A model generated the notes under the pieces. The model had not been told where the DNA came from, did no database searches, and saw only the letters and a list, made by a program, of their open reading frames with translations. Positions 1 to 49,493 of a stretch of 49,493 bases of DNA are shown here, piece by piece; positions within the stretch are counted from its first letter, which is position 1; every line of letters starts with the position of its first letter. The position numbers were made by a program, and so were the translations under genes. The stretch comes from a virus. Location of the stretch: the IMG/VR virus record IMGVR_UViG_3300035102_000435; one strand, 5' to 3'.

Positions 1-127
1 AGTCAAAAGAGAAAAGAATTTTATCAGAAATATAAAGATCAGGAAGAAAGCGAAGGAAATTCAGGAGGTGGAGTACTTTGAAAAAATCAGAAATGGTTAA
101 AATGCTTAGTTTTCTTGACAATTATTA
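1..127. repeat. Terminal direct repeat, identical to 49367..49493 (circular or circularly permuted genome; likely assembly overlap)
   Basis: Read directly: the first 127 nt of the window match the last 127 nt exactly. Confidence 0.9.
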
Positions 128-650
128 TAATGCAAAATTTGAATACCCTAAATCAGATGATGATGAAACAGCAGCTCTAACAGAGACCTGGTTTCTATTC
201 TTGGCTGAATATGATTACAATGTAGCTTCTACAGCTTTGAAAAAGTTAGTTATAGATAAGCCAACCTGGCCACCGACTCCGGGAGAATTAGTAAAACAAA
301 TTCAAAAGATGCTGACTAAAAATGATCCGGTTATGAAGATCAGTGGACCGGAAGCCTGGGAAAAAGTTAGAAATGCTATCAGTAAACACAGTTGGTTTTA
401 TCACCCCGAAAAAGTAAAAGAAGTACTACCAGAACCAGTTTTGAAAGCTGCAGAAGTGACAGGTTTAAGTTTGATAGCAAATAACCCAGATAGTTTTACA
501 ATGAACCGTTTTATTAAGACTTATGAACAGATCAAAGAACACGAAAAAGAAAGAAAGTTACTACCGGGAAGTGTCAGAAAAGATATTGAAAGAATAGAAA
601 GAGCAGAAGTAAAACAACTTGCAGAGAGGATAAGTGATAATAATGAGTAA
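78..650 (+). CDS. Hypothetical replication-module protein (possible helicase-loader-like)
   Basis: 190-aa ORF; SD-like GGAGGTGG about 6 nt upstream of the TTG start, which overlaps the stop of the upstream initiator gene. Function guessed from position only. Confidence 0.45.
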   Translation: MKKSEMVKMLSFLDNYYNAKFEYPKSDDDETAALTETWFLFLAEYDYNVASTALKKLVIDKPTWPPTPGELVKQIQKMLTKNDPVMKISGPEAWEKVRNAISKHSWFYHPEKVKEVLPEPVLKAAEVTGLSLIANNPDSFTMNRFIKTYEQIKEHEKERKLLPGSVRKDIERIERAEVKQLAERISDNNE

Positions 651-1086
651 TGAAGTTTTCCCTAATTGGAAAGATGCTAATCAGGAATTAGAAAAATTAA
701 CAGAAGCAACATTTATTTATCCGGCCTTTTCCAAACCATCTGGCCAGATAGCAATTAACTTATTTTTTGTAGATGAAAAAGCTCTTGATGTAAAAATACC
801 TCAGGGGCAAAAGAAAAAATTCGAGAACATACTTGTAGCTTTAACTCAGAAAGTGATTCAAAAAGTCGGACTTAATGTAATAGGTATGGCCTATAGAAAT
901 CAGGAGTTAACAGGTAGTGTCAGAGAAATGATGGCCCGGGATGCAATTAGTAGATTCAAAAAATACTCTGAAGATCATGATTTGAAAGATTTTTTAGGCA
1001 GGAGACTTAGAAAAAGGTTAGGGCTCCCGGTTGAAGATGATGCAGAATACACTATCAGATTAGCCTGGGAGGATGAGGAAAAATGA
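634..1086 (+). CDS. Hypothetical protein
   Basis: 150-aa ORF in a co-directional early gene array, overlapping its neighbours by a few nt. Confidence 0.45.
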   Translation: MIIMSNEVFPNWKDANQELEKLTEATFIYPAFSKPSGQIAINLFFVDEKALDVKIPQGQKKKFENILVALTQKVIQKVGLNVIGMAYRNQELTGSVREMMARDAISRFKKYSEDHDLKDFLGRRLRKRLGLPVEDDAEYTIRLAWEDEEK

Positions 1087-1316
1087 AACCAATTATAGTA
1101 AATGGAAATATTGATACAGAAACCAAAGATGATATGGCCGACCTACTCAGAGACTTTAAGAATGACAACAAGGGCAAAAGAATTAAAATCGCAGGACCAT
1201 TTATTGAAACCGCACTAAGTGTTGCAAATTATGAGAATGTTGAAATTGAATTAAGTGAAAACTACAAAGAAATCAGATTGAATATTACTGATAAAGATGC
1301 CGAGGTCTCAGCTTAA
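1083..1316 (+). CDS. Hypothetical protein
   Basis: 77-aa ORF with stop-start overlap to the upstream gene. Confidence 0.4.
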   Translation: MKPIIVNGNIDTETKDDMADLLRDFKNDNKGKRIKIAGPFIETALSVANYENVEIELSENYKEIRLNITDKDAEVSA

Positions 1317-1728
1317 GGAGTTGGTAAAAGTGCCAGTTGTTAATACAAATGTAAAAGAAATAGGTTATGCTGCATTAGCTCTGGCCATAATTGAAGGATA
1401 TACACCAGAAGGAGCTCTGCAGGTAGTAGAAACAGGAGAAGAGCCAGTGACTAAGTTCAATGGAGACAATGATATTTTAGACATGATCATTTTAAAATTT
1501 ACTGAGGATATGACCTATAAAGAAATTGGTGAAGTTTATAATATCAGCGCAGATAATGCTTATAACAAGTTCAGAAGGTTAGCTGCTAAGAGAAAAACTG
1601 AAGACATGGTAAAACTTTATGATGCCGGACTTAATTTTAATCAGATAGCAAAAGTATTTAGGATGTCCCGGCAGGGAATCTGTTACAGATATAACAAAGC
1701 CAGGGGTGGAAACAATGAAGAGTCATGA
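1297..1728 (+). CDS. Hypothetical protein with C-terminal HTH-like segments
   Basis: 143-aa ORF; the C-terminal half has two helix-turn-helix-like stretches (MTYKEIGEVYNIS, FNQIAKVFRMSRQGI). Confidence 0.4.
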   Translation: MPRSQLKELVKVPVVNTNVKEIGYAALALAIIEGYTPEGALQVVETGEEPVTKFNGDNDILDMIILKFTEDMTYKEIGEVYNISADNAYNKFRRLAAKRKTEDMVKLYDAGLNFNQIAKVFRMSRQGICYRYNKARGGNNEES

Positions 1729-1894
1729 GGTTATTTTCAAGAAAGGCGGCCGGGTTAGAAAAGAAGTGATCAAAGCAAGAAACCGGTCAGCTGCAGTCGA
1801 AAAAATCAAAAAGAAACATAGGACCACTCATATTTTAAAAGTCAGAAAGCCAAAAGTAACTTTTGATGAGATATTAAATAAGTTGTTAGGGTGA
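1706..1894 (+). CDS. Hypothetical small basic protein
   Basis: 62-aa Lys/Arg-rich ORF. Confidence 0.35.
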   Translation: METMKSHEVIFKKGGRVRKEVIKARNRSAAVEKIKKKHRTTHILKVRKPKVTFDEILNKLLG

Positions 1895-2148
1895 TCAGGG
1901 TGAGCAAGAAAATTAAAGTAGGTGATACAGTTCAAAGAAAATATGCTTTCGGAACTGGAGATAAGATAATCGAAGGAGTAGTGCTGGAGAAAGATATTAA
2001 TAAGGTATCTGGAGAGAATTGGTTAATAATAGCGGTTAAAGGAAACTTGCAATATAAAATTCTTTCACCGGAGAAAAGATGCAAGAAAATAGATAAGAAA
2101 TATAAGCTGCATGAAAATGGGAAAATGAAACTTTTTGAGGAGGTTTAA
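1891..2148 (+). CDS. Hypothetical protein
   Basis: 85-aa ORF. Confidence 0.4.
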   Translation: MIRVSKKIKVGDTVQRKYAFGTGDKIIEGVVLEKDINKVSGENWLIIAVKGNLQYKILSPEKRCKKIDKKYKLHENGKMKLFEEV

Positions 2149-2150
2149 GG

Positions 2151-2312
2151 ATGAGCGACTATGTTTGGCTGCAGATTATAAAACATGCACTTCAACATTA
2201 TGTCCAAAGAGAAGGAGCAAGCGAAGAGGATTTAAAACAGGAACGTAAAGTAATGAGATATTACGAGGATAGAGTTGATAGCTTTAAGGCAAGACATAAA
2301 ATAGGGGGTTAA
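2151..2312 (+). CDS. Hypothetical small protein
   Basis: 53-aa ORF translated by hand; ATG preceded by GAGGAGG. Confidence 0.3.
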   Translation: MSDYVWLQIIKHALQHYVQREGASEEDLKQERKVMRYYEDRVDSFKARHKIGG

Positions 2313-2313
2313 A

Positions 2314-2487
2314 ATGGATTGCCCAAAATGTGAAAGTGAATTAGATTTTAGTGAGCCAGAAATGACATTGATAAGCGATGAGAATAATCAAGTAGTTGTC
2401 ATTACTTGCGAAGAATGTGGAGAAAGCTATGAGGCAATATATAGCATTGATGATGTTATAGATGAAAAAGGAAACAGTATATTTTAA
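2314..2487 (+). CDS. Hypothetical zinc-ribbon protein
   Basis: 57-aa ORF translated by hand, with two CxxC pairs (CPKC, CEEC). Confidence 0.35.
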   Translation: MDCPKCESELDFSEPEMTLISDENNQVVVITCEECGESYEAIYSIDDVIDEKGNSIF

Positions 2488-2497
2488 GGAGGTTAGT

Positions 2498-3094
2498 ATG
2501 AAAAATATTGAAAAAGAAATTAAAGAGAATTGGTTTAAAGAACATGTAGCCGAATATAAAGAACTAAATAACGAAATAAGTGTTTTAGACTGGAAAAAGC
2601 CTGACACTATATGTTTTGGAGTTAGATATGTATTTGATGGCAGATATTTATACATATCTGGAGATTTAGGAGAAGCAGTTTTTACATTAACCTGGAATGG
2701 CAACCCAAAAAGTTTTTTAGATATAAACCCTCATTATTTTCACGAAAAATTAACAGCTTATCGTGATGATAAATATGCTTTTGATAGCGGTGAAGCTAGA
2801 AAGAGATTAGAAGAAGAAATAATGATCTTAAAAGATGATTATGATCCAGATGAAATTGATAAAGCGCATCTTGAAATATTAGAAGAAATAAAGAATTTAA
2901 CAGGCAGCTGTTCAGCTAATAAAGAATGGGAATTTAAAATTGCATATGAAACTGATTTATTTGAAAGATTACAAACCCATGATATAGATTGTTGGGAATG
3001 GATATTCGGGGTTGGAGAAGTTATACCGATAAGAATTAGAGCTTATTTGATTGGTTTAAAAATAGCAGCTAAACAATTGGAGGGTCAATCATGA
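2498..3094 (+). CDS. Hypothetical protein
   Basis: ORF in track from 2462; ATG at 2498 is preceded by AAGGAGG. Confidence 0.5.
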   Translation: MKNIEKEIKENWFKEHVAEYKELNNEISVLDWKKPDTICFGVRYVFDGRYLYISGDLGEAVFTLTWNGNPKSFLDINPHYFHEKLTAYRDDKYAFDSGEARKRLEEEIMILKDDYDPDEIDKAHLEILEEIKNLTGSCSANKEWEFKIAYETDLFERLQTHDIDCWEWIFGVGEVIPIRIRAYLIGLKIAAKQLEGQS

Positions 3095-3187
3095 ATTTAA
3101 AAGAAAAGTTAATGGAAGCTCATCCGCAGTTAAGCGAATCGAAGATTGACCAAATTATTGAGGAGTCTGAGAAAAAGGTGGAAAATT

Positions 3188-3397
3188 ATGAAAAAGAAAA
3201 AGCAGAATAGATTCATCTATAGAATTCATTACAGAACTGCAAATGGAAGTGGCGGGTGGAAAAGGATAATAACCAGAGATAGAATGACTGTCGCGAGAAG
3301 AGACCAGCTAGAAAAAGAATTGATGGATAAATATGAATTTTTAAGAAAGCAAAAAATATTAATAACTAAAGTGGAATGGGTTAATAAGATAGGGTAA
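3188..3397 (+). CDS. Hypothetical small basic protein
   Basis: ORF in track from 3146; ATG at 3188 is preceded by AAGGTGG. Confidence 0.4.
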   Translation: MKKKKQNRFIYRIHYRTANGSGGWKRIITRDRMTVARRDQLEKELMDKYEFLRKQKILITKVEWVNKIG

Positions 3398-3412
3398 AGA
3401 GGTGGTATAAAA

Positions 3413-3748
3413 ATGGATTTAACAGTATTTTACGAGCTGCTTAATGATATAGAACAGAATCCAGAAGCTAAAACAATAATAATGCCATTAGATATTTGGT
3501 TTAATTTTAAAGGCACAGAGATATTTATGAATTATGGTCGGTTCATATCTGCTGAAGACGGACATATAAGATATTTTGAAGATGGCCCAAAAGATAAAGT
3601 GGAGCTTTTTGATTTAGAGATCATTAGAGTTTCTCCGCATATGATGGAAAGTGATTATCTATTAACAGAGAAAGCGATTACTAAAACCGGCACTGAAAAG
3701 ATCATTGAACTAGAAAAAATAATAGAAGAAGCTGAAGGAGGTAAATAA
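3413..3748 (+). CDS. Hypothetical protein
   Basis: 111-aa ORF. Confidence 0.45.
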   Translation: MDLTVFYELLNDIEQNPEAKTIIMPLDIWFNFKGTEIFMNYGRFISAEDGHIRYFEDGPKDKVELFDLEIIRVSPHMMESDYLLTEKAITKTGTEKIIELEKIIEEAEGGK

Positions 3749-4084
3749 GTGGAAGATAAACTTAAAGGACCCTGGGAGTTTATAGAGTATGAAAATTCAA
3801 TGTTTACAATTTTAGAAGTTAAAGACAAAAACAATAATAAGATGATCGCAAATTTTGTTGCTAATGATGAAGATTATCAATATAAGAAAAGGCTGGCCCT
3901 GGCTATTTCTCAAATACCTGATTTGTTAAAGTTATTTGAGACCATCAAAATAGAAGTTAAGCTAAAAGAACAGAAAGAAAATAACTCTGATGATCAGAAC
4001 ATAATGATTAATTATTTGATTAAAGAGAACTCAGAGGAGCTGGCCCGGATTATTCAAGAAATAGAAGTGGATCTAAATGGATAG
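3749..4084 (+). CDS. Hypothetical protein
   Basis: 111-aa ORF; GTG start directly after the upstream stop. Confidence 0.45.
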   Translation: MEDKLKGPWEFIEYENSMFTILEVKDKNNNKMIANFVANDEDYQYKKRLALAISQIPDLLKLFETIKIEVKLKEQKENNSDDQNIMINYLIKENSEELARIIQEIEVDLNG

Positions 4085-4158
4085 CACATATTTGTTCTGG
4101 TTTATATTTATTTGGTGCTTAATAACAATGGCCAGAGCAAGAAAATAGGGAGGAATAG

Positions 4159-4599
4159 ATGAATTTAGGAAATATATTATTTGCAATTGGTGGAGTAGTT
4201 TTCGGAACCATAGTTACAGCTATAAAATTGCATAAAGAAAATTATGAGCAGCAGAAAATGATCAATAAATTAAATGAAAAATTAGTTTTTGAAAAAACCT
4301 CAAAGAAACTTTTTATGAAAATGTATGAAGAACAAGTGAGAAAAAACGTAAATGATAAATACGCTAGAGACTGCGACCCACCTGAGGAAGAATTCAAAAA
4401 GATTGAGTTTGACAACGAACCAATATTTCCTGGACTGGGAAGGAATTATTTTGTACCTGGTGGACGAAATAAAAATTATTGCGGTATGAGAAAGCCTTTT
4501 GAGTGGACAAAAACTTATTATAACCCGTGTTACTTGCCATATTCAGCCAGAAAAGAATTAGAAAATAATAAAGAGGTGAAAAACAATGATGAGATATAG
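4159..4599 (+). CDS. Hypothetical membrane-anchored protein
   Basis: 146-aa ORF with a hydrophobic N-terminal helix; RBS GGGAGG upstream. Confidence 0.45.
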   Translation: MNLGNILFAIGGVVFGTIVTAIKLHKENYEQQKMINKLNEKLVFEKTSKKLFMKMYEEQVRKNVNDKYARDCDPPEEEFKKIEFDNEPIFPGLGRNYFVPGGRNKNYCGMRKPFEWTKTYYNPCYLPYSARKELENNKEVKNNDEI

Positions 4600-5089
4600 A
4601 ACTGATTGCGGAATGGAATTTAACTCGACAGAGCATACATGCAAAAAGAATGTTAATTTAGAAAGAAAATTAATCGAAGGTAACCGGCCCAAAAATATAA
4701 AAGTTGAATTCGGCATGAATGAAAAATGCAAAGAATGTGCAGCAGTTAAAGAAAAAATTGATAAGCTGTTGAATACTGAAGATGGAACAACTTTCAAAAT
4801 TAAAGTTAAGTACTGTGAAGCTAGATCAATAACCCCTGAAGAAAGATACTGGCTGCTGTTGGATAGTTTGAGAGAAACTATTTCGGTATCAGTTAATGAT
4901 TATGAAACCAGAGAAGGTTCATTCGAGCGTTTGGACGAATTGCACAGGATTAATAATAAACTCTTGAAAGCAGCAAAGTTGTCAAAAGATTTACTTTTAA
5001 AATTAGAAGCTAATCCAGATGTTTGCGGGATAATGGATACAGTTGAGTATTTAGGGGGAGCAATCAGAGATGCGGAAGGTGAAAAATAA
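4586..5089 (+). CDS. Hypothetical protein (Cys-rich N-terminus)
   Basis: 167-aa ORF. Confidence 0.45.
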   Translation: MMRYRTDCGMEFNSTEHTCKKNVNLERKLIEGNRPKNIKVEFGMNEKCKECAAVKEKIDKLLNTEDGTTFKIKVKYCEARSITPEERYWLLLDSLRETISVSVNDYETREGSFERLDELHRINNKLLKAAKLSKDLLLKLEANPDVCGIMDTVEYLGGAIRDAEGEK

Positions 5090-5184
5090 TGACTTGTTTA
5101 AAATGTGGAAAAGTCATTGTTACAGATACTTATCAGCCAGAATTTGGAGTCTGCGATAATTGCATAAAAAAGAAAGGTGATTAG

Positions 5185-5391
5185 ATGCTTTTAACTGTTA
5201 TAGTAACATATTTGGTGTTGGGTGTGCTGATAACTATGACTCTGGGAGACGTTTTTAGTTCAGTTTATGTAGATTGGCAAACACTTTGGTTTGATGTATT
5301 ATTATTTATTTTTTCTGTAATTACTTCTCCTTTATTGAGTTTGATATTTATTATTCAGGGAGTAGTTGAAAAATTAAAAGGGAGGTTATGA
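5185..5391 (+). CDS. Hypothetical small membrane protein
   Basis: 68-aa ORF with two hydrophobic helices. Confidence 0.4.
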   Translation: MLLTVIVTYLVLGVLITMTLGDVFSSVYVDWQTLWFDVLLFIFSVITSPLLSLIFIIQGVVEKLKGRL

Positions 5392-5687
5392 TCATGGGAG
5401 ATGTACAAAATTATGCAATAGATGAAAGAAGAATAGTTGGTCTTAATGAAAAAGAAATGCACGAAATGGAAATATCAAGAGCGGAGTCGGATGTATATGA
5501 ACATATGCAAAAGCAAATTAATGAAGTAAAAGAAAAGTTAAACAAAGAACAAACTCTAAATAAAAAATTAATCAATATTAGTGAAGAAATAATAGAAGAA
5601 TTCATCAAAAATCAAGGTGTTATAACTGCTGATAAGATCATCAGCTTGAGAGATATTATTGCAGATGAAAAGGGGGGCAAGTTATGA
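5388..5687 (+). CDS. Hypothetical protein
   Basis: 99-aa ORF. Confidence 0.4.
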   Translation: MIMGDVQNYAIDERRIVGLNEKEMHEMEISRAESDVYEHMQKQINEVKEKLNKEQTLNKKLINISEEIIEEFIKNQGVITADKIISLRDIIADEKGGKL

Positions 5688-6241
5688 ATATTAAAAATTG
5701 TAAATCAGGATTAGTCGTAAAATCTAAAGAAGAAACTGTAAGCGGTGAATACTCTATATCTAAAGGCGAAGAATTAACAATAAAAAATGTTTTTAATGCT
5801 GAAAATAGTTTCGCTAACCATATAACTTTTGAAGAAATAGGTGGTAGTTATTACCCTGATTATTTTGAATTAACTCATAAATTTGATGTTGGTGATCCTG
5901 TTATTTATCATTCTAAAAACGGAGATAATTATCAATCCGAAATATGGGCGATAGATAAAAGTGGTGATTATTTAAATCGAAGATATGCCATAAAATATAA
6001 ACACTCCACAGGAGATATTATTAATACAGTTGCTGCAGAAAAGGATTTATCACTATTAAAAAAACCGAGCGAGTTAGAACCAGGAGATAAATTTATTCCT
6101 GATTGCGGAAATGTTTCTTTAGTAATAATTTTAGCAAGTGCGAAATATAAAAACAAAAACTATTATTTATGTAATGTAATTGGTGAAGATTGGATTTATA
6201 CCTGGAGCGAAGATTGTGTAAAGGCTGTAATATATGATTAA
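5684..6241 (+). CDS. Hypothetical protein
   Basis: 185-aa ORF. Confidence 0.45.
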   Translation: MNIKNCKSGLVVKSKEETVSGEYSISKGEELTIKNVFNAENSFANHITFEEIGGSYYPDYFELTHKFDVGDPVIYHSKNGDNYQSEIWAIDKSGDYLNRRYAIKYKHSTGDIINTVAAEKDLSLLKKPSELEPGDKFIPDCGNVSLVIILASAKYKNKNYYLCNVIGEDWIYTWSEDCVKAVIYD

Positions 6242-6446
6242 AAATACTATAGTTCAATGCAAAATATATGATGATCCAGAGTTAGGACCAGATACTATAG
6301 ATATTTGGGAAGGAGTCAGAAAAAAGGAAGGAGAAGACGCTGATAAAAAATTTAATATAACAGACTTTAATATTTTATCTTATACCGAACAAAAAAACAG
6401 AGTTTTAATACGTGTTACTTTAGAAGAAAAAGGAGCTGATGAATGA
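6234..6446 (+). CDS. Hypothetical protein
   Basis: 70-aa ORF. Confidence 0.4.
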   Translation: MIKNTIVQCKIYDDPELGPDTIDIWEGVRKKEGEDADKKFNITDFNILSYTEQKNRVLIRVTLEEKGADE

Positions 6447-6754
6447 TGCCTAAATTTAAAAATCGAATTCATAATCACCCTATGATGGAAAAGAAATTAG
6501 GGTTAGATGATGATCATGTAATTATTGATAGAGAACTTTTTGAAGAATTAAAATATAAGCAGTATGGAAATTGTGACTATATAAATGTAAAGGAGAGTGA
6601 ATAATGAAGAAAATTAAATTTGGATATAGTGCAAGTGCAAAAGAAAAAGAGGAAATATTAGACCTTCCTGATGGTACAACTTCTGAAGAAATAGAAGAAT
6701 TGTACATTGACTGGTTAAGCGAAAAAACAGGCGGCTATTGGGAGGAAGCTGAGG

Positions 6755-6991
6755 ATGAAAATGAGAACTAAAGTTGTGGATATAAAAGCAATGGTTAGGC
6801 ATTTAAACAGTGGATGGCTTAATGATACCGATCAAGAACTTTTTGATTTGCTAATAACCTGGGCTAGTAAAGGGTATAGAAAAGTAAATATAGATGAAAT
6901 AGCAGACGTTCTAGGTTGGCATAAAAACAAAGTAAAATATAGATTAAATAAATTAAGAGATAGAGGTGTATTAACATGCTCAACAGAATAG
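6755..6991 (+). CDS. Hypothetical protein (possible winged-helix DNA-binding)
   Basis: 78-aa ORF immediately upstream of ssb. Confidence 0.4.
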   Translation: MKMRTKVVDIKAMVRHLNSGWLNDTDQELFDLLITWASKGYRKVNIDEIADVLGWHKNKVKYRLNKLRDRGVLTCSTE

Positions 6992-7497
6992 TACTTATCG
7001 GCCGGTTGACACGAGATCCAGAACTTAGATACACCAGTAACGGAACACCGGTTTGTAACTTCACACTGGCCGTAGAAAGAAATTATACCAATCGAAATGG
7101 TGATCGTGATGTTGATTTTATCAGTATTGTCACCTGGAGGGGTTTGGCTGAAAACTGCGCCCGTCATCTTGGAAAAGGTAGACTCGTGGGAGTGGATGGC
7201 CAGCTGCATATTAGAAAAAGCGAAAATAACAATAGAACTTATATTAATCCTGAGGTTAATGCAGATAATGTCCGATTTTTGGACTTTGCAAACAACAATA
7301 ATCAGAGAAATAATTCACAAAATAATAACCGGCAGCAGAATTCTAAAAATAATAGTCAGAAAAGCAAAAAGCAACAGCCACAGAATAATCAAAATAATCA
7401 GAGTCAGCAACAATCTCAAAACCAGCAGCAAAATTATAATCAAAATCAAGGTGGAAACGGAAATTTTGACCCCGATGACTTCGATGTTCCCTTTTAG
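6976..7497 (+). CDS. ssb: Single-stranded DNA-binding protein with Q/N-rich linker
   Basis: N-terminal OB-fold sequence typical of bacterial and phage SSB (LIGRLTRDPELRYT...); acidic C-terminal tip DDFDVPF; long Q/N-rich linker. Confidence 0.85.
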   Translation: MLNRIVLIGRLTRDPELRYTSNGTPVCNFTLAVERNYTNRNGDRDVDFISIVTWRGLAENCARHLGKGRLVGVDGQLHIRKSENNNRTYINPEVNADNVRFLDFANNNNQRNNSQNNNRQQNSKNNSQKSKKQQPQNNQNNQSQQQSQNQQQNYNQNQGGNGNFDPDDFDVPF

Positions 7498-7535
7498 GCG
7501 CGGCGTTTATTAGTAAAAAATAGAAAGGAGATAAG

Positions 7536-8045
7536 ATGGGATATATAAGCAGAGAAGATCAGAAAATAGCAGAAGTATTAAGTCATTTTCAATTATATTT
7601 AAATGACAAAATTGATAAGTACAAAGAAGTTGATGCAGTAGAAAAGTCACCTAAGTTTATGCGCTCTATTAAGATGGCCCGGACCTATGCCGGCAAAGTA
7701 AAAGATATGCTTATTGAAGATGCAGCCAAAGAGCAAAAAGAAAATATTATTCAGAAAGTCAAGGAGACAAAACTTTCTTTAGATTATACCAGGGTGGCCA
7801 AAAAGAAAAAGAGAAAGATGAGGAAAGAGGACGATGTCACTGCAGTAGAGACTGATGATCTTTATGACATCATTGACAAAACTGTAAAAGTTCATTGTCT
7901 CGAATGCATTAAATCAAAAGATGAGATTGATAAATGCAAATTAAGAAAGCATTTATTAAAATATGACATTCCAGTAATACATGATGATCCAGAGCATAGC
8001 AGTTGCCCTTATAAAGTACTGCCGGACATGGTGCAAAATGAATGA
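7536..8045 (+). CDS. Hypothetical protein
   Basis: 169-aa ORF. Confidence 0.45.
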   Translation: MGYISREDQKIAEVLSHFQLYLNDKIDKYKEVDAVEKSPKFMRSIKMARTYAGKVKDMLIEDAAKEQKENIIQKVKETKLSLDYTRVAKKKKRKMRKEDDVTAVETDDLYDIIDKTVKVHCLECIKSKDEIDKCKLRKHLLKYDIPVIHDDPEHSSCPYKVLPDMVQNE

Positions 8046-8304
8046 TTACTATATTTGCGATATTGAAGGCTGCGGGGAACAGATCAGGAATGGCCGGTTT
8101 TGTCACTATCATAGCTCAATAACCGACCGGCCATGCGCTTGGTATTACCATAATGATTTGGGTACAGCTGCAGTGGAATGGTGCGGGAAGAAAAACAAAA
8201 GATTTATTGAAGTTAGCTGCAAAGGATGCGAGGATCACATAAAACCAGAGAACGGAATTGAAATCATTGAGAAGTTGACCGGACTTAATGGAGGTGGAAA
8301 ATGA
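8038..8304 (+). CDS. Hypothetical Cys/His-rich (zinc-binding) protein
   Basis: ORF in track from 7981; in-frame ATG at 8038; multiple Cys and His clusters. Confidence 0.4.
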   Translation: MNDYYICDIEGCGEQIRNGRFCHYHSSITDRPCAWYYHNDLGTAAVEWCGKKNKRFIEVSCKGCEDHIKPENGIEIIEKLTGLNGGGK

Positions 8305-8672
8305 ACATCAACAAAGAAATTGAAAAAATAATGAAAGATGATGATCAACCATTTATTCAGGTAAGAAGAAGATATACGGATAATGGTAAAAATAGAGGTT
8401 GGCATCTTGACAATAGATTGTCATTGAAAGCTCACGGTTTGATGGCTTGGTTGTGGTACGCAGTTGAAAGAACAGATGATTTGAAATTAAAATATTTAGC
8501 TTTAAAATTTGAGACCAAAGAAGAAGATATAAAAAAGTCAATAGATGAATTAATAGAAAAAGGTTATCTTCAAATTTCAAAAGTCCCAAATCCTAAGAAA
8601 GTATATCGGTTTGATATATTCAGAAATAAGTACAGAACAAGCAGCAGATACACTTCAAAAGATTTACTTTAG
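8301..8672 (+). CDS. Hypothetical protein (possible winged-helix)
   Basis: 123-aa ORF. Confidence 0.45.
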   Translation: MNINKEIEKIMKDDDQPFIQVRRRYTDNGKNRGWHLDNRLSLKAHGLMAWLWYAVERTDDLKLKYLALKFETKEEDIKKSIDELIEKGYLQISKVPNPKKVYRFDIFRNKYRTSSRYTSKDLL

Positions 8673-8674
8673 GA

Positions 8675-9052
8675 GTGAGCCAAATGGGAAATTTAAAATT
8701 AAAAAGAAATAGTGGGAAGATTACTTTTAAAAAATCAGAGGATAATAAAAATAGTGCAATGATTGCCGGCTGGATATCAGCTAAAAGGACCGGAATCTGG
8801 CTTAATCATATTAGAGGATTAGAAAATAGGTTTTTCGATATTGAAGAAAGACCAGAAATCAATGAAAATCACATTACTCTTTATGAGTCTGGCCAGATAA
8901 TTGGATGGATAGAAAAAGATTATAAAAAAGAAATTGAGGACATACTCTGGAAGCATCTAAAGCATTATACTCATAAACCGGCAGAAGAAAAAGAAGTTAA
9001 AAAAGAGATTAAAGAGGAGCCGGCAGAGTTTGGCCAACTGGCATTATTTTAA
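8675..9052 (+). CDS. Hypothetical protein
   Basis: 125-aa ORF. Confidence 0.45.
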   Translation: MSQMGNLKLKRNSGKITFKKSEDNKNSAMIAGWISAKRTGIWLNHIRGLENRFFDIEERPEINENHITLYESGQIIGWIEKDYKKEIEDILWKHLKHYTHKPAEEKEVKKEIKEEPAEFGQLALF

Positions 9053-9069
9053 TAGACAGGAGTGGAAAA

Positions 9070-9639
9070 ATGATTTTATCAGATCAAGAAATTATGAGAG
9101 CTCATACAGAACACAATATAATAAGTGATTTTAACCCGGACCAGGTGGAGCCGGCATCATACGACCTGAGGTTAGCAGACAAGATATTGCTGGAAAGAAA
9201 TTATTCAAGACCAATAGGAATGAATGAAGAGGTTGAATATATTCCGACATCAATCAATGACCGGCCACTTAATCCACAAGAATTTGTTTTAGGCAGCACA
9301 GAGGAATACATCTCATTGCCGGACAATCTGGCTGCATTTGTTACCGGCAAGTCTACAATCGGTAGAAAAGCAATAGAAGTTCATCAGACAGCTGCATGGA
9401 TTGATCCGGGGTTTCAGGGCAACATCACTTTAGAGATTATTAATAATTCTTCTAACAAAAGAAAACTTAAGGCCGGAGAGTTAATTGCTCAGATAGTCTT
9501 TTTTAAAGTGTCCGGCACAGTATTGGAACCTTACGATGGTAAATATCAAAATTCAGATGGTGTAATTGGCAGCTTGATAAATCAAAAAACTGAAATTAAA
9601 CCGCTCTTTATCGGTGGCCCGGGCCAGAAAGGAAATTAA
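9070..9639 (+). CDS. dcd: dCTP deaminase (dUTPase-fold family)
   Basis: 189 aa; motifs GKSTIGR and HQTAAWIDPGFQGNITLE match the dCTP deaminase family and align with E. coli Dcd over the full length, from memory. Confidence 0.75.
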   Translation: MILSDQEIMRAHTEHNIISDFNPDQVEPASYDLRLADKILLERNYSRPIGMNEEVEYIPTSINDRPLNPQEFVLGSTEEYISLPDNLAAFVTGKSTIGRKAIEVHQTAAWIDPGFQGNITLEIINNSSNKRKLKAGELIAQIVFFKVSGTVLEPYDGKYQNSDGVIGSLINQKTEIKPLFIGGPGQKGN

Positions 9640-9640
9640 A

Positions 9641-9784
9641 ATGAAAAATAAGTTAGCAATTTTATTTCTTTATCTGACAACAATGTTAGGTTATTCAATT
9701 TTATGGGAGACTCAGGAAGGTAGACTGTTTGCAGCTAAGTGGTTAGTAATTTCAGGTACTTTTATTTTAACCTTTAAAGAGTAG
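9641..9784 (+). CDS. Small membrane protein (paralog A)
   Basis: 47-aa ORF translated by hand; hydrophobic helix - ETQEGRLFAAKW - hydrophobic helix. Confidence 0.35.
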   Translation: MKNKLAILFLYLTTMLGYSILWETQEGRLFAAKWLVISGTFILTFKE

Positions 9785-9806
9785 AGTATAGAAAGGGGGT
9801 TATTAG

Positions 9807-9947
9807 ATGCCGGACTTTTTAAAACAGTTAATATTTTTAATCATAATGAATATAGCAGCATACAGAATAGCGAAAACAGAAGAAGGAAAAATATATTTAG
9901 CCAAATTTACATTGATTATTGCGTTTATTTTACTTATATCAATTTAA
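9807..9947 (+). CDS. Small membrane protein (paralog B)
   Basis: 46-aa ORF translated by hand; same architecture with KTEEGKIYLAKF between two hydrophobic helices. Confidence 0.35.
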   Translation: MPDFLKQLIFLIIMNIAAYRIAKTEEGKIYLAKFTLIIAFILLISI

Positions 9948-9959
9948 GGAGGAATTAAG

Positions 9960-10262
9960 ATGATGAAAAACATTGATAAACACGAACTATTTGTAGAAGC
10001 AGAAATAATGAGAAGGAATGATTCAGACTTAGTTTTATTTGTAAAAACACCAAAGAATGAAGAGATGATCATTGTACCTAATGAAGATATTCAAGAAAAA
10101 ATTGAATACATTGATAAAGTATATGATTTCAATTTAGATCACAGAGGAGCAAAGGGGGTTTTTATAATCGGGATAACTAATTTGAAAGAGTGGATCGAGG
10201 TGGTGACTGAAAATGGTTTTAAAGAAATCGGAATTAAAGCCTTATACTCGGATAAAGAGTGA
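9960..10262 (+). CDS. Hypothetical protein
   Basis: 100-aa ORF with AGGAGG upstream. Confidence 0.45.
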   Translation: MMKNIDKHELFVEAEIMRRNDSDLVLFVKTPKNEEMIIVPNEDIQEKIEYIDKVYDFNLDHRGAKGVFIIGITNLKEWIEVVTENGFKEIGIKALYSDKE

Positions 10263-10854
10263 ATTTAACTCAATAGAATTGCCAGAAGGATTTCATAAAG
10301 AATGGTTAGAAACAAAGCAATCTTTTAGAGATACGGTTATCAATGCCACAAAAGTACCTGCCAAATATTTATATATAAATGAGGAGGTGGAAGAATTGAC
10401 CGGGCCAGCACTAAAGGACGAAAAGATAATTTACAAAGATCAAGAAATGAACTATTATCATTTTATAGAAATGCTGATATCTAAATCATATAAATTAAAT
10501 GCAGCTATCTCTGCAGATAAAACTGGAATTGATCTAAGAGTAGTGGATTTAGAAATTTTAGGTCAGATAATATTAGATACTAATCGTTCAAATGAATTAC
10601 TTAAATTATCACATAAAAAGTTATATAATTTCATGGTTGAATTCTATTTTAAATTCAATTATTTTGATGAATTAAAAAGATATCAAAATAGAGATATTTA
10701 TCTCGGTAGAATTGAGATAGAGAATGATTTTAAAAAAATGATAAATAAATTTGAAACTGATCATGGTATGGATCTAAAGAAAGTTCTAATGGGCGCACTG
10801 GGCGTACCCTGGCATAAATATAAATATGAATTGTTCAAAAGAATAAAAACCTAG
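10213..10854 (+). CDS. Hypothetical protein (start uncertain)
   Basis: 213-aa ORF overlapping the upstream gene in another frame; the true start is probably internal. Confidence 0.4.
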   Translation: MVLKKSELKPYTRIKSEFNSIELPEGFHKEWLETKQSFRDTVINATKVPAKYLYINEEVEELTGPALKDEKIIYKDQEMNYYHFIEMLISKSYKLNAAISADKTGIDLRVVDLEILGQIILDTNRSNELLKLSHKKLYNFMVEFYFKFNYFDELKRYQNRDIYLGRIEIENDFKKMINKFETDHGMDLKKVLMGALGVPWHKYKYELFKRIKT

Positions 10855-10912
10855 ATCAAGACCGGCCGGGGGAAGTTCAAGAGCGATGGCCCGGACTATC
10901 GGGAGGTGAAAA

Positions 10913-11266
10913 ATGAATAAAGTATATTTCTTTTACAATGAAGAGGGGTATGGAAAATATGTAGCACACGAGTCTTTCAAAGAAGCTAAAGAAATAGCAT
11001 TGTTAAGCCCAGTTTTTGATATGCTTGAAAATCCATTCGTAGATATAAGAGGAAAATTAGTTAAAAGATATGATTATAGGGATGAAAAAGAATATATAGT
11101 TAAAACAAATACAGAAGGAATGTTAAGTACTCAAGAAATTGTAGATTTAGGGATAGCCTGGTGGCAATGTTCAGAATGCGGAACTGATGATTTGGAAATA
11201 GTTGATAGTGGCGAAAATTACAACTGTTTATCTTGCGGACATTCTGATGAAGTTCCTTATTATTAA
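10913..11266 (+). CDS. Hypothetical protein with C-terminal zinc ribbon
   Basis: 117-aa ORF; CSECG...CLSCGH motif. Confidence 0.45.
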   Translation: MNKVYFFYNEEGYGKYVAHESFKEAKEIALLSPVFDMLENPFVDIRGKLVKRYDYRDEKEYIVKTNTEGMLSTQEIVDLGIAWWQCSECGTDDLEIVDSGENYNCLSCGHSDEVPYY

Positions 11267-11319
11267 ATACAAGCTGGCCCGGGCATTTATTAAAAAAATT
11301 AAAATAGGAGGAAATTAAA

Positions 11320-11772
11320 ATGGCACAATATACTCAAGCCCCTGAGGTAGAAAATATTGCTAATAAATTAATAGAAAAATATCATAATCACCTACAAGGT
11401 TTTAAGATAATTTACTTATTTAGAGACAAAGCGATGAAATCAAAAGGAAAAGAGGTTTATGGTAAAGCATCAAAAGTACAATCTAAGTACCAGGCTATCA
11501 CTGGAGCAACATTTATCATTGAGATAGCTGAACCAGCATTTGCTTCAATGGACCACAAACATCAGGTAGCTTTAATAGATCATGAACTGATGCATTGCTT
11601 TATTGATGAAAATGATCAACCAACAATACTTTCTCATGACTTTGAAGGATTTAACAAGGAACTTAAGAGACATGGTTTCTGGGCTTCTGATCTGCAGATC
11701 ATGAAGAAGCAGCTGCAGCAGATGGAACTGCCTTTTAATGAAAAACCAGAGCTTAAGGTGGTGAGTGGGTAG
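11320..11772 (+). CDS. Putative HExxH metallopeptidase-like protein
   Basis: 150-aa ORF containing HELMH (HExxH zinc-binding motif); strong RBS GGAGG upstream. Confidence 0.5.
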   Translation: MAQYTQAPEVENIANKLIEKYHNHLQGFKIIYLFRDKAMKSKGKEVYGKASKVQSKYQAITGATFIIEIAEPAFASMDHKHQVALIDHELMHCFIDENDQPTILSHDFEGFNKELKRHGFWASDLQIMKKQLQQMELPFNEKPELKVVSG

Positions 11773-11987
11773 TGCCAATCAATCACAAGAATCTGGCCCG
11801 GGCCAGAGAAAAGAGCGGAAATACTAAAACATTTTTAGCAAAAAAATGCGGTGTAACAATAACTACCTATAGCAAGTGGGAAGATGGAGACACTGTCCCG
11901 GGAGTCGATAAAGCTAAGATACTTGCGGATATATATGAAACAACAGTTGACGTATTATTTTTCAGCAGAGTATTTAGACTAATTTGA
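11772..11987 (+). CDS. HTH (XRE-like) DNA-binding protein
   Basis: 71-aa ORF; HTH-like segment TFLAKKCGVTITTYSKWE; GTG start overlapping the upstream stop. Confidence 0.5.
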   Translation: MPINHKNLARAREKSGNTKTFLAKKCGVTITTYSKWEDGDTVPGVDKAKILADIYETTVDVLFFSRVFRLI

Positions 11988-11997
11988 GGTGAGGTAA

Positions 11998-12837
11998 TTG
12001 GATTTTAGATGCAGTTTAAGCAAATGGAGAACTAACAAAAGGTCGGCCAGGTTAACACTACTGGTCGGCCCCAAAGATGCACCAATGGATTTATATAACT
12101 TCGAAGACAAACCGCTCGATATTATTTTAGACAGCAAAGTTAAAATAAAAGGAGAAATCAAAAATATTGAGCAGCTGGTAAAAGGAAAAATTAAAATAGT
12201 GATTGTTACTGCTGAAGATTATAAAAAAGAAATTATTAGTGGTGGCCCGGGCCTTAAAAATGCTGAAAATATAAAAGTCACATTTTTAATTGATGCTGAT
12301 GAACAGGTTAAAAGAATGAACATGATCAGTGACCGGCAGAGAAGAAAAGCTTTTGCCACAATTGGAGATATTGCAGACAGTATTGGTTATGCCAAAAACG
12401 AGATGTATGAGAAGTTAAAAGAAAAATTCTCTGAGGTGACTGGTTATGGAGAAATAAGTCTTTCAGATTGTTCAAGGAAAACTGCAGAAGATTTTATTGA
12501 TTTCTGTATCAGAATTGGTTATGAATATGGTGTCGCCTGGGAAGAACATCCCAGAGAGAGAATGGACAATCTTTATAAGTGGCTGCGGTTATGCCTTGAT
12601 CAGAAAATTTGTGCTGTATCTGGCCGGCCGGGAAAAGAATATTTAATCGATAACTCCGGAGCTATAATTCATAGTCACCACACAGATGCAATAGGAATGG
12701 GACAAAACAGGCAAAAATTTGATGATAGTAAGCTTAAAAAAATATCTCTATCTGCGGAATATCATGTTGAAGCGCACAATATAGGCTGGGAATCTTTCAA
12801 AAATAAATATCATGTTGAGGGCATTATCTATCCGTAA
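11998..12837 (+). CDS. Hypothetical protein with C-terminal His/Cys-rich (HNH-like) region
   Basis: 279-aa ORF; C-terminal CAVSG...HSHHTDA...HVEAHN suggests a metal-binding nuclease motif. Weak call. Confidence 0.4.
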   Translation: MDFRCSLSKWRTNKRSARLTLLVGPKDAPMDLYNFEDKPLDIILDSKVKIKGEIKNIEQLVKGKIKIVIVTAEDYKKEIISGGPGLKNAENIKVTFLIDADEQVKRMNMISDRQRRKAFATIGDIADSIGYAKNEMYEKLKEKFSEVTGYGEISLSDCSRKTAEDFIDFCIRIGYEYGVAWEEHPRERMDNLYKWLRLCLDQKICAVSGRPGKEYLIDNSGAIIHSHHTDAIGMGQNRQKFDDSKLKKISLSAEYHVEAHNIGWESFKNKYHVEGIIYP

Positions 12838-12876
12838 CGGATTAGATGCTAGCCCGGTGATTGGAGGCTGATTTTT

Positions 12877-13290
12877 TTGGCTTGGAGAAATGTAAGCGAA
12901 AAACAAGCAAAAGATTTGATTAAGGAAAAGAGAAAAGGTGCCGGTGTTAATGTTTTAGAAGAGGAAGAACAGAAAAAGCTAGCTCAATATCTTGATTATA
13001 AATATATGGAAGGTGATTGGTGCCATGTGCCTAATGAAGGCGACCACAAAGTTCAGTATTATGTTAAACAAAAAACTTTAGGTGTTAAATCAGGCGTGCC
13101 GGATGCATTAATTTTCAAGCCGGTTGCCGGATATAATGGAATTGCTATTGAACTTAAGAGGTTGAAAGGTGGCCGGGTTAGCGAAAGCCAAAAGAGATGG
13201 CTTAAGAGGTTTAAAGAGAACGGTTGGGCTGTTAAGTTAGCAGAGGGAGCAGATGCTGCTATAGAATTTATTGAAGAACTGGAGGGATAA
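12877..13290 (+). CDS. VRR-NUC domain nuclease
   Basis: 137 aa; GVPDALIF...IELKRLKGGRVSESQKRWL resembles the PD-(D/E)XK VRR-NUC pattern, from memory. Confidence 0.6.
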   Translation: MAWRNVSEKQAKDLIKEKRKGAGVNVLEEEEQKKLAQYLDYKYMEGDWCHVPNEGDHKVQYYVKQKTLGVKSGVPDALIFKPVAGYNGIAIELKRLKGGRVSESQKRWLKRFKENGWAVKLAEGADAAIEFIEELEG

Positions 13291-13291
13291 A

Positions 13292-13618
13292 ATGATCTGG
13301 ATAGATTTTTTTGATGATACAAAAAACAAAATTAAAAATATAAAAGATATTAATAATATTAAAGTAATAAGATTTGATTTTATAGTGGATGGTCATGCAG
13401 ACCAGATGTACATTTATTTAGAAGAAAAAAGGTTATTATCATTAACAAAACCTTCTATAAAAATTAATTATAAATATTTGAGAATCAATAATATAAGTGC
13501 CACTATGTTTATTGAAAAAGCAATAACAGAACTAGAATACCAACCAGATGGTTTTTTCTTAGATGATTCCATAACATTAAGAATTAACCAAGGTCATGAT
13601 ATCGAAATAAAAATTTAA
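13292..13618 (+). CDS. Hypothetical protein
   Basis: ORF in track from 13271; ATG at 13292 is preceded by GGAGGG. Confidence 0.4.
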   Translation: MIWIDFFDDTKNKIKNIKDINNIKVIRFDFIVDGHADQMYIYLEEKRLLSLTKPSIKINYKYLRINNISATMFIEKAITELEYQPDGFFLDDSITLRINQGHDIEIKI

Positions 13619-13630
13619 TGAGGTGAAGTC

Positions 13631-13912
13631 ATGAAAAATATAGTTGATATAATTGATAGCTTTCTAAATGAAATACAAAAAGAAACTGAAAACAGACCTT
13701 ATTTAGACATGATGTTTTTTGTAAGTGAAAAAGAATATAAAAAAATAAAAGATGTTTTTATGAGTTCAGCCAACAAAAAAGAATTAGTGATCAAAAGGAG
13801 CATGGCTCATAGTGACCCAGATGCAAGATATGAAACTTATCGTTTTGAAAAACGGTGGATAAAGTTTAGTTTTAGAGTTGATACGAGTTCTGGTGAAGAT
13901 AATGAAGATTAA
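13631..13912 (+). CDS. Hypothetical protein
   Basis: 93-aa ORF. Confidence 0.4.
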   Translation: MKNIVDIIDSFLNEIQKETENRPYLDMMFFVSEKEYKKIKDVFMSSANKKELVIKRSMAHSDPDARYETYRFEKRWIKFSFRVDTSSGEDNED

Positions 13913-14069
13913 ACTTAGGTTTGAAAATCATGAAATAGGAACAATTATCAAAATAATGGCTGATAAATATAATGATGCCGGAGAATTATTAAGCTCAAAA
14001 AGTGTTGGCTATGTTAGCAGCAGATTAATCGCTAAAGGTGTAGAATTTAAAGACATAAATTTTGATTAA
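13878..14069 (+). CDS. Hypothetical small protein (start uncertain)
   Basis: 63-aa ORF overlapping the upstream gene. Confidence 0.3.
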   Translation: MIRVLVKIMKIKLRFENHEIGTIIKIMADKYNDAGELLSSKSVGYVSSRLIAKGVEFKDINFD

Positions 14070-14298
14070 AGGGGTGATCGCTATCGAACTAATAAAAAAC
14101 GTTCCTTATTTTATTTATAAATTATTTTTAATTCTTATAATGTTTGAATATATACTTGTTAAAGTAAAATTTATAAACCAAGTATTGAATACTCCTGGAA
14201 TGATTGAAGAAAAAGTAGTAGAAAATTTAGTTAAAGAATATTTTATGAAGATAATTGGTGGGATATTAATTTTAAGATTTTTGTTAATAAAACTTTAA
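14062..14298 (+). CDS. Hypothetical small membrane protein
   Basis: 78-aa hydrophobic ORF. Confidence 0.35.
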   Translation: MIKGVIAIELIKNVPYFIYKLFLILIMFEYILVKVKFINQVLNTPGMIEEKVVENLVKEYFMKIIGGILILRFLLIKL

Positions 14299-14304
14299 AA
14301 AAGG

Positions 14305-14637
14305 ATGAGAAGAATGAAAACTGATTTAGAAAGACTTCACGATGTAGCTTTAAAAGAAAATCACGGTCCTAGAGAAGGTAAAACTTTTTATGATTGTCAT
14401 TTAGTTGCCGGAGCCTTAGAATTAGAAAATGAAGAGGTTATAATCTGGCTCCCATCTTTACGCAGTGCGAAGCATATAAAACCAATGCTCAAAAAGGTAT
14501 TACAAGATCATGATATTTCTATAGCAAGCAAACCAAATAGAAATTGTTGGATATTAGATAATAATTCGAGAATCATTTTTGCTTGGGGAAATATTAATGG
14601 TTACTCTCATGATTCGGCAGTAGTGACTTTTTGGTAG
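14305..14637 (+). CDS. Hypothetical protein
   Basis: 110-aa ORF. Confidence 0.4.
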   Translation: MRRMKTDLERLHDVALKENHGPREGKTFYDCHLVAGALELENEEVIIWLPSLRSAKHIKPMLKKVLQDHDISIASKPNRNCWILDNNSRIIFAWGNINGYSHDSAVVTFW

Positions 14638-14646
14638 GAGGAATCT

Positions 14647-14895
14647 ATGATCACTTCCAATAAACGATATAATATAATTACAAGATGCATGAAAGTATTA
14701 TTTATGATAATAAATGAAAGTGGTTTAAATAGAAATTTGATTGCCGGCCGGTTGGGGGTGAGCTCTAAAACGGTCAGTAGGTATATTAATATCTTAAGAG
14801 CAGCAGGGTTTGAAATAGTTTATAACTTTAAAAAGAAAGAATATGAAGTAATTAATTATCAAATGGTGGAGGGGTTGGGTGGAGATGTTAAGTGA
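14647..14895 (+). CDS. HTH DNA-binding protein
   Basis: 82-aa ORF; HTH-like RLGVSSKTVSRYINILR. Confidence 0.4.
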   Translation: MITSNKRYNIITRCMKVLFMIINESGLNRNLIAGRLGVSSKTVSRYINILRAAGFEIVYNFKKKEYEVINYQMVEGLGGDVK

Positions 14896-15139
14896 ATCTA
14901 AATTAATTTGTGAATACCAGGGCATCAAAAGACATATTCAAGTTCCAGTATTGTGTCCGAGGTGTAACAGAAGAACTTTTATTTTAGACAATCGAAAAGA
15001 AAAAGGTAAGTGTATAAGGTGTGGTAAAGAAATGACTGCTGATGAATTACTAGAAGTTGCAAAGGCTGATTACTTAGAAAAACACAGTGCTACTGACTAT
15101 CAAATTAGAAATAACAGAGGTGACTGCGGCAATGCCTAA
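14879..15139 (+). CDS. Hypothetical zinc-ribbon protein
   Basis: 86-aa ORF; CPRCN...CIRCG. Confidence 0.4.
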   Translation: MEMLSESKLICEYQGIKRHIQVPVLCPRCNRRTFILDNRKEKGKCIRCGKEMTADELLEVAKADYLEKHSATDYQIRNNRGDCGNA

Positions 15140-15584
15140 TAAAGAGAAAGAAATCATAGAAGAGTTGTTGAATAATTACAGAAGGATAAAAGCAAAAGTT
15201 GCAACAGAAGCAATAAAAGATGCTCCTGAATATGCACTGCAGGCTATTAATTATAATAAAGTAGGATCTGGCGAAACTAATAATACATATTCCGACGTGG
15301 AAGAGTTTGTTGCCAGGAAGTCTGAACAGGATAGCAAATATAAAAATCTAGTTAAAGCAAGAAATATAATCTATCACGCTTATATTAATTTGCCAATTGA
15401 GATGAGAAGGATAGTTGAATATTTTTATTTTAATGATATGTCAGTAAAAGATACAGCCAGTCGAGTTAATTGCTCAGAAAATACAATAAGAAATAGAAAA
15501 CCAGAAATATTTGCAGAATTAAAAGTTCACGGACTGATGTCTGCCTGGGAGTTCTGGCTTGAAAGTCGAGAATTATTGAGTTAA
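15132..15584 (+). CDS. Putative late-gene transcriptional regulator (ArpU/sigma-70 region-4-like)
   Basis: ORF in track from 15087; ATG at 15132 with AGAGGTGA upstream. C-terminal HTH-like segment and position directly upstream of the packaging genes are typical of ArpU-family late activators. Confidence 0.5.
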   Translation: MPNKEKEIIEELLNNYRRIKAKVATEAIKDAPEYALQAINYNKVGSGETNNTYSDVEEFVARKSEQDSKYKNLVKARNIIYHAYINLPIEMRRIVEYFYFNDMSVKDTASRVNCSENTIRNRKPEIFAELKVHGLMSAWEFWLESRELLS

Positions 15585-16191
15585 TTTTAATAAAAACATT
15601 AGTTTGGTGTTATTTTGGTATGATTTTGAGCTTTTTTTGAGTGGATTTTCTATATATAAAGAATATAATGATAGTATGAAGTAATTGTGAGTTTTTCCAT
15701 TATTACTTATTTATTTCCTATTTGGTTTTTTACCGGCTTAATTCCACTATTTAGGCCGGGTTTTTTCATACTACCTCTATTATAATATGTGTGGCTCGGG
15801 CTCAATGTCCGGGCCATTACTCGTTTATAGAGCTATGAATCAGCCAGAATGCAGCACGAACTACCAGCCGCAGCTACTGGATAGCAGAGTAGAAAGGTGT
15901 CAGCTCAGCACTCCCGCTGGCTCCGCAGACCACCAGAATTCGCGGGTCCTTCTGAGAATCTAGAGCCTTGCGGTGACGCTGAATCCCAAAAACTGGCTAG
16001 ATTTCGGTGAAAAAAGTTGAATTTCATACAGTCGATAACTTTTTATATTTTTTAAAATTGAATATCAAACTTATATAATAACTGTCATGACAACGTTCGC
16101 GGCAGTTTTATTTTTACCATTTTAAAAACACTTGTTTACAGTATTTTACTGAACTTACGGTGATTTTAATTTCAGTGAAAAGGAGGGTCTT

Positions 16192-16749
16192 ATGAAATTC
16201 GAAGTTTCAGCTGAAGAGCTCGCAGAATTTATAGATATTTCCGAGCGCAGAGTTTATCAGTTGGTCGATGCAGAAATTATAGATAGAGTTACAGAAGGAA
16301 AATATGATCTTAAGGAATGCGCTAAAAAATATTATGAGTTTAAATTTGGAAGCGGTAATAGAGATTTGAATGAAGTAAAAGCTGAGCATGAAGAAATCAA
16401 AAAACGGATTAGTGAAATTAAACTTGCTAAGCAGCAAAATAAAGTTCATGAAGCTTCAGATGTAGAATTTGCAATGACCAATATATTGACTACCTTTAGA
16501 AATAGAATTTTAGCGATACCTCCAAAATTATCTCCTCAAATAACAGGAATGAAAAACACAAATAAAATTAGTGATCTAATGAACTCTGAATTAAAAGAAG
16601 CTCTTGAAGAATTGTCAGGATATGATCCATCTTTATTTGTTGATGATGAAGATCTATACGAAGGTGATGCAGTTGAAGTCGAAAACGAAAAAGTTATTCA
16701 GGAAGGTTCTCAAGACAGTAGCACCTCCACCGGATCTAAAAATAAGTGA
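16192..16749 (+). CDS. terS: Terminase small subunit
   Basis: 185-aa ORF immediately upstream of and overlapping the large terminase; N-terminal HTH-like region, acidic C-terminus; RBS AAGGAGGG upstream. Confidence 0.6.
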   Translation: MKFEVSAEELAEFIDISERRVYQLVDAEIIDRVTEGKYDLKECAKKYYEFKFGSGNRDLNEVKAEHEEIKKRISEIKLAKQQNKVHEASDVEFAMTNILTTFRNRILAIPPKLSPQITGMKNTNKISDLMNSELKEALEELSGYDPSLFVDDEDLYEGDAVEVENEKVIQEGSQDSSTSTGSKNK

Positions 16750-18529
16750 CTGGGCTGATCAATATAGAAAATTACCTCGCGAAACATCAGCCGAGCCTGG
16801 ACAATGGAGAACAAACCGAGCACCTTATCAACGAAAAATAATGGATTCTATCAATGATCCAGAAGTTGAAAAAGTTGTTGTAATGAGCAGTTCTCAGGTT
16901 GGAAAGTCTGAAATAGTTATTAATGTTATGGGCTATTATATTGATATTGATCCGTGTCCAATGTTATTAGTGCAGCCAACTGTAGATGATGCACAGGATT
17001 TTTCAAAAAGAAGGATAGCGCCTTCGATTAAAGCTACAGATTCATTAAGAGAAAAAGTTTCGGAAAGTAAAAGCAAAGATAGCAGCAATACTATTTTGAT
17101 GAAATCTTTCCCTGGTGGTTTTTTAGCTCTTGCTGGTTCTAACTCTCCTTCTGGTTTGGCAAGTAGACCAGTAAGAATTTTATTGTGCGATGAAATTGAT
17201 AGGTATCCATCTTCTGCAGGAAGTGAAGGGGATCCATTAAAAATTGCAGAAAGAAGAACAACTACTTTTTGGAATAAGAAAAAAGTTTATGTTTCCACAC
17301 CGACAATTAAAGATGCTTCCAGAATTGAAGATGAGTATAAAGCTGGAACTCAGGAAAAGTGGAAACTTAAATGTCCTCATTGTGGAGATTATCAATATAT
17401 ACATCTTCAAAATGTTAAATTTGAGTATGAGAAAGATAAAAAAGGCAATTATAAAGTCTGGGATCTAAAATATGAGTGTACTGAATGTCATAATAAATTT
17501 GATGAACACACCTGGAAGAATCAACCAGGTAAATGGATAGCAGAAAATGATGATGTTATTAAGACAAGAAGTTTTCATCTTAATGCTTTTGTAAGTCCCT
17601 GGACTCCCTGGGAAGAAATTATGGAAGAATGGCTGAGTGTGAAGAAAGATCCAGAACAGTATAAAGTATTTAAAAATACAATGCTCGGGTTACCCTGGGA
17701 GGAAAAAGGAGAAATTGAGGATGAAGAATTTCTTTTAAAACGCAGGGAAGAATATGAGGCAGATGTGCCGGATGGAGTTCTGCTGCTAACCGCTGGTGTT
17801 GATGTTCAGGATGACAGATTAGAATATGAGATAGCAGGCTGGGGAAAAGGGCAAGAGTCCTGGGGCATTGAGTACGGCATGATAATGGGCGCTCCTGATA
17901 TGCCGTCAACTTGGCAGATGCTTTCTGATAAATTAGACCAGACTTTCAGGACAGAGTCAGGTAAAGGAATGAAAGTTGCCTGCACCTGTGTTGACTCTGG
18001 AGGTCATTTCACTTCAGATGTTTATAAATTTTGCAAAAAGAACGAACATAGAAGAATATTTGCTATTAAAGGCCGGGGTGGCCCGGGTATTCCTCTGATA
18101 GATAAGATTTACCGCAGTAAAAAAGAAAATGCTGCGGTTTTTATTTTGGGTGTTGATTCTGGTAAATCAACTATCATGTCAAGACTTAAGATAAAAGAAA
18201 GAGGCGATGGATATTGTCACTTCCCTGCTAATAAAGAAAGAAATTATGATCGCAGTTATTTTCAAGGACTCATATCTGAGAAACTGGTCCGGAGAAAAAG
18301 GAGTGGCCAGTACAGAATGGTTTGGGAAAAAATCAGCCCTAATCAGAGAAATGAGCCTTTAGATTTAAGAAATTATGCTTTAGCTGCACTTAATATACTT
18401 AATCCTAGCTTTGATGCACTTGAAAAAAGGCTAAAACAAAAAGGAAATGGCAGTGTTAGTACAAGCAATTCTAAATCTAGAAGAAAAAAGAAGCGCCGCG
18501 GTGTGGTTAATAAGGGTGTTTCAGTATAA
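16622..18529 (+). CDS. terL: Terminase large subunit, lambda GpA-like (start uncertain)
   Basis: N-terminal region (PPPDLKISDWADQYRKLPRE...YQRKIMDS...SQVGKSE) aligns with lambda gpA from memory; the 5' end overlaps terS in another frame, with candidate starts at 16604, 16622, 16643 and 16667. Confidence 0.85.
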   Translation: MIHLYLLMMKIYTKVMQLKSKTKKLFRKVLKTVAPPPDLKISDWADQYRKLPRETSAEPGQWRTNRAPYQRKIMDSINDPEVEKVVVMSSSQVGKSEIVINVMGYYIDIDPCPMLLVQPTVDDAQDFSKRRIAPSIKATDSLREKVSESKSKDSSNTILMKSFPGGFLALAGSNSPSGLASRPVRILLCDEIDRYPSSAGSEGDPLKIAERRTTTFWNKKKVYVSTPTIKDASRIEDEYKAGTQEKWKLKCPHCGDYQYIHLQNVKFEYEKDKKGNYKVWDLKYECTECHNKFDEHTWKNQPGKWIAENDDVIKTRSFHLNAFVSPWTPWEEIMEEWLSVKKDPEQYKVFKNTMLGLPWEEKGEIEDEEFLLKRREEYEADVPDGVLLLTAGVDVQDDRLEYEIAGWGKGQESWGIEYGMIMGAPDMPSTWQMLSDKLDQTFRTESGKGMKVACTCVDSGGHFTSDVYKFCKKNEHRRIFAIKGRGGPGIPLIDKIYRSKKENAAVFILGVDSGKSTIMSRLKIKERGDGYCHFPANKERNYDRSYFQGLISEKLVRRKRSGQYRMVWEKISPNQRNEPLDLRNYALAALNILNPSFDALEKRLKQKGNGSVSTSNSKSRRKKKRRGVVNKGVSV

Positions 18530-18543
18530 GGAAGGTGGTTTGA

Positions 18544-18783
18544 ATGGCTTCAAAAGACAGGTTAGAAAAAGCAAAACAAAGATTAGAAGCTTATTATGAA
18601 GCAGAAATGGCTGTTCTTGCCGGCCAGGAGTACAAAATTGGAACTAGAAGTTTGACTCGAGCTAATTTAGAAGAAATAAGAGCAGCAATTGACAGTTTAG
18701 AAAAACAAGTTGATCAGTTAACTGCCGCAGTAGACGGAAAAGGCAGAAGAAAAGCTTATAGAATTACCGCCAGAGACCTATAG
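18544..18783 (+). CDS. Head-tail joining protein (lambda gpW-like)
   Basis: 79-aa ORF between the GpA-type terminase and the portal, matching gpW in size and position. Confidence 0.5.
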   Translation: MASKDRLEKAKQRLEAYYEAEMAVLAGQEYKIGTRSLTRANLEEIRAAIDSLEKQVDQLTAAVDGKGRRKAYRITARDL

Positions 18784-18919
18784 GAGGTACAAAATGAGTT
18801 ACAAAAATAAAAAAAATAAGCCAAAAAAAGAAATTATCATTCCTAAGGACACCAAAATTAAATCAAAGGAAAAAAATAGACAAAATTTGATTAAAAGAAA
18901 AGTACGGTAGGTGACGAAT

Positions 18920-20599
18920 ATGAATTTAATCGACAAAGCTGTAAAATATCTTAGTCCTCAGACTGCACTAAAAAGAGAATATGCAAGAGAAAGACTTAAT
19001 GCATGGGAGAAATTTAAAAACTCTGGGTACAGCGAAAGCGGAGCCAGCCATCAGAAAAAATCAATGAAAGGTTGGAATTCATTAAGTCGCAGCCCTAACG
19101 AAGATATTAATGACAATCTCGATACATTAAGACAGCGCTCAAGATCATTATTTATGGGGTCACCTTTAGCTGCTTCTGCAATCAAAACCAACAGGACCAA
19201 TGTTGTAGGTGCCGGTTTAAAACTAAAATCAAAAGTAGATGCTGAAACTTTAGGAATAAGAGAAGAACAAGCTGATCAGTGGGAAAGAAAAGTCGAAAAA
19301 GAATTTAGTTTGTGGGCAGAATCAGTTTGGGCCGATAATTTAAGACTTAATAATTTTTATGAGCTGCAGGGTCTGGCACTAATGTCCTGGCTAATAAATG
19401 GAGATGTTTTTCCACTCATTAAAAGAGATGAAGCAAAAAGTTGGATGCCTTATACTTTAAGGCTGCACCTTGTAGAAGGTGATAGAATAGGCACTCCTAA
19501 TGTAGGAAGTAATTTTAGTTATTCAAGTTTTTATAGTGCTCAGTATAATACTTCTGGTAAAAATAGTGAAACTGGAAATCCTATCTATAATGGTGTTGAA
19601 GTTGATCAAGAAAGTGGGGCTGTGGTCGCTTATTGGGTAGCAAATAGACATCCGAAAAAGAAAATGGATGGCCACTTCACAAAATGGAAAAGAGTTAAAG
19701 CTTTTGGAGACAAAACTGGGGAACCTAATATCTTACATTTAATGGAGCCTGAAAGATGCGAACAGTACAGAGGTGTACCTTATCTTGCTCCGGTTATTGA
19801 ATCCTTAAAACAAATAACTAGATATACAAAAGCAGAGTTGACTGCAGCAGTTGTGCAGTCATTTTTTACTGCATTTATTAAACAAGATGGCCCGGCCAAT
19901 GAAATACCTTTTGGAGAAACCTTTATGGGTGAAGAACAGGTAGATGAAGAAGATCCAAATTCTTACGAAATGGGAGCCGGGACAATCAATGTCTTAGGTG
20001 AAGGTGAAAGTGTTGAATTTGGAGATCCGACCAGACCGGGAAATAATTTCGAGCCATTCATAAATGCGATAGCCAAACAAATTGGTGCAGCTTTAGAAAT
20101 ACCATATGAGTTATTAAATAAAGCGTTTCTTTCTTCATATTCAGCGAGTAGAGCTGCATTGTTAGAAGCCTGGAAAGCATTTAAAATGCGGAGAACCTGG
20201 TTTGCTAATGATTTTTGCCAGCCAGTGTATGAATTATGGTTAACAGAAGCAGTTGCCCGGGGCAGAATTAAAGCACCTGGTTACTTCAATGATCCTGCCA
20301 TTAAAAGAGCCTGGGCTTCTGCAGAATGGATAGGACCAGCTCCAGGACAGGTTGATCCAGTGAAAGAGGTCACTGCTGCAATTATGAGAATAGAAAATGG
20401 TTTATCAACTAGAGAAAGAGAAACCACCGAGCTCAATGGAAGCAATTGGGACGATAATATAAAACAGCTACTGAAGGAAAACAAAAAGATCAGAGAAGCC
20501 TATGATGGGCTTGGGGAGGATGATCAAAATGCTGTTCAAAATCTAGTTAAGACTCTATATAACAAAGAGATTGAAAAGGGGGCGACAGAAATTGACTAA
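18920..20599 (+). CDS. Portal protein (lambda gpB-like)
   Basis: About 560-aa ORF after terL and the gpW-like gene; ORF in track from GTG 18911, ATG at 18920 preceded by GGTAGGTGA. Confidence 0.8.
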   Translation: MNLIDKAVKYLSPQTALKREYARERLNAWEKFKNSGYSESGASHQKKSMKGWNSLSRSPNEDINDNLDTLRQRSRSLFMGSPLAASAIKTNRTNVVGAGLKLKSKVDAETLGIREEQADQWERKVEKEFSLWAESVWADNLRLNNFYELQGLALMSWLINGDVFPLIKRDEAKSWMPYTLRLHLVEGDRIGTPNVGSNFSYSSFYSAQYNTSGKNSETGNPIYNGVEVDQESGAVVAYWVANRHPKKKMDGHFTKWKRVKAFGDKTGEPNILHLMEPERCEQYRGVPYLAPVIESLKQITRYTKAELTAAVVQSFFTAFIKQDGPANEIPFGETFMGEEQVDEEDPNSYEMGAGTINVLGEGESVEFGDPTRPGNNFEPFINAIAKQIGAALEIPYELLNKAFLSSYSASRAALLEAWKAFKMRRTWFANDFCQPVYELWLTEAVARGRIKAPGYFNDPAIKRAWASAEWIGPAPGQVDPVKEVTAAIMRIENGLSTRERETTELNGSNWDDNIKQLLKENKKIREAYDGLGEDDQNAVQNLVKTLYNKEIEKGATEID

Positions 20600-21731
20600 G
20601 TTTTGGTCTTTTAAAAATATTGAAAATGAAGATTCAGAAAGTCTTGAATTGAGAATCGAAGGCGAGATATTAGATAGTGAAAATTCTTGGTTATATGACT
20701 GGCTTGGCATACCTTATGCTAGCAAGAACCAACTTAAGGACACTTTAATAAAAAACAAAGAAAAAGACATAACAGTTTGGATTGACAGTCCTGGAGGTTC
20801 AGTTTTTGCAGCTGCTGGTATATACACTCTGCTTAAAGAGCATAAAGGAAAAGTCACTGTAAAAATAGACAGTAAAGCAATTTCAGCAGCAAGTATGATT
20901 GCAATGGCAGCAGATGAAAGATATATTTCACCGGTTGGCCAAATTATGATTCATAATCCTATTCCGGCAAACGGAGTTTTTGGTGACGCTGAGGAACTAA
21001 GAAAAGTTGCTGATGTGTTAGACGAAATTAAAGAAGCAATTGTTAACGCTTATATAGCTGGTACTGGTCGACCAAAAGATGAAATCTGGGAAATGATGAA
21101 TCAAGAAACCTGGATGAGTGCAAATACGGCTGTAAAAGAAAAATTTGCTGATAAAGTTCTCTATCAGGATGAAGATGAAGAATTTAACGTCAAAAATATT
21201 AAGGATTATGAATTTAAAAGGTTGCAAATAGTTAACAGTATGGAAACATCTATTAAAGAGATGATTTCTATAAAATCAAATGAACAGGCTGTAGAAAACA
21301 AAAATAAGGAAGATAATTCTCAAAAGGAAGGTGATCGGGACGTGGAAATTAAAAACCTTGAAGATTTAATTAATGCTTACCCGGATTTAGTGAAGGAAGC
21401 TGAAAACAAAGCAGTTGAGTCAGAAAGAAAAAGAATTAAAAATATTGATGAGATTGCAGACAATATTGATCAGGACTTGGTTAATAAAGCTAAGTTCGAT
21501 GAACCAATGGATGCAAAAGATTTAGCTTTTGAAGCAATGAAATCTGATAAGAAAAAAGCTGGTCAGTATCTTAACAATGTTAGAGAAGATACTGAAGAGT
21601 CAGGGGTAGAAGATGTAGAAGCTAACAATTCAGCCGAAGAAGATTCTGGCCCTAAAAATGTGGATGATAAAGCTAAAAGTATAGTCGCTAAATTTGACGC
21701 TAAAAGGAGAGGAGTGAAGATTGATGGCTAA
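20571..21731 (+). CDS. Prohead protease/scaffold (S49/ClpP-like, lambda gpC-like)
   Basis: ClpP/S49-type motifs (WIDSPGGSVFAAAG, SAASMIAMAADERY, MIHNP) with an acidic coiled-coil C-terminal half; no in-frame ATG before the protease domain, so the start is non-ATG (TTG 20571 or 20592). Confidence 0.75.
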   Translation: MKRGRQKLTKFWSFKNIENEDSESLELRIEGEILDSENSWLYDWLGIPYASKNQLKDTLIKNKEKDITVWIDSPGGSVFAAAGIYTLLKEHKGKVTVKIDSKAISAASMIAMAADERYISPVGQIMIHNPIPANGVFGDAEELRKVADVLDEIKEAIVNAYIAGTGRPKDEIWEMMNQETWMSANTAVKEKFADKVLYQDEDEEFNVKNIKDYEFKRLQIVNSMETSIKEMISIKSNEQAVENKNKEDNSQKEGDRDVEIKNLEDLINAYPDLVKEAENKAVESERKRIKNIDEIADNIDQDLVNKAKFDEPMDAKDLAFEAMKSDKKKAGQYLNNVREDTEESGVEDVEANNSAEEDSGPKNVDDKAKSIVAKFDAKRRGVKIDG

Positions 21732-22098
21732 TTATGAAGTTGTTGCTAACAATGAACCTGATAATTTAGTTGCTGGCCATGAAGTAGAATTGCTGACTGC
21801 TGCTTTAACAATTGCTCAAGGACAAAGCATTCTTGAAAGAGGTAGTGTTCTGGGTGTAGTTGAAGCTGACGGCAAAGGAAAACTTTGTGATAAAGCAAGC
21901 GCCGATGGCAGTCAAGTTGCTAAATATGTATTGCCAGAAGATGTTGATACTTCTGGAGGAGATGTAACTTTAGCAGTTTGGAAAACAGGTATTTTTAATA
22001 GAAATGCTGTAATTTTTGGTGGGGATAGCACCCCGGCTGATCACGAAGATGAATTAAGAGATGTAAATATACATCTTAGAGATTCTATTAATTATTAA
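21724..22098 (+). CDS. Head decoration protein (gpD-like)
   Basis: About 124 aa, between protease and major capsid gene; ATG at 21724 after AGGAGAGGAGTGA. Confidence 0.55.
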   Translation: MANYEVVANNEPDNLVAGHEVELLTAALTIAQGQSILERGSVLGVVEADGKGKLCDKASADGSQVAKYVLPEDVDTSGGDVTLAVWKTGIFNRNAVIFGGDSTPADHEDELRDVNIHLRDSINY

Positions 22099-22117
22099 AT
22101 TCAAGGAGGAAATATAA

Positions 22118-23179
22118 ATGGCTAATGAAATTAATTTAAACAACCCTCGCACTATGAAACCTGCTAGATCAAAAAACATGCCAGTTACCACTTTTATTCG
22201 CGATACGTTTTTTGGTCAGGCAAATACTTTTTTAACAAAAACTGTTGATATCGATTTTAGAAAAGGAGGACGTCAAATAGCTCCTTTTGTTGCAAAAAAT
22301 GTTGGTGGTATCAACATGGAAAGAAAAGGCTTTGAAACTAAGAACTATGAGCCACCAAAGATCGCACCTCAAAGAGTTCTGAGACCTGAGGTATTAGAAC
22401 CTAGACTTCCAGGGGAAACAGTACACACTTCTCAATCTCCTGAAGAAAGGCAGGATTATTTCTTAGAGCAGGATTCTCAAGAGATGGAAGATTCAATTTC
22501 TCGCAGAGAGGAACTAATGTGTTCTGAGCTTTTAACAGATGGAAAAGTAACTGTTAAAGGTTATATAGATAATGATTTAACTAACTTCAGAACAGATGAG
22601 GTTAATTATCAGCTTAATAATAAGTTGACTCTTACAGGAACTGATGCTTGGAATGATTCAGCTCCATCTAGATATAAAGATCTTGCAAATGGTGTAGAAA
22701 CTGTCCTTAAGTCTGGTTATAACCCAGAAATGGCTATTATCGGACAGGATGCATGGTCTGATTTATTAAATGATAGCGATTTTAAAGATAAATTAGATAA
22801 TAGAAGAATGGAAATGGGTATGATCAATCCTGAATTTAGAACAGTTGATGGTCATGGAGTTAAATATCTTGGCTTTATCAGTGATCTAGGGCTTGATTTT
22901 TACACCTACTATTCCTGGTATATGGATTATGACGGTGTAGTTAAACCTTATTTTCCTTCTGATCATGTAGCAATCGCACCTCAGGGAATAGGAGAAATGT
23001 TGTATGCAGCTGTCACTCAGCTTGAAGATGATAAAAGATATCATACTTATGAAGGAACTAGAGTTCCTAAAATCTTTGCTGACACAAGTAATGATGCTAT
23101 GACATTTAGAATGACTTCAAAACCTTTACCAGCACCATTCGATATTGATAGCTGGTATGTAATTGACACTAGAGGTTAA
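22118..23179 (+). CDS. Major capsid protein (lambda gpE-like)
   Basis: 353 aa, in the expected position with a strong RBS (AAGGAGG); size and order match the gpE family. Confidence 0.75.
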   Translation: MANEINLNNPRTMKPARSKNMPVTTFIRDTFFGQANTFLTKTVDIDFRKGGRQIAPFVAKNVGGINMERKGFETKNYEPPKIAPQRVLRPEVLEPRLPGETVHTSQSPEERQDYFLEQDSQEMEDSISRREELMCSELLTDGKVTVKGYIDNDLTNFRTDEVNYQLNNKLTLTGTDAWNDSAPSRYKDLANGVETVLKSGYNPEMAIIGQDAWSDLLNDSDFKDKLDNRRMEMGMINPEFRTVDGHGVKYLGFISDLGLDFYTYYSWYMDYDGVVKPYFPSDHVAIAPQGIGEMLYAAVTQLEDDKRYHTYEGTRVPKIFADTSNDAMTFRMTSKPLPAPFDIDSWYVIDTRG

Positions 23180-23194
23180 TAAAGGAGGTAAATT

Positions 23195-23614
23195 ATGTTT
23201 AAAGTAACTCACGGCAAAGTTAGATTTGAAAAAACTGTATATGGAGAAAATGAAAAGGCCGGAGATATAATTTCTGGCCTTTCTGCATCTCAAGAAAAAA
23301 GTTTAGCTGAAAAAGGCTATGGAGAAATCATAAAAGATGTCAAAAAGAAAGAAAGCTCTGAATCTGATGGCCCAGGCAAAGAAAAAGAGCCTGAAATTAT
23401 TCCGGATAATCTCACTGTTGAAGAAGTTGAAAAAATAATTTCTGAAAATGATGATCTGGATGATCTTTATGACATGTTAGATTTTGAAAGAGAAACTAAG
23501 AATAGAAAAGGGGTTGTAGCCCCGCTTGAAGAGAAAATTGGTGAAATGGAAGAGCCACCAGAAGAAGGGGAAGTGAATGTTGATTTAGATCCTGATCAAG
23601 TAATCACTGATTAA
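23195..23614 (+). CDS. Hypothetical acidic protein (head module)
   Basis: 139-aa ORF; RBS AAGGAGG. Confidence 0.45.
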   Translation: MFKVTHGKVRFEKTVYGENEKAGDIISGLSASQEKSLAEKGYGEIIKDVKKKESSESDGPGKEKEPEIIPDNLTVEEVEKIISENDDLDDLYDMLDFERETKNRKGVVAPLEEKIGEMEEPPEEGEVNVDLDPDQVITD

Positions 23615-23625
23615 GGAATGATATT

Positions 23626-23958
23626 ATGCCAAAACTAAAAGATTATTTACAATCTGACCTTGATGTGTTTATGAATGTCGATGAGTTTGCAACTAACCAC
23701 AGCATAAATGGAACTGAAATGGATGTAATCGTTGATAATGATTTAATTGAACAATGGGGCAAAAACAGACAAACTGGGTTTAAAGATCCTACCGGAATAT
23801 ATAATGCAGATATGATGTTTATTGTAAAAGCTGCAGATTATGGGGATAAACCTTTACCGGGGGAAAATATTCGCTTTGACGGTGATTTGTACCAGGTAGC
23901 AGATGCAAAAGAAGAAACAGGATCATACCTAGTCGGATTGGTGGCGAACTTCTCATGA
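23626..23958 (+). CDS. Putative head-tail connector/head completion protein
   Basis: 110-aa ORF between capsid and tail genes; assigned by position only. Confidence 0.4.
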   Translation: MPKLKDYLQSDLDVFMNVDEFATNHSINGTEMDVIVDNDLIEQWGKNRQTGFKDPTGIYNADMMFIVKAADYGDKPLPGENIRFDGDLYQVADAKEETGSYLVGLVANFS

Positions 23959-24506
23959 TAAAAATCTCAACAAATATGGTTAAAGAAATCGAAAAAACTC
24001 TTGGTAGATATAAGAGTAAAACACCAATTGTTTTATATCGTGCTCTTAATAGAGCTGCATCTACTATGAGATCTAATGCAGCTAAGAAAACTCGCAAAGA
24101 ATATCATATTAAATCAAGTGATGTTAAAAAAACAATAGAAACTATCAAAGCTCGCAGGTCAAGCCTGGGGGCTTTAGTAGTTTCAGAGGGTGAACATGTA
24201 CCACTTGATAAGTTCAGGTATAAACCTAGAAAACCTAAGCCTTCTAATCCTCCCGAATTAAAAGTTGCTATTAAAAGAGACGGCTACAAAGATTTGAAAG
24301 ATGCATTTGTAACTGACATCAATGGCAACAAAATATTTAAAAGAGTTGGAACAGAAAGGTTACCTATTACCAGAATGGCTGGCCCGGCCGTTCCCCAAAT
24401 GATTTCAAACGATGAAATAGCTGATTATGCGAAAGATAGAGCAGAAGAGACATTCTATAAACGCCTTGACCATGAAGTAAAAAGAGTACTGGAGCGTGGT
24501 AAATAA
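23955..24506 (+). CDS. Putative head-tail joining/neck protein
   Basis: 183-aa ORF; position only. Confidence 0.4.
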   Translation: MIKISTNMVKEIEKTLGRYKSKTPIVLYRALNRAASTMRSNAAKKTRKEYHIKSSDVKKTIETIKARRSSLGALVVSEGEHVPLDKFRYKPRKPKPSNPPELKVAIKRDGYKDLKDAFVTDINGNKIFKRVGTERLPITRMAGPAVPQMISNDEIADYAKDRAEETFYKRLDHEVKRVLERGK

Positions 24507-24973
24507 TGGTCCCTATATTATTGCAGAAACATTTAGTTGATGAAGTATTACCCGAAGTTTTTGAAGGTACAAAATTTTTAAATACTGATAATGAAAAAGT
24601 TAATATTAATTTTTATAAACAGTACTTGCCAAAAAAAAGAAAAGATAATGATGTCTTTCCTTTTGTAAATGTAATTTTGCTTGATGGAGAAGAGCAAAGC
24701 AAAGATGCTGCTAATTCAGCTCATATTCTTTTTATGGTTGGTGTTTATGATGAAGATGAAAATAATCAAGGTTATCAAGACAGCATAATTATTTTAAATA
24801 AGATATATCAACATTTAAGAGAAAAGGAACTTTTTGATAGCAAATATGTTATTGATTATCCGGTTAAATGGATGACTAACGATGATGTAACTTACCCTTA
24901 TTTTTATAGTGCTTTAGAAACAAACTGGGAAGTCACAAAAGTTTTACAAACAAATGAAAATTTATACTCATAA
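24506..24973 (+). CDS. Putative tail completion/terminator protein
   Basis: 155-aa ORF immediately upstream of the sheath gene; position only. Confidence 0.4.
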   Translation: MVPILLQKHLVDEVLPEVFEGTKFLNTDNEKVNINFYKQYLPKKRKDNDVFPFVNVILLDGEEQSKDAANSAHILFMVGVYDEDENNQGYQDSIIILNKIYQHLREKELFDSKYVIDYPVKWMTNDDVTYPYFYSALETNWEVTKVLQTNENLYS

Positions 24974-24986
24974 AGGAGTGAATTAA

Positions 24987-26459
24987 ATGGCTTATCAACA
25001 TGGTGTATATATTACAGAACAAGCAACATCGCTAACACCTCCCGTGCAAGTTGACAGTGCTATACAGGTTATTGTAGGTACAGCACCAGTAAACTTAGTT
25101 GAAGACCCACAAGGAGCTGTTAATAAACCACTTATTGCTTATAGTTACGCCGAAGCAGTAAGTAAAGTTGGCTATTCTGATGACTTTGAAAATTACACTA
25201 TATGCCAGTCTATTGATGCATCTTTTAGAGTCTTTAATGTTGCACCAATTGTACTGATTAATGTTCTAGATCCAGCAGAACATAATATAGCTGTAACAGA
25301 TGAAGCGCATCCGATTGTTAATAATGAAATTGAAATTGAAGAAGAAGGAATAATGTTAGATGAAACCTTTTCGGTAAGCAGCGAAGACGGGGTAACCGAT
25401 TATGTAAAAGATAACGATTATAAATTATCTTTTAATGATGATGGATTTGTTGTATTAGAAGTTGTAGAAGGTGGCCAGATAGAAACCGACGGAGAAACAT
25501 CTCTAACTTTAGGATTTACAAAACTAGATCCATCTGCTGTAACTAAAGATGATGTTATCGGCGGTTACGATATTGCGACAGGTAAATATAAAGGATTAGA
25601 GAACGTCGAACAAGTATTTCCTCAATTATCAGTTATACCTGGTACTATTCTGGCCCCTGGATGGAGCCATATGCCATCGGTAGGTATTGCAATGACTTCA
25701 AAAACAAAAGGAATCAATGGTTCATTTAGCTGTCAATCAGTTCTTGATATTGACACAAATGATGTTGATGGAGCTGCTGCTTATAGTGATGCAGCTGGCT
25801 GGAAAAACGATAACAGCTATACTGATAAAAATAACATTGTTGCCTGGCCAAAAGCTATGGTTGGAGATAAGACATATTATTTTAGTGCTCTTATCGCACC
25901 ACTAATGGCTTTCATTGATAACCAAAATGAAGGTGTTCCTTTTGTATCTCCATCAAATAAACAGGCCAAAATTACAGCTACTGTTTTAGAAAATGGAGAA
26001 GAGGTATATTTGGACCAGGTGCAGGCTAATTTATTGAATAGCAATGGTATTATAACTGCTATTAATATGGATGGTTGGAAAGCTTGGGGTAACAGAACTG
26101 GCGCTTATCCATCAACTACTGATCCAAAAGACGCATTTATATCAGTCAGAAGAATGTTCGATTGGTGGGGCAATACATTTATCCGCACATATTTCCAGAA
26201 AGTTGATGATCCGACTAACTTAAGGCTAGTTGAAAATATTGTGGATAGTGAAAATATCAGAGCAAATGGTTATAAAGCAAAACAACAAATTGCTGGAGCT
26301 AAAATTGAATTTAACCAGGATGAAAATCCATTGACTGATATTATCGATGGAAAAATTGTATTCCATCAGTATTTAACACCATATCCACCAGCTAGATCAA
26401 TTACAAATATTTTAGAATTTGACCCTTATGCTCTGCAAGCAGCTCTTGGAGGTGAATAA
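24987..26459 (+). CDS. Contractile tail sheath protein
   Basis: 490 aa; N-terminus MAYQHGVYITEQATSL...PVQV is typical of phage tail sheath proteins; followed by tube, chaperone and tape-measure genes. Confidence 0.75.
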   Translation: MAYQHGVYITEQATSLTPPVQVDSAIQVIVGTAPVNLVEDPQGAVNKPLIAYSYAEAVSKVGYSDDFENYTICQSIDASFRVFNVAPIVLINVLDPAEHNIAVTDEAHPIVNNEIEIEEEGIMLDETFSVSSEDGVTDYVKDNDYKLSFNDDGFVVLEVVEGGQIETDGETSLTLGFTKLDPSAVTKDDVIGGYDIATGKYKGLENVEQVFPQLSVIPGTILAPGWSHMPSVGIAMTSKTKGINGSFSCQSVLDIDTNDVDGAAAYSDAAGWKNDNSYTDKNNIVAWPKAMVGDKTYYFSALIAPLMAFIDNQNEGVPFVSPSNKQAKITATVLENGEEVYLDQVQANLLNSNGIITAINMDGWKAWGNRTGAYPSTTDPKDAFISVRRMFDWWGNTFIRTYFQKVDDPTNLRLVENIVDSENIRANGYKAKQQIAGAKIEFNQDENPLTDIIDGKIVFHQYLTPYPPARSITNILEFDPYALQAALGGE

Positions 26460-26461
26460 TT

Positions 26462-26983
26462 ATGTCAGTAAATCCTATTCCAGAAAAAGTAGTCAACTTC
26501 AATCTTTATGATGAAGGGGAAAAAATGATTGGTATCACAGGTGAAGTGACATTACCAAATTTCGAAGCAATGTCAGAAACAATTTCCGGAGCTGGCATAG
26601 CAGGGGAATATGAAAGTCCAACGCCTGGACATTTTAGCAGCATGGAAATAGAAATTCCATATAGAACAGTGAATGGTCGCTCAACAAAGATGATGACTCC
26701 CACTGCCAAAACTATTATTTTGCGGGGGTCTCAGCAAATTAATGATTCTTCTGCTGGAACAATTGAATATCAGCCGGTAAAAATAACCATGAAAGTAGTC
26801 CCTAAAAATCTTAATTTAGGAACTATGGGAGTTGGCCAGCCATCTGAAACAGCAAATACTCTTGAAATACTCTATATCAAAATAGTTATTGATGGAGAAG
26901 AAGTTTTAGAGTATGACAAATTGAACTTTATTTATGTTGTTGATGGCCAAGATATTCTAAAAGAAGTAAGAGAACAGATATAA
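26462..26983 (+). CDS. Tail tube protein
   Basis: 173 aa, directly after the sheath gene (sheath-tube pairing as in PBSX XkdK/XkdM). Confidence 0.65.
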   Translation: MSVNPIPEKVVNFNLYDEGEKMIGITGEVTLPNFEAMSETISGAGIAGEYESPTPGHFSSMEIEIPYRTVNGRSTKMMTPTAKTIILRGSQQINDSSAGTIEYQPVKITMKVVPKNLNLGTMGVGQPSETANTLEILYIKIVIDGEEVLEYDKLNFIYVVDGQDILKEVREQI

Positions 26984-27004
26984 ATTATATAGGAGGTAAA
27001 TTAA

Positions 27005-27319
27005 ATGTCTAAAGAAGTGAAAAAAGATAATCCGTTGATCATTGAATTAAGTAAGCCAATTAAGTTTGAAGATAAGACTATAGAAAAAATTGATTTAACT
27101 GGTTTGGAATCTTTAAAAACCAGCGATTTAATTGAATTAGAAAAGCAGTTTAATTTAGATGGCAACTTTTCTTCTCAGCCAGAGGCCAGTGTAGCTTATG
27201 CAAGATTGGTATCTAATCGAGTTACAGATTTACCATTAGAATTCTTTGATCAATTAGGCGCTAAAAATATTATCAAAGTAAAGACTGCGGTAATGAATTT
27301 TTTCTATGGAGAGGAATAA
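27005..27319 (+). CDS. Tail assembly chaperone
   Basis: 104-aa ORF between tube and tape measure; an overlapping -1 frame stays open to 27468 (see the slippery site). Confidence 0.55.
   Translation: MSKEVKKDNPLIIELSKPIKFEDKTIEKIDLTGLESLKTSDLIELEKQFNLDGNFSSQPEASVAYARLVSNRVTDLPLEFFDQLGAKNIIKVKTAVMNFFYGEE
27298..27304 (+). other. Predicted -1 programmed ribosomal frameshift slippery heptamer T_TTT_TTC
   Basis: Heptamer at the end of the chaperone ORF; the -1 frame reads ...FFLWRGIKATDGKK...DFYYNLEIDELFNIADDIKAVTKNGK to a stop at 27466..27468, overlapping the tape-measure start. Confidence 0.45.
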
Positions 27320-27457
27320 AAGCTACTGATGGAAAAAAGCTAAGAAAAATTTCTGTCAGTTTAGGTTTGAAAACATCAACCAGCGTTGATTTTTATTACA
27401 ATCTAGAAATAGATGAACTTTTCAATATAGCTGATGATATAAAGGCGGTGACTAAAA

Positions 27458-29668
27458 ATGGCAAGTAGAACCACTTATCAAACTCATTTTCTTTTGGGAG
27501 CAAAAGTTCAATCTAGTATGCATAAATCTTTTTCTAAAGTCCAAAAAAATATGAAAAACATCAGAAAAAGTGCAGGCTATACCGAAAGCGCTTATTCTAA
27601 ATTAGGTAGAACCATGAAAAGAGCCTTAGGCGCTGCCGGAATATACTTTAGTGCCAGAACAATAGTCACCGCTTTAAAAAGTTCTACTCAAGCAGCAATG
27701 GAATTTGAAGATCAAATGGCTGATGTTGGTACTCTCCTAGACGGTAATGTAAAAGAAAAGTTAGGTAATTATAGTGAACAGGTTAAACAAACTGCAATTG
27801 CAACTGGTATTTCTACTGAACAACTTAACAGAGGATTATATGAAACTATATCAGCATTAGGAGAAAGTGCTGATACTTATGATATTTTTCAAAAGGCTGC
27901 AGAAAATGCTCGCGGTGGTAATGCTGATGTTCAAAACGTAGTTAAATTTCTTTCAGCCACAATGAAAGGTTATGGAGATGTAAGTGCAGAAACTGCTCAA
28001 AAAGTATCTGATTTAGGCTTTCAGACAGTTAAATTAGGACAAACAAGTTTCCCTGAATTAGCACAGAATATGGGTGATGTAGTACCTCTTGCTGGTGCAA
28101 TGGGAGCCAATATGGAGTCTGTTTTCGGGGCGATGGCCACTCTGACTGGTGTTACTGGTGATACTGCAAAAGTAAGTACTCAGTTAAGAGGTGTTTTTAC
28201 TGCTCTGACTAAACCAACTTCTGCTATGAAAGAAGTAATAAACGGTTTAGGGTACGAATCTGGTGCAGCTATGATCAAAGCGAAAGGATTCCAGGGAACG
28301 CTAAACCTTTTGAAGAAAGCAACCGGAGGATCTACAGAACAACTAAGTAAAATGTTTGGCCGAGTTGAAGCGTTAAATGCAGTTATTGCTTTAACTGGAG
28401 CCCAGTCTGAAAATTTCACAACTAAAACAGAAGCTATGTATCAAGCGGTTGGAGCAAGCAACGAAGCTTTTAAAGAAAAAGTTAAAACCTCTAAAGCGCT
28501 AAGAGAACGTTTTGGTCAATTAATTAATGTTTTAAAAATTAATTTTGGTAACAAAGTTTTACCTTATATTAATCAAGGTTTAGAGTTTATTCTTGTAAAT
28601 TACAAGGAAATGGGAGCTCAAGCCAAAGCAGCTATGGAGCCTGTTCGAGCAACATATAATTTTATAAAAAATAATTGGACTGCAATAGAACCAATTGTTG
28701 TTGGAATAACTTCTGCAATGGTAGCATATAAAACAACTCAAATTGCTTTGACTGCTGCTCAAAAAGCAGGAATGATTGTTCAAGCAATTTCTAAAGCTTA
28801 TAGTACTTTTCAGGCCACAATGAATGCAGCAAGATATTCTACATTAGCAGCAAGCAAAGCTCAGGTTGCGCTTAATCTTGCAATGTCAGCTAATCCAGCT
28901 GCAGTTGTAGCAATAGCAATAGGAGCTCTGGCTACTGCTGGATATCTAGTCTATAAAAATTGGGACAAAATACTACCTAAATTAAGAGCTTTCTATAATC
29001 TGATTAAAAACTTACCAGTAGTTGAAGCTTTTATAGGTGGAATTACTGATATATATGAATCTGGAAAAGAGACTTTTAATGGTTTAGTCAACTTTGTAAG
29101 TGGTGTTTTCACTGGCAACTGGTCAAAAGCTTGGGATGGAGTAGTTCAGGCGGTTGGTGGTTCATTTTCTTTAATAGGAGATTTAGTTAAGCTGCCAATC
29201 AATAATACTATAGGTCTGATTAATACAGCTCTCGCAGGTATTGGAAAGATTGATGTCTCAATTCCCGACTGGGTACCAGGCGTTGGTGGTAAAAGTTTTG
29301 GCCCGGATATTCCAGAGATTCCGTTATTAGCAAAAGGAACAAATAATTTTGGCGGGGGTATGGCTATAGTTGGAGAACAAGGTCCTGAATTAGTTAACAT
29401 GCCACAGGGAACTCAGGTAACAACTGCAACGAAAACTGAAACTCTTATTCAAAAACTAAAAGAAACTCCTTCTAAAGCCACTCAAGTATTAAACAACTTA
29501 AAATCTGATAATTCGACTAAAAATACTAAAATTGAAATTAATATTGAAAATATAATTAAAGGAAATGCTGATAAAAAAGATTTAGAACGCTCAAATAGAG
29601 AATTGAGAGATATGATTGAAGAAGTATTTCTTGATTTAGGCGGAAATCCACGAACCGATTTCAGTTAA
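27458..29668 (+). CDS. Tail tape measure protein
   Basis: 736 aa, Ala/Gly-rich, helical and hydrophobic segments; position after the chaperone. Confidence 0.8.
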   Translation: MASRTTYQTHFLLGAKVQSSMHKSFSKVQKNMKNIRKSAGYTESAYSKLGRTMKRALGAAGIYFSARTIVTALKSSTQAAMEFEDQMADVGTLLDGNVKEKLGNYSEQVKQTAIATGISTEQLNRGLYETISALGESADTYDIFQKAAENARGGNADVQNVVKFLSATMKGYGDVSAETAQKVSDLGFQTVKLGQTSFPELAQNMGDVVPLAGAMGANMESVFGAMATLTGVTGDTAKVSTQLRGVFTALTKPTSAMKEVINGLGYESGAAMIKAKGFQGTLNLLKKATGGSTEQLSKMFGRVEALNAVIALTGAQSENFTTKTEAMYQAVGASNEAFKEKVKTSKALRERFGQLINVLKINFGNKVLPYINQGLEFILVNYKEMGAQAKAAMEPVRATYNFIKNNWTAIEPIVVGITSAMVAYKTTQIALTAAQKAGMIVQAISKAYSTFQATMNAARYSTLAASKAQVALNLAMSANPAAVVAIAIGALATAGYLVYKNWDKILPKLRAFYNLIKNLPVVEAFIGGITDIYESGKETFNGLVNFVSGVFTGNWSKAWDGVVQAVGGSFSLIGDLVKLPINNTIGLINTALAGIGKIDVSIPDWVPGVGGKSFGPDIPEIPLLAKGTNNFGGGMAIVGEQGPELVNMPQGTQVTTATKTETLIQKLKETPSKATQVLNNLKSDNSTKNTKIEINIENIIKGNADKKDLERSNRELRDMIEEVFLDLGGNPRTDFS

Positions 29669-29672
29669 AGAG

Positions 29673-29885
29673 GTGTTTACTGTGACTTATACTACAAAAT
29701 CTGGTGATACATTTGACATTATTGCAAAAGAAAAGTTAGGAAAAGAAAAATATGCAAAAGAATTAATGCAAGCTAATAAAGACTATATAGAATTTATTAT
29801 TTTCCCAGCTGGTATTGAATTAGAACTGCCAGAAATAAATGTAGAAAGTTCTTCTGGGGAACAAACACCTCCATGGAGGGATTAA
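29673..29885 (+). CDS. LysM-like tail protein (XkdP/gpX-like)
   Basis: 70 aa; YTTKSGDTFDIIAKEKLG...ELELP resembles a LysM motif; position after the tape measure. Confidence 0.5.
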   Translation: MFTVTYTTKSGDTFDIIAKEKLGKEKYAKELMQANKDYIEFIIFPAGIELELPEINVESSSGEQTPPWRD

Positions 29886-29888
29886 CAA

Positions 29889-30896
29889 ATGAAAACCAGA
29901 AGAGCTAATCCAATAATTTATTACCAAGGCACTAATATAACTAAAAACTTAGAAAAAGAAATAAAATCATTTTCTTTTACCGATGTCGCTTCTGGATCAT
30001 CAGATACCATACAGTTAAAAGTACATGATATAACAAAAAAATGGTTATCAGAATGGGCTCCTCAAAAAGGAGATGTGATCGAAGCATCTATTAAGGTAGA
30101 AAATTGGAGCGGTGAAGGTGACATTAGAACTTTTAGCTGCGGCCAATTTATTGTTGACCGACCACGTTATAGAGGACGGCCAATTGAATTAAGTTTAAAT
30201 GCTGCAGCACTTCCTAATGATACAGATTTTACAGCTACTAAAAAAAGCAGAACTTGGAATAAAGCTAACTTAGAAAAAATAGCTCAAAAAATTGCTAATG
30301 AAAATGATTTAAATTTAGTTTTTGATTCCAGTCTTAACCCAGATATAAAGTTTGTCGAACAAAGCGAAGTCAGCGACAAGACTTTCCTTAATGATCTCTG
30401 CACCAGGTATGGTGTAGTGATGAAAATATATAAAGAAAAAATAGTTCTTTATAACGAAAAAGACTACGAAAGCAAAGAGCCGGTGACTACTATTGACGAA
30501 TCAGAATTAGAAGACTGGGACCTTGATCCTAATCTTACTGACAGCGGATATGATGGAGCTCATTTAAGTTATTTCGATCCAGAAACTGAAGAACACAAAG
30601 ATTATACTTTTATAATACCTGGAGAACCAGGTAAAAAAATATTGGAGATTAACGATTTAGTTTTTTCTCTTTCTGAAGCTGAAGCAAAAGCAAAAGGGGC
30701 TTTAAGAAAGAAAAATAAAAGTGAAATAAATTTAAAAGGCAAACTAAGTGGAGGATCTTTTTTAATTGCCGGCAACACCATAGAAATTACTGGCTTAGGT
30801 GTTTATTCAGGCAAGTATTATATTGATAAGATAATTCATAATGTAAAACCTTATAAAATGGGCCTTGAAATGCATAAAGTTCTGGAGGGTTATTAA
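29889..30896 (+). CDS. Baseplate hub/tail protein (XkdQ/late control D-like)
   Basis: 335 aa, in the position of gpD/XkdQ-type proteins. Confidence 0.5.
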   Translation: MKTRRANPIIYYQGTNITKNLEKEIKSFSFTDVASGSSDTIQLKVHDITKKWLSEWAPQKGDVIEASIKVENWSGEGDIRTFSCGQFIVDRPRYRGRPIELSLNAAALPNDTDFTATKKSRTWNKANLEKIAQKIANENDLNLVFDSSLNPDIKFVEQSEVSDKTFLNDLCTRYGVVMKIYKEKIVLYNEKDYESKEPVTTIDESELEDWDLDPNLTDSGYDGAHLSYFDPETEEHKDYTFIIPGEPGKKILEINDLVFSLSEAEAKAKGALRKKNKSEINLKGKLSGGSFLIAGNTIEITGLGVYSGKYYIDKIIHNVKPYKMGLEMHKVLEGY

Positions 30897-31450
30897 TGAG
30901 CTGGATTAAAGATAAAATTATTCAGATATTAAAAAACATGATAAGAGTTGGTAATGTTTCAAGTATAAATTATGAGCGGGGAGCTGTGAAAGTAACCTTT
31001 CCAGATAAAGATAATATTGTTACTGATCTTCTGCCCTATCTTTCATTTGAATACAATATGCCTGAGGTAGGCGATACTGTTTTATGTGTTTTCTTGCCAA
31101 ACGGGATTTCAAAAGGATTTTGCCTGGGCCAGCCTTATAGTCTTAAAAATATGCCAAAGCAGCCCGGGCCACAGTACTATTATAAAAATATCTATGATGA
31201 AGCTTTTTACCAGTATGATAAAAACTCAAAAACTCTTACTATAGATGCAGATAATATTGTGCTTAATGCAGCAACATCAATTGTCTTTAAAGCCCCAACA
31301 ATCACTCTTGATGGAGAAACAACCATAACTAAAAACTTAACTATTAATCAAAATCTTAATGTTAGCGGCACTATTTCTGCAGGTGGAGACATAAACTCAG
31401 GAGGAGCTATCATTGATACAGCCGGCAACACTAACCACCATACTCATTAG
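30896..31450 (+). CDS. Putative baseplate spike/assembly protein
   Basis: 184 aa; N-terminal OB-like region and C-terminal Gly/Asn-rich repeats (SGTISAGGDINSGGAIIDTAGN). Confidence 0.4.
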   Translation: MSWIKDKIIQILKNMIRVGNVSSINYERGAVKVTFPDKDNIVTDLLPYLSFEYNMPEVGDTVLCVFLPNGISKGFCLGQPYSLKNMPKQPGPQYYYKNIYDEAFYQYDKNSKTLTIDADNIVLNAATSIVFKAPTITLDGETTITKNLTINQNLNVSGTISAGGDINSGGAIIDTAGNTNHHTH

Positions 31451-31465
31451 AAATAAGGTGATTAT

Positions 31466-31864
31466 ATGATTGGATATTTTGGTCCGGTTATTTTTGAAAC
31501 ATCAGATAGTCGGATTTTGAATTTTAATGACTTTTCTCATGCAGCTTCTGCAAGTTATGAAAAGCATCAGATTATTGGTCAAAAACCTAGAAGTGAATTT
31601 AGCAATCCGGATTTAGAAACAATAAGTTTTACAATTAATCTGAACGGAAATCACGGAGTTAAACCACGAGACGAGATAGAAAAGTGGGCCAACATTGTAA
31701 ATCAAGGGGAAGCTTATTCGCTTGTTATAGGAAGTAAAATTGTTGGCGATGATCTCTGGGTATGTCAAAGCATAAGCTCGGCTTGGAATACAGTATTTAA
31801 CCAGGGGGAATTGTTTTCGGCTAAAATAGACATTTCTCTTGAAGAATACATTTCGGAGATGTGA
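31466..31864 (+). CDS. Putative baseplate protein
   Basis: 132-aa ORF in the baseplate gene block. Confidence 0.35.
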   Translation: MIGYFGPVIFETSDSRILNFNDFSHAASASYEKHQIIGQKPRSEFSNPDLETISFTINLNGNHGVKPRDEIEKWANIVNQGEAYSLVIGSKIVGDDLWVCQSISSAWNTVFNQGELFSAKIDISLEEYISEM

Positions 31865-31869
31865 TGTAA

Positions 31870-32172
31870 ATGATTGATACAACAAAAATTAATTTAAATT
31901 TAAACGATGATCTTGAAGAATATCAGGAAGTTATAAGGAATGTAAAAACTATACTTACCACTCCAAAAGGAACAGTTGCTTTTGACAGAGAGTTCGGAAT
32001 TGATTGGTCTATTCTTGACCAACCGATGGCCCGGGCCAAAGGCCTTTTAATTGCTGAGTATGCTAAGCAAGTAAAAAAATATGAACCCAGAGTTAAAGTT
32101 ACAGAAGTGTTATTTGAAGAACCAGACCAAGATGGAGTGTTAATACCTAAGGTGGTGTTAGAAAGTGGCTAA
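31870..32172 (+). CDS. Baseplate wedge protein (gp25/GPW-like)
   Basis: 100 aa, immediately upstream of the baseplate J gene. Confidence 0.45.
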   Translation: MIDTTKINLNLNDDLEEYQEVIRNVKTILTTPKGTVAFDREFGIDWSILDQPMARAKGLLIAEYAKQVKKYEPRVKVTEVLFEEPDQDGVLIPKVVLESG

Positions 32173-33313
32173 AATCGAAGAACTGAAACACTTACCGAAA
32201 ATAAATTTTGTCGAAACAGATGTAGAAACTATGCTCGCTGAAGCTATAGAAGGATATGAACAAGCTTATTTTGATCAGACTGGCAAAAGAAAAACACTTG
32301 CTCCCGGTGATCCAGTTAGAATTTGGATCTATTCGCAAGTTTTAAAACAATATCAGACTAATTTATTAATAGATAAAGTAGCAAAACAAAATTTGCTTTA
32401 TTATTCAAAAGATGAAAAATTAGAACATTTGGCTGCACTGTTAAGTGTTGAGAAAGATGGTCCTCAAAAAGCAATAACAACCATGGAAATTACTCTTTCT
32501 GCAGCACAAAATAATGCAGTACCTATTCCCGAAGGAACCAGAGTCACTCCTGGTAATAATATATTTTTTGAGACTACCGAATATCAAGAAGTGCCGGCCG
32601 GGGCTACAAGCTATGAATTTCAAGTTACCTGTACTGAAGCAGGGACTGTAGGGAATGGCTTTACAGCCGGCCAGATTGATACTCTTGTAGATCCAATTCC
32701 TTATACCGAATCAATAACTAATATAGATACTAGTCAAAATGGAGCTGAGGAAGAGAGCAATGAAAGTCTGACTAGAAAAGTGTATCTTAAACCAGAATCA
32801 TTTTCAGTTGCTGGCCCGGAAGGAGCATATATCTTTTTTGCTAAAGAATTTAGCCAGAGTATTATTGATATAGTTCCTACTTCTCCCTCGCCAGGTGTCG
32901 TTGATATTAGATTTATTTTAGAGAATGGAGAAATACCTGATCAAGCTATAATAGATTCTTTAGAATTGTATTTAGATGACAAAAAGAAAAGACCTTTGAC
33001 TGATAATGTTCAGGTTGGAGCTCCTGTCCAGGTTATGTATGACATAGATTTGACTTATTACATATCTTCAAACGATGAGGATATGGCTCAAAATATACAG
33101 GATGCAGTTGATCAAGCTATTGAAGATTATCAACTTTGGCAAAGAACCAAGATTGGTCGCGACATAAATCCAGATGAACTAAAAAGTAGAATAAAAGAAG
33201 CCGGGGCTAAAAGATCGGTTGTTACATCTCCCGTTTTTACTCAAGTACAGAAAACAGAGGTGGCAGCTGCAGCCAATATAACTGTTAATTATGGAGGTTT
33301 AGAAGATGAATAA
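32165..33313 (+). CDS. Baseplate J-like protein
   Basis: 382 aa, in the conserved order gp25-like then J-like. Confidence 0.55.
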   Translation: MAKIEELKHLPKINFVETDVETMLAEAIEGYEQAYFDQTGKRKTLAPGDPVRIWIYSQVLKQYQTNLLIDKVAKQNLLYYSKDEKLEHLAALLSVEKDGPQKAITTMEITLSAAQNNAVPIPEGTRVTPGNNIFFETTEYQEVPAGATSYEFQVTCTEAGTVGNGFTAGQIDTLVDPIPYTESITNIDTSQNGAEEESNESLTRKVYLKPESFSVAGPEGAYIFFAKEFSQSIIDIVPTSPSPGVVDIRFILENGEIPDQAIIDSLELYLDDKKKRPLTDNVQVGAPVQVMYDIDLTYYISSNDEDMAQNIQDAVDQAIEDYQLWQRTKIGRDINPDELKSRIKEAGAKRSVVTSPVFTQVQKTEVAAAANITVNYGGLEDE

Positions 33314-34046
33314 TAAAATAGATGAAGTTAAACTCATCGAAATACTTCCTCCAAATCTAAGAGATGATCCTGATATTATTTCAGCAAGTAAAAGCATAGA
33401 TGCTGAGCATCAAAAAACTGTAAGTAAAATTAACAGAGTTTTAACAGTTGGTGATATTGACAACGCAGAAGAAAAAGTCGTCGACCATTTAGCGCTGTCA
33501 GCTCATGCAGATTATTATGAATTAAGTTTACCTATTGAGAAAAAAAGAAAAATAGCAAAAAATGCTTATATTTTACATTATACAAAAGGAACTCCATTTG
33601 CAGTAGAACAGCTTGTCAGTGATGCATTTGATAATGCTACTGTAGAGGAATGGTTTGAGTATGATGGAGACCCTTATTATTTTAGAATTCAGGTTGAAGA
33701 TAGAATAACCGATCAAGAAGCTTTAAGAAAACTTTTAAAAGCTATTAACTCAGCAAAAAATAAACGGTCCTGGTTAGAGTCAGTTAACATCAAGCGCGAA
33801 AACATAGCCAATTTATATTTTGCATCTTTTATGCATGCTAATCAAAATGTCACTTTAAAACAGATTCCGGTCCAAGATGTTTATGATCCAGTTAATAATC
33901 TTTATGTTGCCGCAGTTAATAGACAATCTAAGGAATTGATTTTAAAACAAATACCTTTGCCCGAGGTTATAGAAAGTTCGGGCGCGTTAAAAGTTGGAGT
34001 TGCAAACAGACAAAGTACTTATTTGAAATTATACACGGAGGTGTAA
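33306..34046 (+). CDS. Tail protein (P2 gpI/XkdU-like)
   Basis: 246-aa ORF after baseplate J; position only. Confidence 0.4.
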   Translation: MNNKIDEVKLIEILPPNLRDDPDIISASKSIDAEHQKTVSKINRVLTVGDIDNAEEKVVDHLALSAHADYYELSLPIEKKRKIAKNAYILHYTKGTPFAVEQLVSDAFDNATVEEWFEYDGDPYYFRIQVEDRITDQEALRKLLKAINSAKNKRSWLESVNIKRENIANLYFASFMHANQNVTLKQIPVQDVYDPVNNLYVAAVNRQSKELILKQIPLPEVIESSGALKVGVANRQSTYLKLYTEV

Positions 34047-34607
34047 ATGATGGCCCAGTTTAATAGTTTAACGATTACTCAAGATGGTTTAGAGCTGCAG
34101 TCAAAAGCTCAGACTGGTACTACTCTAAATTTTACTAGAGCAGCAGTTGGAGATGGAGAACTGCCGGATGGTACAAATTTAATTGATTTAAGTTCTTTGA
34201 TAAATGAAAAGGAGTCTCTTAACCTTACCGATTTATTTGTAGACGGCAGCGGTAATGCTAGAGCCAGAGCTACTGTTTCTAATCAAGGTTTAGCCACTGG
34301 TTTTTATATCAGAGAGATTGGTCTTTTCGCTAACGATCCAGACAAAGGCGAAATTTTATATTGCGTAGCAAACGCCGGGCAGTATGCTGACTTTTTGCCG
34401 GCTGGAACTGGATCAGATATTGTAGAATCTACTCTTGATCTGGTAACTATTGTAGGTAATGCAGAAAATGTTACCGCTCAAATAGACGAAAGTTTAACTT
34501 ATGTTACTGTAAAAGATATTAATGACAAATTAGATCTAGAGACTGCTGATCATCAATATAAATTAGTAGTTATTGACGGATCACTTGTTTTAGAGGAGGT
34601 ATTATAA
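34047..34607 (+). CDS. Putative tail fibre-associated protein
   Basis: 186-aa ORF between the baseplate genes and the DGR target gene. Confidence 0.35.
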   Translation: MMAQFNSLTITQDGLELQSKAQTGTTLNFTRAAVGDGELPDGTNLIDLSSLINEKESLNLTDLFVDGSGNARARATVSNQGLATGFYIREIGLFANDPDKGEILYCVANAGQYADFLPAGTGSDIVESTLDLVTIVGNAENVTAQIDESLTYVTVKDINDKLDLETADHQYKLVVIDGSLVLEEVL

Positions 34608-34925
34608 ATGAAAGGATTTCCTAAAAAATTAAAGACGAAAAAAGATTATGAAAATATCGTCGATGATTTCGGCTACACTCAAAAAGTAAAAGAAGCTTAT
34701 CAGGCATTGTTAGAAACTGATCAGCATTATGTATTTGATAAAGAACTGGCAACTGAGGATGAAAGGACTGGCCCGCTCCCTGATTATAAAGTAATGAAAG
34801 AAGATGAACAGGAAACCGAGACAGTCAGAATTGTTCAGTACAAATTAGTAGATAACCCTGACTCAAAGCTAAAAGAGTTAGGTTTTACAGAATTCGAAGT
34901 TCAAGAGGTGATTGACTTATGCTAA
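34608..34925 (+). CDS. Hypothetical protein (tail fibre region)
   Basis: 105-aa acidic ORF. Confidence 0.35.
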   Translation: MKGFPKKLKTKKDYENIVDDFGYTQKVKEAYQALLETDQHYVFDKELATEDERTGPLPDYKVMKEDEQETETVRIVQYKLVDNPDSKLKELGFTEFEVQEVIDLC

Positions 34926-35956
34926 GTGTAGTAGGAGTAGATAGTCCTGCTTTTTATAATGCAGAGGGAAATATAGAAAAGACAGCAGGAGTCCAGGGAG
35001 TAGACATCCCGGCCTTGGCATTAAGAATTAATAGGCAAAACTTAAAAGTTGAATCAGCATCAGCACTAACTGCCGCAGATAATGATGGCAGTTTTTCTAG
35101 TTTTGCGATGGGTACTGATTATTATATCTATGCCTGTCAACCAGCAAGTGGTATTGAGCCAGATTTTGTGCTTTCAGCTAACTCTACTTATCCAGATGCA
35201 ATACCTTCCGGAGTTACACCCAGCGTTGATAATACCAGGAAGATTGGTGGCTTCCATTATGGACGAGTAAGGAACAGTTCAACAGCTTCTGATGTATCAG
35301 AAAGTATTGTACCTAACTCAGTCTGGGACCTTGTTAATCGTCCAAAGTGCTCCCCTGAGGGGATGGCTAAGGTCGGCAACCTTTGGGTTGATATTTATCT
35401 AGCATCTGATGATGGTAACGGTGGTGTTGAATCAAAATATAATGCAACACCTATTACCGGTACTGAGGGCTTAAGCTGGTACAGTTTTGCAGAGAGGTTT
35501 GTGAAGGTAGATAAGCGGATGGCATCAATGTCAGAGTGGACAGCATTAGCTCAGGGCAGCCCTCAGGGTAATGATGGCGACAATGTCAATGCCTGGTCTG
35601 CTACAAGTAACAGTGGTAGAACATCTACTGGTTCTGTAACTAATGCTATCAGTAATTATAATATTGTCGATTGTGCCGGTAATGTTTGGGAATGGTTAGA
35701 TGAGGTTTCAATTAGACAGGATTCTACAACCTGGCAATGGTATGATCCAGCAACTGACTTTAATGAAACAATGGAGTCTGGATGGGACCAGCTTGGTGAT
35801 ATGTACTTACCTAATGCAGATGGTCTTTCAGCTTTCCGCGCCGGTGGCCATTGGGATGATGGTGTTCGCTGTGGTGCTCGCGCGTTGAGCCTGATCGACA
35901 AGCCTTGGTACGTGTACTCGACTTTCGGGTCTCGTGGTGTCTGTGATCCTCTGTAA
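34919..35956 (+). CDS. DGR target: tail fibre/receptor-binding protein with C-terminal C-type-lectin/FGE-like variable domain
   Basis: 345 aa; GNLWVDIY and GNVWEWLDE motifs typical of the FGE/CLec fold; the last ~38 codons form the variable repeat. Confidence 0.8.
   Translation: MLSVVGVDSPAFYNAEGNIEKTAGVQGVDIPALALRINRQNLKVESASALTAADNDGSFSSFAMGTDYYIYACQPASGIEPDFVLSANSTYPDAIPSGVTPSVDNTRKIGGFHYGRVRNSSTASDVSESIVPNSVWDLVNRPKCSPEGMAKVGNLWVDIYLASDDGNGGVESKYNATPITGTEGLSWYSFAERFVKVDKRMASMSEWTALAQGSPQGNDGDNVNAWSATSNSGRTSTGSVTNAISNYNIVDCAGNVWEWLDEVSIRQDSTTWQWYDPATDFNETMESGWDQLGDMYLPNADGLSAFRAGGHWDDGVRCGARALSLIDKPWYVYSTFGSRGVCDPL
35833..35945 (+). repeat. DGR variable repeat (VR)
   Basis: 113 bp aligned without gaps to 36359..36471; the 11 differences all fall at positions where the template has adenine. 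Confidence 0.85.
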
Positions 35957-36039
35957 TTCGTGATTTGATAATCTGTTTTTTTATTAAGGTGTGAATATTT
36001 ATCAAAAATCTAACAATACATCAAAAAGTATATGATCTA

Positions 36040-36336
36040 ATGGTTTGGTTTTTCCCGATCGTGGATAACTTTCCGAAGTATGAAAAATTTGTACTTTGCA
36101 CTCAAATAAAGAACTCTATATTAGATATTTCAAAAATCATTATTGAAGCAAATAAAACCAGAGGTAGTAAAGTGAGGTTTCTGCATCGGGTAGATGTCCG
36201 GCTTGAGCAATTAAGAATGCTAATCAGGTTTGCTCATGAAAGGCATTACTTAAACCATTCTAAATATGAAAATGTATCTAAAAAAGTTGATGAAATAGGA
36301 CGCATGCTTGGGGGTTGGATCAAGTCATGCGATTAA
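36040..36336 (+). CDS. avd: Accessory variability determinant (Avd-like four-helix-bundle protein)
   Basis: 98-aa ORF between VR and TR; the C-terminus (VDEIGRMLGGWIKS) resembles the Bordetella phage Avd C-terminus (EVGRILGSWIAR), from memory. Confidence 0.7.
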   Translation: MVWFFPIVDNFPKYEKFVLCTQIKNSILDISKIIIEANKTRGSKVRFLHRVDVRLEQLRMLIRFAHERHYLNHSKYENVSKKVDEIGRMLGGWIKSCD

Positions 36337-36358
36337 ATATTTGGGGTTAAGAGCGTTT

Positions 36359-36471
36359 TTTCCACGCCGGTGGCAATTGGAATGATGGTGTTCACTGTGG
36401 TGCTCGCGCGTTGAACCTGAACAACAAGCCTTGGAACGTGAACTCGAATATCGGGTCTCGTGGTGTCTGTG
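36359..36471 (+). repeat. DGR template repeat (TR)
   Basis: Non-coding copy of the VR; 22 adenines, many in AAC/AAT triplets in the VR-aligned frame, 11 of which differ in the VR. Confidence 0.85.
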
Positions 36472-36495
36472 CTCTTCATGCAAAAATCTTTCAGA

Positions 36496-36519
36496 CAGTA
36501 GTGGTTACGGCCACTACTG
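36496..36519 (+). other. Hairpin in the TR-RT spacer
   Basis: Perfect 9-bp inverted repeat CAGTAGTGG / CCACTACTG around a 6-nt loop, 25 nt downstream of the TR. Confidence 0.4.
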
Positions 36520-36888
36520 CAGTGTTTCTAGAAATGAGGAACAGGCTTTTAATCCCTGCTGAGATACTTTTTTAAAGTCAATCCAGCAAAAAATTTAGAT
36601 TGCTAGCCAGGCAGCAAGTATTGAAAAATAGAAAGTTGTCACAGTCAGCGACTGCCCGTTCTCATTTGAGCGGGCTTTTAATTTCCACCCATAAATAGAG
36701 AAAGTGGTGATAATATTCCAAAAAAATTTAAGAATCTATATCCAAAAATATACGATTTTGAGAACCTATACATTTCTTATGAAAATGCTAGAAAATCTAA
36801 ACGATATACTAACCAGGTCCTTAAATTTACTAATCAGTTAGAAAGCAATTTAATTAACATTCAAAATCAGCTCATCTGGAAAGAATAT

Positions 36889-37827
36889 TTGCCTGGCGAA
36901 TATCATCAGTTCTATGTCTATGAACCTAAGCAGCGGTTAGTTATGGCACTTCCTTTTGAGGATAGAGTGGTCCAGTGGGCTGTATATAGAAATTTAAATC
37001 CTATATTTGATAAAACTTTTTATGAACATAGCTGCGCCTGCCGGATTGGTAAAGGTACTCATTATGCAGCGGACCAGCTGCAGCACTGGATGAGAAAACT
37101 AGATAGAAGCCCAGGGGAAACTTATTATCTCAAAGCTGATGTTGCAAAATATTTTTACAGGATAGATCACAGAACTCTTTTCGAAATCATCAAAAGAAAG
37201 ATTAGCTGCAGAGATACTTTAGAGCTGATCTGGAAGATCATTAAAAAAGATGATGGTGAATTCGGAATACATCTCGGTGATCATTACTTTGAAAGAGATA
37301 AAATCAAAGGAATTGGAATCCCGATTGGTAACTTAACCAGTCAATTATTTGCTAATGTTTATCTCGACTTCATGGATAAATTTATAAAACATAATTTACG
37401 GGCTAAACACTACGTCAGATATATGGACGATTTTGTTATCCTGGGAAAATCAAAGAAAGAACTACATACAATCAGACAGGAGATAGAAATATTTCTTGCT
37501 GATTATTTAAAACTTGAACTTAACAACAAAACTACTGTTGATAATATCTGGAATGGAATAGATTTCTGCGGATATGTCACTTATCCACCATATAGAAAAT
37601 TGAGAAAAAGTACAAAAAGGAAACTCAAAAGACGGCTTAAATATCTTCAGAAAAAGTATTATAAAGAGGAGGTGGAGATCAATGAAATAAATGCCAGCGT
37701 TCAAAGTTATCTTGGAATATTAAAACATTGTGACAGCCATAATCTGACAATGTCGGTTATTGGCCAGTTAGAGGATGAAATACTTAATCAACTAGATTTA
37801 GAGGACGTTCGAGAACAAAGAAGTTGA
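36889..37827 (+). CDS. DGR reverse transcriptase (N-terminus likely extends upstream)
   Basis: YMDD catalytic motif (YVRYMDDFVILG) and the DGR-type IGNLTSQLFANVY motif; coordinates are from the first canonical start, but conserved N-terminal sequence continues in frame back to about 36700. Confidence 0.9.
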   Translation: MPGEYHQFYVYEPKQRLVMALPFEDRVVQWAVYRNLNPIFDKTFYEHSCACRIGKGTHYAADQLQHWMRKLDRSPGETYYLKADVAKYFYRIDHRTLFEIIKRKISCRDTLELIWKIIKKDDGEFGIHLGDHYFERDKIKGIGIPIGNLTSQLFANVYLDFMDKFIKHNLRAKHYVRYMDDFVILGKSKKELHTIRQEIEIFLADYLKLELNNKTTVDNIWNGIDFCGYVTYPPYRKLRKSTKRKLKRRLKYLQKKYYKEEVEINEINASVQSYLGILKHCDSHNLTMSVIGQLEDEILNQLDLEDVREQRS

Positions 37828-37890
37828 TGCGATATACAGATAAGCAAATACTTTTGCCTTGTAGCAGGGCTTGGTTTGAGGTGAAAACAC

Positions 37891-38352
37891 GTGAATGCAA
37901 AATGGAGACCATTTTTAGACGAAATAATTTATTACTGGAACAAATTTTTTGAGCATACAGTTATAAAAAGTTTTCTTGCGGTGGGGGGCACATTGCTGAC
38001 TATGATGTTTGGAGATATGAATGCAGCTATGCAGGGCTTTTTGATTTTGTTGGCAGCAGATTATATTACAGGAATTATAAAAGCAAGCAAAAAAGGTCAG
38101 CTATCAAGCTGGATGTCCCGTAAGGGGTGGGGGAAAATAGCGACTTATGCAATTGTAATATCGCTTGGCCACCTGGTAACTCAAATAGGGATGAAAGGAA
38201 TGAGAGATTTTGTTCTTCTCTGGGCCGGAGCAACTGAAGCTATATCTATTTTAGAAAACTGTGACGAGCTCGGTGTCGCTATTCCCGAGTTTATGCGAGA
38301 AAAACTTTTACGAACAAAAGAAAATAAATTTGGAGAGGAGATTAACCGATGA
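37891..38352 (+). CDS. Putative holin
   Basis: 153-aa membrane protein directly upstream of the amidase gene, with stop-start overlap. Confidence 0.55.
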   Translation: MNAKWRPFLDEIIYYWNKFFEHTVIKSFLAVGGTLLTMMFGDMNAAMQGFLILLAADYITGIIKASKKGQLSSWMSRKGWGKIATYAIVISLGHLVTQIGMKGMRDFVLLWAGATEAISILENCDELGVAIPEFMREKLLRTKENKFGEEINR

Positions 38353-38927
38353 AAATAACTGATGATGCAGGACATGGAGGTTCTGACCCTGGAGCTGTCG
38401 ACCCAAAAGAAGTTGAAAAAGAAGATGGTATTTATGAAGATGAAATTTACTCTGAAGAGAGCGATATAAATTTGAAAGCAGCTAAGATTTTTAAAGAAAT
38501 AGCTGAATTTAAAGGTCATGAAATTATTATGACCAGAAAAGAAGATAAGTATATCCCTTTGTATCAAAGAAGTGATTTAGCAAATAAAGAAAAAACAGAT
38601 ATATTTGTTTCTTTTCATTGCAATTCTGTGGGCTTTCCTACTGCTAAAGGAATAGAAACTCTATATTATCCAACTTCTAAAAACGGGAAAAAACTTGCTG
38701 AATGTATTCAAGATAATTTAATGAAAGTTGCGGATACACCAGATAGAGGAATAAAGTCCAGAGATAATTTACACGTCTTAGAAGAAACAGATATGCCGGC
38801 TGTTTTAATAGAACTTGGCTTTATTTCTAACCCTGCAGAGGAAAAACTCTTAAATGAAAAAGAATATTTATATCTTCTTTGTGAAGCAGTGTTAAATGGA
38901 GTTGATGATTATGCCAGAAACAGTTAA
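38349..38927 (+). CDS. N-acetylmuramoyl-L-alanine amidase (endolysin)
   Basis: 192 aa; motifs DAGHGG..DPGA, FVSFHCNS, AVLIELGFISN characteristic of Amidase_3-type cell-wall amidases. Confidence 0.8.
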   Translation: MKITDDAGHGGSDPGAVDPKEVEKEDGIYEDEIYSEESDINLKAAKIFKEIAEFKGHEIIMTRKEDKYIPLYQRSDLANKEKTDIFVSFHCNSVGFPTAKGIETLYYPTSKNGKKLAECIQDNLMKVADTPDRGIKSRDNLHVLEETDMPAVLIELGFISNPAEEKLLNEKEYLYLLCEAVLNGVDDYARNS

Positions 38928-39144
38928 TGAAGTCAATCTTAAAGAGGACTCAAACGATAACGGAATTCCCGACTGGGTAGAAGCTACAGCGACTTATCTT
39001 ATAGCTGCTATTTGTGTAGCTCTTGCTGTTTCTGGGTATGTTAAAAATAATTTAGACCCTGCATCTATAAGGTGGTTGATGAGTTTTGCTGCAGCTCTTT
39101 CCGGAGGTAGAGATTTGATTAAAGGTTTTGTAGGGGGACGATAA
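38896..39144 (+). CDS. Small membrane protein in the lysis cassette (start uncertain)
   Basis: 82-aa ORF with a central hydrophobic helix. Confidence 0.35.
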   Translation: MELMIMPETVNEVNLKEDSNDNGIPDWVEATATYLIAAICVALAVSGYVKNNLDPASIRWLMSFAAALSGGRDLIKGFVGGR

Positions 39145-39145
39145 A

Positions 39146-39556
39146 ATGCTAAAAACTAAGCATAAAATTATATTGATTGTTATTGCTGTAATTATAGCCC
39201 TGGCACTGCTGTTTTTTGTTGGCAAGGAAATAGCTGCAGGTTTTGCAGCTGTATTAGGTATATTTGGTTTTAGTGGTGGCAAAGCTCTTAAGAAAAAATC
39301 TGATGAAGTTAAGAAAAAAGCTGATCAGGAAAAAGAAGTGGCTAAAAAAGTAGAAAATAATATTGATGATCGGAATAAAAAAGATAAGCAGCTGCAGCGG
39401 GATGATCAGGAGAGAGCTGAAATTGCTGAAGAATTAGAAAATGAATCTGATGATAGAGAAAAAGAAATGCAAAAAATAAGAGATGATCAGGCAGCAAGAA
39501 AAGAAAAAGGTGAAAAATTAAATGCTCGACTAGAAGAATTAAAAGGGGATGATTAA
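39146..39556 (+). CDS. Membrane-anchored coiled-coil protein (spanin-like architecture)
   Basis: 136 aa; N-terminal transmembrane helix followed by a charged, coiled-coil-like region. Confidence 0.4.
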   Translation: MLKTKHKIILIVIAVIIALALLFFVGKEIAAGFAAVLGIFGFSGGKALKKKSDEVKKKADQEKEVAKKVENNIDDRNKKDKQLQRDDQERAEIAEELENESDDREKEMQKIRDDQAARKEKGEKLNARLEELKGDD

Positions 39557-40028
39557 AATTAAAAAACTGTTAATCATTATTATAGCCTTAGTTTTGATTT
39601 TCTTCCCGGGACAAATTAATGCTCAGGATCAATCTGATGTAAGTTACCAAAAACTATTGGAGCGCAACCAGGAGTTAACTGAAATTGCAGAAGAATATAA
39701 AAAAATGTGGGAAGAAGCTGAAAAACAATTAAATATAGCTGATGAATTATATTCTAAAGAAAAATCTGAAAAAGAAAAGTTTAAAATGCTATATGAAGAG
39801 GAAAGAGAAGATAAAAAAGAATATAGACAGTTATATCAAAGCAGTAATGAAGATCTAAAAAAAGTTTTAAAGTCTAATGAAAGATTACAATCTTATATTG
39901 ACAGTTTAAATGAAACTATTGACAAACATTTAGGAAAAAGTAATATATCTGTATCAACCGGAATCGGTATAAATGCAAAAAATCCAGATGAAAGTCTATT
40001 CATTGTAGGCTTTGAATTTGGGATTTAA
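39549..40028 (+). CDS. Secreted coiled-coil protein (spanin-like architecture)
   Basis: 159 aa; N-terminal signal-peptide-like segment ending ...AQ, coiled-coil body, C-terminal aromatic beta-strand FIVGFEFGI. Confidence 0.4.
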   Translation: MIKIKKLLIIIIALVLIFFPGQINAQDQSDVSYQKLLERNQELTEIAEEYKKMWEEAEKQLNIADELYSKEKSEKEKFKMLYEEEREDKKEYRQLYQSSNEDLKKVLKSNERLQSYIDSLNETIDKHLGKSNISVSTGIGINAKNPDESLFIVGFEFGI

Positions 40029-40057
40029 TATAAATAATTTTTGTAGCGGAGGTAAAC

Positions 40058-40288
40058 ATGAGATACCTTATGTTTTTATTGTTAATAATTTTAGATTTAA
40101 TTTTTAGCGCAGGAACTTCATATTTTATTTTAACTAGAAAAATGAAAAGAATTGATAAAAATTCAAGTTGCGGAACCGGGAGCATCGGAGAAGCAATTAT
40201 TGCTTGGGTAGTTGTTGTGGTTATTTTTATAATATTACTTGCTGTATATGGTTCATTATTGTATTGGATCATGTTTCTTTTACTTTAA
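40058..40288 (+). CDS. Hypothetical small membrane protein
   Basis: 76-aa ORF with two hydrophobic helices; RBS GGAGG. Confidence 0.35.
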   Translation: MRYLMFLLLIILDLIFSAGTSYFILTRKMKRIDKNSSCGTGSIGEAIIAWVVVVVIFIILLAVYGSLLYWIMFLLL

Positions 40289-40298
40289 AGGAGGTCTT

Positions 40299-40511
40299 AT
40301 GGCTATTCTAAAAGTTTTACTTATTATAATAATTTCAATTATAATTTCCGGATTGCAAAGTTATTCAGTTTATAAATGGCTATTAAGTGGAAATCACAAA
40401 GAACCATTTAATCCATTTGTGCCCCAGGAAAACTCTTTAATAGGCGCTGCAGTTGCCGGAATTATCTTTGCATCTGTAAATACAACTATATTACATTGGA
40501 TTATATTCTAA
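40299..40511 (+). CDS. Hypothetical small membrane protein
   Basis: ORF in track from 40239; ATG at 40299 preceded by AAGGAGG; about 70 aa, hydrophobic. Confidence 0.35.
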   Translation: MAILKVLLIIIISIIISGLQSYSVYKWLLSGNHKEPFNPFVPQENSLIGAAVAGIIFASVNTTILHWIIF

Positions 40512-40518
40512 TTATTAA

Positions 40519-40552
40519 CCTCTGGGGCTTTAAGCCCTGGGGGTATTTTTTT
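40519..40552 (+). terminator. Rho-independent terminator candidate
   Basis: GC-rich stem (CCTCTGGGGC / GCCCTGGGGG, with G-U pairs) and loop TTTAA, followed by TATTTTTTTA. Confidence 0.5.
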
Positions 40553-40591
40553 ATGCAAAAAAACTTTTTTAAAAAATATTGATAAAAACCC

Positions 40592-40620
40592 TTGACAAAA
40601 CACATGCATGCATGTATAAT
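40592..40620 (+). promoter_or_regulatory. Consensus sigma-70-type promoter
   Basis: TTGACA (40592..40597), 17-nt spacer containing CATGCATGCATG, TATAAT (40615..40620); sits about 30 nt upstream of the 40653 ORF. Confidence 0.6.
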
Positions 40621-40652
40621 AAAGATACAAGATAAGGAAAGGGGTAAAACAA

Positions 40653-41342
40653 ATGGCTAGACAAATTTGTGTTTACGTTAGTGATTGGCAGTTTGAGAAA
40701 TTAAAAAAAGAAGATAACAAGTCAGAGGTTGCAAGAAAGGCATTTGATTTATATTATAAAAAGGAGGGAAAAGAAATGAAAATTATTGAAATTGTAGAAT
40801 TAACAAAAAGTGGTGTAAAAGTTAGCGATCAGGACAATCCAATGGCGGTTAGATATTTTAATGACAATGGAAATTTACCAGATGGAAATTTTGACGAAAA
40901 CCAAATAGCTGGCGAATGGGTGCATCTTGAAGGACAACACGCAAATTTTGAAATTTATGCTTATAGATCTATAGACAATAGTACACTCGTTCCAGCTGAT
41001 ATTTTCAAAGAAAAATTAATTAGTCAAATTGCAGGCGCCAGAATTACATTAACTAAAGCTGAATTAGAAGAAAAAGCAGAAATTAATGAAGTTTGGGAAG
41101 AAATAGCGACCGAAAGCATCCAGGCCACAAAAGAAAAAACTTTTTCAAAAGATGGTTGGAGAGATATCGAATTAACTGATGATTATCTATATCAGCTAGA
41201 ATTTGATGAGGGTGGCATAAGATATTATGAAGGTACAGAAGAAAGATATTTAGAGGAACCGGTCGGTGAAGAAGGATGGGATGAACCACAATGGTCTCCT
41301 AAAGAAATTAAAATGCTAATAGATGGGCTTGAAAATGAATAA
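40653..41342 (+). CDS. Hypothetical protein with N-terminal ribbon-helix-helix-like segment fused to an acidic domain
   Basis: 229-aa ORF; the N-terminal ~40 aa look CopG/Arc-like; an in-frame ATG at about 40775 with its own AAGGAGGG could give a separate product. Confidence 0.45.
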   Translation: MARQICVYVSDWQFEKLKKEDNKSEVARKAFDLYYKKEGKEMKIIEIVELTKSGVKVSDQDNPMAVRYFNDNGNLPDGNFDENQIAGEWVHLEGQHANFEIYAYRSIDNSTLVPADIFKEKLISQIAGARITLTKAELEEKAEINEVWEEIATESIQATKEKTFSKDGWRDIELTDDYLYQLEFDEGGIRYYEGTEERYLEEPVGEEGWDEPQWSPKEIKMLIDGLENE

Positions 41343-41916
41343 ATTAATTATACCTGGTCGTATTCTAGGAATATTCTGGACTACGGCCAGCTGGTCCTCT
41401 ACAGAAAAATCTATTCAAATAACTAATAAGGACTATGAAATTGTTAAAAAAGTGCAAAGTTATCTTTCTGAAATTAATTTTGAATATACTATATACCAAG
41501 GACCAACAGAAAATAAGCGCCCAGGTTATGAATATGATTATTACAGAATGAAAATATACAATAGTGATTTCATTGACCTGTTAAGAAATGAGTACAACTG
41601 GCGAGGGAGGAGAGAAAAAAAGAGATATTACCCTAATTTCGATTCTTATCAGCAGGTAGTTGAATTTTTGAGATATTATATTAATTCTCAGCACACTTCT
41701 GCTGAAATATCAGTTAATTGGGGCGACGGAAAGCATAAGCGATTAAAGGTATTTGTTAACAAAAATTTTGCAGATATTCTAAATGAAAGAATAAGCGATA
41801 TTGTAGGGGTTAATGAAAACAAAATATACAAACATTCTCAATCAGATGTATTAATGTATCTTTTTTATCAAAGCAAAAAAGATGTAGAATTAATATTAGA
41901 TTTTATAAATAAATAG
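41323..41916 (+). CDS. Hypothetical protein
   Basis: 197-aa ORF, Tyr/Arg-rich. Confidence 0.45.
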   Translation: MGLKMNKLIIPGRILGIFWTTASWSSTEKSIQITNKDYEIVKKVQSYLSEINFEYTIYQGPTENKRPGYEYDYYRMKIYNSDFIDLLRNEYNWRGRREKKRYYPNFDSYQQVVEFLRYYINSQHTSAEISVNWGDGKHKRLKVFVNKNFADILNERISDIVGVNENKIYKHSQSDVLMYLFYQSKKDVELILDFINK

Positions 41917-41978
41917 AGGTTAATTTTAATTTATATGCAACTATATAAATAATAACAATAATAGAGGAGTGTTTAATT

Positions 41979-42626
41979 ATGATCAAGAAAATAATTTTAG
42001 TTTTTATTGGTATAATTATAATTGGCTTCGCAACTGGAATATTAACGGTTGATTCAGGAGAAAACGAAAAGGATAAAATACAACCGGCCACTGCAGAAAG
42101 CAACCAGAGTTCTCAAGAATTAAACTATACTATAATTGATGATGAACTAAATTTATATGATGATGTTTTTAGATACAATTATCATGTAGTTGTAGAAGGA
42201 GAACCAGGAGTGAAAGAATTAAAAAATATTGCTCAAAAAGTAACTGAAAAAGCTAAAAATGATAAAGAATTTAATGCTTTAAGAATTTCTTTTTATGATC
42301 GAAAAGAGTACGTTGGCCATGGAATAACTTTGGGAAATGCTACATTTGCTTTAAATGGAGACTGGGGAGAAGCTCAAAATGTTGTTAGCGGAGATTATGA
42401 TGTAATGGAATTTAAATATAATTTATTAGAAAAAAATTGGAATAAAAAACTTACTGATCAAGAGGTTGAAATTTGGTCTTACTATAAAAAATATAGTGAA
42501 TCAACTAATCAAAGTCAAGATGAAATTTTCGAAACAGCTGCTAAAAAGTTCAGTATTACTGCTGCAGAAGTAAAAGATATTGTTTTTAAAAAAGTATTTT
42601 GGAATGGAAATAATAAAACAAAATAG
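41979..42626 (+). CDS. Hypothetical membrane-anchored protein
   Basis: 215 aa with an N-terminal transmembrane/signal anchor; last gene before the convergent integrase. Confidence 0.45.
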   Translation: MIKKIILVFIGIIIIGFATGILTVDSGENEKDKIQPATAESNQSSQELNYTIIDDELNLYDDVFRYNYHVVVEGEPGVKELKNIAQKVTEKAKNDKEFNALRISFYDRKEYVGHGITLGNATFALNGDWGEAQNVVSGDYDVMEFKYNLLEKNWNKKLTDQEVEIWSYYKKYSESTNQSQDEIFETAAKKFSITAAEVKDIVFKKVFWNGNNKTK

Positions 42627-42647
42627 GTTCTTAGATTCAGGCCATAA

Positions 42648-44189
42648 CTATGGTCTGTAATCTTCAATATTAATTGTGGATTCAAAACGGTACGCCCCAC
42701 CTCCACCATCAACATCCACAATATAATCTATGGTTATATTGTTTTCATATACGGTGACTTTTTTAACGAAAGTTTTGACGATCCTTCGCTGATCTTCAAG
42801 GCTTTCGTTTTTAATATTTCTATACTTCATTAATTCTTGAACAATTCTTTCTTTTGATGGAGAATTATTCTCGGCTTGAAACCTTGCTTCCTCAAGGTAC
42901 ATTTCATAATCTGCTTTTTCATTTTCAAGAGAGTTTAATTTTTCATTCATTGAAGGCTGATATAAACCTTCTGCTACTGCTTCAGTAATGTTATCAATTT
43001 TTTTCTGAACTTCTTTTAAATGTTTTTCAAATCTTTTAATGTCAGAATTTATTTCTTTATTTTCAGTTTTAGCAAATTTGTATACCTTGGCAGCTATATT
43101 TTTGATTGCAGCAGGCGAAAATAATTCTTCTATCATATTATCTAAAACTGCACCTTCTACAAAATCTTTACTTATTGAAGGCATGTCACAATCTCTTTTT
43201 CTCTTTCTGGTAGAACATTCATAAGAAGTGTAGACAGTTTTATTTTTTCCAGCAATTCTTCTATTTCCAACCATTGCTCCCTCGCATTTTCCACACTTAA
43301 TTAAACCGGCAAGAATATAGATTTCTTTAGCTTTATTATTAACAGACTTTTTATTACCTTCCATTCTTTTTTTCACCTTCCTCCAGGTATGATCATCAAT
43401 TATTCTTGGCATTCCACCTTCAATTCTAATAATTTTCTTTTTATCTTTTGACTTATGGTGATTTCTCTTTCCAGCCTTTTTACTTACAGATCTGTTAAAA
43501 ATATAAACGCCCCGATACTTTTCATTAATCAAAATATCATGTAAACTAGGCCTGCTAAAATTACCACCAGTCTGAGTCTTGAAACCCCTCTTTTTAAGCT
43601 CGTCAATTATTTCTGAATAACCATGGCCATCGGCATACATTTCAAAAATTAACTTCACACTTTTAGCCTGCTCTTCATTGATAATGTAAGTCTTATCTTC
43701 TGCAACATCGAACCCAAGGGGTGCTAAACCTCCATTATGTTTGCAATTTAAAGCGTTCTCTTTCATTCCTTTTTTAACTTCTCTGCGTAAATTAGCAGAA
43801 TAATATTCATTATACCCTTCCAATACAGATTCTAATATTATAGATTCAGGACTACCATCCAAATTTTCTAATGCAGAAATAACTTCGACACCATTCTCTC
43901 TTAATTTTCTTTTATATACAGCGGAATCATATCTATTTCTAGCAAAACGATCTAGTTTATGAACAATCACAAAATCAAACAAATCTTTTTTACTGTCGCT
44001 GACCATGTCTAAAAAAGCTGGGCGATCAGAAGTTGTAGCTGATTTCGCTTTATCAGTATAAATTTTATTTATTTTTATATTATTTTTGGCTGCGTACTCC
44101 TTAATTTCTCTAACCTGAGCATCTATTGATTCTTCTCTTTGGTTACTGGAGCTAAAACGTGCATAAATTGCAGCTGTTGGCTTACTCAT
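42648..44189 (-). CDS. Large serine recombinase (integrase)
   Basis: 513 aa; N-terminal resolvase-type catalytic region (AAIYARFSSSNQ with the catalytic Ser), recombinase domain, Cys-rich zinc ribbon and coiled-coil C-terminus; RBS AGGAGG. Confidence 0.9.
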   Translation of the reverse strand: MSKPTAAIYARFSSSNQREESIDAQVREIKEYAAKNNIKINKIYTDKAKSATTSDRPAFLDMVSDSKKDLFDFVIVHKLDRFARNRYDSAVYKRKLRENGVEVISALENLDGSPESIILESVLEGYNEYYSANLRREVKKGMKENALNCKHNGGLAPLGFDVAEDKTYIINEEQAKSVKLIFEMYADGHGYSEIIDELKKRGFKTQTGGNFSRPSLHDILINEKYRGVYIFNRSVSKKAGKRNHHKSKDKKKIIRIEGGMPRIIDDHTWRKVKKRMEGNKKSVNNKAKEIYILAGLIKCGKCEGAMVGNRRIAGKNKTVYTSYECSTRKRKRDCDMPSISKDFVEGAVLDNMIEELFSPAAIKNIAAKVYKFAKTENKEINSDIKRFEKHLKEVQKKIDNITEAVAEGLYQPSMNEKLNSLENEKADYEMYLEEARFQAENNSPSKERIVQELMKYRNIKNESLEDQRRIVKTFVKKVTVYENNITIDYIVDVDGGGGAYRFESTINIEDYRP

Positions 44190-44205
44190 GTTTATCCTCC
44201 TAAGT

Positions 44206-44877
44206 TTATAACTTATGCATAACTTCTATAGCTTTACCAATAATTCTAGCCTGATCATTTTTTATAATGATATTTTCATAATTAGGATTCTCAGGTTGCA
44301 AAACCCATGAACCGTTAGTTTTTATTACTCTTTTTAAAGTTGCTTCATCAGAATTAACCATTACTACTGCTATCTCATTATTTTCAACTGTACTCTGACG
44401 TCTGATCAAAACAAGATCCCCCTCGTTAATACCTGCATTTATCATACTGTCACCTTTGACTTTAAGAAAGAAATATTGACCATTTGAAACCCTATCAGCT
44501 GGTACTTTTTTGTAGAATAAAATATTTTGTTCAGCCAAAACTGGCTGCCCTGCAGAAATTGTTCCGATAACCGGAATAGATTCGACTTCTTTTTTTATGA
44601 TGTCATCATAATTATATTTAGATTTTGTTTCTTTTAACTCATTAACTTTTCCAGATATGTAACCCGCTTTAATCATCAGAATGCCATCCGCAATATTTAA
44701 AGCTTGCTCTAATTTTTTGATAATTTGTGGAGATGGAGGGTTTTTAGTTTTGCCATTTAATATTCTAGAAATGTAAGAGTGATCTATATCAGCCTGTCTT
44801 CCCAACTCTCTGATAGAACTTATTGCCGAATCATCAATTTCTTTTTGAAGAGTTTCTCTAAAATCTTTTATACTCAT
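44206..44877 (-). CDS. CI-like repressor (HTH plus S24 LexA-type peptidase domain)
   Basis: 223 aa; N-terminal HTH and C-terminal S24 motifs (GDSM...KRV); divergent from a Cro-like gene. Confidence 0.85.
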   Translation of the reverse strand: MSIKDFRETLQKEIDDSAISSIRELGRQADIDHSYISRILNGKTKNPPSPQIIKKLEQALNIADGILMIKAGYISGKVNELKETKSKYNYDDIIKKEVESIPVIGTISAGQPVLAEQNILFYKKVPADRVSNGQYFFLKVKGDSMINAGINEGDLVLIRRQSTVENNEIAVVMVNSDEATLKRVIKTNGSWVLQPENPNYENIIIKNDQARIIGKAIEVMHKL

Positions 44878-44902
44878 TTTTTTATTCCTTTCTTTAATAT
44901 GA

Positions 44903-44972
44903 TATGTTAATTATAATATATATGTTGACTATTTGCAACTTAAAATATAAATAAATTAAATTTTATGTTGAC
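44903..44972. promoter_or_regulatory. Candidate operator repeats (TATGTTGAC-like) in the genetic switch region
   Basis: TATGTTGAC at 44921..44929 and 44964..44972, plus a partial copy TATGTTA at 44903; each overlaps a TTGAC -35-like hexamer. Confidence 0.4.
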
Positions 44973-44996
44973 AAAAAACCACAAGTGATATATAAT
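44968..44996 (+). promoter_or_regulatory. Rightward early promoter (PR-like)
   Basis: TTGACA (44968..44973), 17-nt spacer, TATAAT (44991..44996), about 30 nt upstream of the Cro-like gene. Confidence 0.55.
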
Positions 44997-45029
44997 CTAT
45001 TTAAGATAAATGATTAAAGGAGGTGTGAA

Positions 45030-45272
45030 GTGGTGAAAGAAATTGTTTTAAATCGTGAACTTGTTGAAAAATATATGGAAGAAACAGATCGCTCGATACC
45101 AGAACTTGCTGATGAGATGGGAATTGATAGGACCTACCTTTATAAGATATTAAGGAAAGGCAGAAAACCAGGCAGAAAATTCATTGAAGGAGCCGTAAGA
45201 GTTCTTCCTTATAGTTATGAAAATATTTTTTTAACTAAAGTGGTGCATAAAAACAACAAAAGTGGTGATTAA
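45030..45272 (+). CDS. Cro-like HTH regulator
   Basis: 80-aa ORF divergent from the repressor; HTH-like SIPELADEMGIDRTYLYKILR; RBS AAGGAGG. Confidence 0.5.
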   Translation: MVKEIVLNRELVEKYMEETDRSIPELADEMGIDRTYLYKILRKGRKPGRKFIEGAVRVLPYSYENIFLTKVVHKNNKSGD

Positions 45273-45276
45273 ATTA

Positions 45277-45408
45277 ATGAAAGTTTTTCAAGACAATAAA
45301 AAAATAATTCTAACTAATGACGAAAATGAAATTCTTACTAAATTAAGCACTGATGAAGCAAAACAATTGGTTGAAAAATTAGTTACTGCTATAGAGGAGG
45401 AAAAGTAA
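45277..45408 (+). CDS. Hypothetical small protein
   Basis: 43-aa ORF translated by hand. Confidence 0.3.
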   Translation: MKVFQDNKKIILTNDENEILTKLSTDEAKQLVEKLVTAIEEEK

Positions 45409-45569
45409 TGTCTCTGGCAATAAAAAGAGTAACTGTTGATAGAAAAACTGGCACTGTTACAAATAAAGAAATTATAGATAATAATCCAGATATAGAGGAG
45501 AGTGAAGTTTATTCTCCTTTTTCAAAAATGGTATATGACAAAATTATGAGTCAGGAGGTAAACAATTAA
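45408..45569 (+). CDS. Hypothetical small protein
   Basis: 53-aa ORF translated by hand; stop-start overlaps on both sides. Confidence 0.3.
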   Translation: MSLAIKRVTVDRKTGTVTNKEIIDNNPDIEESEVYSPFSKMVYDKIMSQEVNN

Positions 45570-46612
45570 TGGATCAATTGACAGAGAGTAAATTTAATTA
45601 TAGCCAACTCCAACCAGAGATGGCTAATTTTTTGAGAGAAAAAGAAACAAATATGAAAGAAATTGTAGGCAGTGCTTACACCAGAATCGGAAAAGAATTA
45701 AAAGATGCTCAAGATAAACTTTCTCAAAATGGATATGGCTGTTTTCAAGAATGGTATGAAAGCTTAGGTTTCAAAAAAGATAAAGTTTATAGAATGATAA
45801 AAAGATATAATTTGATTCTCGCAAATAGCGAGAAACAAGATTTGATAGAAGATTTGCCTTTAAGTTTGAGTTATGAAATAGCAAAAAATTCAGCTGATCC
45901 GGAACTTAAGCAGCAGGTCCTGGACGGAGACATAACTTCCCATAAGGAATTTAAAAAACTTAAAAAAGAGAAAGAAAAACTTGAAGAGGAAAAAGAGAGA
46001 CTAAAAGAGAACAACCAGTTTTTAGAAGAAATCAGAGATGGTCTTATTAAAGAAAGGGACCAGGAACGCCAGAAAAAAATTAATGTTTACAAACAAATTA
46101 AGGAGTTGAAAGAAAAAGAACCTGAAACTATAGAAAAAGAAGTTATTCCTGATGATTATAAAAAAATGAAAGAACAGAATCGAAAAATGAAACAGCAGCT
46201 GCAGCAGAAGCAAAATGAATTGGACAGATTATCTAATGATATTAAGGAATTAAGTAAAGAAAAAGAGATTATCGAAGAAAAAGCAAATCTCAATGAGAAA
46301 GAAGCGGAAGAATATAAGCAGTTGAAAAATAAAATTAAGAATCTCAAAGAACAGAAAAATAGTATTCACAGAAAATTCGAAGCTGTTGGTAGTGTAGCTG
46401 ATTTTGTAACCGAAATAGAAAGTTTTTTGCAGAACAAATTAGCTCCAGTTAAATATTCCAGAGCATTAATTGAAGCAAGCGACGATGAAATTGTAGTCAG
46501 AAATGTAAAAGAAATAGTGGGAAAAGTCAGAGAGTGGTGTAATGAAGTTGAGGATCTTCTGCCGGAGAAGAAAAATTATATTGATGCTGAGGTGATTGAT
46601 AGTGAGCAATGA
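45569..46612 (+). CDS. Hypothetical early protein with long coiled coil
   Basis: 347-aa ORF; Lys/Glu-rich coiled-coil centre. Confidence 0.45.
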   Translation: MDQLTESKFNYSQLQPEMANFLREKETNMKEIVGSAYTRIGKELKDAQDKLSQNGYGCFQEWYESLGFKKDKVYRMIKRYNLILANSEKQDLIEDLPLSLSYEIAKNSADPELKQQVLDGDITSHKEFKKLKKEKEKLEEEKERLKENNQFLEEIRDGLIKERDQERQKKINVYKQIKELKEKEPETIEKEVIPDDYKKMKEQNRKMKQQLQQKQNELDRLSNDIKELSKEKEIIEEKANLNEKEAEEYKQLKNKIKNLKEQKNSIHRKFEAVGSVADFVTEIESFLQNKLAPVKYSRALIEASDDEIVVRNVKEIVGKVREWCNEVEDLLPEKKNYIDAEVIDSEQ

Positions 46613-47186
46613 TGTTATTAGCTTAAATCAAAATGATATTCAAGAACTTAATGATGAAGAACTTGAAATGCTTCAGACTAAAGTAATGAATGCCAGGATT
46701 AATAAACTTGCTGCAAAAATTAATGAAGCTAATTTAGCCGCTAGAAAAGCTGAAAATAAAGCGAATGAAGCAAATAGAAAATTAGAGAAATTAGAAAAAG
46801 AGCAGGAAGATATAAAAGATATAGCAGTTAATTCAGCCAGAGTTAATGCCCCTAGATATGACTGGGTTAATCAAAGCACATTCGGAGAATTCTTAGAGCC
46901 TTCTATTGGTTCTAGAACTTTTGGAAAATTATTAAAAGTAGTTGGCCTGGCCAAAAGAAATTCCAGTCGCACAAGACCATATAGGAAATATGTTGGTAAA
47001 AATAAATATGCCAGGGTTAAAACTTTTGAAAAATATAATACTACTGATTGGCATTATATAAGGTGCCTTGATTTTATAGATGATTGGCTCGAAGAGCACG
47101 GATACTACAAAGATTTTTATTCCACCGAAGACGAAAAGCAAAGAAAAGAATATATTGACTGGTTATATGTTAAGTATGTCGATTAG
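46596..47186 (+). CDS. Hypothetical protein
   Basis: 196-aa ORF with TTG start; N-terminal coiled coil. Confidence 0.45.
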   Translation: MIVSNDVISLNQNDIQELNDEELEMLQTKVMNARINKLAAKINEANLAARKAENKANEANRKLEKLEKEQEDIKDIAVNSARVNAPRYDWVNQSTFGEFLEPSIGSRTFGKLLKVVGLAKRNSSRTRPYRKYVGKNKYARVKTFEKYNTTDWHYIRCLDFIDDWLEEHGYYKDFYSTEDEKQRKEYIDWLYVKYVD

Positions 47187-47189
47187 GAG

Positions 47190-47489
47190 TTGATTATTAT
47201 CGAAAACAATATTTTTCAATTAAAAAAGTCATTAGAAATGTTAATTGCTGCATTAAAAATTTCAGAAAGCGATGAAGATAAAGAAATTGTATTTAGAGCG
47301 CAGCAAAAATTAGGAATGAAAACTGGTTTAGGATACGCCAAAAGAAATTTTATAGATGAGGTAGCTGATCAGTTGGCTTTATCAATAATTACAACTTTAG
47401 AAAAACAGATTGCAGAAGTTAAATCTGATCTGGAAGCAAAATTAAATAAAAGAAATTTAAGAAAGGATGAAGTAAATGAAATTAACTAA
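47190..47489 (+). CDS. Hypothetical protein (start uncertain)
   Basis: 99-aa ORF. Confidence 0.4.
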   Translation: MIIIENNIFQLKKSLEMLIAALKISESDEDKEIVFRAQQKLGMKTGLGYAKRNFIDEVADQLALSIITTLEKQIAEVKSDLEAKLNKRNLRKDEVNEIN

Positions 47490-47733
47490 AAAAGAGAAAA
47501 CAGCCAGGTTATTAATTGATTTATTTGTTGATTTTAACGATGAAGCTGAGGTTATTTATTTTGTAGATCCAGTTGATGAATTAGTAATGTGTTCTACAGG
47601 GGAAGAAATAAAACTTATTTGTCGCATAAATGAGGTAGAGAGCGCAACCAGTACCGAAGATGATGTTTTATTCATTGAAGCGGACAAAACCTTTAAATTG
47701 ACTAAATCTGGACCTGTGGAGGTGCAAAAATGA
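47476..47733 (+). CDS. Hypothetical protein
   Basis: 85-aa ORF. Confidence 0.4.
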   Translation: MKLTKKEKTARLLIDLFVDFNDEAEVIYFVDPVDELVMCSTGEEIKLICRINEVESATSTEDDVLFIEADKTFKLTKSGPVEVQK

Positions 47734-47924
47734 AGATAGATATCAGTTTATCTGAGGAAATGACTATCAAAAGTGCTTTACAGATGGAGTTGGCCAACCT
47801 GAAATCAAGAAAATATAAGGATGAGTATGTAAAAAAAGAAATTAAGAAAATTGAATTGTTACTGCAGAAGTTAGATAAAGAAGATGAAAAAGAAGCTAAG
47901 AGAATAATGAGAGGTGAAGGTTAA
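47730..47924 (+). CDS. Hypothetical small protein
   Basis: 64-aa ORF. Confidence 0.35.
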   Translation: MKIDISLSEEMTIKSALQMELANLKSRKYKDEYVKKEIKKIELLLQKLDKEDEKEAKRIMRGEG

Positions 47925-48228
47925 GATGGGAACTATTAGAGAATGGCAGTTATTTATAATGGGTTTACTATTTGGATTACTTTTATTTAGATTACTACCA
48001 CCAACATTCGTTGAAATATATAAAGAATTGAAAGAATTGTTTATACTGCTGCTGGCCCGGATAATTATATTTTTTAAGCGAATCAGAAAATTTTGGGCTA
48101 TCTGGCGAAAGACTAAAGAAATCCCAGCTGATGGCACAGCTGAGATTCAAAAGAAAAAGCACTCTAAATACATTATAACAAATAGTTGCACTGATTTCCA
48201 TAGGCAAAACTTAGAGAGGTGGAGATAA
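47914..48228 (+). CDS. Hypothetical membrane protein
   Basis: 104-aa ORF with a hydrophobic N-terminal half. Confidence 0.35.
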   Translation: MKVKMGTIREWQLFIMGLLFGLLLFRLLPPTFVEIYKELKELFILLLARIIIFFKRIRKFWAIWRKTKEIPADGTAEIQKKKHSKYIITNSCTDFHRQNLERWR

Positions 48229-48485
48229 TGAAATTATTTTTAAGATTCAAACTCTGGTTGATCGGTCTATTGATTCCTTCAATTCATAAAGATTTAGATT
48301 TTTTAGAATTGAATTATGACAGAGGTAAGTCGGGGCCTTTGATTATTTTATCAAATAAAGGTGCCGGCCAGATTGAAGACTGGGAAGGTAAATTTTATCA
48401 CTCTTATTTTAAAACTATAGGAAAAACAAAATTAACTCATTATGATACAACAGAAATTTACAGAGCAGAAGAAAATGAAACGTAA
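48219..48485 (+). CDS. Hypothetical protein
   Basis: 88-aa ORF. Confidence 0.35.
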   Translation: MEIMKLFLRFKLWLIGLLIPSIHKDLDFLELNYDRGKSGPLIILSNKGAGQIEDWEGKFYHSYFKTIGKTKLTHYDTTEIYRAEENET

Positions 48486-48505
48486 AAACTTGGTGGTGAT
48501 AAAGC

Positions 48506-49447
48506 GTGGCTGGATACTTCAAACTCTATCGAGATATATTTGAAAGCAGCATATGGATGCAGCCAGTTGATTTAAGATTATTTATATACCTAATTGGACA
48601 GGCCCGCTATAAAGAAGAACCAAACACCAAATATAAAGCTTATGGAATCATTATTAAACGCGGGCAGTTCCTCAGGTCCTATAGAAAAATAAGAGATGAT
48701 CTTGAGTATTTTGAGAACAATGCTCTTAAGCATTATAGCCTTTCAGTAATCAAACGTTCGGTGGATAGATTGGTAGAACAAGAAAGAATAGAAATTGAAC
48801 AAACTAAGCTTGGAACACTCTTTACAGTCGTTAATTACCGGCAGTATCAGGATTATCAAGAAGATAACAAAGAGCTTGGAACGGACTTGGAACAGGGTTG
48901 GAACGGAGTTGGAACACCTGCGGAACAATACAGTAAGAAGGGGAAAGAAGGGGAAAGAAGGGAGAAAGAAAAACGTTCGGACTCTGAAAGTCCGAATTCT
49001 CTCTCTGAAAAAGAAGAATATGAACCTAAATATGGTGAAGAAAGTATTCCCTATAAAGCAGCTAAATATTTAAGGGGAAGAATTTTAGAAAATAATAAAA
49101 GGCAGCCGGTTCCTGATCCAAACCCTGAAGACTTAGAAGATTGGGCTATTGAATTAGAAAGATTAAATAGATTAGGCCCTAAAGGAAAAAGAAACGCTGG
49201 ATATAGCTGGGAAGAGATAAGAAATATAATGGACTGGTGCCAGGAAGATGAGTTCTGGAGTGGTAACATTTGTTCAGCTCCAACCTTCAGGGACCAAATA
49301 ACTAAATTAGAAAATCAAATGAGAAGAGATTTGAATAATAATAAGAAAAATAGTTCTAAAAAGAAAAGTCAAAAGAGAAAAGAATTTTATCAGAAATATA
49401 AAGATCAGGAAGAAAGCGAAGGAAATTCAGGAGGTGGAGTACTTTGA
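48506..49447 (+). CDS. Putative replication initiator/replisome organiser
   Basis: 313 aa; N-terminal DNA-binding-like domain, low-complexity linker whose DNA carries iteron-like repeats, C-terminal domain with YSWEEIRNIMDWCQ-type sequence. A two-domain initiator with the origin inside the gene is the lambda O / SPP1 G38P pattern. Confidence 0.55.
   Translation: MAGYFKLYRDIFESSIWMQPVDLRLFIYLIGQARYKEEPNTKYKAYGIIIKRGQFLRSYRKIRDDLEYFENNALKHYSLSVIKRSVDRLVEQERIEIEQTKLGTLFTVVNYRQYQDYQEDNKELGTDLEQGWNGVGTPAEQYSKKGKEGERREKEKRSDSESPNSLSEKEEYEPKYGEESIPYKAAKYLRGRILENNKRQPVPDPNPEDLEDWAIELERLNRLGPKGKRNAGYSWEEIRNIMDWCQEDEFWSGNICSAPTFRDQITKLENQMRRDLNNNKKNSSKKKSQKRKEFYQKYKDQEESEGNSGGGVL
48876..48926 (+). repeat. 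Iteron array (candidate replication origin)
   Basis: TTGGAAC at 48876, 48887, 48898 and 48909 (11-bp spacing) plus GGAAC at 48922; followed by GAAGGGGAAA tandem repeats (48938..48968) and an 8-bp-stem inverted repeat (48976..48996). Confidence 0.55.
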
Positions 49448-49493
49448 AAAAATCAGAAATGGTTAAAATGCTTAGTTTTCTTGACAATTATTA
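49367..49493. repeat. Terminal direct repeat, identical to 1..127
   Basis: Exact 127-nt identity with the window start. Confidence 0.9.

What the first reader, a model, noticed from the sequence alone, without database searches (positions are those of the whole stretch)
36472..36714. TR-RT spacer carries a perfect 9-bp-stem hairpin
The non-coding stretch between the TR and the RT contains CAGTAGTGG-TTACGG-CCACTACTG (36496..36519). In the Bordetella DGR, the RNA downstream of the TR forms structure needed to prime cDNA synthesis; this hairpin is a candidate for the equivalent element. No comparable hairpin is obvious downstream of the VR.
Basis: partly seen in the sequence, partly recalled or inferred. 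Interest (0 to 1): 0.5.

Follow-up and report, generated by a model that had tools for sequence, protein, structure and literature searches.

The report
DGR spacer hairpin that docks Avd
The hairpin is real and conserved in related phages, and it is most likely the docking site for the helper protein Avd in the RNA that a diversity-generating retroelement copies into mutated DNA; this kind of element has already been described in the Bordetella phage, so it is a solid but ordinary find.

Summary
The hairpin exists exactly as described: 36496-36519, 9 perfect pairs plus a closing U.G, with a UACG tetraloop. It lies in the spacer of a complete and apparently active DGR. That DGR has an Mtd-like target with VR, then avd, TR, spacer and RT, and all 11 TR/VR differences fall at TR adenines. 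Near-identical metagenomic copies carry different VRs.

Related DGRs keep a hairpin at the same place with entirely different stem sequences. Nine of 10 pairs show compensatory changes, and 21 of 23 relatives fold it on their own. The flanks AGA...CAGY and the YNMG-type tetraloops are conserved.

The whole spacer matches the cryo-EM architecture of the Bordetella phage DGR RNA. There is a template:primer duplex around the hairpin (predicted priming A36543, first template G36469). There is also a long-range "stop" duplex (36343-36354 with 36545-36556), a short stem-loop, an A-rich single strand and a long distal stem-loop.

By position and shape the hairpin corresponds to the Avd-binding stem-loop (Sp3-33, also UACG-capped), not to the primer itself. 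It is a new member of a known kind. Binding to Avd is inferred, not shown.

The parts
34919..35956 (+). DGR target gene (Mtd-like receptor-binding/tail protein). The VR is at 35833-35945, at its 3' end.
   Evidence: Pfam mtd_2nd PF21916, E 3e-18. VR/TR repeat found.
36001..36336 (+). avd (accessory variability determinant). The probable start is ATC 36001, since the frame is open from 35995 and the first ATG is at 36040.
   Evidence: NCBIfam NF033474 DivGenRetAVD, 122 bits against a cutoff of 80, and Pfam bAvd, E 6e-33. Both profiles begin upstream of ATG 36040. Relatives start at ATT/ATA/TTG at the same place. PDB matches are 4dwl and 8ub7_B.
36343..36354 (+). Upstream strand (GGGGUUAAGAGC) of the long-range 'stop' duplex, lying between the avd stop codon and the TR.
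   Evidence: It makes 12 pairs with 36545-36556 (MFE; RNAduplex -18.7 kcal/mol). An equivalent duplex with different sequences occurs 116-136 nt upstream in most relatives.
36359..36471 (+). Template repeat (TR). Weaker similarity to the VR continues to 36477.
   Evidence: There are 11 TR/VR differences within 36359-36471 and all are at TR adenines. Copies with 100% identical RT carry other VRs that differ only at TR-adenine positions.
36470..36479 (+). Template strand (UGCUCUUCAU) of the template:primer duplex. The predicted first templated base is G36469.
   Evidence: Helix 1 of model R1 has 7 of 7 pairs with compensatory changes. The extension C42:G71 and A43:U70 covaries with the U-A and C-G pairs of the L006 type, and the C.A and G.G oppositions are conserved. 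The register parallels BPP-1 TR117-129.
36492..36495 (+). Conserved single-stranded 5' flank, CAGA.
   Evidence: Invariant AGA/CAGA precedes the stem in relatives.
36496..36519 (+). The hairpin of the finding: 9 Watson-Crick pairs plus a closing U.G, with a UACG tetraloop at 36506-36509. It is the candidate Avd-binding stem-loop.
   Evidence: Covariation (10 pairs, 9 with changes on both sides, 92% of cells paired). Single-sequence folds. Motif scan (39 of 70 against 2 of 70 controls). The BPP-1 counterpart Sp3-33 has the same UACG loop.
36520..36524 (+). Conserved single-stranded 3' flank, CAGUG.
   Evidence: CAGU/CAGC follows the stem in relatives.
36534..36544 (+). Primer strand AUGAGGAACA, with predicted priming adenosine A36543, followed by G36544 (the counterpart of Bordetella Sp G57).
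   Evidence: It pairs with 36470-36479. The analogy is to BPP-1 Sp47-57, UAGGUGGUCA-G. The exact priming nucleotide is inferred.
36545..36556 (+). Spacer strand (GCUUUUAAUCCC) of the 'stop' duplex.
36557..36588 (+). Stem-loop directly after the stop strand: UGCUG/CAGCA, GA/UC and ACUUU/AAAGU.
   Evidence: Helices 3 and 4 of R1 are 97% and 95% paired, and 9 of 11 pairs show compensatory changes. It sits where BPP-1 has Sp71-78.
36589..36601 (+). Highly conserved A-rich single strand, AAAAAUUUAGAUU. It is the candidate for the A-minor adenosines plus the 'thumb ring'.
   Evidence: Nearly invariant in alignments A3 and A5 and unpaired in the folds. The role is inferred from BPP-1 Sp79-94.
36602..36649 (+). 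Long distal stem-loop (GCUAGC/GUCAGC and GGCAGC/GUUGUC). It is the candidate RT-binding element.
   Evidence: RNAalifold on a MAFFT alignment predicts 12 pairs, 8 with compensatory changes. It sits where BPP-1 has Sp95-139.
36654..36679 (+). Terminator-like hairpin, GCCCGUUC/GAGCGGGC, followed by UUUU.
   Evidence: Top hit of the terminator scan. It is kept with compensatory changes in most close relatives but absent in L010, L011 and L017.
36715..37827 (+). DGR reverse transcriptase, with probable ATT start.
   Evidence: Pfam RVT_1. The best solved-structure match is Bordetella bRT, 8ub7_A, E 2e-53. ATT/ATC occupies the same position in relatives, after a GGTGAT/GGAG Shine-Dalgarno sequence.

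Best explanation
The hairpin is a structural element of the DGR RNA, the transcript spanning the avd 3' flank, the TR and the spacer. It is the counterpart of the Avd-binding stem-loop of the Bordetella phage BPP-1 DGR.

Proposed mechanism, by analogy. The sense transcript folds so that the 3' end of the TR (36470-36479) pairs with a spacer segment (36534-36543). The hairpin projects from the loop enclosed by this duplex. Together with its conserved single-stranded flanks (CAGA and CAGUG), it sits on the narrow end of the pentameric Avd barrel and anchors the RNA to the RT-Avd complex. This positions the template:primer duplex in the RT active site, so that the 2'-OH of A36543 primes cDNA synthesis starting opposite G36469. 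Synthesis then runs through the TR with misincorporation at adenines. It stops at the long-range duplex 36343-36354 / 36545-36556.

Shown here: the hairpin, its conservation and covariation, the surrounding helices, and homology of both proteins to bRT and Avd.

Inferred: Avd binding, the identity of the priming nucleotide, and the stop function.
For: 1. The DGR is complete and active. The Avd equivalog scores 122 bits. The RT is closest to bRT of the cryo-EM complexes 8ub7-8ube. All 11 TR/VR differences are at TR adenines. Copies with 100% identical RT carry different VRs that vary only at TR adenines.

2. The hairpin is conserved with covariation. Model R1 finds the region directly upstream of the RT in 30 loci. 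In the hairpin helix, 9 of 10 pairs have changes on both sides and 92% of cells are paired. For the whole structure, 92.4% of cells pair, against 65% in shuffles and 35-51% when partners are slid.

3. The result does not depend on the alignment. Twenty-one of 23 distinct relatives fold the hairpin as their own MFE structure. An AGA-hairpin-CAGY motif occurs in 39 of 70 distinct RT-upstream regions, against 2 of 70 control regions.

4. Many G.U pairs make the structure specific to the sense RNA strand (UG in 8, 7 and 19 rows at three pairs).

5. The topology matches BPP-1. The hairpin lies between the TR strand and the primer strand of a covarying duplex. A covarying long-range duplex to the region just upstream of the TR follows, then a stem-loop, an A-rich single strand and a long stem-loop. 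This is the same order as Sp3-33, Sp47-56, Sp59-70, Sp71-78, Sp79-94 and Sp95-139.

6. BPP-1 Sp3-33 read from the genome is an 11-bp stem capped by the same UACG tetraloop.

7. Handa et al. report such stem-loops just after the TR in 207 of 278 Avd-containing DGRs. They are commonly 9 bp with tetraloops.
Against: There is no direct evidence of Avd binding or of any requirement for cDNA synthesis in this element.

The window's stem is perfect. In BPP-1 the key Avd contacts use bases flipped out of the stem and its 5' flank (U3, G4, U7). Some relatives do have a bulged base (L009, L023, L034).

The spacing between the TR strand and the hairpin is 16 nt here and about 9 nt in BPP-1.

The R1 hit on BPP-1 is not significant (E 0.12) and its internal alignment does not follow the cryo-EM structure. 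The link to BPP-1 therefore rests on architecture and on protein homology, not on RNA sequence homology.

Alignment A5 was fitted to the model, although mitigate this.

RNAduplex prefers an alternative register for the last pairs of the primer duplex. The priming nucleotide could therefore be A36540, A36541 or A36543.
Confidence: 0.8

Rival explanations
1. The hairpin is an intrinsic transcription terminator or attenuator that ends the avd-TR transcript before the RT gene.
For: The simple terminator scan lists it, with 10 pairs and the tail CAGTGTTTCT.
Against: The tail is not a U tract. In relatives the sequence after the stem is CAGUGUUCAAAAAG, CCAGUGCCAGCAAC or CAGUACUUAGGGG, with no U run. 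The conserved elements downstream (primer strand, stop strand and so on) must be on the same RNA to pair with the TR end and the TR-upstream strand. A much better terminator candidate lies at 36654-36679.
Confidence: 0.03
2. The hairpin is itself the priming structure: cDNA synthesis starts from a nucleotide in or at the base of this stem-loop.
For: The hairpin is the most prominent structure near the TR 3' end.
Against: The stem sequence is free to vary and only pairing is kept. A separate segment, 36534-36543, is complementary to the TR 3' end with covariation. It ends in A-G opposite U-G, exactly as Sp A56-G57 does opposite TR U118-G117 in BPP-1.
Confidence: 0.05
3. The hairpin is a generic RNA stability, processing or folding element (a nuclease barrier or RNase III site) with no specific protein partner.
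For: Stable UNCG/YNMG-capped hairpins often serve as folding nuclei or nuclease barriers (general knowledge). No binding data exist for this element.
Against: The single-stranded flanks AGA and CAGY and the loop class are sequence-conserved across RTs only about 50% identical. This points to specific recognition. The fixed position inside the primer-duplex loop matches the Avd site of the solved RNP.
Confidence: 0.08
4. It is a DNA-level inverted repeat (a cruciform or recombination signal), like the stem-loop that follows the VR in Bordetella.
For: An inverted repeat next to a DGR repeat is known at the VR side in BPP-1.
Against: It follows the TR, not the VR, and no hairpin follows the VR here. 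Frequent G.U pairs would be A.C mismatches on the other strand and in a cruciform.
Confidence: 0.02
5. It is a chance palindrome with no function.
For: Perfect 9-bp hairpins of any composition are about as common in the window as in shuffles, 5 against 3.5.
Against: The covariation and the alignment-independent recurrence argue strongly against chance. It is the only such hairpin with at least 4 G-C pairs, where 0.002 is expected per 244 nt.
Confidence: 0.01

Closest known systems
Avd-binding stem-loop (Sp3-33) of the Bordetella phage BPP-1 DGR RNA (Handa et al., bioRxiv 10.1101/2023.10.23.563531; PDB 8ub7-8ube)
   Same: It lies directly downstream of the TR, inside the loop closed by the TR:spacer template:primer duplex. 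The stem is of similar length (10 bp against 11 bp). It is capped by the identical UACG (UNCG-type) tetraloop. Homologous Avd and RT are encoded alongside. The order of the remaining spacer elements is the same.
   Different: There is no detectable RNA sequence homology. The window's stem has no bulged bases, and the tetraloop is closed by U.G rather than C-G. This family has conserved flanks, CAGA and CAGUG, that BPP-1 lacks. The hairpin lies 16 nt rather than about 9 nt from the TR strand. The upstream strand of the stop duplex lies in the avd-TR intergenic gap rather than inside the avd coding end. The stem-loop after the stop strand is 32 nt rather than 8 nt. An extra terminator-like hairpin precedes the RT gene.
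Predicted Avd-binding stem-loops in 207 of 278 Avd-containing DGRs, including Bacillota (same paper, section 'Conservation of RNA elements')
   Same: The typical form is a 9-bp stem with a tetraloop just after the TR, accompanied by a stop duplex between sequences upstream and downstream of the TR. The window fits that description exactly.
   Different: Whether this Halanaerobium phage lineage was in their set was not checked. The paper reports UNCG loops mainly for Pseudomonadota and GNRA for Cyanobacteriota. This Bacillota-associated family uses UACG, CAAG and CACG.
Retron msr/msd RNA (2'-OH priming from a branch nucleotide)
   Same: Both are cis-primed reverse transcription from an internal 2'-OH of a structured non-coding RNA next to the RT gene. 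This is established knowledge and is cited as an analogy.
   Different: Retrons prime from a conserved G flanked by inverted repeats a1/a2, have no Avd and no TR/VR pair, and do not mutagenise adenines. No Rfam family, retron or otherwise, matched this region.

Membership tests
Diversity-generating retroelement (DGR) | A TR/VR repeat pair whose differences fall at TR adenines | tested here: met
   All 11 differences within 36359-36471 are at TR adenines. Population variants of the VR differ only at TR-adenine positions.
Diversity-generating retroelement (DGR) | A DGR-clade reverse transcriptase next to the TR | tested here: met
   The best solved homologue is Bordetella bRT, 8ub7_A, E 2e-53, ahead of the group II intron RTs. 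The IGNLTSQ motif is visible in the translation; its status as a DGR signature is from established knowledge.
Diversity-generating retroelement (DGR) | The accessory protein Avd | tested here: met
   NF033474 equivalog, 122 bits against a cutoff of 80. Pfam bAvd, E 6e-33.
Avd-binding stem-loop of DGR RNA | Located just 3' of the TR, between the TR strand and the spacer strand of the template:primer duplex | tested here: met
   The hairpin at 36496-36519 lies between 36470-36479 and 36534-36543, and that duplex covaries.
Avd-binding stem-loop of DGR RNA | A stem of about 9-11 bp capped by a stable tetraloop (UNCG or GNRA) | tested here: met
   9 Watson-Crick pairs plus U.G, with a UACG loop. 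Relatives carry UACG, CAAG and CACG.
Avd-binding stem-loop of DGR RNA | Pairing maintained by selection (covariation in related DGRs) | tested here: met
   9 of 10 pairs have compensatory changes. 21 of 23 single-sequence folds show the hairpin.
Avd-binding stem-loop of DGR RNA | Flipped-out or bulged bases that insert between Avd protomers | tested here: inconclusive
   The window's stem is perfect. L009, L023 and L034 have one bulged base. The conserved unpaired flanks might play this role, which is inference.
Avd-binding stem-loop of DGR RNA | Physical contact with the Avd pentamer and a requirement for cis-primed reverse transcription | not testable with these tools
   This needs EMSA or footprinting, cDNA synthesis assays or cryo-EM. 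It has been shown only for BPP-1.
Avd-binding stem-loop of DGR RNA | Accompanied by a 'cPRT stop' duplex between sequences upstream and downstream of the TR | tested here: met
   36343-36354 pairs with 36545-36556 (12 bp). Equivalent duplexes with different sequences lie 116-136 nt upstream in most relatives.
Intrinsic terminator | A G+C-rich stem followed directly by a U tract, conserved in relatives | tested here: not met
   The tail CAGUGUUUCU is not a U tract, and relatives lack any U run.
Any Rfam family | A covariance-model match | tested here: not met
   There is no relevant hit in 34500-38500 even at E up to 10.

The most novel reading that the evidence does not exclude
In this Halanaerobium-associated (Bacillota) phage DGR family, Avd may recognise its RNA through the sequence-conserved single-stranded flanks (CAGA...CAGUG) and a U.G-closed YNMG tetraloop, rather than through bases bulged from the stem as in Bordetella.

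In addition, the spacer ends in an intrinsic terminator (36654-36679), and both avd and the RT start at AUC/AUU codons. The DGR RNA would then be made as a discrete terminated transcript, with the RT produced only at a trickle by read-through. That would be a built-in throttle on mutagenesis that has not been described for DGRs.
Probability: 0.2. Interest if true: 0.45.

Novelty: new member of a known kind. Interest (0 to 1): 0.25.

Why it matters
It shows that the RNA architecture solved for the Bordetella phage DGR is recognisable element by element in a distant, AT-rich phage lineage linked to Halanaerobium, whose RT has bRT as its closest solved homologue. Those elements are the Avd-docking hairpin, the template:primer duplex, the stop duplex, the single-stranded A-rich tract and the distal stem-loop.

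This gives concrete, testable coordinates for the priming adenosine (A36543), the first templated base (G36469) and the stop site.

It also yields a covarying alignment that could seed an RNA family for DGR spacers, since Rfam has none that matches here. Such a model would help annotate TR boundaries and the orientation of DGRs in metagenomes.

It does not change current understanding of how DGRs work.

Tried and rejected
1. An Rfam scan of 34500-38500 at E up to 10 gave only a spurious lncRNA fragment.

2. A nucleotide search of GenBank phages found only a short 70% match inside the RT gene of Bacillus phage BalMu-1. There is no annotated relative of the spacer.

3. A plain MAFFT alignment of the whole avd-RT interval misaligned the hairpin of the L006-type relatives. 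I therefore used a covariance model and checked it with alignment-free folds.

4. Model R1 against BPP-1 gave a top hit in the right place, but at E 0.12 and with an internal alignment that contradicts the cryo-EM structure. I do not count it as RNA homology.

5. An alternative hairpin, 36523-36529 with 36537-36543, would sequester the primer strand (centroid). It is possible in window-type relatives, but the complementary bases are invariant there, and the pairing is absent in L006-type spacers. It is not supported.

6. The terminator reading of the hairpin is rejected.

7. A search for a VR-side hairpin found none.

8. RNAduplex on the distant 'GGCUUC' type relatives gave inconsistent registers for the primer duplex. 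The priming position is therefore argued only for the window type, the L006 type and BPP-1.

Full report
OBSERVATION

The sequence CAGTAGTGG-TTACGG-CCACTACTG is present at 36496-36519, exactly as reported. As RNA it forms nine Watson-Crick pairs plus a closing U36505.G36510 wobble around a UACG tetraloop (36506-36509). This hairpin appears in the MFE and centroid structures of both the 381-nt and the 244-nt contexts.

Counting any perfect 9-bp hairpin, the window has 5 against 3.5 expected from shuffles, so the bare count is unremarkable. However, this is the only one with at least four G-C pairs. The expectation for that is 0.39 per window and 0.002 per 244 nt. The spacer as a whole folds better than every one of 200 shuffles (z = -3.49).

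CONTEXT

The hairpin sits in a complete DGR.
- The target gene 34919-35956 has an Mtd second domain and ends in the VR (35833-35945).
- The next gene is Avd: NCBIfam equivalog NF033474, 122 bits against a cutoff of 80, and Pfam bAvd.
- The TR is 36359-36471. All 11 TR/VR differences are at TR adenines.
- The downstream gene is a reverse transcriptase whose best solved homologue is Bordetella bRT in the cryo-EM complexes 8ub7-8ube (E 2e-53). Avd matches 4dwl and 8ub7_B.

The element is active in nature. Metagenomic and viral contigs with 100% identical RT and identical TR carry three other VR versions, which differ from the TR only at TR-adenine positions. The closest genomic relatives are prophage regions of Halanaerobium species.

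CONSERVATION AND COVARIATION

I collected relatives of the RT from viral, metagenome and genome contigs. By eye, close relatives keep a hairpin at the same place with changed stems:
- CAGUAGUGG/CCACUGCUG
- UAAUAAUAG/CUAUUGUUA
- UAGCAACC/GGUUGUUA
- AUGACC/GGUCAU

These are seen.

I built a covariance model from nine window-type spacers, with three helices specified. It found 31 matches in 83 loci. Thirty of them are on the RT strand, in all but two cases ending within about 100 nt upstream of the RT match, and they include DGRs whose RT is only about 50% identical.

On that alignment the hairpin helix has 10 pairs, 9 of them with changes on both sides, and 92% of cells are paired. The whole structure is 92.4% paired, against 65% in shuffles (0 of 500 reach it) and 35-51% when partners are slid by 1-3 columns.

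That alignment is fitted to the model, so I ran two alignment-free checks.
- Twenty-one of 23 distinct relatives give the hairpin as their own MFE structure at the corresponding place.
- A scan for AGA, then a hairpin of at least 7 bp, then CAGY finds it in 39 of 70 distinct RT-upstream regions, against 2 of 70 control regions inside the RT gene. The loops are CAAG (14), UACG (9), CACG (6) and a few others.

These loops fit the YNMG class, which generalises UNCG (my own knowledge of the tetraloop literature). Most are closed by U.G. The many G.U pairs mean the structure exists only in the sense-strand RNA.

WHAT IS KNOWN

Handa et al. (bioRxiv 10.1101/2023.10.23.563531) solved the Bordetella phage bRT-Avd:RNA complex. 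From memory, it was later published in Nature as 'RNA control of reverse transcription in a diversity-generating retroelement'. Their elements, in order along the RNA, are:
- Sp47-56, which pairs with TR117-129 to form the template:primer duplex. A56 is the priming nucleotide and TR G117 is the first templated base.
- Sp59-70, which pairs with the end of avd to form the 'cPRT stop'.
- A short stem-loop, Sp71-78, followed by A-minor adenosines.
- The single-stranded 'thumb ring', Sp82-94.
- The bRT-binding stem-loop, Sp95-139.

Deleting the Avd-binding segment, or mutating its flipped-out U7, strongly reduces cis-primed reverse transcription. They also report putative Avd-binding stem-loops just after the TR in 207 of 278 Avd-containing DGRs. 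These commonly have 9 bp and a tetraloop, and come with stop duplexes.

MAPPING THE WINDOW ONTO THAT ARCHITECTURE

(a) Template:primer duplex. 36470-36479 (UGCUCUUCAU) pairs with 36534-36543 (AUGAGGAACA). The seven inner pairs all covary. The two outer pairs, G71:C42 and U70:A43, are replaced by U:A and C:G in the L006/L011/L100 types. The C.A opposition and the following G.G opposition are conserved.

Read from the BPP-1 genome, the Bordetella TR end is GUCU-G117-UGCCCAUCACC and its primer strand is UAGGUGGUCA-G57. The window has GUCU-G36469-UGCUCUUCAU and AUGAGGAACA-G36544. A mismatch opposite the same C occurs at the third position from the end in both. I therefore predict priming from A36543 and a first templated base of G36469. 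RNAduplex prefers a register with G71 and C72 bulged, so this is an inference.

(b) The hairpin. It lies inside the loop closed by this duplex, 16 nt after the TR strand and 14 nt before the primer strand. That is the position of Sp3-33. The BPP-1 stem-loop read from the genome is capped by the same UACG.

(c) Stop duplex. 36343-36354 (GGGGUUAAGAGC, between the avd stop codon and the TR) pairs with 36545-36556. Most relatives have an equivalent duplex 116-136 nt upstream of the TR 3' end, with quite different sequences. Examples are GGGGAGAAAGCC/GGCUUUCUUCCC, GGGAGAAUGCC/GGCAUUCUUCC and GGAGGCGGGU/AUCCGCUUCC.

(d) Stem-loop 36557-36588. It is 95-97% paired and 9 of 11 pairs covary.

(e) Single strand 36589-36601. 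This is a nearly invariant A-rich tract, AAAAAUUUAGAUU.

(f) Long stem-loop 36602-36649. RNAalifold predicts it on a MAFFT alignment, and 8 of 12 pairs are compensatory.

The order and topology are those of the Bordetella RNA.

MECHANISM

[quoted passage not shown] This helps place the template:primer duplex in the RT active site for 2'-OH priming.

What is shown here is the structure, its selection, the surrounding helices and the homology of the proteins. Avd contact and a requirement for cDNA synthesis are inferred from the Bordetella work.

RIVAL EXPLANATIONS

- A terminator is unlikely. There is no conserved U tract, and essential pairing partners lie downstream on the same RNA.
- The hairpin as the primer itself is unlikely, because a separate covarying segment provides the primer strand.
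- A DNA cruciform is unlikely, because of the G.U pairs and the TR-side location.
- A generic stabilising hairpin cannot be fully excluded. It does not, however, explain the conserved flanks and loop class.

DIFFERENCES FROM BORDETELLA

- There is no RNA sequence homology. The R1 hit on BPP-1 has E 0.12 and a structurally wrong alignment.
- The stem is perfect, without bulged bases.
- The loop is closed by U.G.
- The family has its own conserved CAGA/CAGUG flanks.
- The upstream stop strand is intergenic rather than inside avd.
- The post-stop stem-loop is larger.
- An extra terminator-like hairpin (36654-36679) precedes the RT gene. It is absent from L010, L011 and L017.

VERDICT

It is a new member of a known kind of element, so interest is modest. 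The useful by-products are precise predictions for the priming and stop sites, and a covarying alignment for a family that Rfam lacks.

Noticed in passing
window 36682-36735 (RT start) and 35995-36042 (avd start): Neither DGR gene has a canonical start codon where its conserved protein begins. The RT frame has no ATG/GTG/TTG before 36889, although the conserved N-terminus starts at about 36715 (ATT, after the Shine-Dalgarno sequence GGTGAT). The Avd profile starts upstream of ATG 36040, with a probable ATC start at 36001 after AAGGTG. Relatives have ATT, ATC or ATA (and TTG in the L034 group) at the same positions. This suggests deliberately weak translation initiation.
   Followed up: partly
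window 36654-36679: A terminator-like hairpin, GCCCGUUC/GAGCGGGC plus UUUU, lies inside the spacer between the distal stem-loop and the RT start. It is kept with compensatory changes in most close relatives but is missing in L010, L011 and L017, where the RT start follows the stem-loop directly. It could define the 3' end of the DGR RNA or attenuate RT expression.
   Followed up: partly
VR 35833-35945 against L001, L002/L014, L013, L004: Contigs with identical or nearly identical RT and TR carry different VR sequences, and every difference is at a TR-adenine position. This is direct population evidence that the DGR is currently diversifying its Mtd-like target.
   Followed up: yes
window 35945-36040: There is no stable hairpin or cruciform downstream of the VR (DNA fold z = +0.26), unlike the inverted repeat after the IMH in Bordetella phage. 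VR and TR similarity continues imperfectly to 35951/36477, which is an IMH/IMH*-like arrangement.
   Followed up: partly
window 36523-36543: An alternative hairpin, UGUUUCU/AGGAACA, would sequester the predicted primer strand. It appears in the centroid fold. It is possible in window-type relatives, but shows no covariation and is absent in L006-type spacers.
   Followed up: partly
L006-L008, L011, L057 (spacer 5' part): In these relatives a short outer helix (GGC...GCC, GGU...ACC) encloses the Avd-type hairpin and its AGAAGU/CCAGU flanks. It covaries between L006 and L008. The window type has no equivalent.
   Followed up: no
window 37891-38927: Directly after the RT gene come a small membrane protein that looks like a holin and an N-acetylmuramoyl-L-alanine amidase-like ORF, both judged by eye from the translations. 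The DGR therefore sits between the tail-fibre module and the lysis cassette of a phage or prophage. The nearest genomic relatives are in Halanaerobium saccharolyticum and H. salsuginis.
   Followed up: no
window 36704-36729: GTG codons at 36704 and 36707 open a different frame, which runs into the A7 run at 36720-36726 just before the conserved RT sequence. The frame offset between these GTGs and the RT frame differs in L009, so a conserved programmed frameshift is unlikely.
   Followed up: partly

What the first reader, a model, noticed from the sequence alone, without database searches (positions are those of the whole stretch)
36682..36891. DGR RT N-terminus has no canonical start codon
The RT frame is open from the stop at 36679..36681 and encodes N-terminal sequence that aligns with Bordetella phage Brt from memory (NLYPKIYDFENLYISYENARKSKR...YHQFYVYEPKQR), yet it has no in-frame ATG, GTG or TTG before the TTG at 36889. 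Starting at 36889 would remove roughly 55 to 65 conserved residues. Possible explanations are non-canonical initiation (an in-frame ATT at 36715 lies 4 nt after GGTGA), a frameshift or readthrough, or an assembly error.
Basis: partly seen in the sequence, partly recalled or inferred. Interest (0 to 1): 0.7.

Follow-up and report, generated by a model that had tools for sequence, protein, structure and literature searches.

The report
DGR reverse transcriptase starts at ATT
The reverse transcriptase gene of this phage's hypermutation cassette really has no ATG/GTG/TTG start; comparison with relatives indicates it begins at a weak ATT codon behind a strong ribosome-binding site, which probably keeps enzyme levels low and makes gene finders truncate it.

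Summary
The RT frame is open from 36682 and has no ATG, GTG or TTG before 36889. The 58 codons from ATT 36715 to 36888 align with the N-terminus of Bordetella phage Brt.

It is not an assembly error. The same bases occur in at least five other assemblies, and two protein clusters seen on dozens of contigs, including a Halanaerobium isolate, are all called truncated.

It is not a dead gene. The N-terminal codons are under strong purifying selection. Near-identical phages with the same template repeat carry different variable repeats, changed only at template adenines.

Across 21 distinct start regions in the RT clade (at least 64% identity), the codon before Pro-Lys-Lys is ATT (15), ATC (5) or TTG (1). 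It lies 7 to 9 nt after the GG of an extended Shine-Dalgarno (GGTGAT type). Thirteen of the 21 have no in-frame canonical start at all. In seven others the in-frame ATG/GTG/TTG lies inside or against the Shine-Dalgarno. Frame-breaking indels and stops occur immediately upstream.

Best explanation: initiation at AUU 36715, giving a 370-aa RT at attenuated level. Frameshifting from the out-of-frame GTG is not general and is unlikely. This is a new example of a known phenomenon, with consequences for DGR annotation. Interest is moderate.

The parts
36715..37827 (+). Proposed full DGR reverse transcriptase CDS (370 aa plus stop), initiating at ATT 36715-36717
   Evidence: Open frame. RVT_1 domain. 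Aligns with Brt from its residue 3. ATT/ATC/TTG is conserved at this codon in 21 distinct relatives.
36699..36711 (+). Extended Shine-Dalgarno AGAAAG-T-GGTGAT. The core GGTGAT is 36706-36711, with 7 nt between its GG and the ATT
   Evidence: Run of 6 matches to the complement of the 16S 3' end, at aligned spacing 7. The window's own genes peak at spacing 7-9. The element is conserved in relatives.
36704..36709 (+). Two out-of-frame GTG codons embedded in the Shine-Dalgarno (decoys; they open a 45-aa ORF in the +1 frame)
   Evidence: They lie inside the SD, at aligned spacing -5 and -2. In relatives the equivalent ATG/GTG is in frame only when it is 9 nt from the ATT/ATC, and out of frame at 8 or 10 nt.
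36720..36726 (+). A7 run (codons Lys-Lys of the RT). In the GTG frame it reads A_AAA_AAT, a potential -1 slip site
   Evidence: Not conserved in other relatives that lack a canonical start: L015 CCGAAGAAA, L041 CCTAAGACA, L029 CCACAAAAAG.
36889..36891 (+). First in-frame canonical start (TTG), used by gene finders to call a 312-aa truncated RT
   Evidence: P0001. Poor SD, GAAAG at spacing 1. Absent in L005, L006 and L012, and at other positions in L007-L009.
36679..36681 (+). In-frame TAA that closes the RT frame upstream
   Evidence: A second in-frame stop lies 4 codons further up.
36654..36684 (+). Terminator-like hairpin (GCCCGTTC / GAGCGGGC) followed by TTTTAATTT, between the DGR non-coding RNA and the RT ribosome-binding site
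   Evidence: Retained in L005-L010, L015 and L027 with C-G to U.G changes.
36472..36648 (+). Spacer RNA of the DGR, a diverged RT-14 RNA motif (Rfam RF02921)
   Evidence: 33.9 bits, below the gathering score of 48.1. Relatives score 50-80 bits at the same position.
36359..36477 (+). Template repeat (TR)
35833..35951 (+). Variable repeat (VR) at the 3' end of the target gene; 11 of 11 differences from the TR are at TR adenines
36040..36336 (+). Avd accessory protein gene
   Evidence: bAvd PF22296 and NF033474.
34919..35956 (+). Mtd-like target (receptor-binding) protein gene
   Evidence: mtd_2nd PF21916.

Best explanation
The RT of this Halanaerobium-type phage DGR is translated from the non-canonical initiation codon AUU at 36715. 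An extended Shine-Dalgarno (AGAAAG-U-GGUGAU) sits 7 nt upstream by aligned spacing and directs initiation there. The product is a full-length 370-aa enzyme beginning (f)Met-Pro-Lys-Lys-Phe-Lys-Asn-Leu-Tyr.

The GTG codons at 36704-36709 are part of the ribosome-binding site and are not start codons.

AUU/AUC starts work at a fraction of AUG efficiency, so the likely consequence is a low RT level. A terminator-like hairpin just upstream may add to this.

Shown here: there is no canonical start, the feature is reproducible and conserved, the N-terminus is under coding selection, and the DGR has been active.

Inferred: AUU is the codon actually used, and it attenuates expression.
For: 1. The feature is reproducible. 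The start region is identical in independent assemblies L001, L002, L003, L018 and L019. Cluster P0001 has 21 members, with the listed members seen on more than 40 contigs. Cluster P0004 has 13 members. All are called truncated, including RefSeq WP_208107503.1 from an isolate.

2. The gene is functional.
- For the 57 codons between ATT and TTG 36889, dN/dS is 0.087 against L005.
- Against more distant relatives, pS is 0.67-1.0 and pN is 0.17-0.28, with no stops or indels.
- Window, L001, L002 and L003 share an identical TR and RT start, yet their VRs differ at 12-16 sites, all at TR adenines.
- The same pattern holds in L007/L014/L040, L041-43, L029/30 and L010/16.

3. The start is bracketed.
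- In 21 distinct sequences the codon 6 before Asn-Leu/Ile-Tyr is ATT (15), ATC (5) or TTG (1, L035).
- ATA never occurs there, although ATA makes up 43% of Ile codons in these genes.
- Codons -7 to -9 are variable and include stops. Indels that break the frame fall between the SD and the ATY codon: +2 nt in L006 and in the L010 group.
- 13 of the 21 have no in-frame ATG/GTG/TTG between the upstream stop and the ATY codon.

4. The nearby ATG/GTG lies inside the SD (GGAGATGAT, GGAGTGAT, GTGGTGAT, AAGGTGAT). It is 8, 9 or 10 nt from the ATY codon and in frame only at 9. This indicates a spacing constraint, not a frame constraint.

5. The aligned SD spacing for ATT 36715 is 7 nt, and the window's genes peak at 7-9 nt. 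The GTGs and TTG 36889 have impossible or poor spacing.

6. The ATT aligns with Met1 of Brt. Of 57 distinct more distant RTs (45-57% identity), 56 have ATG, TTG or GTG within a few codons of the aligned N-terminus, mostly one codon downstream of the ATT position.

7. There are precedents. S. aureus has AUU/AUA starts with extended SDs at about 10% of AUG efficiency (PMC13009471). E. faecalis ebpA starts at ATT (PMC4447247).
Against: - There is no direct evidence such as N-terminal peptide data, ribosome profiling or mutagenesis.
- In 7 of 21 relatives an in-frame ATG/GTG/TTG exists 2-3 codons upstream. The ancestral start may therefore have been canonical, with AUU use secondary in some lineages.
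- In the window itself an A_AAA_AAT heptamer in the GTG frame could in principle give a -1 shift into the RT frame.
- The 3' end of the host 16S rRNA was not available, so the SD pairing rests on the general bacterial/Firmicute consensus.
Confidence: 0.85

Rival explanations
1. Programmed -1 ribosomal frameshift, or transcriptional slippage on the A7 run. Translation would start at GTG 36704 or 36707 and shift into the RT frame on A_AAA_AAT (36720-36727).
For: The GTG frame is +1 relative to the RT, and the heptamer A AAA AAT is correctly phased in it. The A7 run is kept in the window-type and L007-type loci. A weak AU-rich hairpin is predicted a few nt downstream.
Against: - The GTGs lie inside the SD with no usable SD of their own, at aligned spacing -5 and -2.
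- In L006 the GTG frame hits TAA after three codons (GTG GTG AGA TAA).
- L015, L041/L044, L029 and L012 also lack a canonical start but have no correctly phased slippery run.
- The distance from the SD-embedded ATG/GTG to the ATY codon varies between 8, 9 and 10 nt. A frameshift mechanism would not tolerate this.
Confidence: 0.04
2. Translation starts at the first canonical codon downstream (TTG 36889, or ATG 36943), giving an N-terminally truncated RT of 312 or 294 aa, as gene finders annotate.
For: These are the only ATG/GTG/TTG codons available in frame. Databases hold such calls.
Against: - The 57 codons upstream are under strong purifying selection even within lineages that lack a canonical start. 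They align with Brt residues 3-60.
- The TTG is not conserved in position or presence.
- SD support is poor: GAAAG at spacing 1 for the TTG, and none for ATG 36943.
- The DGRs are demonstrably active.
Confidence: 0.04
3. Sequencing or assembly error, or a recently inactivated pseudogene. Under this view a 1-nt deletion or an AT duplication after an ancestral GTG ATA ATA/ATT start broke the frame.
For: Relatives such as P0003 (MIIIPKK, GTG ATT ATA ATT CCT) differ from the window (GTG ATA AT ATT CCA) by what looks like a single-base length change.
Against: - The sequence is identical in independent assemblies from different projects. The same configuration is present at 79-87% protein identity, including an isolate genome.
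- Purifying selection acts on the N-terminus within this lineage.
- VR diversification is ongoing among phages that share this exact start region.
Confidence: 0.02

Closest known systems
Genes with AUU/AUA/AUC initiation codons that attenuate expression: E. coli infC and pcnB, Enterococcus faecalis ebpA (ATT), Staphylococcus aureus cvfC1 (AUU), ccpN and infC (AUA)
   Same: - There is no usable canonical start.
- A conserved AUY codon sits at optimal spacing behind a strong or extended Shine-Dalgarno.
- Gene finders pick a downstream ATG/TTG instead, exactly as reported for ebpA (PMC4447247).
- The S. aureus cases all carry extended SDs and give about 10% of AUG efficiency (PMC13009471).
   Different: Here the gene is the reverse transcriptase of a phage diversity-generating retroelement. 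The trait is shared by a whole RT clade, with ATT and ATC interchanging. Use of the codon and its attenuating effect are inferred, not measured.
Bordetella phage BPP-1 DGR (Mtd - Avd - TR - Brt)
   Same: The gene order is the same: target, avd, TR, spacer RNA, RT. The RT aligns with Brt over its full length (E = 2.5e-53). The target has an Mtd-type domain, and TR-to-VR differences are adenine-specific.
   Different: In the solved-structure sequence, Brt Met1 aligns with the ATT of this RT. Here the spacer RNA is an RT-14-type motif, followed by a terminator-like hairpin.
Programmed -1 frameshift sites of the dnaX / IS-element type (A AAA AAG)
   Same: In the window an A-rich heptamer (A AAA AAT) is phased in an upstream out-of-frame GTG ORF that overlaps the RT start.
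   Different: The GTG ORF has no independent ribosome-binding site. Neither the heptamer nor the ORF is conserved among relatives that equally lack a start.

Membership tests
Diversity-generating retroelement (DGR) | Reverse transcriptase of the DGR/Brt type | tested here: met
   RVT_1 E = 7e-21. Best solved-structure match is Brt 8ub7_A, E = 2.5e-53, over residues 3-315.
Diversity-generating retroelement (DGR) | TR/VR repeat pair whose differences fall at TR adenines | tested here: met
   119-nt repeat at 36359-36477 and 35833-35951. 11 of 11 mismatches are at TR adenines. VRs of sister phages differ only at TR adenines.
Diversity-generating retroelement (DGR) | Accessory Avd protein and a target protein with the VR at its C-terminus | tested here: met
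   bAvd PF22296 and NF033474 at 36040-36336. Mtd second domain in 34919-35956, with the VR at its 3' end.
Non-canonical (AUU/AUC) initiation codon genes | No in-frame ATG/GTG/TTG able to produce the conserved N-terminus | tested here: met
   True of the window and of 13 of 21 distinct relatives.
Non-canonical (AUU/AUC) initiation codon genes | Conserved near-cognate codon at functional spacing from a Shine-Dalgarno, with coding constraint beginning there | tested here: met
   ATT 15, ATC 5, TTG 1 at codon -6. The SD GG lies 7-9 nt upstream. Stops and frame-breaking indels occur at -7 to -9.
Non-canonical (AUU/AUC) initiation codon genes | Direct demonstration of initiation at that codon (N-terminal peptide, initiation profiling, mutagenesis) | not testable with these tools
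   No expression data are available.
Non-canonical (AUU/AUC) initiation codon genes | Reduced expression relative to an AUG version | not testable with these tools
   Inferred from precedents (PMC13009471, PMC4447247).
Programmed -1 ribosomal frameshift | Upstream 0-frame ORF with its own functional initiation site | tested here: not met
   GTG 36704 and 36707 lie inside the SD, at aligned spacing -5 and -2.
Programmed -1 ribosomal frameshift | Correctly phased slippery heptamer conserved among relatives | tested here: not met
   Present in the window (A AAA AAT). Absent in L015, L041, L044 and L012. In L006 the 0-frame ends before the run.

The most novel reading that the evidence does not exclude
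The AUU/AUC start, combined with the terminator-like hairpin immediately upstream, may act as a conserved throttle on RT synthesis. RT production, and so the rate of DGR hypermutation, would then depend on initiation fidelity (IF3 level, growth state) and on terminator read-through. Under this reading, receptor-binding-protein diversification would be conditional rather than constitutive. The frequent TTG starts in more distant DGR RTs (about 16 of 57 loci) would be a milder form of the same selection for low RT dosage.
Probability: 0.2. Interest if true: 0.6.

Novelty: new member of a known kind. Interest (0 to 1): 0.4.

Why it matters
1. Annotation. Gene finders that allow only ATG/GTG/TTG systematically truncate these RTs to 294-330 aa (for example RefSeq WP_208107503.1). 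In other cases they over-extend them through the upstream non-coding RNA (P0006, P0011). DGR surveys that filter on RT length or completeness, or that use ATG-only ORF finding (PMC6642488), may miss these elements or score them as defective.

2. Biology. A conserved weak start codon on the RT points to selection for low RT dosage in an active mutagenic retroelement. That is directly testable by swapping ATT for ATG and measuring homing frequency.

3. Translation. It adds a clade-wide, evolutionarily maintained AUU/AUC start paired with an extended SD in a little-studied anaerobic lineage (Halanaerobiales and their phages).

Tried and rejected
- BLASTN of the cassette against GenBank phages found only a short 70% match to Bacillus phage BalMu-1 RT. 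It gave no help on the start.
- The metagenome scan added few new lineages.
- I first suspected a frameshift within the first four codons, or slippage on the A7 run, because relatives begin MIIPKK or MIIIPKK. The DNA of those relatives shows that their ATG/GTG is part of the SD. L006, L015, L041 and L012 cannot use a frameshift route.
- Readthrough of TAA 36679 is rejected. A second in-frame stop lies 4 codons upstream and no ORF feeds into it.
- The statistic based on ATA avoidance at the start codon (0 of 19, against 43% ATA usage) is only suggestive. Other Ile columns are also fixed, for example column +5, which is all ATA.
- Covariation in the terminator-like hairpin shows only one-sided C-G to U.G changes. 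Alignment A3 puts L007-L009 one column out of register, so I read the stems directly instead of running the pair counter.
- Literature searches for non-AUG starts in DGR RTs, and for Halanaerobium DGRs, found nothing relevant.

Full report
**Observation**

The RT reading frame is closed by TAA at 36679-36681 and open from 36682 to the stop at 37825-37827. The first in-frame ATG/GTG/TTG is TTG 36889, which the ORF lister and public gene calls use to give a 312-aa product. The upstream translation reads ...ESGDN-I-PKKFKNLYPKIYDFENLYISYENARKSKRY... It aligns with the solved Bordetella phage Brt sequence (8ub7_A, E = 2.5e-53) from Brt residue 3 onward. Brt Met1 therefore falls on the ATT at 36715. 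ATT 36715 lies 4 nt after GGTGA (36706-36710). All elements of the finding are correct.

**Context**

The locus is a complete BPP-1-like diversity-generating retroelement. Its parts are:
- An Mtd-domain target gene at 34919-35956.
- Avd at 36040-36336.
- A 119-nt TR at 36359-36477, matching a VR at 35833-35951 with 11 of 11 differences at TR adenines.
- A spacer that is a diverged RT-14 RNA motif. It scores 33.9 bits in the window and 50-80 bits in relatives at the same position.
- A terminator-like hairpin plus U-tract at 36654-36684.
- The RT itself.

Relatives occur in Halanaerobium saccharolyticum and Halanaerobiales genomes, so the host is very probably a Halanaerobium.

**Not an error**

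The 630 nt spanning TR, spacer and RT start differ at one base outside the start region between the window and an ENA contig. The start region is base-for-base identical in L001, L002, L003, L018 and L019, which come from different projects.

The 90%-identity protein cluster of the truncated call has 21 members, and the listed members were seen on more than 40 contigs. A second cluster at about 81% identity has 13 members. Every member is a truncated call of 288-330 aa, apart from two short fragments of 68 and 81 aa and one of 181 aa. RefSeq WP_208107503.1 from an isolate is among them, and it starts at an internal TTG.

**Not a dead gene**

The 57 codons between the ATT and TTG 36889 show dN/dS = 0.087 between the window and L005, both of which lack a canonical start. 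Against more distant relatives, synonymous sites are saturated (pS 0.67-1.0) while pN is only 0.17-0.28. There are no stops or indels.

Window, L001, L002 and L003 share an identical TR and an identical RT start region. Their VRs differ pairwise at 12-16 positions, every one at a TR adenine. The same signature of recent mutagenic homing is seen in other lineages whose only possible start is the ATT/ATC: L007/L014/L040, L041-L043 and L029/L030. It is also seen in L010/L016. The RT is therefore made and active.

**Where translation starts**

I collected 21 distinct start-region sequences from the RT clade at 64% identity or more and about 57 from more distant DGR RTs.

In the clade:
- The codon six positions before the conserved Asn-(Leu/Ile)-Tyr is ATT in 15, ATC in 5 and TTG in 1 (L035).
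- It is never ATA, although ATA is 43% of the Ile codons in these genes.
- The next codons (Pro-Lys-Lys) vary synonymously.
- The three codons upstream are variable, include in-frame stops, and carry length changes that break the frame. These are +2 nt in L006 and +2 nt in the L010/L015/L027 group relative to the window.
- 13 of the 21 have no in-frame ATG/GTG/TTG anywhere between the upstream stop and this codon.

The ATG or GTG seen nearby is always part of an extended Shine-Dalgarno. The variants are GGAGATGAT, GGAGTGAT, GTGGTGAT and AAGGTGAT, all close to the complement of the 16S 3' end, AAGGAGGTGATC. That ATG/GTG lies 8, 9 or 10 nt before the ATT/ATC, so it is in frame only when the distance happens to be 9. 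What is conserved is the spacing from the SD, not the reading frame of that ATG/GTG.

In the window the GG of GGTGAT is 7 nt from the ATT. The window's own genes have this aligned spacing peaking at 7-9 nt, and many use GAGGTGA(T)-type SDs. The GTGs at 36704 and 36707 sit inside the SD. TTG 36889 has only GAAAG at spacing 1, and ATG 36943 has nothing. The downstream TTG is absent from L005, L006 and L012 and lies elsewhere in L007-L009.

In the more distant RTs, 56 of 57 distinct loci have ATG (36), TTG (about 16) or GVG-type GTG (4) within a few codons of the aligned N-terminus. Most are at the codon one downstream of the ATT position. The one exception is L116, which again shows ATC behind an SD that contains an in-frame GTG.

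The most economical reading is that initiation occurs at AUU 36715, giving a 370-aa RT.

**Rivals**

A -1 frameshift or transcriptional slippage from the out-of-frame GTG on A_AAA_AAT is formally possible in the window. Three results count against it:
- The GTG has no ribosome-binding site of its own.
- In L006 that frame terminates after three codons.
- L015, L041/L044, L029 and L012 lack any phased slippery run while sharing the missing start.

Readthrough is excluded by two closely spaced in-frame stops with no feeding ORF. A truncated RT from TTG 36889 is contradicted by selection on the upstream codons and by non-conservation of the TTG. Error and pseudogene explanations are contradicted as set out above.

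**Comparison with what is known**

AUU starts are established for E. coli infC and pcnB (general knowledge; cited within PMC13009471). E. faecalis ebpA uses ATT, where the annotated downstream ATG was shown not to be used and ATT lowers expression (PMC4447247). S. aureus cvfC1 (AUU) and ccpN and infC (AUA) all carry extended SDs and give about 10% of AUG efficiency (PMC13009471). The present case has the same sequence anatomy.

Full-text searches found no report of a non-AUG start in a DGR RT. One DGR pipeline uses ATG-only ORF finding.

I therefore file this as a new member of a known kind. It is a clade-wide AUU/AUC start on the RT of an active DGR, probably serving to keep RT dosage low. 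What is shown is the absence of any other start, the conservation pattern and the activity of the element. Actual use of AUU, and its quantitative effect, are inferred.

**Verdict**

The feature is real, conserved and biologically sensible, but mechanistically ordinary. Its value lies mainly in DGR annotation and in a testable hypothesis about translational throttling of hypermutation. Interest 0.4.

Noticed in passing
window 36472-36648; L007 2295-2463, L010 1817-1985, L012 2318-2480 and others: The spacer between TR and RT matches the Rfam RT-14 RNA motif (RF02921). The window scores below threshold (33.9 against 48.1 bits). Fourteen relatives score 50-80 bits at the equivalent position, so the window copy is a diverged member.
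   Followed up: partly
window 36654-36684: A terminator-like hairpin (8 bp, 6 G-C) followed by TTTTAATTT lies between the RT-14 motif and the RT ribosome-binding site. It is retained in L005-L010, L015 and L027 with C-G to U.G changes. It suggests that the DGR RNA ends here and that the RT needs read-through.
   Followed up: partly
window 36685-36689 versus 36704-36710: CCACC (TCACC in most relatives), about 15 nt upstream, is complementary to the GGTG(A) core of the SD. The pairing appears in the MFE fold but not in the centroid. It could weakly sequester the SD.
   Followed up: no
window 35833-35951; L001 1950, L002 1657, L003 1657, L006 1656: Phages with 98-100% identical RT and identical (L006: near-identical) TR carry VRs that differ at 12-18 positions. 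All differences are at TR adenines except one L006 site, which tracks a substitution in L006's own TR. This is direct population-level evidence of ongoing DGR diversification.
   Followed up: yes
L014 and L016 (Halanaerobium saccharolyticum MA284_T2, NZ_SNWX01000006.1 and NZ_SNWX01000032.1): One isolate genome carries two related DGR prophage loci, with RTs 87% and 79% identical to the window's. One has the ATT-type start region and the other the TTG/ATC-type. RefSeq WP_208107503.1 (318 aa) for the first is truncated by 52 codons.
   Followed up: partly
L045-L116 (more distant DGR RT loci): About 16 of 57 distinct RT genes start with TTG and 4 with GTG, while the window's own genes are mostly ATG. 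L116 appears to be an independent ATC-start case with a GTG inside its SD. Weak start codons may be a general trait of DGR RTs.
   Followed up: no
P0006 (L011/L026) and P0011 (L029/L030): Public gene calls for these relatives are over-extended by 12-16 codons from a far-upstream start codon and read through the structured spacer RNA. The ATT behind AGGAGTGAT or GGAGATGAT is the likely true start.
   Followed up: partly
window 37891-38927: Immediately downstream of the RT lie a holin-like gene and an Amidase_3 endolysin. The annotation is carried over from the syntenic locus L027. The DGR therefore sits between the tail-fibre module and the lysis cassette.
   Followed up: no

What the first reader, a model, noticed from the sequence alone, without database searches (positions are those of the whole stretch)
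37891..40028. Lysis cassette includes spanin-like proteins, suggesting a diderm host
Downstream of the holin-like gene and amidase endolysin are a membrane-anchored coiled-coil protein (39146..39556) and a signal-peptide coiled-coil protein ending in an aromatic beta-strand (39549..40028). This resembles an inner- and outer-membrane spanin pair, which would imply a host with an outer membrane despite the low-GC, Firmicutes-like sequence.
Basis: inference. Interest (0 to 1): 0.5.

Follow-up and report, generated by a model that had tools for sequence, protein, structure and literature searches.

The report
Non-lipoprotein spanin-like pair, Halanaerobium phage
The lysis operon of this phage of Halanaerobium, a Firmicute that has an outer membrane, ends with a conserved and previously undescribed protein pair that probably breaches that membrane but does not fit the definition of any known spanin.

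Summary
Genes 37891-40028 encode a PF05105 holin, a 192-aa Amidase_3 endolysin, a small membrane protein (p82), a membrane-anchored charged-helix protein (p136), and an exported coiled-coil protein ending in an aromatic beta-hairpin (p159).

The host inference is also correct. The window is a complete circular temperate phage, 90.7% identical over 8.9 kb to a prophage whose flanking DNA is Halanaerobium. A Halanaerobium saccharolyticum genome carries the same gene trio. Halanaerobium has an outer membrane by electron microscopy.

Calling the pair a spanin pair is only partly right.
- p159 has a signal-peptidase-I site, no cysteine and therefore no lipobox.
- Its outer-membrane address is a C-terminal amphipathic beta-hairpin with a porin-like C-terminal signature.
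- In distant relatives p136 and p159 are one fused precursor joined at the signal peptide. This places the p136 helix in the cytoplasm, unlike an i-spanin.

The pair always occupies the last position of lysis cassettes built on six different endolysin types. It matches no Pfam, PHROG or NCBIfam family and none of 50,697 GenBank phages. It is most likely a new outer-membrane-disruption device. The function is inferred, not shown.

The parts
37891..38352 (+). Holin (Phage_holin_4_1), first gene of the lysis operon
   Evidence: Pfam PF05105 E 1.6e-24; phrog_199 holin E 1.6e-16.
38349..38927 (+). Endolysin: N-acetylmuramoyl-L-alanine amidase (Amidase_3), 192 aa, catalytic domain only, no signal sequence
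   Evidence: PF01520 E 3.6e-47; phrog_435 E 4e-50. Relatives replace it with Amidase_2 or GH108 while keeping the downstream genes.
38896..39144 (+). p82: small membrane protein with an acidic N-tail carrying the conserved motif NEVNLKxDSNDNGIPDW, one clear TM (about residues 31-50), a short Gly/Ala-rich second segment and a basic C-terminus. Holin-like, role unknown.
   Evidence: Some relatives carry an unrelated 67-79 aa one-TM protein (p70) at the same position instead. No family match.
39146..39556 (+). p136: inner-membrane partner protein
   Evidence: Lies immediately upstream of the p159 homologue in 33 of 33 loci that include the upstream sequence, and is fused to it in at least 14 representative clusters. 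No family match.
39167..39223 (+). p136 TM1 (residues 8-26), preceded by MLKTKHK
   Evidence: Mean Kyte-Doolittle hydropathy 3.44 over 19 uncharged residues.
39230..39280 (+). p136 Gly/Ala-rich second hydrophobic segment (residues 29-45, IAAGFAAVLGIFGFSGG). It is either a weak second TM that returns the chain to the cytoplasm, or an interfacial segment.
   Evidence: 13-17 residues long in homologues, absent from most fused forms. AlphaFold2 is not decisive here, with pLDDT 51-57.
39281..39547 (+). p136 charged helix (residues 46-134): 60% K/R/D/E and weak heptads. Inferred to be cytoplasmic.
   Evidence: Its first 15 residues hold 7 K/R. In fused homologues the same helix runs straight into the positively charged n-region of the internal signal peptide.
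39549..39623 (+). p159 signal peptide (residues 1-25), with a signal-peptidase-I site INA|QDQ and no lipobox
   Evidence: Ala at position -1 in about 28 of 29 family members, a small or aliphatic residue at -3, and an acidic mature N-terminus. The protein has no Cys.
39639..39932 (+). p159 coiled coil (residues 31-128), about 15 nm if fully extended
   Evidence: AlphaFold2 gives a single helix with pLDDT 75-93. One heptad register holds over the whole length.
39945..40025 (+). p159 C-terminal amphipathic beta-hairpin (ISVSTGIGIN ... SLFIVGFEFGI): the predicted outer-membrane-inserting element with a porin-like C-terminal signature
   Evidence: One face reads IVTII / FVFFI and the other S, G, N, E. 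This is the most conserved part of the family. The last residue is F or W in most members and I or L in the window's clade. Hydrophobic residues sit at positions 1, 3, 5, 7 and 9 from the C-terminus. For C-terminal aromatic signals of outer membrane proteins see PMC3582582.
40058..40288 (+). p76: two-TM protein in the same operon, function unknown
   Evidence: conserved downstream of p159 in the window's clade.
40299..40511 (+). p70b: two-TM protein, last gene of the operon, function unknown
   Evidence: Gene call in identical contigs; conserved.
40518..40544 (+). Intrinsic terminator that closes the lysis operon
   Evidence: 12-bp stem with 7 GC pairs plus a T-run. A 12/12 consensus promoter follows at 40592-40620.

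Best explanation
Region 37891-40544 is the late lysis operon of a complete, circular, temperate contractile-tail phage of Halanaerobium, a Firmicute with an outer membrane.

Shown: the holin and a cytoplasmic Amidase_3 endolysin carry out the first two steps of lysis.

Inferred: the last conserved element, the p136 + p159 pair, deals with the outer membrane.
- p159 is exported by Sec and cut by signal peptidase I.
- It oligomerises through a 100-residue heptad coiled coil.
- It is anchored in, or perforates, the outer membrane through a C-terminal amphipathic beta-hairpin with a porin-type C-terminal signature. Several hairpins would together form a small barrel, probably inserted by BamA.
- p136 is its obligate inner-membrane partner. 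Its long charged helix most likely faces the cytoplasm.

In distant relatives the two are made as one precursor that the signal peptidase would split into the same two products.

Functionally this is an analogue of spanins or disruptin. It is not a member of the i-, o- or u-spanin classes.
For: Host:
- The host flank of the 90.7%-identical prophage L002 is Halanaerobium.
- The gene trio is present in H. saccharolyticum MA284_T2.
- The diderm envelope, BamA/TamB/Skp and OmpM are documented for this genus (PMC5007114).

Lysis association:
- The pair sits after the endolysin and a small TM protein in every locus.
- This holds across six endolysin families: Amidase_3, Amidase_2, GH108, GH24, Peptidase_M15 and Hydrolase_2. 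It also holds across two kinds of first gene, holin_4_1 or a coiled-coil/C-terminal-TM protein that resembles XhlA by architecture only, with no family match.
- All genes lie inside one terminator-bounded operon.

Export and outer-membrane address of p159.

Pairing of p136 and p159:
- Adjacent in 33 of 33 loci.
- Fused in at least 14 representative clusters.
- Near-identical fused (P0155) and split (L051) versions exist, the split one with an HNH-like gene inserted between the halves.

No canonical alternative: no lipobox ORF exists anywhere in the 49.5 kb genome.

Not a general Firmicute-phage gene: no homologue in 50,697 GenBank phage records. Only 29 hits among 1.84 billion representative proteins.
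Against: - No experiment supports the function. It rests on gene position and sequence features.
- A two-strand hairpin cannot form a barrel alone, and the oligomeric state is unknown. AlphaFold2 confidence for the hairpin is low (pLDDT 42-51), and Foldseek finds no structural relative.
- The window's clade ends in Ile or Leu, not the usual aromatic residue.
- If the p136 helix is cytoplasmic, nothing identified so far links the inner membrane to p159. A spanin-like fusion mechanism is then not explained.
- One family member (L006) lies in a MAG chromosome with housekeeping genes upstream and no phage genes in the 10 kb held, next to a SleB-like hydrolase. The family may therefore not be strictly phage-borne.
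- Only two hosts are identified for the whole family.
Confidence: 0.55

Rival explanations
1. Classical two-component spanin. p136 would be a type II i-spanin whose helix is periplasmic and binds p159. The complex would bridge the inner and outer membranes and fuse them once the wall is degraded. p159 would simply use a beta anchor in place of a lipid anchor.
For: - Position and adjacency match i-/o-spanin genes.
- p136 has an N-terminal TM plus a long helix.
- The second hydrophobic segment is only 13-14 residues in some homologues, which is short for a membrane span.
- AlphaFold2 does not fold residues 2-39 into a hairpin.
- The two helices together (about 13 + 15 nm) could span a periplasm.
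Against: - In all 14 fused homologues examined the p136-type helix leads directly into the n-region of the internal signal peptide. The 15 residues before it hold 6-9 K/R. The 15 residues after it hold 0-2 K/R and 2-6 D/E. The helix and the exported domain must therefore lie on opposite sides of the inner membrane.
- In p136 itself the 15 residues after the hydrophobic region carry 7 K/R against 3 in the N-tail. This violates the positive-inside rule for a C-out orientation.
- There is no lipobox, no periplasmic Cys, and no homology to Rz families.
Confidence: 0.15
2. Unimolecular bridge. The p159 signal peptide (or the internal one in fused forms) is not cleaved and acts as an inner-membrane anchor. 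A single chain would then be held in the inner membrane at its N-terminus and in the outer membrane at its C-terminus. This is a u-spanin of reversed polarity relative to T1 gp11.
For: The architecture allows it: a hydrophobic N-terminus, a 15-nm rod and a C-terminal beta element. Fused forms have 17-25-residue internal hydrophobic segments, long enough for a TM.
Against: - An (A/V/I)-x-A site followed by an acidic mature N-terminus is conserved in about 28 of 29 members. A plain anchor would not need this.
- The h-region of the window protein is only 13 residues and is followed by Pro-Gly, typical of cleaved signal peptides.
- The split and fused forms make sense together only if cleavage occurs.
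Confidence: 0.1
3. The pair is not an outer-membrane disruptor. It could be a lysis-timing device, with p136 acting as a holin or antiholin-like protein that has a weakly hydrophobic second segment. Or it could be a prophage-expressed envelope protein, for exclusion or conversion, parked beside the lysis genes as lambda bor and lom are.
For: - p136 has holin-like traits: it is small, has one or two TMs, a Gly/Ala-rich segment and a highly charged C-terminal domain.
- The cassette lies at the prophage end next to the attachment site.
- Cassettes that begin with the XhlA-like gene (resemblance by architecture only, no family match) lack a recognised holin.
- The L006 copy is in an apparently non-phage chromosomal context.
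Against: - The pair lies inside the terminator-bounded late operon and overlaps its neighbours.
- It travels with endolysins of six families in phages of different morphotypes.
- The exported coiled coil with a porin-like C-terminus is not explained by a timing role.
- Other small TM proteins (p82, p70 and the 3-TM 91-98 aa proteins) are better holin candidates.
Confidence: 0.2

Closest known systems
Two-component spanins (lambda Rz/Rz1, T4 PseT.3/PseT.2; Kongari et al. 2018, PMC6139136)
   Same: They are the last genes of a holin-endolysin cassette. The two genes are adjacent and slightly overlapping. One protein has an N-terminal TM and a long charged helix, and the other is exported and directed to the outer membrane. 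The host has an outer membrane that must be breached after the wall is degraded.
   Different: - The exported partner has a signal-peptidase-I site, no Cys and no lipobox.
- It is a 100-residue coiled coil with a beta-hairpin anchor, not a short lipoprotein.
- The membrane partner's helix is probably cytoplasmic.
- Neither protein has Cys for disulfide links.
- Natural in-frame fusions of the two proteins exist.
- There is no sequence similarity (PHROG E 0.017-0.057).
Unimolecular spanin (T1 gp11)
   Same: One polypeptide with an address for each membrane. This compares with the fused p136-p159 precursors and with uncleaved p159.
   Different: [quoted passage not shown] Here the polarity is reversed, there is no lipobox, and a conserved cleavage site should separate the two parts.
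Disruptin (phage phiKT gp28; bioRxiv 10.1101/515445)
   Same: A non-spanin solution to the outer-membrane step of lysis, encoded in a phage that lacks spanin genes.
   Different: As described in the title and abstract of the preprint, gp28 is a cationic antimicrobial-type peptide. p159 is acidic (19 K/R against 27 D/E in the helix), has a signal peptide and a coiled coil, and comes with a membrane partner.
OmpM of diderm Firmicutes (PMC10628300); trimeric autotransporter anchors and Thermotoga Omp-alpha (the latter two from general knowledge)
   Same: The order of parts is the same: signal peptide, periplasmic coiled-coil rod, then a C-terminal beta structure in the outer membrane that ends in an aromatic residue. 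In trimeric autotransporters each chain supplies only part of the barrel.
   Different: OmpM has an SLH wall-binding domain and a complete 16-strand barrel per chain. Trimeric autotransporters give 4 strands per chain. p159 has only 2 strands, no wall-binding domain, and sits in a phage lysis operon. No sequence or fold match was found.

Membership tests
i-spanin (Rz-like) | N-terminal transmembrane domain | tested here: met
   p136 residues 8-26: 19 uncharged residues with mean hydropathy 3.44, after MLKTKHK.
i-spanin (Rz-like) | Type II topology: the helical or coiled-coil domain lies in the periplasm | tested here: inconclusive
   Sequence logic points to a cytoplasmic helix. In 14 fused homologues the helix precedes an in-to-out signal peptide, and the C-flank of the hydrophobic region is more positive than the N-tail. 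The short second segment in some homologues and the AlphaFold2 model leave room for a C-out orientation. Reporter fusions are needed.
i-spanin (Rz-like) | Sequence membership in a described i-spanin family | tested here: not met
   Best PHROG Rz-like hits have E 0.046-0.054 with no matched stretch passing on its own. This equals the hits to tape-measure proteins. Nothing in Pfam or NCBIfam.
o-spanin (Rz1-like) | Lipoprotein signal with a lipobox ([LVI][ASTVI][GAS]C) and a lipidated Cys | tested here: not met
   p159 has no Cys at all. No family member has a lipobox, and the site is A-x-A|Q/E. No lipobox ORF exists in any frame of the whole window.
o-spanin (Rz1-like) | Outer-membrane localisation | not testable with these tools
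   Predicted only, from the conserved amphipathic C-terminal hairpin with hydrophobic residues at positions 1, 3, 5, 7 and 9 from the end.
o-spanin (Rz1-like) | C-terminal interaction with the i-spanin C-terminus across the periplasm | not testable with these tools
   No multimer prediction was available. The p159 C-terminus is the putative membrane element, so the geometry would have to differ from that of Rz/Rz1.
u-spanin (T1 gp11-like) | N-terminal lipobox plus C-terminal TM in one chain | tested here: not met
   No lipobox and no C-terminal TM in p159, p136 or the fused homologues.
Disruptin (phiKT gp28-like) | Cationic antimicrobial-type peptide (the only feature taken from the title and abstract seen) | tested here: not met
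   p159 is 159 aa, has a signal peptide, and its helix is net acidic.
BAM-dependent outer membrane beta-barrel proteins | C-terminal beta-strand ending in an aromatic residue, with alternating hydrophobic positions | tested here: met
   Most family members end in F or W (for example GFDFQF, GFQYGF, VNWKF). The window protein ends in FEFGI, with I, F, F, V and F at positions 1, 3, 5, 7 and 9 from the end. The criterion is from PMC3582582.
BAM-dependent outer membrane beta-barrel proteins | A complete barrel (8 or more strands) within the chain or a defined oligomer | tested here: not met
   Only two strands per chain. A barrel would need at least four chains, and the oligomeric state is unknown.
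Phage_holin_4_1 (PF05105) | Profile match above the curated cutoff | tested here: met
   86.6 bits against a cutoff of 22.2.
Amidase_3 endolysin (PF01520) | Profile match above the curated cutoff | tested here: met
   161.1 bits against a cutoff of 27, covering profile positions 4-173 of 174.
Phage of a diderm Firmicute (Halanaerobiales) | Integration in, or close DNA identity to, a genome of that lineage | tested here: met
   The window is 90.7% identical over 8.9 kb to prophage L002. The flanking gene of L002 is 84%, 83%, 80% and 75% identical to Halanaerobium proteins. The window is 80% nt identical over 1.3 kb to H. saccharolyticum MA284_T2, which also carries the homologous trio.

The most novel reading that the evidence does not exclude
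The p136/p159 family is a previously unrecognised third class of phage outer-membrane-disruption system, specific to Firmicutes that have an outer membrane. Its outer-membrane subunit would be inserted as an oligomeric beta-hairpin barrel through BamA, not lipid-anchored through Lol. Its inner-membrane subunit would keep its interacting helix in the cytoplasm until the holin opens the membrane. On this reading the envelope-spanning complex could form only after triggering.
Probability: 0.3. Interest if true: 0.8.

Novelty: new variant of a known kind. Interest (0 to 1): 0.62.

Why it matters
How phages of Firmicutes with an outer membrane (Negativicutes, Halanaerobiales, Limnochordia) get through that membrane at lysis appears to be undescribed. 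No paper in the searchable library links spanins with these lineages. The one survey of their prophages annotates only holin and lysin (10.1101/606087).

These envelopes differ from the proteobacterial model. They are tethered by OmpM, not Braun's lipoprotein. They lack LolB, and Negativicutes lack LolA as well (PMC5007114). A lipoprotein o-spanin is therefore not an obvious solution for them.

A conserved, lysis-linked protein with a beta-type outer-membrane address gives a concrete, testable candidate. It could also serve as a marker for predicting diderm hosts from viral contigs. It may provide a tool for studying BamA-dependent insertion in these bacteria. Halanaerobium also dominates hydraulically fractured shale wells, where viral lysis is ecologically relevant.

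Tried and rejected
1. Homology to known families. Pfam, PHROGs and NCBIfam gave only sub-threshold coiled-coil noise for p82, p136, p159, p76 and p70b.
2. Fold search. Foldseek of the p159 model against the PDB gave no hit with E below 0.6.
3. Embedded or separate lipoprotein genes. Strict and loose lipobox scans of all six frames found only out-of-frame fragments inside a structural gene and the tail sheath gene.
4. Annotated phage relatives. Megablast of 24 kb of the window and tblastn of p159 and of a fused homologue against 50,697 phage records found nothing. The terminase alone gave mixed hosts and was not informative.
5. tRNA-based host assignment. The window has no tRNA genes.
6. Loci L018-L020 from the viral scan (26% identity) were false positives lying in a T4-like terminase region.
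7. AlphaFold2 of p136 to settle hairpin against single span. It was not decisive, with low confidence over residues 21-50.
8. My first idea was that the beta anchor exists because the host lacks Lol. I dropped it for Halanaerobium, which has LolA, LolCDE and Lnt and lacks only LolB.
9. An EnvC-like amidase-activator role, suggested by a JGI label on one homologue. Rejected because there is no LytM domain and the pair travels with non-amidase endolysins.
Full report
**What is in the window.**
The window is a complete circular phage genome. Its first and last 127 bases are identical. GC content is about 33% and there are no tRNA genes. Related contigs show a temperate phage with a P2-type baseplate. 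Their gene calls include a tape-measure protein, GpU, gp25, Baseplate_J and Tail_P2_I, then a diversity-generating retroelement, a lysis cassette and an integration/immunity module. The finding covers the lysis cassette.

**Checking the observation.**
- ORF 37891-38352 is a PF05105 holin (E 1.6e-24).
- ORF 38349-38927 is an Amidase_3 catalytic domain of 192 aa (E 3.6e-47) with no wall-binding module and no signal sequence.
- p82 (38896-39144) is a small membrane protein.
- p136 (39146-39556) starts MLKTKHK. It has a 19-residue strongly hydrophobic segment, a 17-residue Gly/Ala-rich hydrophobic segment, and a 91-residue tail that is 60% charged. AlphaFold2 models residues 44-134 as one helix at pLDDT about 90.
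- p159 (39549-40028) has a Sec-type signal peptide ending PGQINA|QDQ and contains no cysteine. It has a single helix from residue 31 to 128 that keeps one heptad register throughout. It ends in a beta-hairpin, ISVSTGIGIN / SLFIVGFEFGI. One face of the hairpin is hydrophobic (IVTII, FVFFI) and the other is small or polar.
- Two further two-TM proteins follow (40058-40288 and 40299-40511). A strong terminator at 40518-40544 and then a perfect consensus promoter close the unit.

**Host.**
- A profile of the p159 family found a homologue in Halanaerobium saccharolyticum strain MA284_T2. That locus has homologues of p82, p136 and p159 downstream of a GH108 endolysin. It also has a reverse transcriptase gene 80% identical in DNA to the window's.
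- The window is 90.7% identical over 8.9 kb to a metagenomic prophage, L002, that ends in host DNA.
- The flanking chemotaxis gene of L002 is 84%, 83%, 80% and 75% identical to proteins of H. saccharolyticum, Halanaerobium spp. and H. praevalens. Every named top hit is Halanaerobium, and more distant hits are other Halanaerobiales.
- H. saccharolyticum has a cytoplasmic membrane, a thin wall and an outer membrane by electron microscopy. The order has BamA, TamB, Skp, OmpM and a partial Lol system without LolB (PMC5007114).

The prediction of a diderm host behind Firmicute-like sequence is correct.

**The pair is a conserved lysis element.**
- In 33 of 33 related loci that include the upstream sequence, a p136 homologue lies directly before the p159 homologue. 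The pair follows an endolysin and one small TM protein.
- The endolysin is Amidase_3, Amidase_2 or GH108. The first gene is holin_4_1 or a coiled-coil protein with a C-terminal TM. This protein resembles B. subtilis XhlA in architecture only and has no significant Pfam or NCBIfam match. The small TM protein is p82 or an unrelated p70. All these parts assort freely, while the pair stays.
- More distant members sit beside a GH24 lysozyme, another Amidase_3, a Peptidase_M15 and a Hydrolase_2.
- Many of the 33 loci are near-duplicates. About ten distinct cassette types exist.
- The family is small: 29 hits among 1.84 billion representative proteins. It is absent from Pfam, PHROGs, NCBIfam and from 50,697 GenBank phage genomes.
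- The only other host clue is a Bacillota MAG in which the gene lies next to an outer-membrane beta-barrel gene (PF13557, above its cutoff).

**Why it is not a canonical spanin pair.**
Spanins are defined by an inner-membrane protein with a periplasmic coiled-coil domain and an outer-membrane lipoprotein with a lipobox, or by a single chain with a lipobox and a C-terminal TM (PMC6139136).
- p159 has no cysteine. Across the family the cleavage region is (A/V/I)-x-A followed by Gln or Glu, a signal-peptidase-I site conserved in about 28 of 29 members.
- No ORF in any frame of the genome has a plausible lipobox.
- The conserved outer-membrane address is the C-terminal hairpin. In most members it ends in aromatic-x-Phe/Trp (GFDFQF, GFQYGF, VNWKF), with hydrophobic residues at positions 1, 3, 5, 7 and 9 from the end. 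This is the pattern of the C-terminal insertion signal of outer membrane proteins (PMC3582582). The window's clade ends in Ile or Leu.
- Two strands cannot make a barrel. Insertion would need an oligomer, which the coiled coil could provide. That step is inference.

**Topology of p136.**
- The representative search revealed at least 14 clusters of 169-259 aa in which a p136-like N-terminal part is fused in frame to a p159-like part.
- That N-terminal part has a TM, sometimes the Gly-rich second segment, and a charged helix. The helix carries the same motifs, V-x-N-N-I-D-D-R-x-K-K-D-K-x-L and L-x-D-R-L-K-K-H-F.
- The joint lies exactly where p136 ends and the p159 signal peptide begins.
- In all 14, the 15 residues before the internal hydrophobic segment hold 6-9 Lys/Arg. 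The 15 residues after it hold 0-2 Lys/Arg and 2-6 Asp/Glu. The segment therefore crosses from inside to outside, and the charged helix is cytoplasmic.
- In p136 itself the stretch after the hydrophobic region has 7 Lys/Arg in 15 residues, more than the N-tail. This again favours a cytoplasmic location.
- A near-identical pair of sequences exists as a fusion (P0155) and as two genes separated by an inserted HNH-like gene (L051). The two halves therefore work as separate polypeptides, as signal-peptidase cleavage of the fusion would produce.
- Against this, the second hydrophobic segment is only 13-14 residues in some homologues, and AlphaFold2 does not fold it back.

I rate a cytoplasmic helix as more likely than not, but unproven.

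**Most likely mechanism.**
- Shown: the identities of the holin and endolysin, the operon structure, the conservation and pairing, the host, and the absence of lipoprotein candidates.
- Inferred: p159 is exported, cleaved, oligomerises and inserts its hairpins in the outer membrane, probably through BamA. It weakens or opens that membrane once the wall, and with it the OmpM tether, is gone.
- Open: the role of p136. It may be a stoichiometric inner-membrane partner or a timing element. Or its helix may meet p159 only after the holin has opened the inner membrane.

Rivals are the classical bridging spanin, an uncleaved unimolecular bridge, and a non-lytic or timing role. Their evidence is listed in the rival explanations.

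**Verdict.**
The label 'spanin pair' is right by position and probable function but wrong as family membership. The pair is a new, narrowly distributed family. It is the best current candidate for the outer-membrane step of lysis in phages of a diderm Firmicute.

Noticed in passing
window 34919-37827: A complete diversity-generating retroelement lies just upstream of the lysis operon. The target gene is 34919-35956 (mtd_2nd domain), with its variable repeat at 35833-35951. The bAvd gene is 36040-36336, the template repeat is 36359-36477, and the reverse transcriptase is 36889-37827. Of 13 VR/TR mismatches, 11 are at template adenines. The local GC rise to 0.40 at 34-36 kb coincides with it.
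   Followed up: partly
window 1-127 and 49367-49493: The first and last 127 bases are identical, so the window is a circularly closed assembly of about 49,366 bp and a complete phage genome. The same p159 protein is recorded in 40 blocks of the metagenome collection, so the phage is common in its habitat.
   Followed up: yes
window 42648-44189 (-) versus L001 11295-12440 and L007 12930-14075: Near-identical phages carry different integration modules. The window has a serine recombinase (Resolvase/Recombinase/Zn_ribbon_recom). Its relatives have a tyrosine integrase with different neighbouring genes. Endolysins are exchanged in the same way.
   Followed up: no
window 41323-41916: A LAGLIDADG_3 homing-endonuclease-like gene (E 6.6e-07) lies between the lysis operon and the recombinase. 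It follows a 229-aa gene of unknown function that is driven by a 12/12 consensus promoter at 40592-40620.
   Followed up: no
L051 4989-6286 versus protein P0155: A 169-aa Cys-rich, HNH-like gene is inserted exactly between the p136-like and p159-like halves. The sequence is otherwise close to the fused protein P0155, so this looks like a mobile gene that split a fused lysis gene.
   Followed up: partly
L006 8384-10823 (MAG Bacillota bacterium GB_MAG18_067): A fused p136/p159 gene, a p70-like gene and a SleB/CwlJ-type Hydrolase_2 gene lie beside an outer-membrane beta-barrel gene and a C39 peptidase gene. Housekeeping genes are upstream (MTA phosphorylase, SAH hydrolase, glutamyl-tRNA synthetase) and no phage genes are seen in the 10 kb held. 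It is either a prophage edge at a contig end or a cellular use of the module.
   Followed up: partly
window 38920-38975 (p82 residues 9-27): The N-tail of p82 carries a strongly conserved acidic motif, NEVNLKxDSNDNGIPDW. It resembles calcium-binding thrombospondin-type-3 / OmpA-like repeats (resemblance from memory, not tested). Its role is unexplained.
   Followed up: no
L005 9183-9671: In the Halanaerobium saccharolyticum prophage a DUF5662 gene (E 1.8e-30) is inserted between the p82 and p136 homologues. Those two genes therefore need not be translationally coupled.
   Followed up: no

What the first reader, a model, noticed from the sequence alone, without database searches (positions are those of the whole stretch)
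40519..42626. Self-contained accessory operon between lysis genes and integrase
A terminator (40519..40552) and a textbook promoter (40592..40620, with a CATGCATGCATG palindrome in the spacer) bracket three uncharacterised genes: a ribbon-helix-helix-like N-terminus fused in frame to an acidic domain with an internal AAGGAGGG plus ATG, a 197-aa Tyr/Arg-rich protein, and a membrane-anchored protein. The layout and location next to the attachment region are typical of prophage cargo expressed during lysogeny, such as defence, exclusion or toxin-antitoxin-like functions. I recognise none of the three proteins.
Basis: inference. Interest (0 to 1): 0.6.

Follow-up and report, generated by a model that had tools for sequence, protein, structure and literature searches.

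The report
Self-regulated accessory cassette at prophage end
The last 2 kb of this temperate phage is a real, separately promoted three-gene cassette whose first protein probably shuts off its own very strong promoter; its gene content is swapped between related phages, and what the three proteins do for the phage is still unknown.

Summary
A strong intrinsic terminator (40518-40552) ends the lysis operon. A perfect TTGACA-N17-TATAAT promoter (40592-40620) follows, one of only two in 49.5 kb (0.075 expected). Its spacer holds the unique palindrome ACATGCATGCATGT.

All three genes are under purifying selection (dN/dS 0.10-0.28).
- ORF1 is a 41-residue ribbon-helix-helix (RHH) module fused in frame to two uncharacterised acidic domains. 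A conserved internal AAGGAGG-ATG marks the natural start of the second module.
It lacks the catalytic acid in both motifs.
- ORF3 is an N-terminally anchored, DUF4875-like protein.

A lysogen junction contig puts the att crossover at about 42708, 82 nt after ORF3. The cassette is therefore the outward-reading right end of the prophage.

Across relatives the DNA-binding module and the spacer operator change together: RHH-A with (CATG)n, RHH-B with CTACA repeats, HTH_59 with ACACG-N4-CGTGT. The cargo shuffles independently. This argues for negative autoregulation, as in P22 Arc-Ant or the Acr-Aca fusions AcrIE10 and AcrIF25.

No defence, toxin-antitoxin, structural or replication homology was found. 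The role (counter-defence or lysogenic conversion) is unresolved. I rate it a new variant of a known kind, of moderate interest.

The parts
40518..40552 (+). Intrinsic terminator that closes the late/lysis operon
   Evidence: 12-bp stem plus T run. dG -19.7 kcal/mol, z -3.5. Conserved with compensatory changes in relatives.
40592..40620 (+). Perfect sigma-70-type promoter (-35 at 40592-40597, 17-nt spacer, -10 at 40615-40620)
   Evidence: 12 of 12 consensus positions. One of two in the window against 0.075 expected. Conserved in all relatives, including distant L027, L062 and L066.
40602..40615 (.). Palindrome ACATGCATGCATGT in the promoter spacer; inferred operator of the cassette's RHH module
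   Evidence: Unique in the window. (CATG/GCAT)n lies in the spacer wherever an RHH-A gene follows and the upstream DNA is available. Cassettes with a different DNA-binding module carry a different spacer repeat.
40621..40652 (+). Conserved leader with the ribosome-binding site (ACAAGATAAGGAAAGGGG, 40627-40644)
   Evidence: Near-identical leader in cassettes with a different first gene or a different RHH type.
40653..40775 (+). ORF1 module A: 41-residue ribbon-helix-helix DNA-binding module
   Evidence: pN/pS 0.10-0.16 with 8-14 synonymous differences, so it is translated. 11 of 14 family members hit RHH_1. Free-standing 41-44 aa versions exist.
40761..40778 (+). Internal Shine-Dalgarno AAGGAGGG plus ATG (40776) at the module A/B junction
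   Evidence: AAGGAGG is conserved in seven diverged loci (window, L001, L005, L014, L015, L026, L068) although synonymous sites elsewhere have changed. 9 of 10 AAGGAGG sites in the window precede a start codon. Stand-alone module B proteins begin exactly at this Met.
40776..41000 (+). ORF1 module B (residues 42-116), uncharacterised, with a DNGxLPDGNFDE motif
   Evidence: Occurs alone (P0042, P0043) or with other partners. No Pfam family. Model confidence is below 50.
41001..41342 (+). ORF1 module C (residues 117-229), acidic alpha/beta domain of unknown fold family
41335..41916 (+). ORF2: monomeric two-domain LAGLIDADG-fold protein without the catalytic acids; 8-nt overlap with ORF1
   Evidence: Pfam LAGLIDADG_3, 29.9 bits against a cut-off of 22.5. 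Model pLDDT 88, pTM 0.84. Best PDB matches are bI3 maturase, the WhiA N-domain and I-Tsp061I. Motif 1 is GIFWTTASW in all 18 of 20 homologues that cover that region; motif 2 is YYINSQH here and YYIDDQG in most. dN/dS 0.17-0.27.
41979..42626 (+). ORF3: protein with one N-terminal membrane anchor and a conserved DUF4875-like outer domain
   Evidence: DUF4875 E 2.5e-4, below the cut-off. phrog_35881 E 1e-11. Linker variable, domain conserved. dN/dS 0.15-0.21. In L067 it sits directly behind a different RHH cassette.
42633..42663 (.). 13-bp hairpin between the convergent ORF3 and integrase genes; possibly a weak bidirectional terminator
   Evidence: dG about -14.5 kcal/mol for the centroid, z -1.6 for the 91-nt stretch, no U tract.
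42697..42710 (.). attP crossover region (…CCACCTCCACCA|), inside the 3' end of the serine-integrase gene
   Evidence: L013 carries an ORF1 100% identical to the window's. Over the aligned stretch (42590 onwards) it is identical to the window up to 42708, then diverges. Same breakpoint in lysogen contigs L070/L071 against phage-form L069/L072.
42648..44189 (-). Large serine recombinase (integrase); context only, not part of the operon
   Evidence: Resolvase + Recombinase + Zn_ribbon_recom.

Best explanation
This is a modular, self-repressing accessory-gene cassette that forms the outward-reading right end of the prophage.

**Proposed mechanism**
- The late terminator insulates the cassette from the lysis operon.
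- A consensus promoter gives very high initial transcription.
- The first reading frame encodes a 41-residue RHH module. As a dimer or a dimer of dimers, it binds the (CATG)3 palindrome between -35 and -10 and shuts the promoter down.
- The expected result is a burst on DNA entry or induction, and a low homeostatic level in lysogens.
- The RHH is fused in frame to the first cargo (modules B and C). A conserved internal Shine-Dalgarno/ATG probably also yields free B-C protein (188 aa).
- ORF2 is translationally coupled to ORF1. It is a LAGLIDADG-fold protein that has lost the catalytic acids, so it most likely binds a specific nucleic-acid site without cutting.
- ORF3 is displayed outside the cytoplasmic membrane.

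**What is shown**
- The anatomy, purifying selection, modularity, position at attR, and co-variation of the DNA-binding module with the operator.

**What is inferred**
- Repression, dual translation products, non-cleaving DNA binding by ORF2, and the biological role.

**My estimates**
- RHH autoregulation: about 0.8.
- Cytoplasmic cargo acts in counter-defence or host manipulation (Acr-Aca-like): about 0.35.
- Cargo is lysogenic-conversion or exclusion functions: about 0.3.
- The overall confidence of 0.6 refers to the cassette architecture plus autoregulation, not to a specific biological role.
For: **Promoter and operator**
- The promoter is perfect and the palindrome is unique in the window.
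- In relatives the RHH-A module is 44-98% identical to the window's. It is linked to a (CATG/GCAT)n-containing spacer of a TTGACA-N17-TATAAT promoter in the window clade and in L027, L061, L062 and L066.
- The same pattern has only 14 hits in 2.9 million viral contigs. Four of them are these cassettes.

**Swapped pairs at the same genomic position**
- RHH-B occurs with TGCTACA/TACAAT direct repeats about 11 bp apart, free-standing in L067 and fused to cargo in L069.
- An HTH_59-acidic fusion occurs with TACACG-N4-CGTGTA in a Halocella prophage.

**RHH is translated and constrained**
- pN/pS is 0.10-0.16.

**Cargo modules recombine freely**
- RHH-A is fused to at least 9 different partners, and free 41-44 aa forms exist.
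- The C' domain is found behind both RHH-A and RHH-B.
- The D domain is found behind both RHH-A and HTH_59.

**Internal start**

**Published precedents**
- AcrIE10 is an N-terminal RHH plus an Acr domain. It represses its own promoter through an inverted repeat overlapping -10 and -35 (PMC13530269).
- Aca14 is an RHH Aca whose inverted repeat overlaps -10. AcrIF25 has an RHH that is replaced by an HTH in a homologue (PMC13551039).

**Retention without lysogeny**
- A relative that lost ORF2, ORF3, the integrase and the repressor keeps the promoter and ORF1.
Against: - No binding or expression data exist.
- The window's own RHH segment does not reach any Pfam RHH model by itself, and its model is low-confidence.
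- No cargo protein resembles a known anti-defence, defence or conversion protein. No anti-defence profile library was available.
- ORF3 is extracytoplasmic, and a secreted OMP-like gene sits in the Halocella cassette. Both fit lysogenic conversion better than counter-defence.
- L014 retains ORF1, but this may be a recent neutral deletion: a 75-nt remnant of ORF2 is still there.
- In distant loci (L060-L066) the RHH is not the first gene of the operon.
Confidence: 0.6

Rival explanations
1. First reader's view. This is a moron expressed from the prophage that benefits the lysogen, through superinfection exclusion, anti-phage defence or envelope modification. ORF3 would be the effector at the membrane. 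The RHH would simply keep expression at a tolerable level.
For: - The cassette is the outward-reading end of the integrated prophage.
- The cassette promoter lacks the ATGTTGAC repeat seen at the immunity region, so it is probably not under the S24 repressor.
- ORF3 is membrane-anchored with a conserved outer domain.
- In L067, ORF3 is the only cargo of an RHH cassette.
- The Halocella cassette ends with a secreted protein that has a C-terminal Phe.
Against: - No PADLOC hit for any of the three proteins.
- ORF1 and ORF2 are cytoplasmic, and ORF1 persists in a phage without a lysogeny module.
- A 12/12 consensus promoter with a built-in repressor is more than steady low expression requires.
Confidence: 0.3
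2. Type II toxin-antitoxin pair. ORF1 would be an RHH antitoxin with an acidic neutralising domain. ORF2 would be a basic LAGLIDADG toxin. The complex would autoregulate through the palindrome.
For: - The gene order is DNA-binding acidic protein (pI 4.5) followed by a basic protein (pI 9.1) with an 8-nt overlap.
- The operator is palindromic and lies in the promoter.
- Weak Pfam hits of family members to VapB, CopG and RelB antitoxin RHH models.
Against: - ORF2 relatives (55-78% identical) follow unrelated cargo domains: P0010-type, C', and HTH_59-D.
- ORF1 occurs without ORF2.
- ORF2 has no catalytic acid in either motif.
- No toxin family hit in Pfam or PADLOC.
Confidence: 0.06
3. ORF2 is a free-standing homing endonuclease gene that inserted next to the att site. 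The mosaicism of ORF1 would be a by-product of homing-associated recombination. The three genes would have no common function.
For: - LAGLIDADG fold and Pfam match.
- ORF2 is present in some relatives and absent in others.
- Mosaic breakpoints lie inside ORF1.
Against: - The catalytic acid is missing from motif 1 in all 18 of 20 homologues that cover that region, and from motif 2 in the window clade.
- Strong purifying selection over the full length.
- In all five arrangements seen, it is translationally coupled to a preceding gene that encodes a DNA-binding fusion.
- The best structural matches include the non-nuclease members bI3 maturase and WhiA.
Confidence: 0.07
4. Arc-Ant-like immunity circuit. 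The ORF1 cargo would be an antirepressor that inactivates CI-type repressors, either the phage's own or those of resident prophages. The RHH would limit it to a short burst.
For: - The layout matches P22 immI (my own knowledge): a strong promoter, an operator between -35 and -10, and the RHH gene first in the operon.
Against: - Nearly the same ORF1 (86-87% identical) sits in phages with three different repressor types: a 223-aa S24, a 211-aa S24, and an HTH plus M78 peptidase pair.
- No second Mnt-like repressor is present to keep it silent in lysogens.
- No similarity to Ant or Bro domains.
Confidence: 0.07

Closest known systems
Bifunctional Acr-Aca fusion proteins: AcrIE10 and AcrIF25 (N-terminal RHH); AcrIIA1, AcrIIA13-15 and AcrIF24 (HTH)
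   Same: - A small N-terminal DNA-binding domain is fused to an effector domain.
- An inverted repeat overlaps the core promoter of the protein's own operon.
- The DNA-binding domain can be exchanged (RHH for HTH) on the same effector domain. This is seen here for the D and C' domains (PMC13530269, PMC13551039).
   Different: - No sequence or fold similarity to any known Acr.
- No CRISPR inhibition has been shown.
- Here a conserved internal ribosome-binding site suggests the effector is also made on its own.
- The cassette also carries a LAGLIDADG-fold gene and a membrane protein.
Aca14, the RHH-type anti-CRISPR-associated repressor (PMC13551039)
   Same: - An RHH repressor is encoded inside an accessory or anti-defence operon.
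- It has a conserved inverted repeat at the -10 region.
   Different: - Aca14 is free-standing (66 aa), is usually the last gene, and comes from Proteobacteria.
- Its operator is AT-rich.
- No detectable homology to the module here.
Phage P22 immI: the Pant-arc-ant operon (own knowledge)
   Same: - The RHH repressor is the first gene of an operon driven by a strong promoter.
- The operator lies between -35 and -10.
- The expression logic is a burst followed by shut-off.
   Different: - Arc is not fused to Ant.
- P22 has a second RHH (Mnt) for silencing in lysogens.
- The cargo here does not track the immunity type.
Non-catalytic LAGLIDADG proteins: the WhiA N-terminal domain and the bI3 maturase
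   Same: - Monomeric two-domain LAGLIDADG fold with degenerate motifs.
- They are the top structural matches to ORF2.
   Different: - ORF2 has no C-terminal HTH (unlike WhiA) and no intron context (unlike maturases).
- It is phage-borne and sits in an accessory cassette.
- Sequence identity to these proteins is only 12-15%.
Prophage morons and lysogenic-conversion genes next to att (lambda bor/lom, Sie/Ltp-type exclusion proteins; own knowledge)
   Same: - Own promoter.
- Placed between the lysis genes and att.
- Variable content between related phages.
- A membrane or secreted protein is among the cargo.
   Different: - Has a built-in autoregulator with a consensus promoter.
- No homology to known exclusion proteins.

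Membership tests
Ribbon-helix-helix (MetJ/Arc/CopG) DNA-binding domain | Match to RHH profiles | tested here: inconclusive
   The window segment alone gives no Pfam hit at E<=1. However, 11 of 14 aligned family members hit RHH_1 (best E 8.3e-5) and 8 hit RHH_3. A PDB profile search gives weak hits to the RHH proteins HP0222, a CopG-family regulator and AvtR.
Ribbon-helix-helix (MetJ/Arc/CopG) DNA-binding domain | About 40-45 residues arranged as strand-helix-helix | tested here: inconclusive
   The model shows helices 11-18 and 23-37 after an unstructured residues 1-10. pLDDT is 39-60, and a monomer cannot form the intermolecular sheet. Free-standing homologues are 41-44 aa.
Acr-Aca-type self-repressed anti-defence operon | A DNA-binding protein is encoded in the operon, with an inverted repeat at the operon's own core promoter | tested here: met
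   The operator type changes together with the DNA-binding module type.
Acr-Aca-type self-repressed anti-defence operon | At least one operon gene is a known or demonstrated inhibitor of a defence system | not testable with these tools
   No anti-defence profile library was available. Pfam, PHROGs, NCBIfam, PDB and BFVD give nothing informative.
LAGLIDADG homing endonuclease | Two alpha-beta-beta-alpha-beta-beta-alpha domains packed through the LAGLIDADG helices, plus a Pfam match | tested here: met
   PF14528 scores 29.9 bits against a cut-off of 22.5. Model pLDDT 88. 94 PDB matches at E<=1e-3; the listed top 50 are all LAGLIDADG proteins.
LAGLIDADG homing endonuclease | A catalytic Asp or Glu at the C-terminal end of each LAGLIDADG helix | tested here: not met
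   Motif 1 is GIFWTTASW, with Thr at the catalytic position in all 18 of 20 homologues that cover that region. Motif 2 is YYINSQH here (Ser), whereas most relatives have YYIDDQG (helix ends).
LAGLIDADG homing endonuclease | Mobility: presence/absence at an otherwise conserved target site, or an intron or intein context | tested here: inconclusive
   ORF2 is absent in L026 and L067, and deleted in L014. These differences come with larger module swaps, and no clean empty target site was seen.
Type II toxin-antitoxin system | A cognate pair: the neutralising domain and the toxin are inherited together, and the toxin belongs to a toxin family | tested here: not met
   ORF2 relatives pair with unrelated upstream domains. 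There is no toxin-family hit.
Known anti-phage defence systems (PADLOC-DB 2.0) | Profile match of any component | tested here: not met
   0 families at E<=1 for all three proteins.
DUF4875 (PF16175) | Score above the Pfam gathering threshold | tested here: not met
   21.2 bits against a cut-off of 25, covering residues 47-198 over nearly the whole model. This suggests distant similarity only. phrog_35881 scores E 1e-11.
Phage moron | An independent promoter, insulation from the neighbouring operon, and variable presence among related genomes | tested here: met
   No terminator of the cassette's own lies downstream. In related lysogens a host terminator follows attR.

The most novel reading that the evidence does not exclude
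Phages of halophilic anaerobes may carry a previously undescribed 'plug-and-play' effector system. In it, a tiny RHH or HTH repressor module is repeatedly fused in frame to interchangeable effector domains from novel families. Each junction would double as a ribosome-binding site, so both a DNA-tethered and a free form of the effector are made. A domesticated, catalytically dead LAGLIDADG protein would be a translationally coupled partner with a new, non-nuclease role in phage-host conflict.
Probability: 0.2. Interest if true: 0.7.

Novelty: new variant of a known kind. Interest (0 to 1): 0.5.

Why it matters
**Guilt-by-association handle.** If the regulatory reading is right, a conserved promoter-operator-RHH backbone flags a set of at least nine uncharacterised cargo domains in phages of Halanaerobiales-like hosts. 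This is the same route by which Aca genes led to new anti-CRISPRs.

**Extends known fusions.** It would take the recently described RHH-Acr fusion principle (AcrIE10, AcrIF25) to a distant phage group.

**A testable twist.** An internal start may make a free effector alongside a repressor-tethered one.

**A domesticated LAGLIDADG protein.** ORF2 is a LAGLIDADG-fold protein kept under purifying selection without its catalytic acids. It would be a candidate sequence-specific DNA or RNA binder with a new role.

**If the cargo is ordinary.** If the genes turn out to be plain lysogenic-conversion genes, the finding is a tidy but ordinary moron.

Tried and rejected
- **Nucleotide and protein searches of 50,697 GenBank phages.** No match for the region, ORF1 or ORF2. 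ORF3 has only a 27%-identical hypothetical protein in Clostridium phage c-st.
- **PDB sequence searches** with profiles of ORF1, ORF2 and ORF3. Nothing meaningful.
- **DNA-mimic idea based on acidity.** Rejected as evidence, because the whole phage proteome is shifted towards acidic pI.
- **Locating attP through a close integrase relative in reference genomes.** The best hit was only 46% identical. The site was found instead through metagenomic lysogen junctions.
- **CATG repeats as a methylation or restriction-linked switch.** CATG is only mildly under-represented (O/E 0.77), and I did not scan the window's genes for a methyltransferase. Not supported and not pursued.
- **A structured RNA in the region.** Rfam gave nothing credible.
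- **Module B match to a 1952-aa protein.** This is a cadherin/RTX protein that shares the DxNDN-like motif. I treat it as motif similarity, not homology.
- **ORF2 as a recombination directionality factor.** Unlikely, because the same family occurs with both tyrosine and serine integrases.
Full report
**Context**

The window is a circularly permuted genome of a temperate phage of about 49.5 kb and 33% G+C.
- Early and replication genes run from about 45000 across the window ends.
- Packaging and structural genes follow from about 16600.
- Next come a diversity-generating retroelement, then a holin (37891), an Amidase_3 endolysin (38349) and small membrane proteins up to 40511.
- After the finding lie a large serine recombinase (42648-44189, minus strand) and an HTH/Peptidase_S24 repressor (44206-44877, minus strand). 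Both face a perfect early promoter at 44968.
- No GenBank phage resembles the region.
- The only named organism with a relative of any of the three genes is Halocella sp. SP3-1, which has a prophage ORF2 homologue at 55% identity. The host is therefore probably a member of the Halanaerobiales. This is an inference.

**Check of the observation**

All elements are present at the stated coordinates.
- *Terminator.* A 12-bp stem plus T run, dG -19.7 kcal/mol, and better than all 200 shuffles.
- *Promoter.* A 12/12 consensus with a 17-nt spacer. Only two such sites exist in the window on either strand, against 0.075 expected.
- *Palindrome.* ACATGCATGCATGT (40602-40615) is unique.
- *Layout.* The terminator and promoter both lie upstream of the genes. 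Downstream of ORF3 there is only a hairpin without a U tract.
- *Coding status.* All three reading frames evolve under purifying selection against relatives (dN/dS 0.10-0.28). The first 42 codons of ORF1 taken alone also do (pN/pS 0.10-0.16, with 8-14 synonymous differences). The RHH-like segment is therefore translated and is not a leader.

**ORF1 is three modules**

A sensitive profile search found only 50 cluster representatives among 1.8 billion proteins. They split cleanly into three parts.
- *Module A (residues 1-41).* It exists as a free 41-44 aa protein (P0077, P0082, P0084; also L063 and L064). More often it is fused in frame to at least nine unrelated, mostly acidic partners.
- *Module B (residues 42-116).* It exists alone (P0042, P0043), starting exactly at the internal Met.
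- *Module C (residues 117-229).* It exists alone (P0039) or directly behind an RHH (P0044, P0052).

Evidence on each module:
- Module A is an RHH by family-level evidence. 11 of 14 members hit RHH_1, although the window copy does not on its own.
- Every fusion junction encodes a purine-rich Shine-Dalgarno-like peptide followed by Met.
- In the window the junction is AAGGAGGG-N7-ATG. AAGGAGG is conserved in seven diverged loci (window, L001, L005, L014, L015, L026, L068), even though synonymous sites elsewhere have changed.
- In this genome 9 of 10 AAGGAGG sites precede a start codon.
- I therefore infer two products: the 229-aa fusion and a 188-aa B-C protein.
- No Pfam, NCBIfam, PHROG-annotated or PADLOC family matches B or C.
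- Acidity is not diagnostic, because the whole proteome is acid-shifted.

**ORF2 is a LAGLIDADG-fold protein without catalytic acids**

- It passes the Pfam LAGLIDADG_3 threshold.
- It models at pLDDT 88 as two alpha-beta-beta-alpha-beta-beta-alpha domains.
- Every match in the listed top 50 PDB hits is a LAGLIDADG protein. The best are the bI3 maturase, the WhiA N-terminal domain and I-Tsp061I.
- In the 20 homologues, the position of the catalytic Asp/Glu in motif 1 is always Thr where the region is covered (18 of 20; GIFWTTASW).
- In motif 2 most relatives have Asp (YYIDDQG), but the window clade has Ser (YYINSQH).
- The protein is nevertheless conserved over its full length, with invariant Lys, Arg, Tyr and Trp residues and dN/dS of 0.17-0.27.
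- Its start (ATG 41335) overlaps the ORF1 stop by 8 nt.
- The same tight coupling to a preceding gene for a DNA-binding fusion is seen in all five arrangements found:
  - RHH-A-B-C
  - RHH-A-B-C'
  - RHH-A-X
  - RHH-B-C'
  - HTH_59-D
- I conclude it is a non-cleaving, probably sequence-specific nucleic-acid-binding protein. That conclusion is an inference.

**ORF3**

- It has a single N-terminal anchor, a variable linker and a highly conserved outer domain.
- It is distantly DUF4875-like, below the Pfam threshold, and matches phrog_35881.
- In L067 it is the sole cargo behind a different, free-standing RHH.

**Position at the attachment site**

- Contig L013 carries an ORF1 identical to the window's. 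Over the aligned stretch it is identical to the window up to base 42708 (…CCACCTCCACCA) and then diverges.
- A related phage shows the same breakpoint. L069 and L072 continue into a serine recombinase that is 71% identical to the window's. L070 and L071 continue into host genes (MscS channel, chromate transporter).
- The crossover therefore lies inside the 3' end of the integrase gene, 82 nt after ORF3.
- In the lysogen the cassette is the last 2.1 kb of the prophage and is transcribed towards the host.
- In relatives with a tyrosine integrase, a tRNA-like 3' segment lies about 110 nt downstream of the ORF2 homologue.

**Regulatory logic**

The backbone of late terminator, consensus promoter and leader is conserved across relatives. 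What sits in the spacer changes together with the DNA-binding module.

| DNA-binding module | Spacer element | Loci |
|---|---|---|
| RHH-A | (CATG/GCAT)2-3.5 | window clade, L027 (RHH 51% identical, different cargo), L061, L062, L066 |
| RHH-B | TGCTACA/TACAAT direct repeats about 11 bp apart | L067 (free), L069 (fused to C') |
| HTH_59-acidic fusion | TACACG-N4-CGTGTA, plus a second CACG-N4-CGTG copy in the leader | Halocella prophage |

- A scan of 2.9 million viral contigs for a consensus promoter with CATGCATG in the spacer gave only 14 hits. Four of them are these cassettes.
- This co-variation is the main argument that the module represses its own promoter.
- The cassette promoter lacks the ATGTTGAC repeats of the immunity region, so it is probably independent of the S24 repressor.

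**Comparison with known systems**

- *Closest in logic.* P22 Pant-arc-ant (my own knowledge) and the Acr-Aca systems.
  - AcrIE10 is an N-terminal RHH plus an Acr domain that represses its own promoter (PMC13530269).
  - Aca14 is an RHH Aca with an inverted repeat over -10 (PMC13551039).
  - AcrIF25 carries an RHH that is replaced by an HTH in a homologue (PMC13551039). The same swap is seen here for domains D and C'.
- *Membership in the Acr-Aca class.* It cannot be claimed, because no cargo is a known inhibitor.
- *Toxin-antitoxin reading.* It fails the cognate-pair test.
- *Active homing endonuclease.* It fails the catalytic-residue test.
- *Antirepressor reading.* It is weakened because near-identical ORF1 proteins sit with three different repressor types.
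- *Lysogenic conversion or exclusion.* It remains a serious rival, mainly because of ORF3 and the attR-proximal, outward orientation.

**Verdict**

- The feature is real and the anatomy is as described.
- 'Defence or toxin-antitoxin' is unsupported.
- The added value of this analysis is fourfold:
  - identifying ORF2;
  - demonstrating modular fusions of a DNA-binding module to cargo, with co-varying operators;
  - evidence for an internal translation start;
  - the exact prophage end.
- I rate it a new variant of a known kind (a self-repressed phage accessory or anti-defence-type operon), of moderate interest.

Noticed in passing
window 34919-37827: A diversity-generating retroelement. It comprises an Mtd-like target gene (34919-35956), a variable repeat at its 3' end (35833-35951), a template repeat (36359-36477, 89% identical) and a reverse transcriptase (36889-37827). 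Relatives also carry a bAvd gene between the target gene and the reverse transcriptase.
   Followed up: partly
window 42648-42710 and L013, L069-L072: The att crossover lies inside the coding 3' end of the serine-integrase gene (the …DGGGG… codons). Integration therefore separates about the last 20 codons from the gene. The host arm in L070 resembles the phage arm (…TCAATATCCACAATATAAT), and a host terminator follows attR.
   Followed up: partly
window 44914-44996: The immunity region has a second perfect promoter (44968-44996) and a repeated TATGTTGAC motif (44921-44929 and 44964-44972) overlapping the -35 regions. These are probably operators of the S24 repressor.
   Followed up: no
L014 1700-1940: A relative in which a deletion runs from codon 25 or so of the ORF2 homologue to the early promoter. 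It removes ORF2, ORF3, the integrase and the repressor, so this is likely an obligately lytic derivative. It keeps the cassette promoter and ORF1.
   Followed up: partly
L001 2440-2500; L005 7366-7430: Relatives with a tyrosine integrase carry a tRNA-like 3' segment on the minus strand, about 110 nt downstream of the ORF2 homologue. By eye it looks like the anticodon arm to the CCA end of a tRNA-Leu(CAA). Rfam gives only a weak tmRNA/tRNA-clan hit. This is presumably their attP.
   Followed up: partly
promoter spacers in window 40598-40614, L001-L007, L014, L026: The number of CATG/GCAT units in the spacer varies from 2 to 3.5 between close relatives, while the spacer length stays at 17 nt. 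Single-base changes shift the centre of the palindrome.
   Followed up: partly
window 40848-40900 (ORF1 residues 66-83): The module B motif FNDNGNLPDGNFDE resembles the DxNDN calcium-binding motif of cadherin repeats. It caused an 11-fold match to a 1952-aa cadherin/RTX protein (P0056). It may be a metal-binding loop.
   Followed up: no
L016 (Halocella sp. SP3-1, CP032760.1) 8600-12910: The analogous cassette in a cultured genome is followed by a secreted 212-aa protein ending in Phe (OMP-like), two small HTH genes and a ParM/ALP-like actin gene. The element may be maintained or segregated like a plasmid-prophage.
   Followed up: no
L001 996-1202; L005 5715-5948: In relatives with a tyrosine integrase, a basic 68-77 aa protein (MKIKIYLVTKNNGNQDN…) is inserted between the cassette promoter and the RHH gene. 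This is one more cargo slot.
   Followed up: no

What the first reader, a model, noticed from the sequence alone, without database searches (positions are those of the whole stretch)
49367..49493. Exact 127-bp terminal overlap: complete circular or circularly permuted genome
The window's first and last 127 nt are identical, and the replication initiator ORF runs across the junction (stop at 49445..49447, equivalent to 79..81). A 127-nt overlap is the size assemblers leave on circular contigs, so the unique genome is about 49366 bp and the window is a full phage genome, not a fragment. It does not mark the physical DNA ends.
Basis: partly seen in the sequence, partly recalled or inferred. Interest (0 to 1): 0.45.

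Follow-up and report, generated by a model that had tools for sequence, protein, structure and literature searches.

The report
Assembler overlap closing a complete phage genome
The identical 127 bases at both ends of this sequence are the usual leftover of a genome assembler closing a circle, so the window is one complete 49,366-bp temperate phage genome; this is ordinary and useful only for bookkeeping.

Summary
Bases 1-127 and 49367-49493 are identical, and 127 is the longest prefix that equals a suffix. The unique length is 49,366 bp.

- A different 40.8-kb contig from another assembly matches the predicted circular closure at 6000/6000 bases. Two further contigs cross it without gaps.
- A 49,652-nt contig of the same phage is opened about 13.6 kb away, and its spacing across the junction is exactly as predicted.
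- 127 is the largest k-mer of the JGI metaSPAdes workflow, and 127-bp overlaps are a documented SPAdes artefact.
- The overlap lies inside coding sequence: the 3' end of a DnaD-like replication gene and the start of a G39P-like helicase-loader gene.

The overlap is not the virion end. The phage has a lambda gpA-type large terminase and a lambda-type portal. A cos motif, unique in the window, sits at 15966-16000. It matches the deposited or experimentally determined ends of related phages and the starts of two related metagenome contigs. I predict the left end at base 15973.

No read data could be examined. The finding is already known in kind and of low interest. In passing, the phage carries an evidently active diversity-generating retroelement.

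The parts
1..127 (.). Left copy of the terminal overlap
   Evidence: Identical to 49367-49493. It is coding sequence, not an intergenic end region.
49367..49493 (.). Right copy of the terminal overlap; this is the redundant copy to trim, leaving a unique genome of 1-49366
   Evidence: Independent contigs carry this segment once, flanked by window 49366 on one side and window 128 on the other.
48506..49447 (+). DnaD-like replisome organiser / helicase loader gene that runs into the overlap
   Evidence: ORF list and translation. phrog_2514 'DnaD-like helicase loader', E 7.9e-44. A weak DNA match to the replication protein of Bacillus phage Pony. No Pfam hit.
78..650 (+). G39P-like helicase loader gene; its first 50 nt lie in the overlap and are repeated at 49444-49493
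   Evidence: PF11417 Inhibitor_G39P, E 3.3e-14. phrog_2289 helicase loader. In other contigs the gene caller starts it at the ATG at 93 (185 aa).
15966..16000 (+). Predicted cos site: CCTTGCG | GTGACGCTGAAT | CCCAAAAACTGGCTAG. The predicted nick is after 15972 and the predicted 5' overhang is about 15973-15984.
   Evidence: It aligns with the joined record ends of Shimadzu, nd4, Lagaffe, Lily, Pioen and Lelie. The motif is unique in the window, with 0.00 matches expected by chance. The same motif lies 716-826 nt upstream of TerL in many relatives. IMG/VR contigs L069 and L070 begin exactly at the homologous cut.
16192..16749 (+). Terminase small subunit
   Evidence: phrog_57 terminase small subunit, E 3.8e-33.
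16841..18529 (+). Terminase large subunit of the lambda gpA type (start as called in other contigs; the maximal ORF starts at 16604)
   Evidence: PF05876 GpA_ATPase E 3.6e-84 and PF20454 GpA_nuclease E 1.2e-89. phrog_15. 45-52% identity to TerL of Shimadzu, Lagaffe, Lelie and Lily.
18911..20599 (+). Portal protein, lambda family
   Evidence: PF05136 Phage_portal_2, E 2.1e-101.
42648..44189 (-). Large serine recombinase (integrase); it shows the phage is temperate
   Evidence: Resolvase, Recombinase and Zn_ribbon_recom domains. Seven contigs read through both of its flanks into phage genes, with no host DNA.
44206..44877 (-). CI/LexA-like repressor (HTH plus S24 peptidase)
   Evidence: PF00717 E 2.1e-31 and PF01381.

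Best explanation
The 127-nt terminal identity is the overlap that a de Bruijn-graph assembler running at k=127 leaves when a contig path closes on itself. It has no biological function. Removing one copy gives a complete circular map of 49,366 bp for a temperate, contractile-tailed phage, and the contig was opened at an arbitrary point inside the replication module. The circle assembles because the sequenced DNA included molecules that are continuous across every point of the map: circular or concatemeric replicating DNA, or annealed cohesive ends. In virions, the DNA is most likely a unit-length linear molecule cut by the lambda gpA-type terminase at a cos site about 220 nt upstream of the small-terminase gene. 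I predict the left end at base 15973, with a 5' overhang of about 10-12 nt.

Shown: the exact overlap, continuity across the junction in independent contigs, the terminase and portal families, and conservation of the cos motif.

Inferred: that the assembler was metaSPAdes or another k=127 assembler, and that virion ends lie at 15973.
For: - The overlap is exactly 127 nt.
- Contig Ga0376502_000235 (40,830 nt) equals the closure at 6000/6000 and contains the 167-nt junction-spanning string.
- L002 and L003 cross the junction at 365/367 without gaps.
- Contig Ga0484705_000110 (49,652 nt) starts at window 35752. Its spacing across the junction is 9222 nt, exactly as predicted. Its length equals 49,366 + a 3-nt indel + 283 nt.
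- k=127 is the largest k in the JGI workflow, and the 127-bp SPAdes overlap is a published artefact.
- The overlap sits in two overlapping genes.
- The terminase is gpA-type and the portal is lambda-family.
- The cos motif is unique in the window. It is homologous to the ends of Lily (5' cos, 12-nt overhang; PMC6070908), Lelie (5' cos by PhageTerm; PMC11792537) and Shimadzu, whose record carries the same 11 nt at both ends.
- Related contigs L069 and L070 begin exactly at the predicted cut.
- The gene set is complete: replication, packaging, head, tail, baseplate, lysis and lysogeny modules (gene tables).
Against: - No reads or assembly metadata were available, so the k value actually used, coverage across the repeat, and junction-spanning reads are untested.
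- The window's own source contig was not identified.
- One relative with the same motif at its record start (Pioen, TerL 45% identical) was called 'headful' by PhageTerm. A gpA-type terminase therefore does not guarantee cos packaging.
- Contigs of this phage itself mostly read through the cos site (L008-L010, L014, L015). Only one short contig (L013) ends nearby, at 15977.
Confidence: 0.9

Rival explanations
1. The 127 nt is a genuine short direct terminal repeat of the virion DNA (T7-like or Halcyone-like DTR packaging), so the window shows the real linear molecule with its true ends.
For: Short DTRs of 100-400 bp exist; for example, 377-378 bp in the Paenibacillus phage Halcyone cluster. 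An exact repeat at both contig ends is what a DTR would look like.
Against: The terminase is lambda gpA-type, not a DTR type. The repeat boundaries fall inside two genes of the replication module. Other contigs run straight through both boundaries, and another full-length contig is opened 13.6 kb away. The length equals an assembler k. A conserved cos site exists elsewhere.
Confidence: 0.01
2. The overlap is an assembly artefact, but the virions are packaged by a headful mechanism starting from a pac site. Virion DNA is then terminally redundant and partly circularly permuted rather than unit-length with cohesive ends.
For: PhageTerm classed Pioen as headful. Pioen is a relative with a gpA-like TerL (45% identity) and the same motif at its record start. 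Circular assembly is what permuted genomes give.
Against: Closer or equally close relatives were determined as 5' cos: Lily with a 12-nt overhang and Lelie. The Shimadzu and nd4 records carry 11- and 9-nt identical ends, typical of cos deposits. Lambda gpA and the lambda-family portal are the canonical cos machinery (established knowledge). Related contigs start exactly at the motif.
Confidence: 0.07
3. The circle was closed falsely. The 127 nt is a real dispersed repeat, or the contig is only part of a larger element or an integrated prophage, so the genome is not complete.
For: De Bruijn assemblers can close on a repeat of k nt or longer. The phage is temperate (integrase and repressor). Relatives occur integrated next to host genes (L084 and L085).
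Against: The 127-nt segment occurs once, with the same two flanks, in three independent contigs. A second contig's length matches one full turn of the circle. All phage modules are present. No host genes occur anywhere in the window or beside the integrase in seven contigs.
Confidence: 0.01

Closest known systems
SPAdes/metaSPAdes circular-contig k-mer overlap (used as the 'DTR' completeness signal by viral-genome quality tools)
   Same: It is an exact repeat of the contig start at the contig end, its length equals the largest k (127), and its position is arbitrary. Published cases were trimmed in the same way (PMC12007190, PMC7372960).
   Different: Nothing differs that I could detect. The assembler used for this window is not documented here.
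Lambda-type 5'-cos packaging as in Paenibacillus phage Lily, Faecalibacterium phages Lelie and Lagaffe, and Roseburia phage Shimadzu
   Same: It has a gpA-type TerL (45-52% identity), a small terminase directly upstream and a lambda-family portal. It also has a conserved YTGCG | N10-12 | CCCRAAA..CTAG site upstream of the small-terminase gene.
   Different: The ends of this phage have not been determined. The overhang sequence (GTGACGCTGAAT) differs from each relative. The non-coding gap before the small-terminase gene is longer (608 nt), with a GC-rich stretch upstream of the site.
Short direct terminal repeats of T7-like or Halcyone-cluster phages
   Same: Only the appearance: an identical sequence at both ends of a linear record.
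   Different: The terminase family differs, the repeat lies inside genes, and the boundaries are not shared by other assemblies.

Membership tests
Assembler k-mer overlap on a circular contig | The start and end of the contig are exactly identical, with no mismatch | tested here: met
   127/127 identical, and identity stops immediately outside.
Assembler k-mer overlap on a circular contig | The overlap length equals a k value used by common assemblers | tested here: met
   127 is the largest k of the JGI metaSPAdes workflow, and it is the overlap reported for SPAdes phage assemblies. The k actually used for this contig is unknown.
Assembler k-mer overlap on a circular contig | The junction is continuous single-copy sequence in independent data | tested here: met
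   L001 matches 6000/6000. L002 and L003 match 365/367 without gaps. The spacing in a second full-length contig is exact.
Assembler k-mer overlap on a circular contig | Reads span the junction and coverage is not doubled in the overlap | not testable with these tools
   No read data are available.
Lambda-type cos packaging | Large terminase with a gpA ATPase and a gpA nuclease domain | tested here: met
   PF05876 E 3.6e-84 and PF20454 E 1.2e-89.
Lambda-type cos packaging | A cos site next to the terminase genes, homologous to determined ends of relatives | tested here: met
   Window 15966-16000 aligns with the ends of Lily, Lelie, Shimadzu, nd4, Lagaffe and Pioen, and the motif is unique in the window.
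Lambda-type cos packaging | Virion DNA has complementary single-stranded ends | not testable with these tools
   This needs virion DNA or virus-particle reads. One relative, Pioen, was called headful.
True short DTR packaging | A DTR-type terminase, and repeat boundaries shared by independent assemblies | tested here: not met
   The terminase is gpA-type. Other contigs read through both boundaries, and another is opened at 35752.
True short DTR packaging | About 2-fold read coverage over the repeat | not testable with these tools
   No reads are available.

The most novel reading that the evidence does not exclude
This gpA-type terminase recognises the conserved cos-like site but packages by headful, as PhageTerm suggested for phage Pioen. 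Virions would then be terminally redundant and partly permuted. That would mean the lambda-type terminase clade in Bacillota phages switches between cos and pac modes on the same recognition site.
Probability: 0.07. Interest if true: 0.3.

Novelty: already known. Interest (0 to 1): 0.08.

Why it matters
The value is practical. It certifies the window as a complete 49,366-bp genome, shows that 127 nt must be trimmed before annotation or deposition, and warns against reading the contig ends as virion ends. The by-product, a predicted cos cut at base 15973 supported by a motif conserved across many related phages, gives a sensible base 1 for re-orienting the genome. It is also a cheap experimental target. 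None of this changes what is known about phage biology.

Tried and rejected
- An exact search of IMG/VR for the 61-mer across the left overlap boundary found nothing.
- An exact scan of metagenome contigs for a 167-nt junction-spanning string found nothing, although L001 contains it. That collection evidently lacks these contigs, so I read nothing into the result.
- Exact-protein look-ups of the DnaD-like and G39P-like products found nothing. For the G39P-like gene this is because other gene calls start at the ATG at 93. The integrase look-up worked instead.
- Two look-ups meant to retrieve the far end of the 49,652-nt contig did not return it. Its 283-nt terminal re-read of the DGR region is therefore inferred from arithmetic only.
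- A nucleotide search of phage records with the junction region gave only a 139-nt weak hit to Bacillus phage Pony.
- I tested whether the GC-rich stretch 15775-15975 upstream of cos is a structured RNA. There was no Rfam match at gathering score or at E<=1, and the folding z-score was -0.74. I rejected that idea.
- The window has no tRNAs.
- A literature search for the NCBI assembly that holds a 92%-identical tail/DGR module (LSBN01) found nothing relevant, so the host remains unidentified. The closest genomic TerL is 75% identical, in a Thermosediminibacterales MAG.

Full report
**Observation.** The window is 49,493 nt. Its first and last 127 nt are identical, and 127 is the longest prefix that equals a suffix; the only other such length is the trivial 1 (sequences read). 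The whole-window repeat scan lists this pair at 100% identity with a spacing of 49,366. The only other long repeat is a 119-nt pair at 35833/36359. The ORF at 48506-49447 enters the overlap and stops at 49445-49447, which equals 79-81. The finding is accurate as written.

**What lies at the junction.** The ORF is a DnaD-like helicase loader / replisome organiser (phrog_2514, E 7.9e-44; no Pfam hit). The next gene (78-650) belongs to the G39P helicase-loader family (PF11417, E 3.3e-14). Its TTG start overlaps the TGA stop of the ORF before it. The 127 nt therefore consist of 81 nt of one gene's 3' end and 50 nt of the next gene's 5' end, with the two sharing 4 nt, in the middle of the replication module. 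This is an arbitrary place, not an end-like one.

**Is the closure real?**
- A look-up of the exact integrase protein returned contigs from other assemblies.
- I built the predicted closure, the last 3 kb of the unique sequence followed by the first 3 kb, and compared it with them. Contig Ga0376502_000235 (JGI 3300035540, 40,830 nt) matches at 6000/6000 with no gaps. It also contains a 167-nt string spanning both overlap boundaries.
- Over a 367-nt probe (120 + 127 + 120), L001 is 367/367. L002 (JGI 3300027365) and L003 (ENA ERZ27245760, named k141_, apparently from a different assembler) are each 365/367 without gaps.
- A fourth contig, Ga0484705_000110 (JGI 3300043029, 49,652 nt), is the same phage opened elsewhere. 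Its bases 1-10588 map to window 35752-46336, and its bases 19810-40367 map to window 6192-26749.
- The distance between those two blocks is 9222 nt in that contig, and (49366-46336)+6192 = 9222 on the closed circle. The 127 nt is therefore present once there.
- Its length also equals 49,366 + a 3-nt indel + 283 nt. That fits one full turn plus a re-read of 35752-36034. I could not fetch its far end to confirm this.

**Why 127.** The JGI metagenome workflow assembles with metaSPAdes at k 33,55,77,99,127 (bioRxiv 10.1101/2020.09.30.320929). Most matching contigs come from JGI samples. Two phage papers describe a 127-bp repeat at the ends of circular SPAdes contigs as a k-mer artefact that they removed (PMC12007190, PMC7372960). 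The assembler used for this particular window is not known to me.

**Completeness.** The window carries replication genes, SSB, dUTPase, an HNH nuclease and a late regulator. It also carries both terminase subunits, portal, protease, decoration and major capsid proteins, and tail tube, tape measure and a P2-like baseplate. Tail fibres, holin, amidase, a serine integrase and a CI-like repressor complete the set (Pfam; gene tables). No host genes appear in the window or beside the integrase in seven contigs.

**Where the physical ends probably are.** The large terminase has the lambda gpA ATPase and nuclease domains (E 3.6e-84 and 1.2e-89), and the portal is lambda-family. Its closest phage relatives by TerL (45-52% identity) include Roseburia phage Shimadzu, Faecalibacterium phages Lagaffe and Lelie, and Paenibacillus phage Lily. 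In many of these records TerL starts about 830 nt from base 1.

Joining the record ends of six of these phages gives a shared architecture: YTGCG | 10-12 nt | CCCRAAA..CTAG. The window has CCTTGCG|GTGACGCTGAAT|CCCAAAAACTGGCTAG at 15966-16000, in the 608-nt gap before the small-terminase gene. The supporting points are:
- The Shimadzu record repeats 11 nt at both ends, and nd4 repeats 9 nt.
- Lily is reported to have 5' cohesive ends with 12-nt overhangs (PMC6070908).
- Lelie and Pioen were rotated by PhageTerm to start at the determined site. Lelie was called 5' cos and Pioen headful (PMC11792537).
- The pattern GCGGKG-N7-9-CCCRAAA occurs once in the window, against 0.00 expected by chance.
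- The same motif sits 716-826 nt upstream of TerL in many related IMG/VR and genome loci.
- Two IMG/VR contigs (L069, L070) begin exactly at the homologous cut, while their relatives L066 and L068 read through it.
- One short contig of this phage itself starts at 15977 (L013). This is anecdotal.

I therefore predict a virion left end at 15973, about 16 kb from the window ends. This is comparative inference, not a measurement.

**Rivals.**
- A true 127-bp DTR is contradicted by the terminase type, by the position inside genes, by contigs that run through both boundaries, and by the match to k.
- False closure on a repeat is contradicted by the single-copy context in three contigs and by the second full-length contig.
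- Headful packaging from the same site remains possible at a low level because of the Pioen call. It would not change the reading of the overlap.

**Dead ends.**
- Exact scans of IMG/VR and of metagenome contigs for junction strings found nothing.
- Two protein look-ups failed.
- Rfam searches and folding of the GC-rich stretch upstream of cos gave nothing.
- The host was not identified.

**Verdict.** This is a routine assembly signature of a complete genome. It is already known in kind and of low interest.

Noticed in passing
window 34919-37827 (target gene 34919-35956, VR 35833-35951, bAvd 36040-36336, TR 36359-36477, RT 36889-37827): The window carries a complete diversity-generating retroelement that targets the C-terminus of an mtd-like tail-fibre protein. 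All 11 TR/VR differences inside the repeat fall at TR adenines. Contigs from other samples that are otherwise about 100% identical carry different VRs, varying almost entirely at those adenine-templated positions, so the element appears active in nature.
   Followed up: partly
window 35752-35886; loci L025, L028, L031, L088-L090: Many contigs of this phage and its relatives break inside or just before the DGR variable region. L028 ends at 35837, L031 ends at 35886, and the 49,652-nt contig starts at 35752. In several other contigs the mtd gene is truncated. VR heterogeneity seems to fragment assemblies here.
   Followed up: partly
window 15925-16000; L044-L046, L060-L063, L066, L068-L070, L072-L074, L076, L077, L080: A cos architecture (GGTCCTTCTGAG or AAGGTACTGT block, then YTGCG, 10-12 nt, CCCRAAA..CTAG) is conserved upstream of the terminase genes. 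It is found across Bacillota phages whose gpA-type TerL is only 50-75% identical to this one. Some metagenome contigs end exactly at the cut.
   Followed up: partly
L017, L082, L083, L086 (non-integrated) and L084, L085 (integrated): Relatives with tail and DGR modules about 92-93% identical to this phage have swapped the lysogeny module: a tyrosine integrase, a 320-aa protein and a different repressor replace the serine integrase and CI. In L084 and L085 this relative is integrated next to host genes (a methyl-accepting chemotaxis protein, an antiporter subunit and a cold-shock protein).
   Followed up: no
window 15780-15972: A stretch of about 190 nt with 45-65% GC lies in a 34% GC genome, is non-coding, and sits directly upstream of the predicted cos cut. 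There was no Rfam match and no unusual folding energy (z -0.74). It may hold terminase or accessory binding sites.
   Followed up: partly
window 1-1725 versus L002 and L003: Contigs L002 and L003 are 99.5% identical to the window up to the end of the unique sequence (49366). They are only about 94.6-94.9% identical over the first 0.8-1.7 kb after it, and their DnaD-like gene is 296 aa rather than 313 aa. A mosaic boundary therefore lies in or near the replication genes.
   Followed up: no
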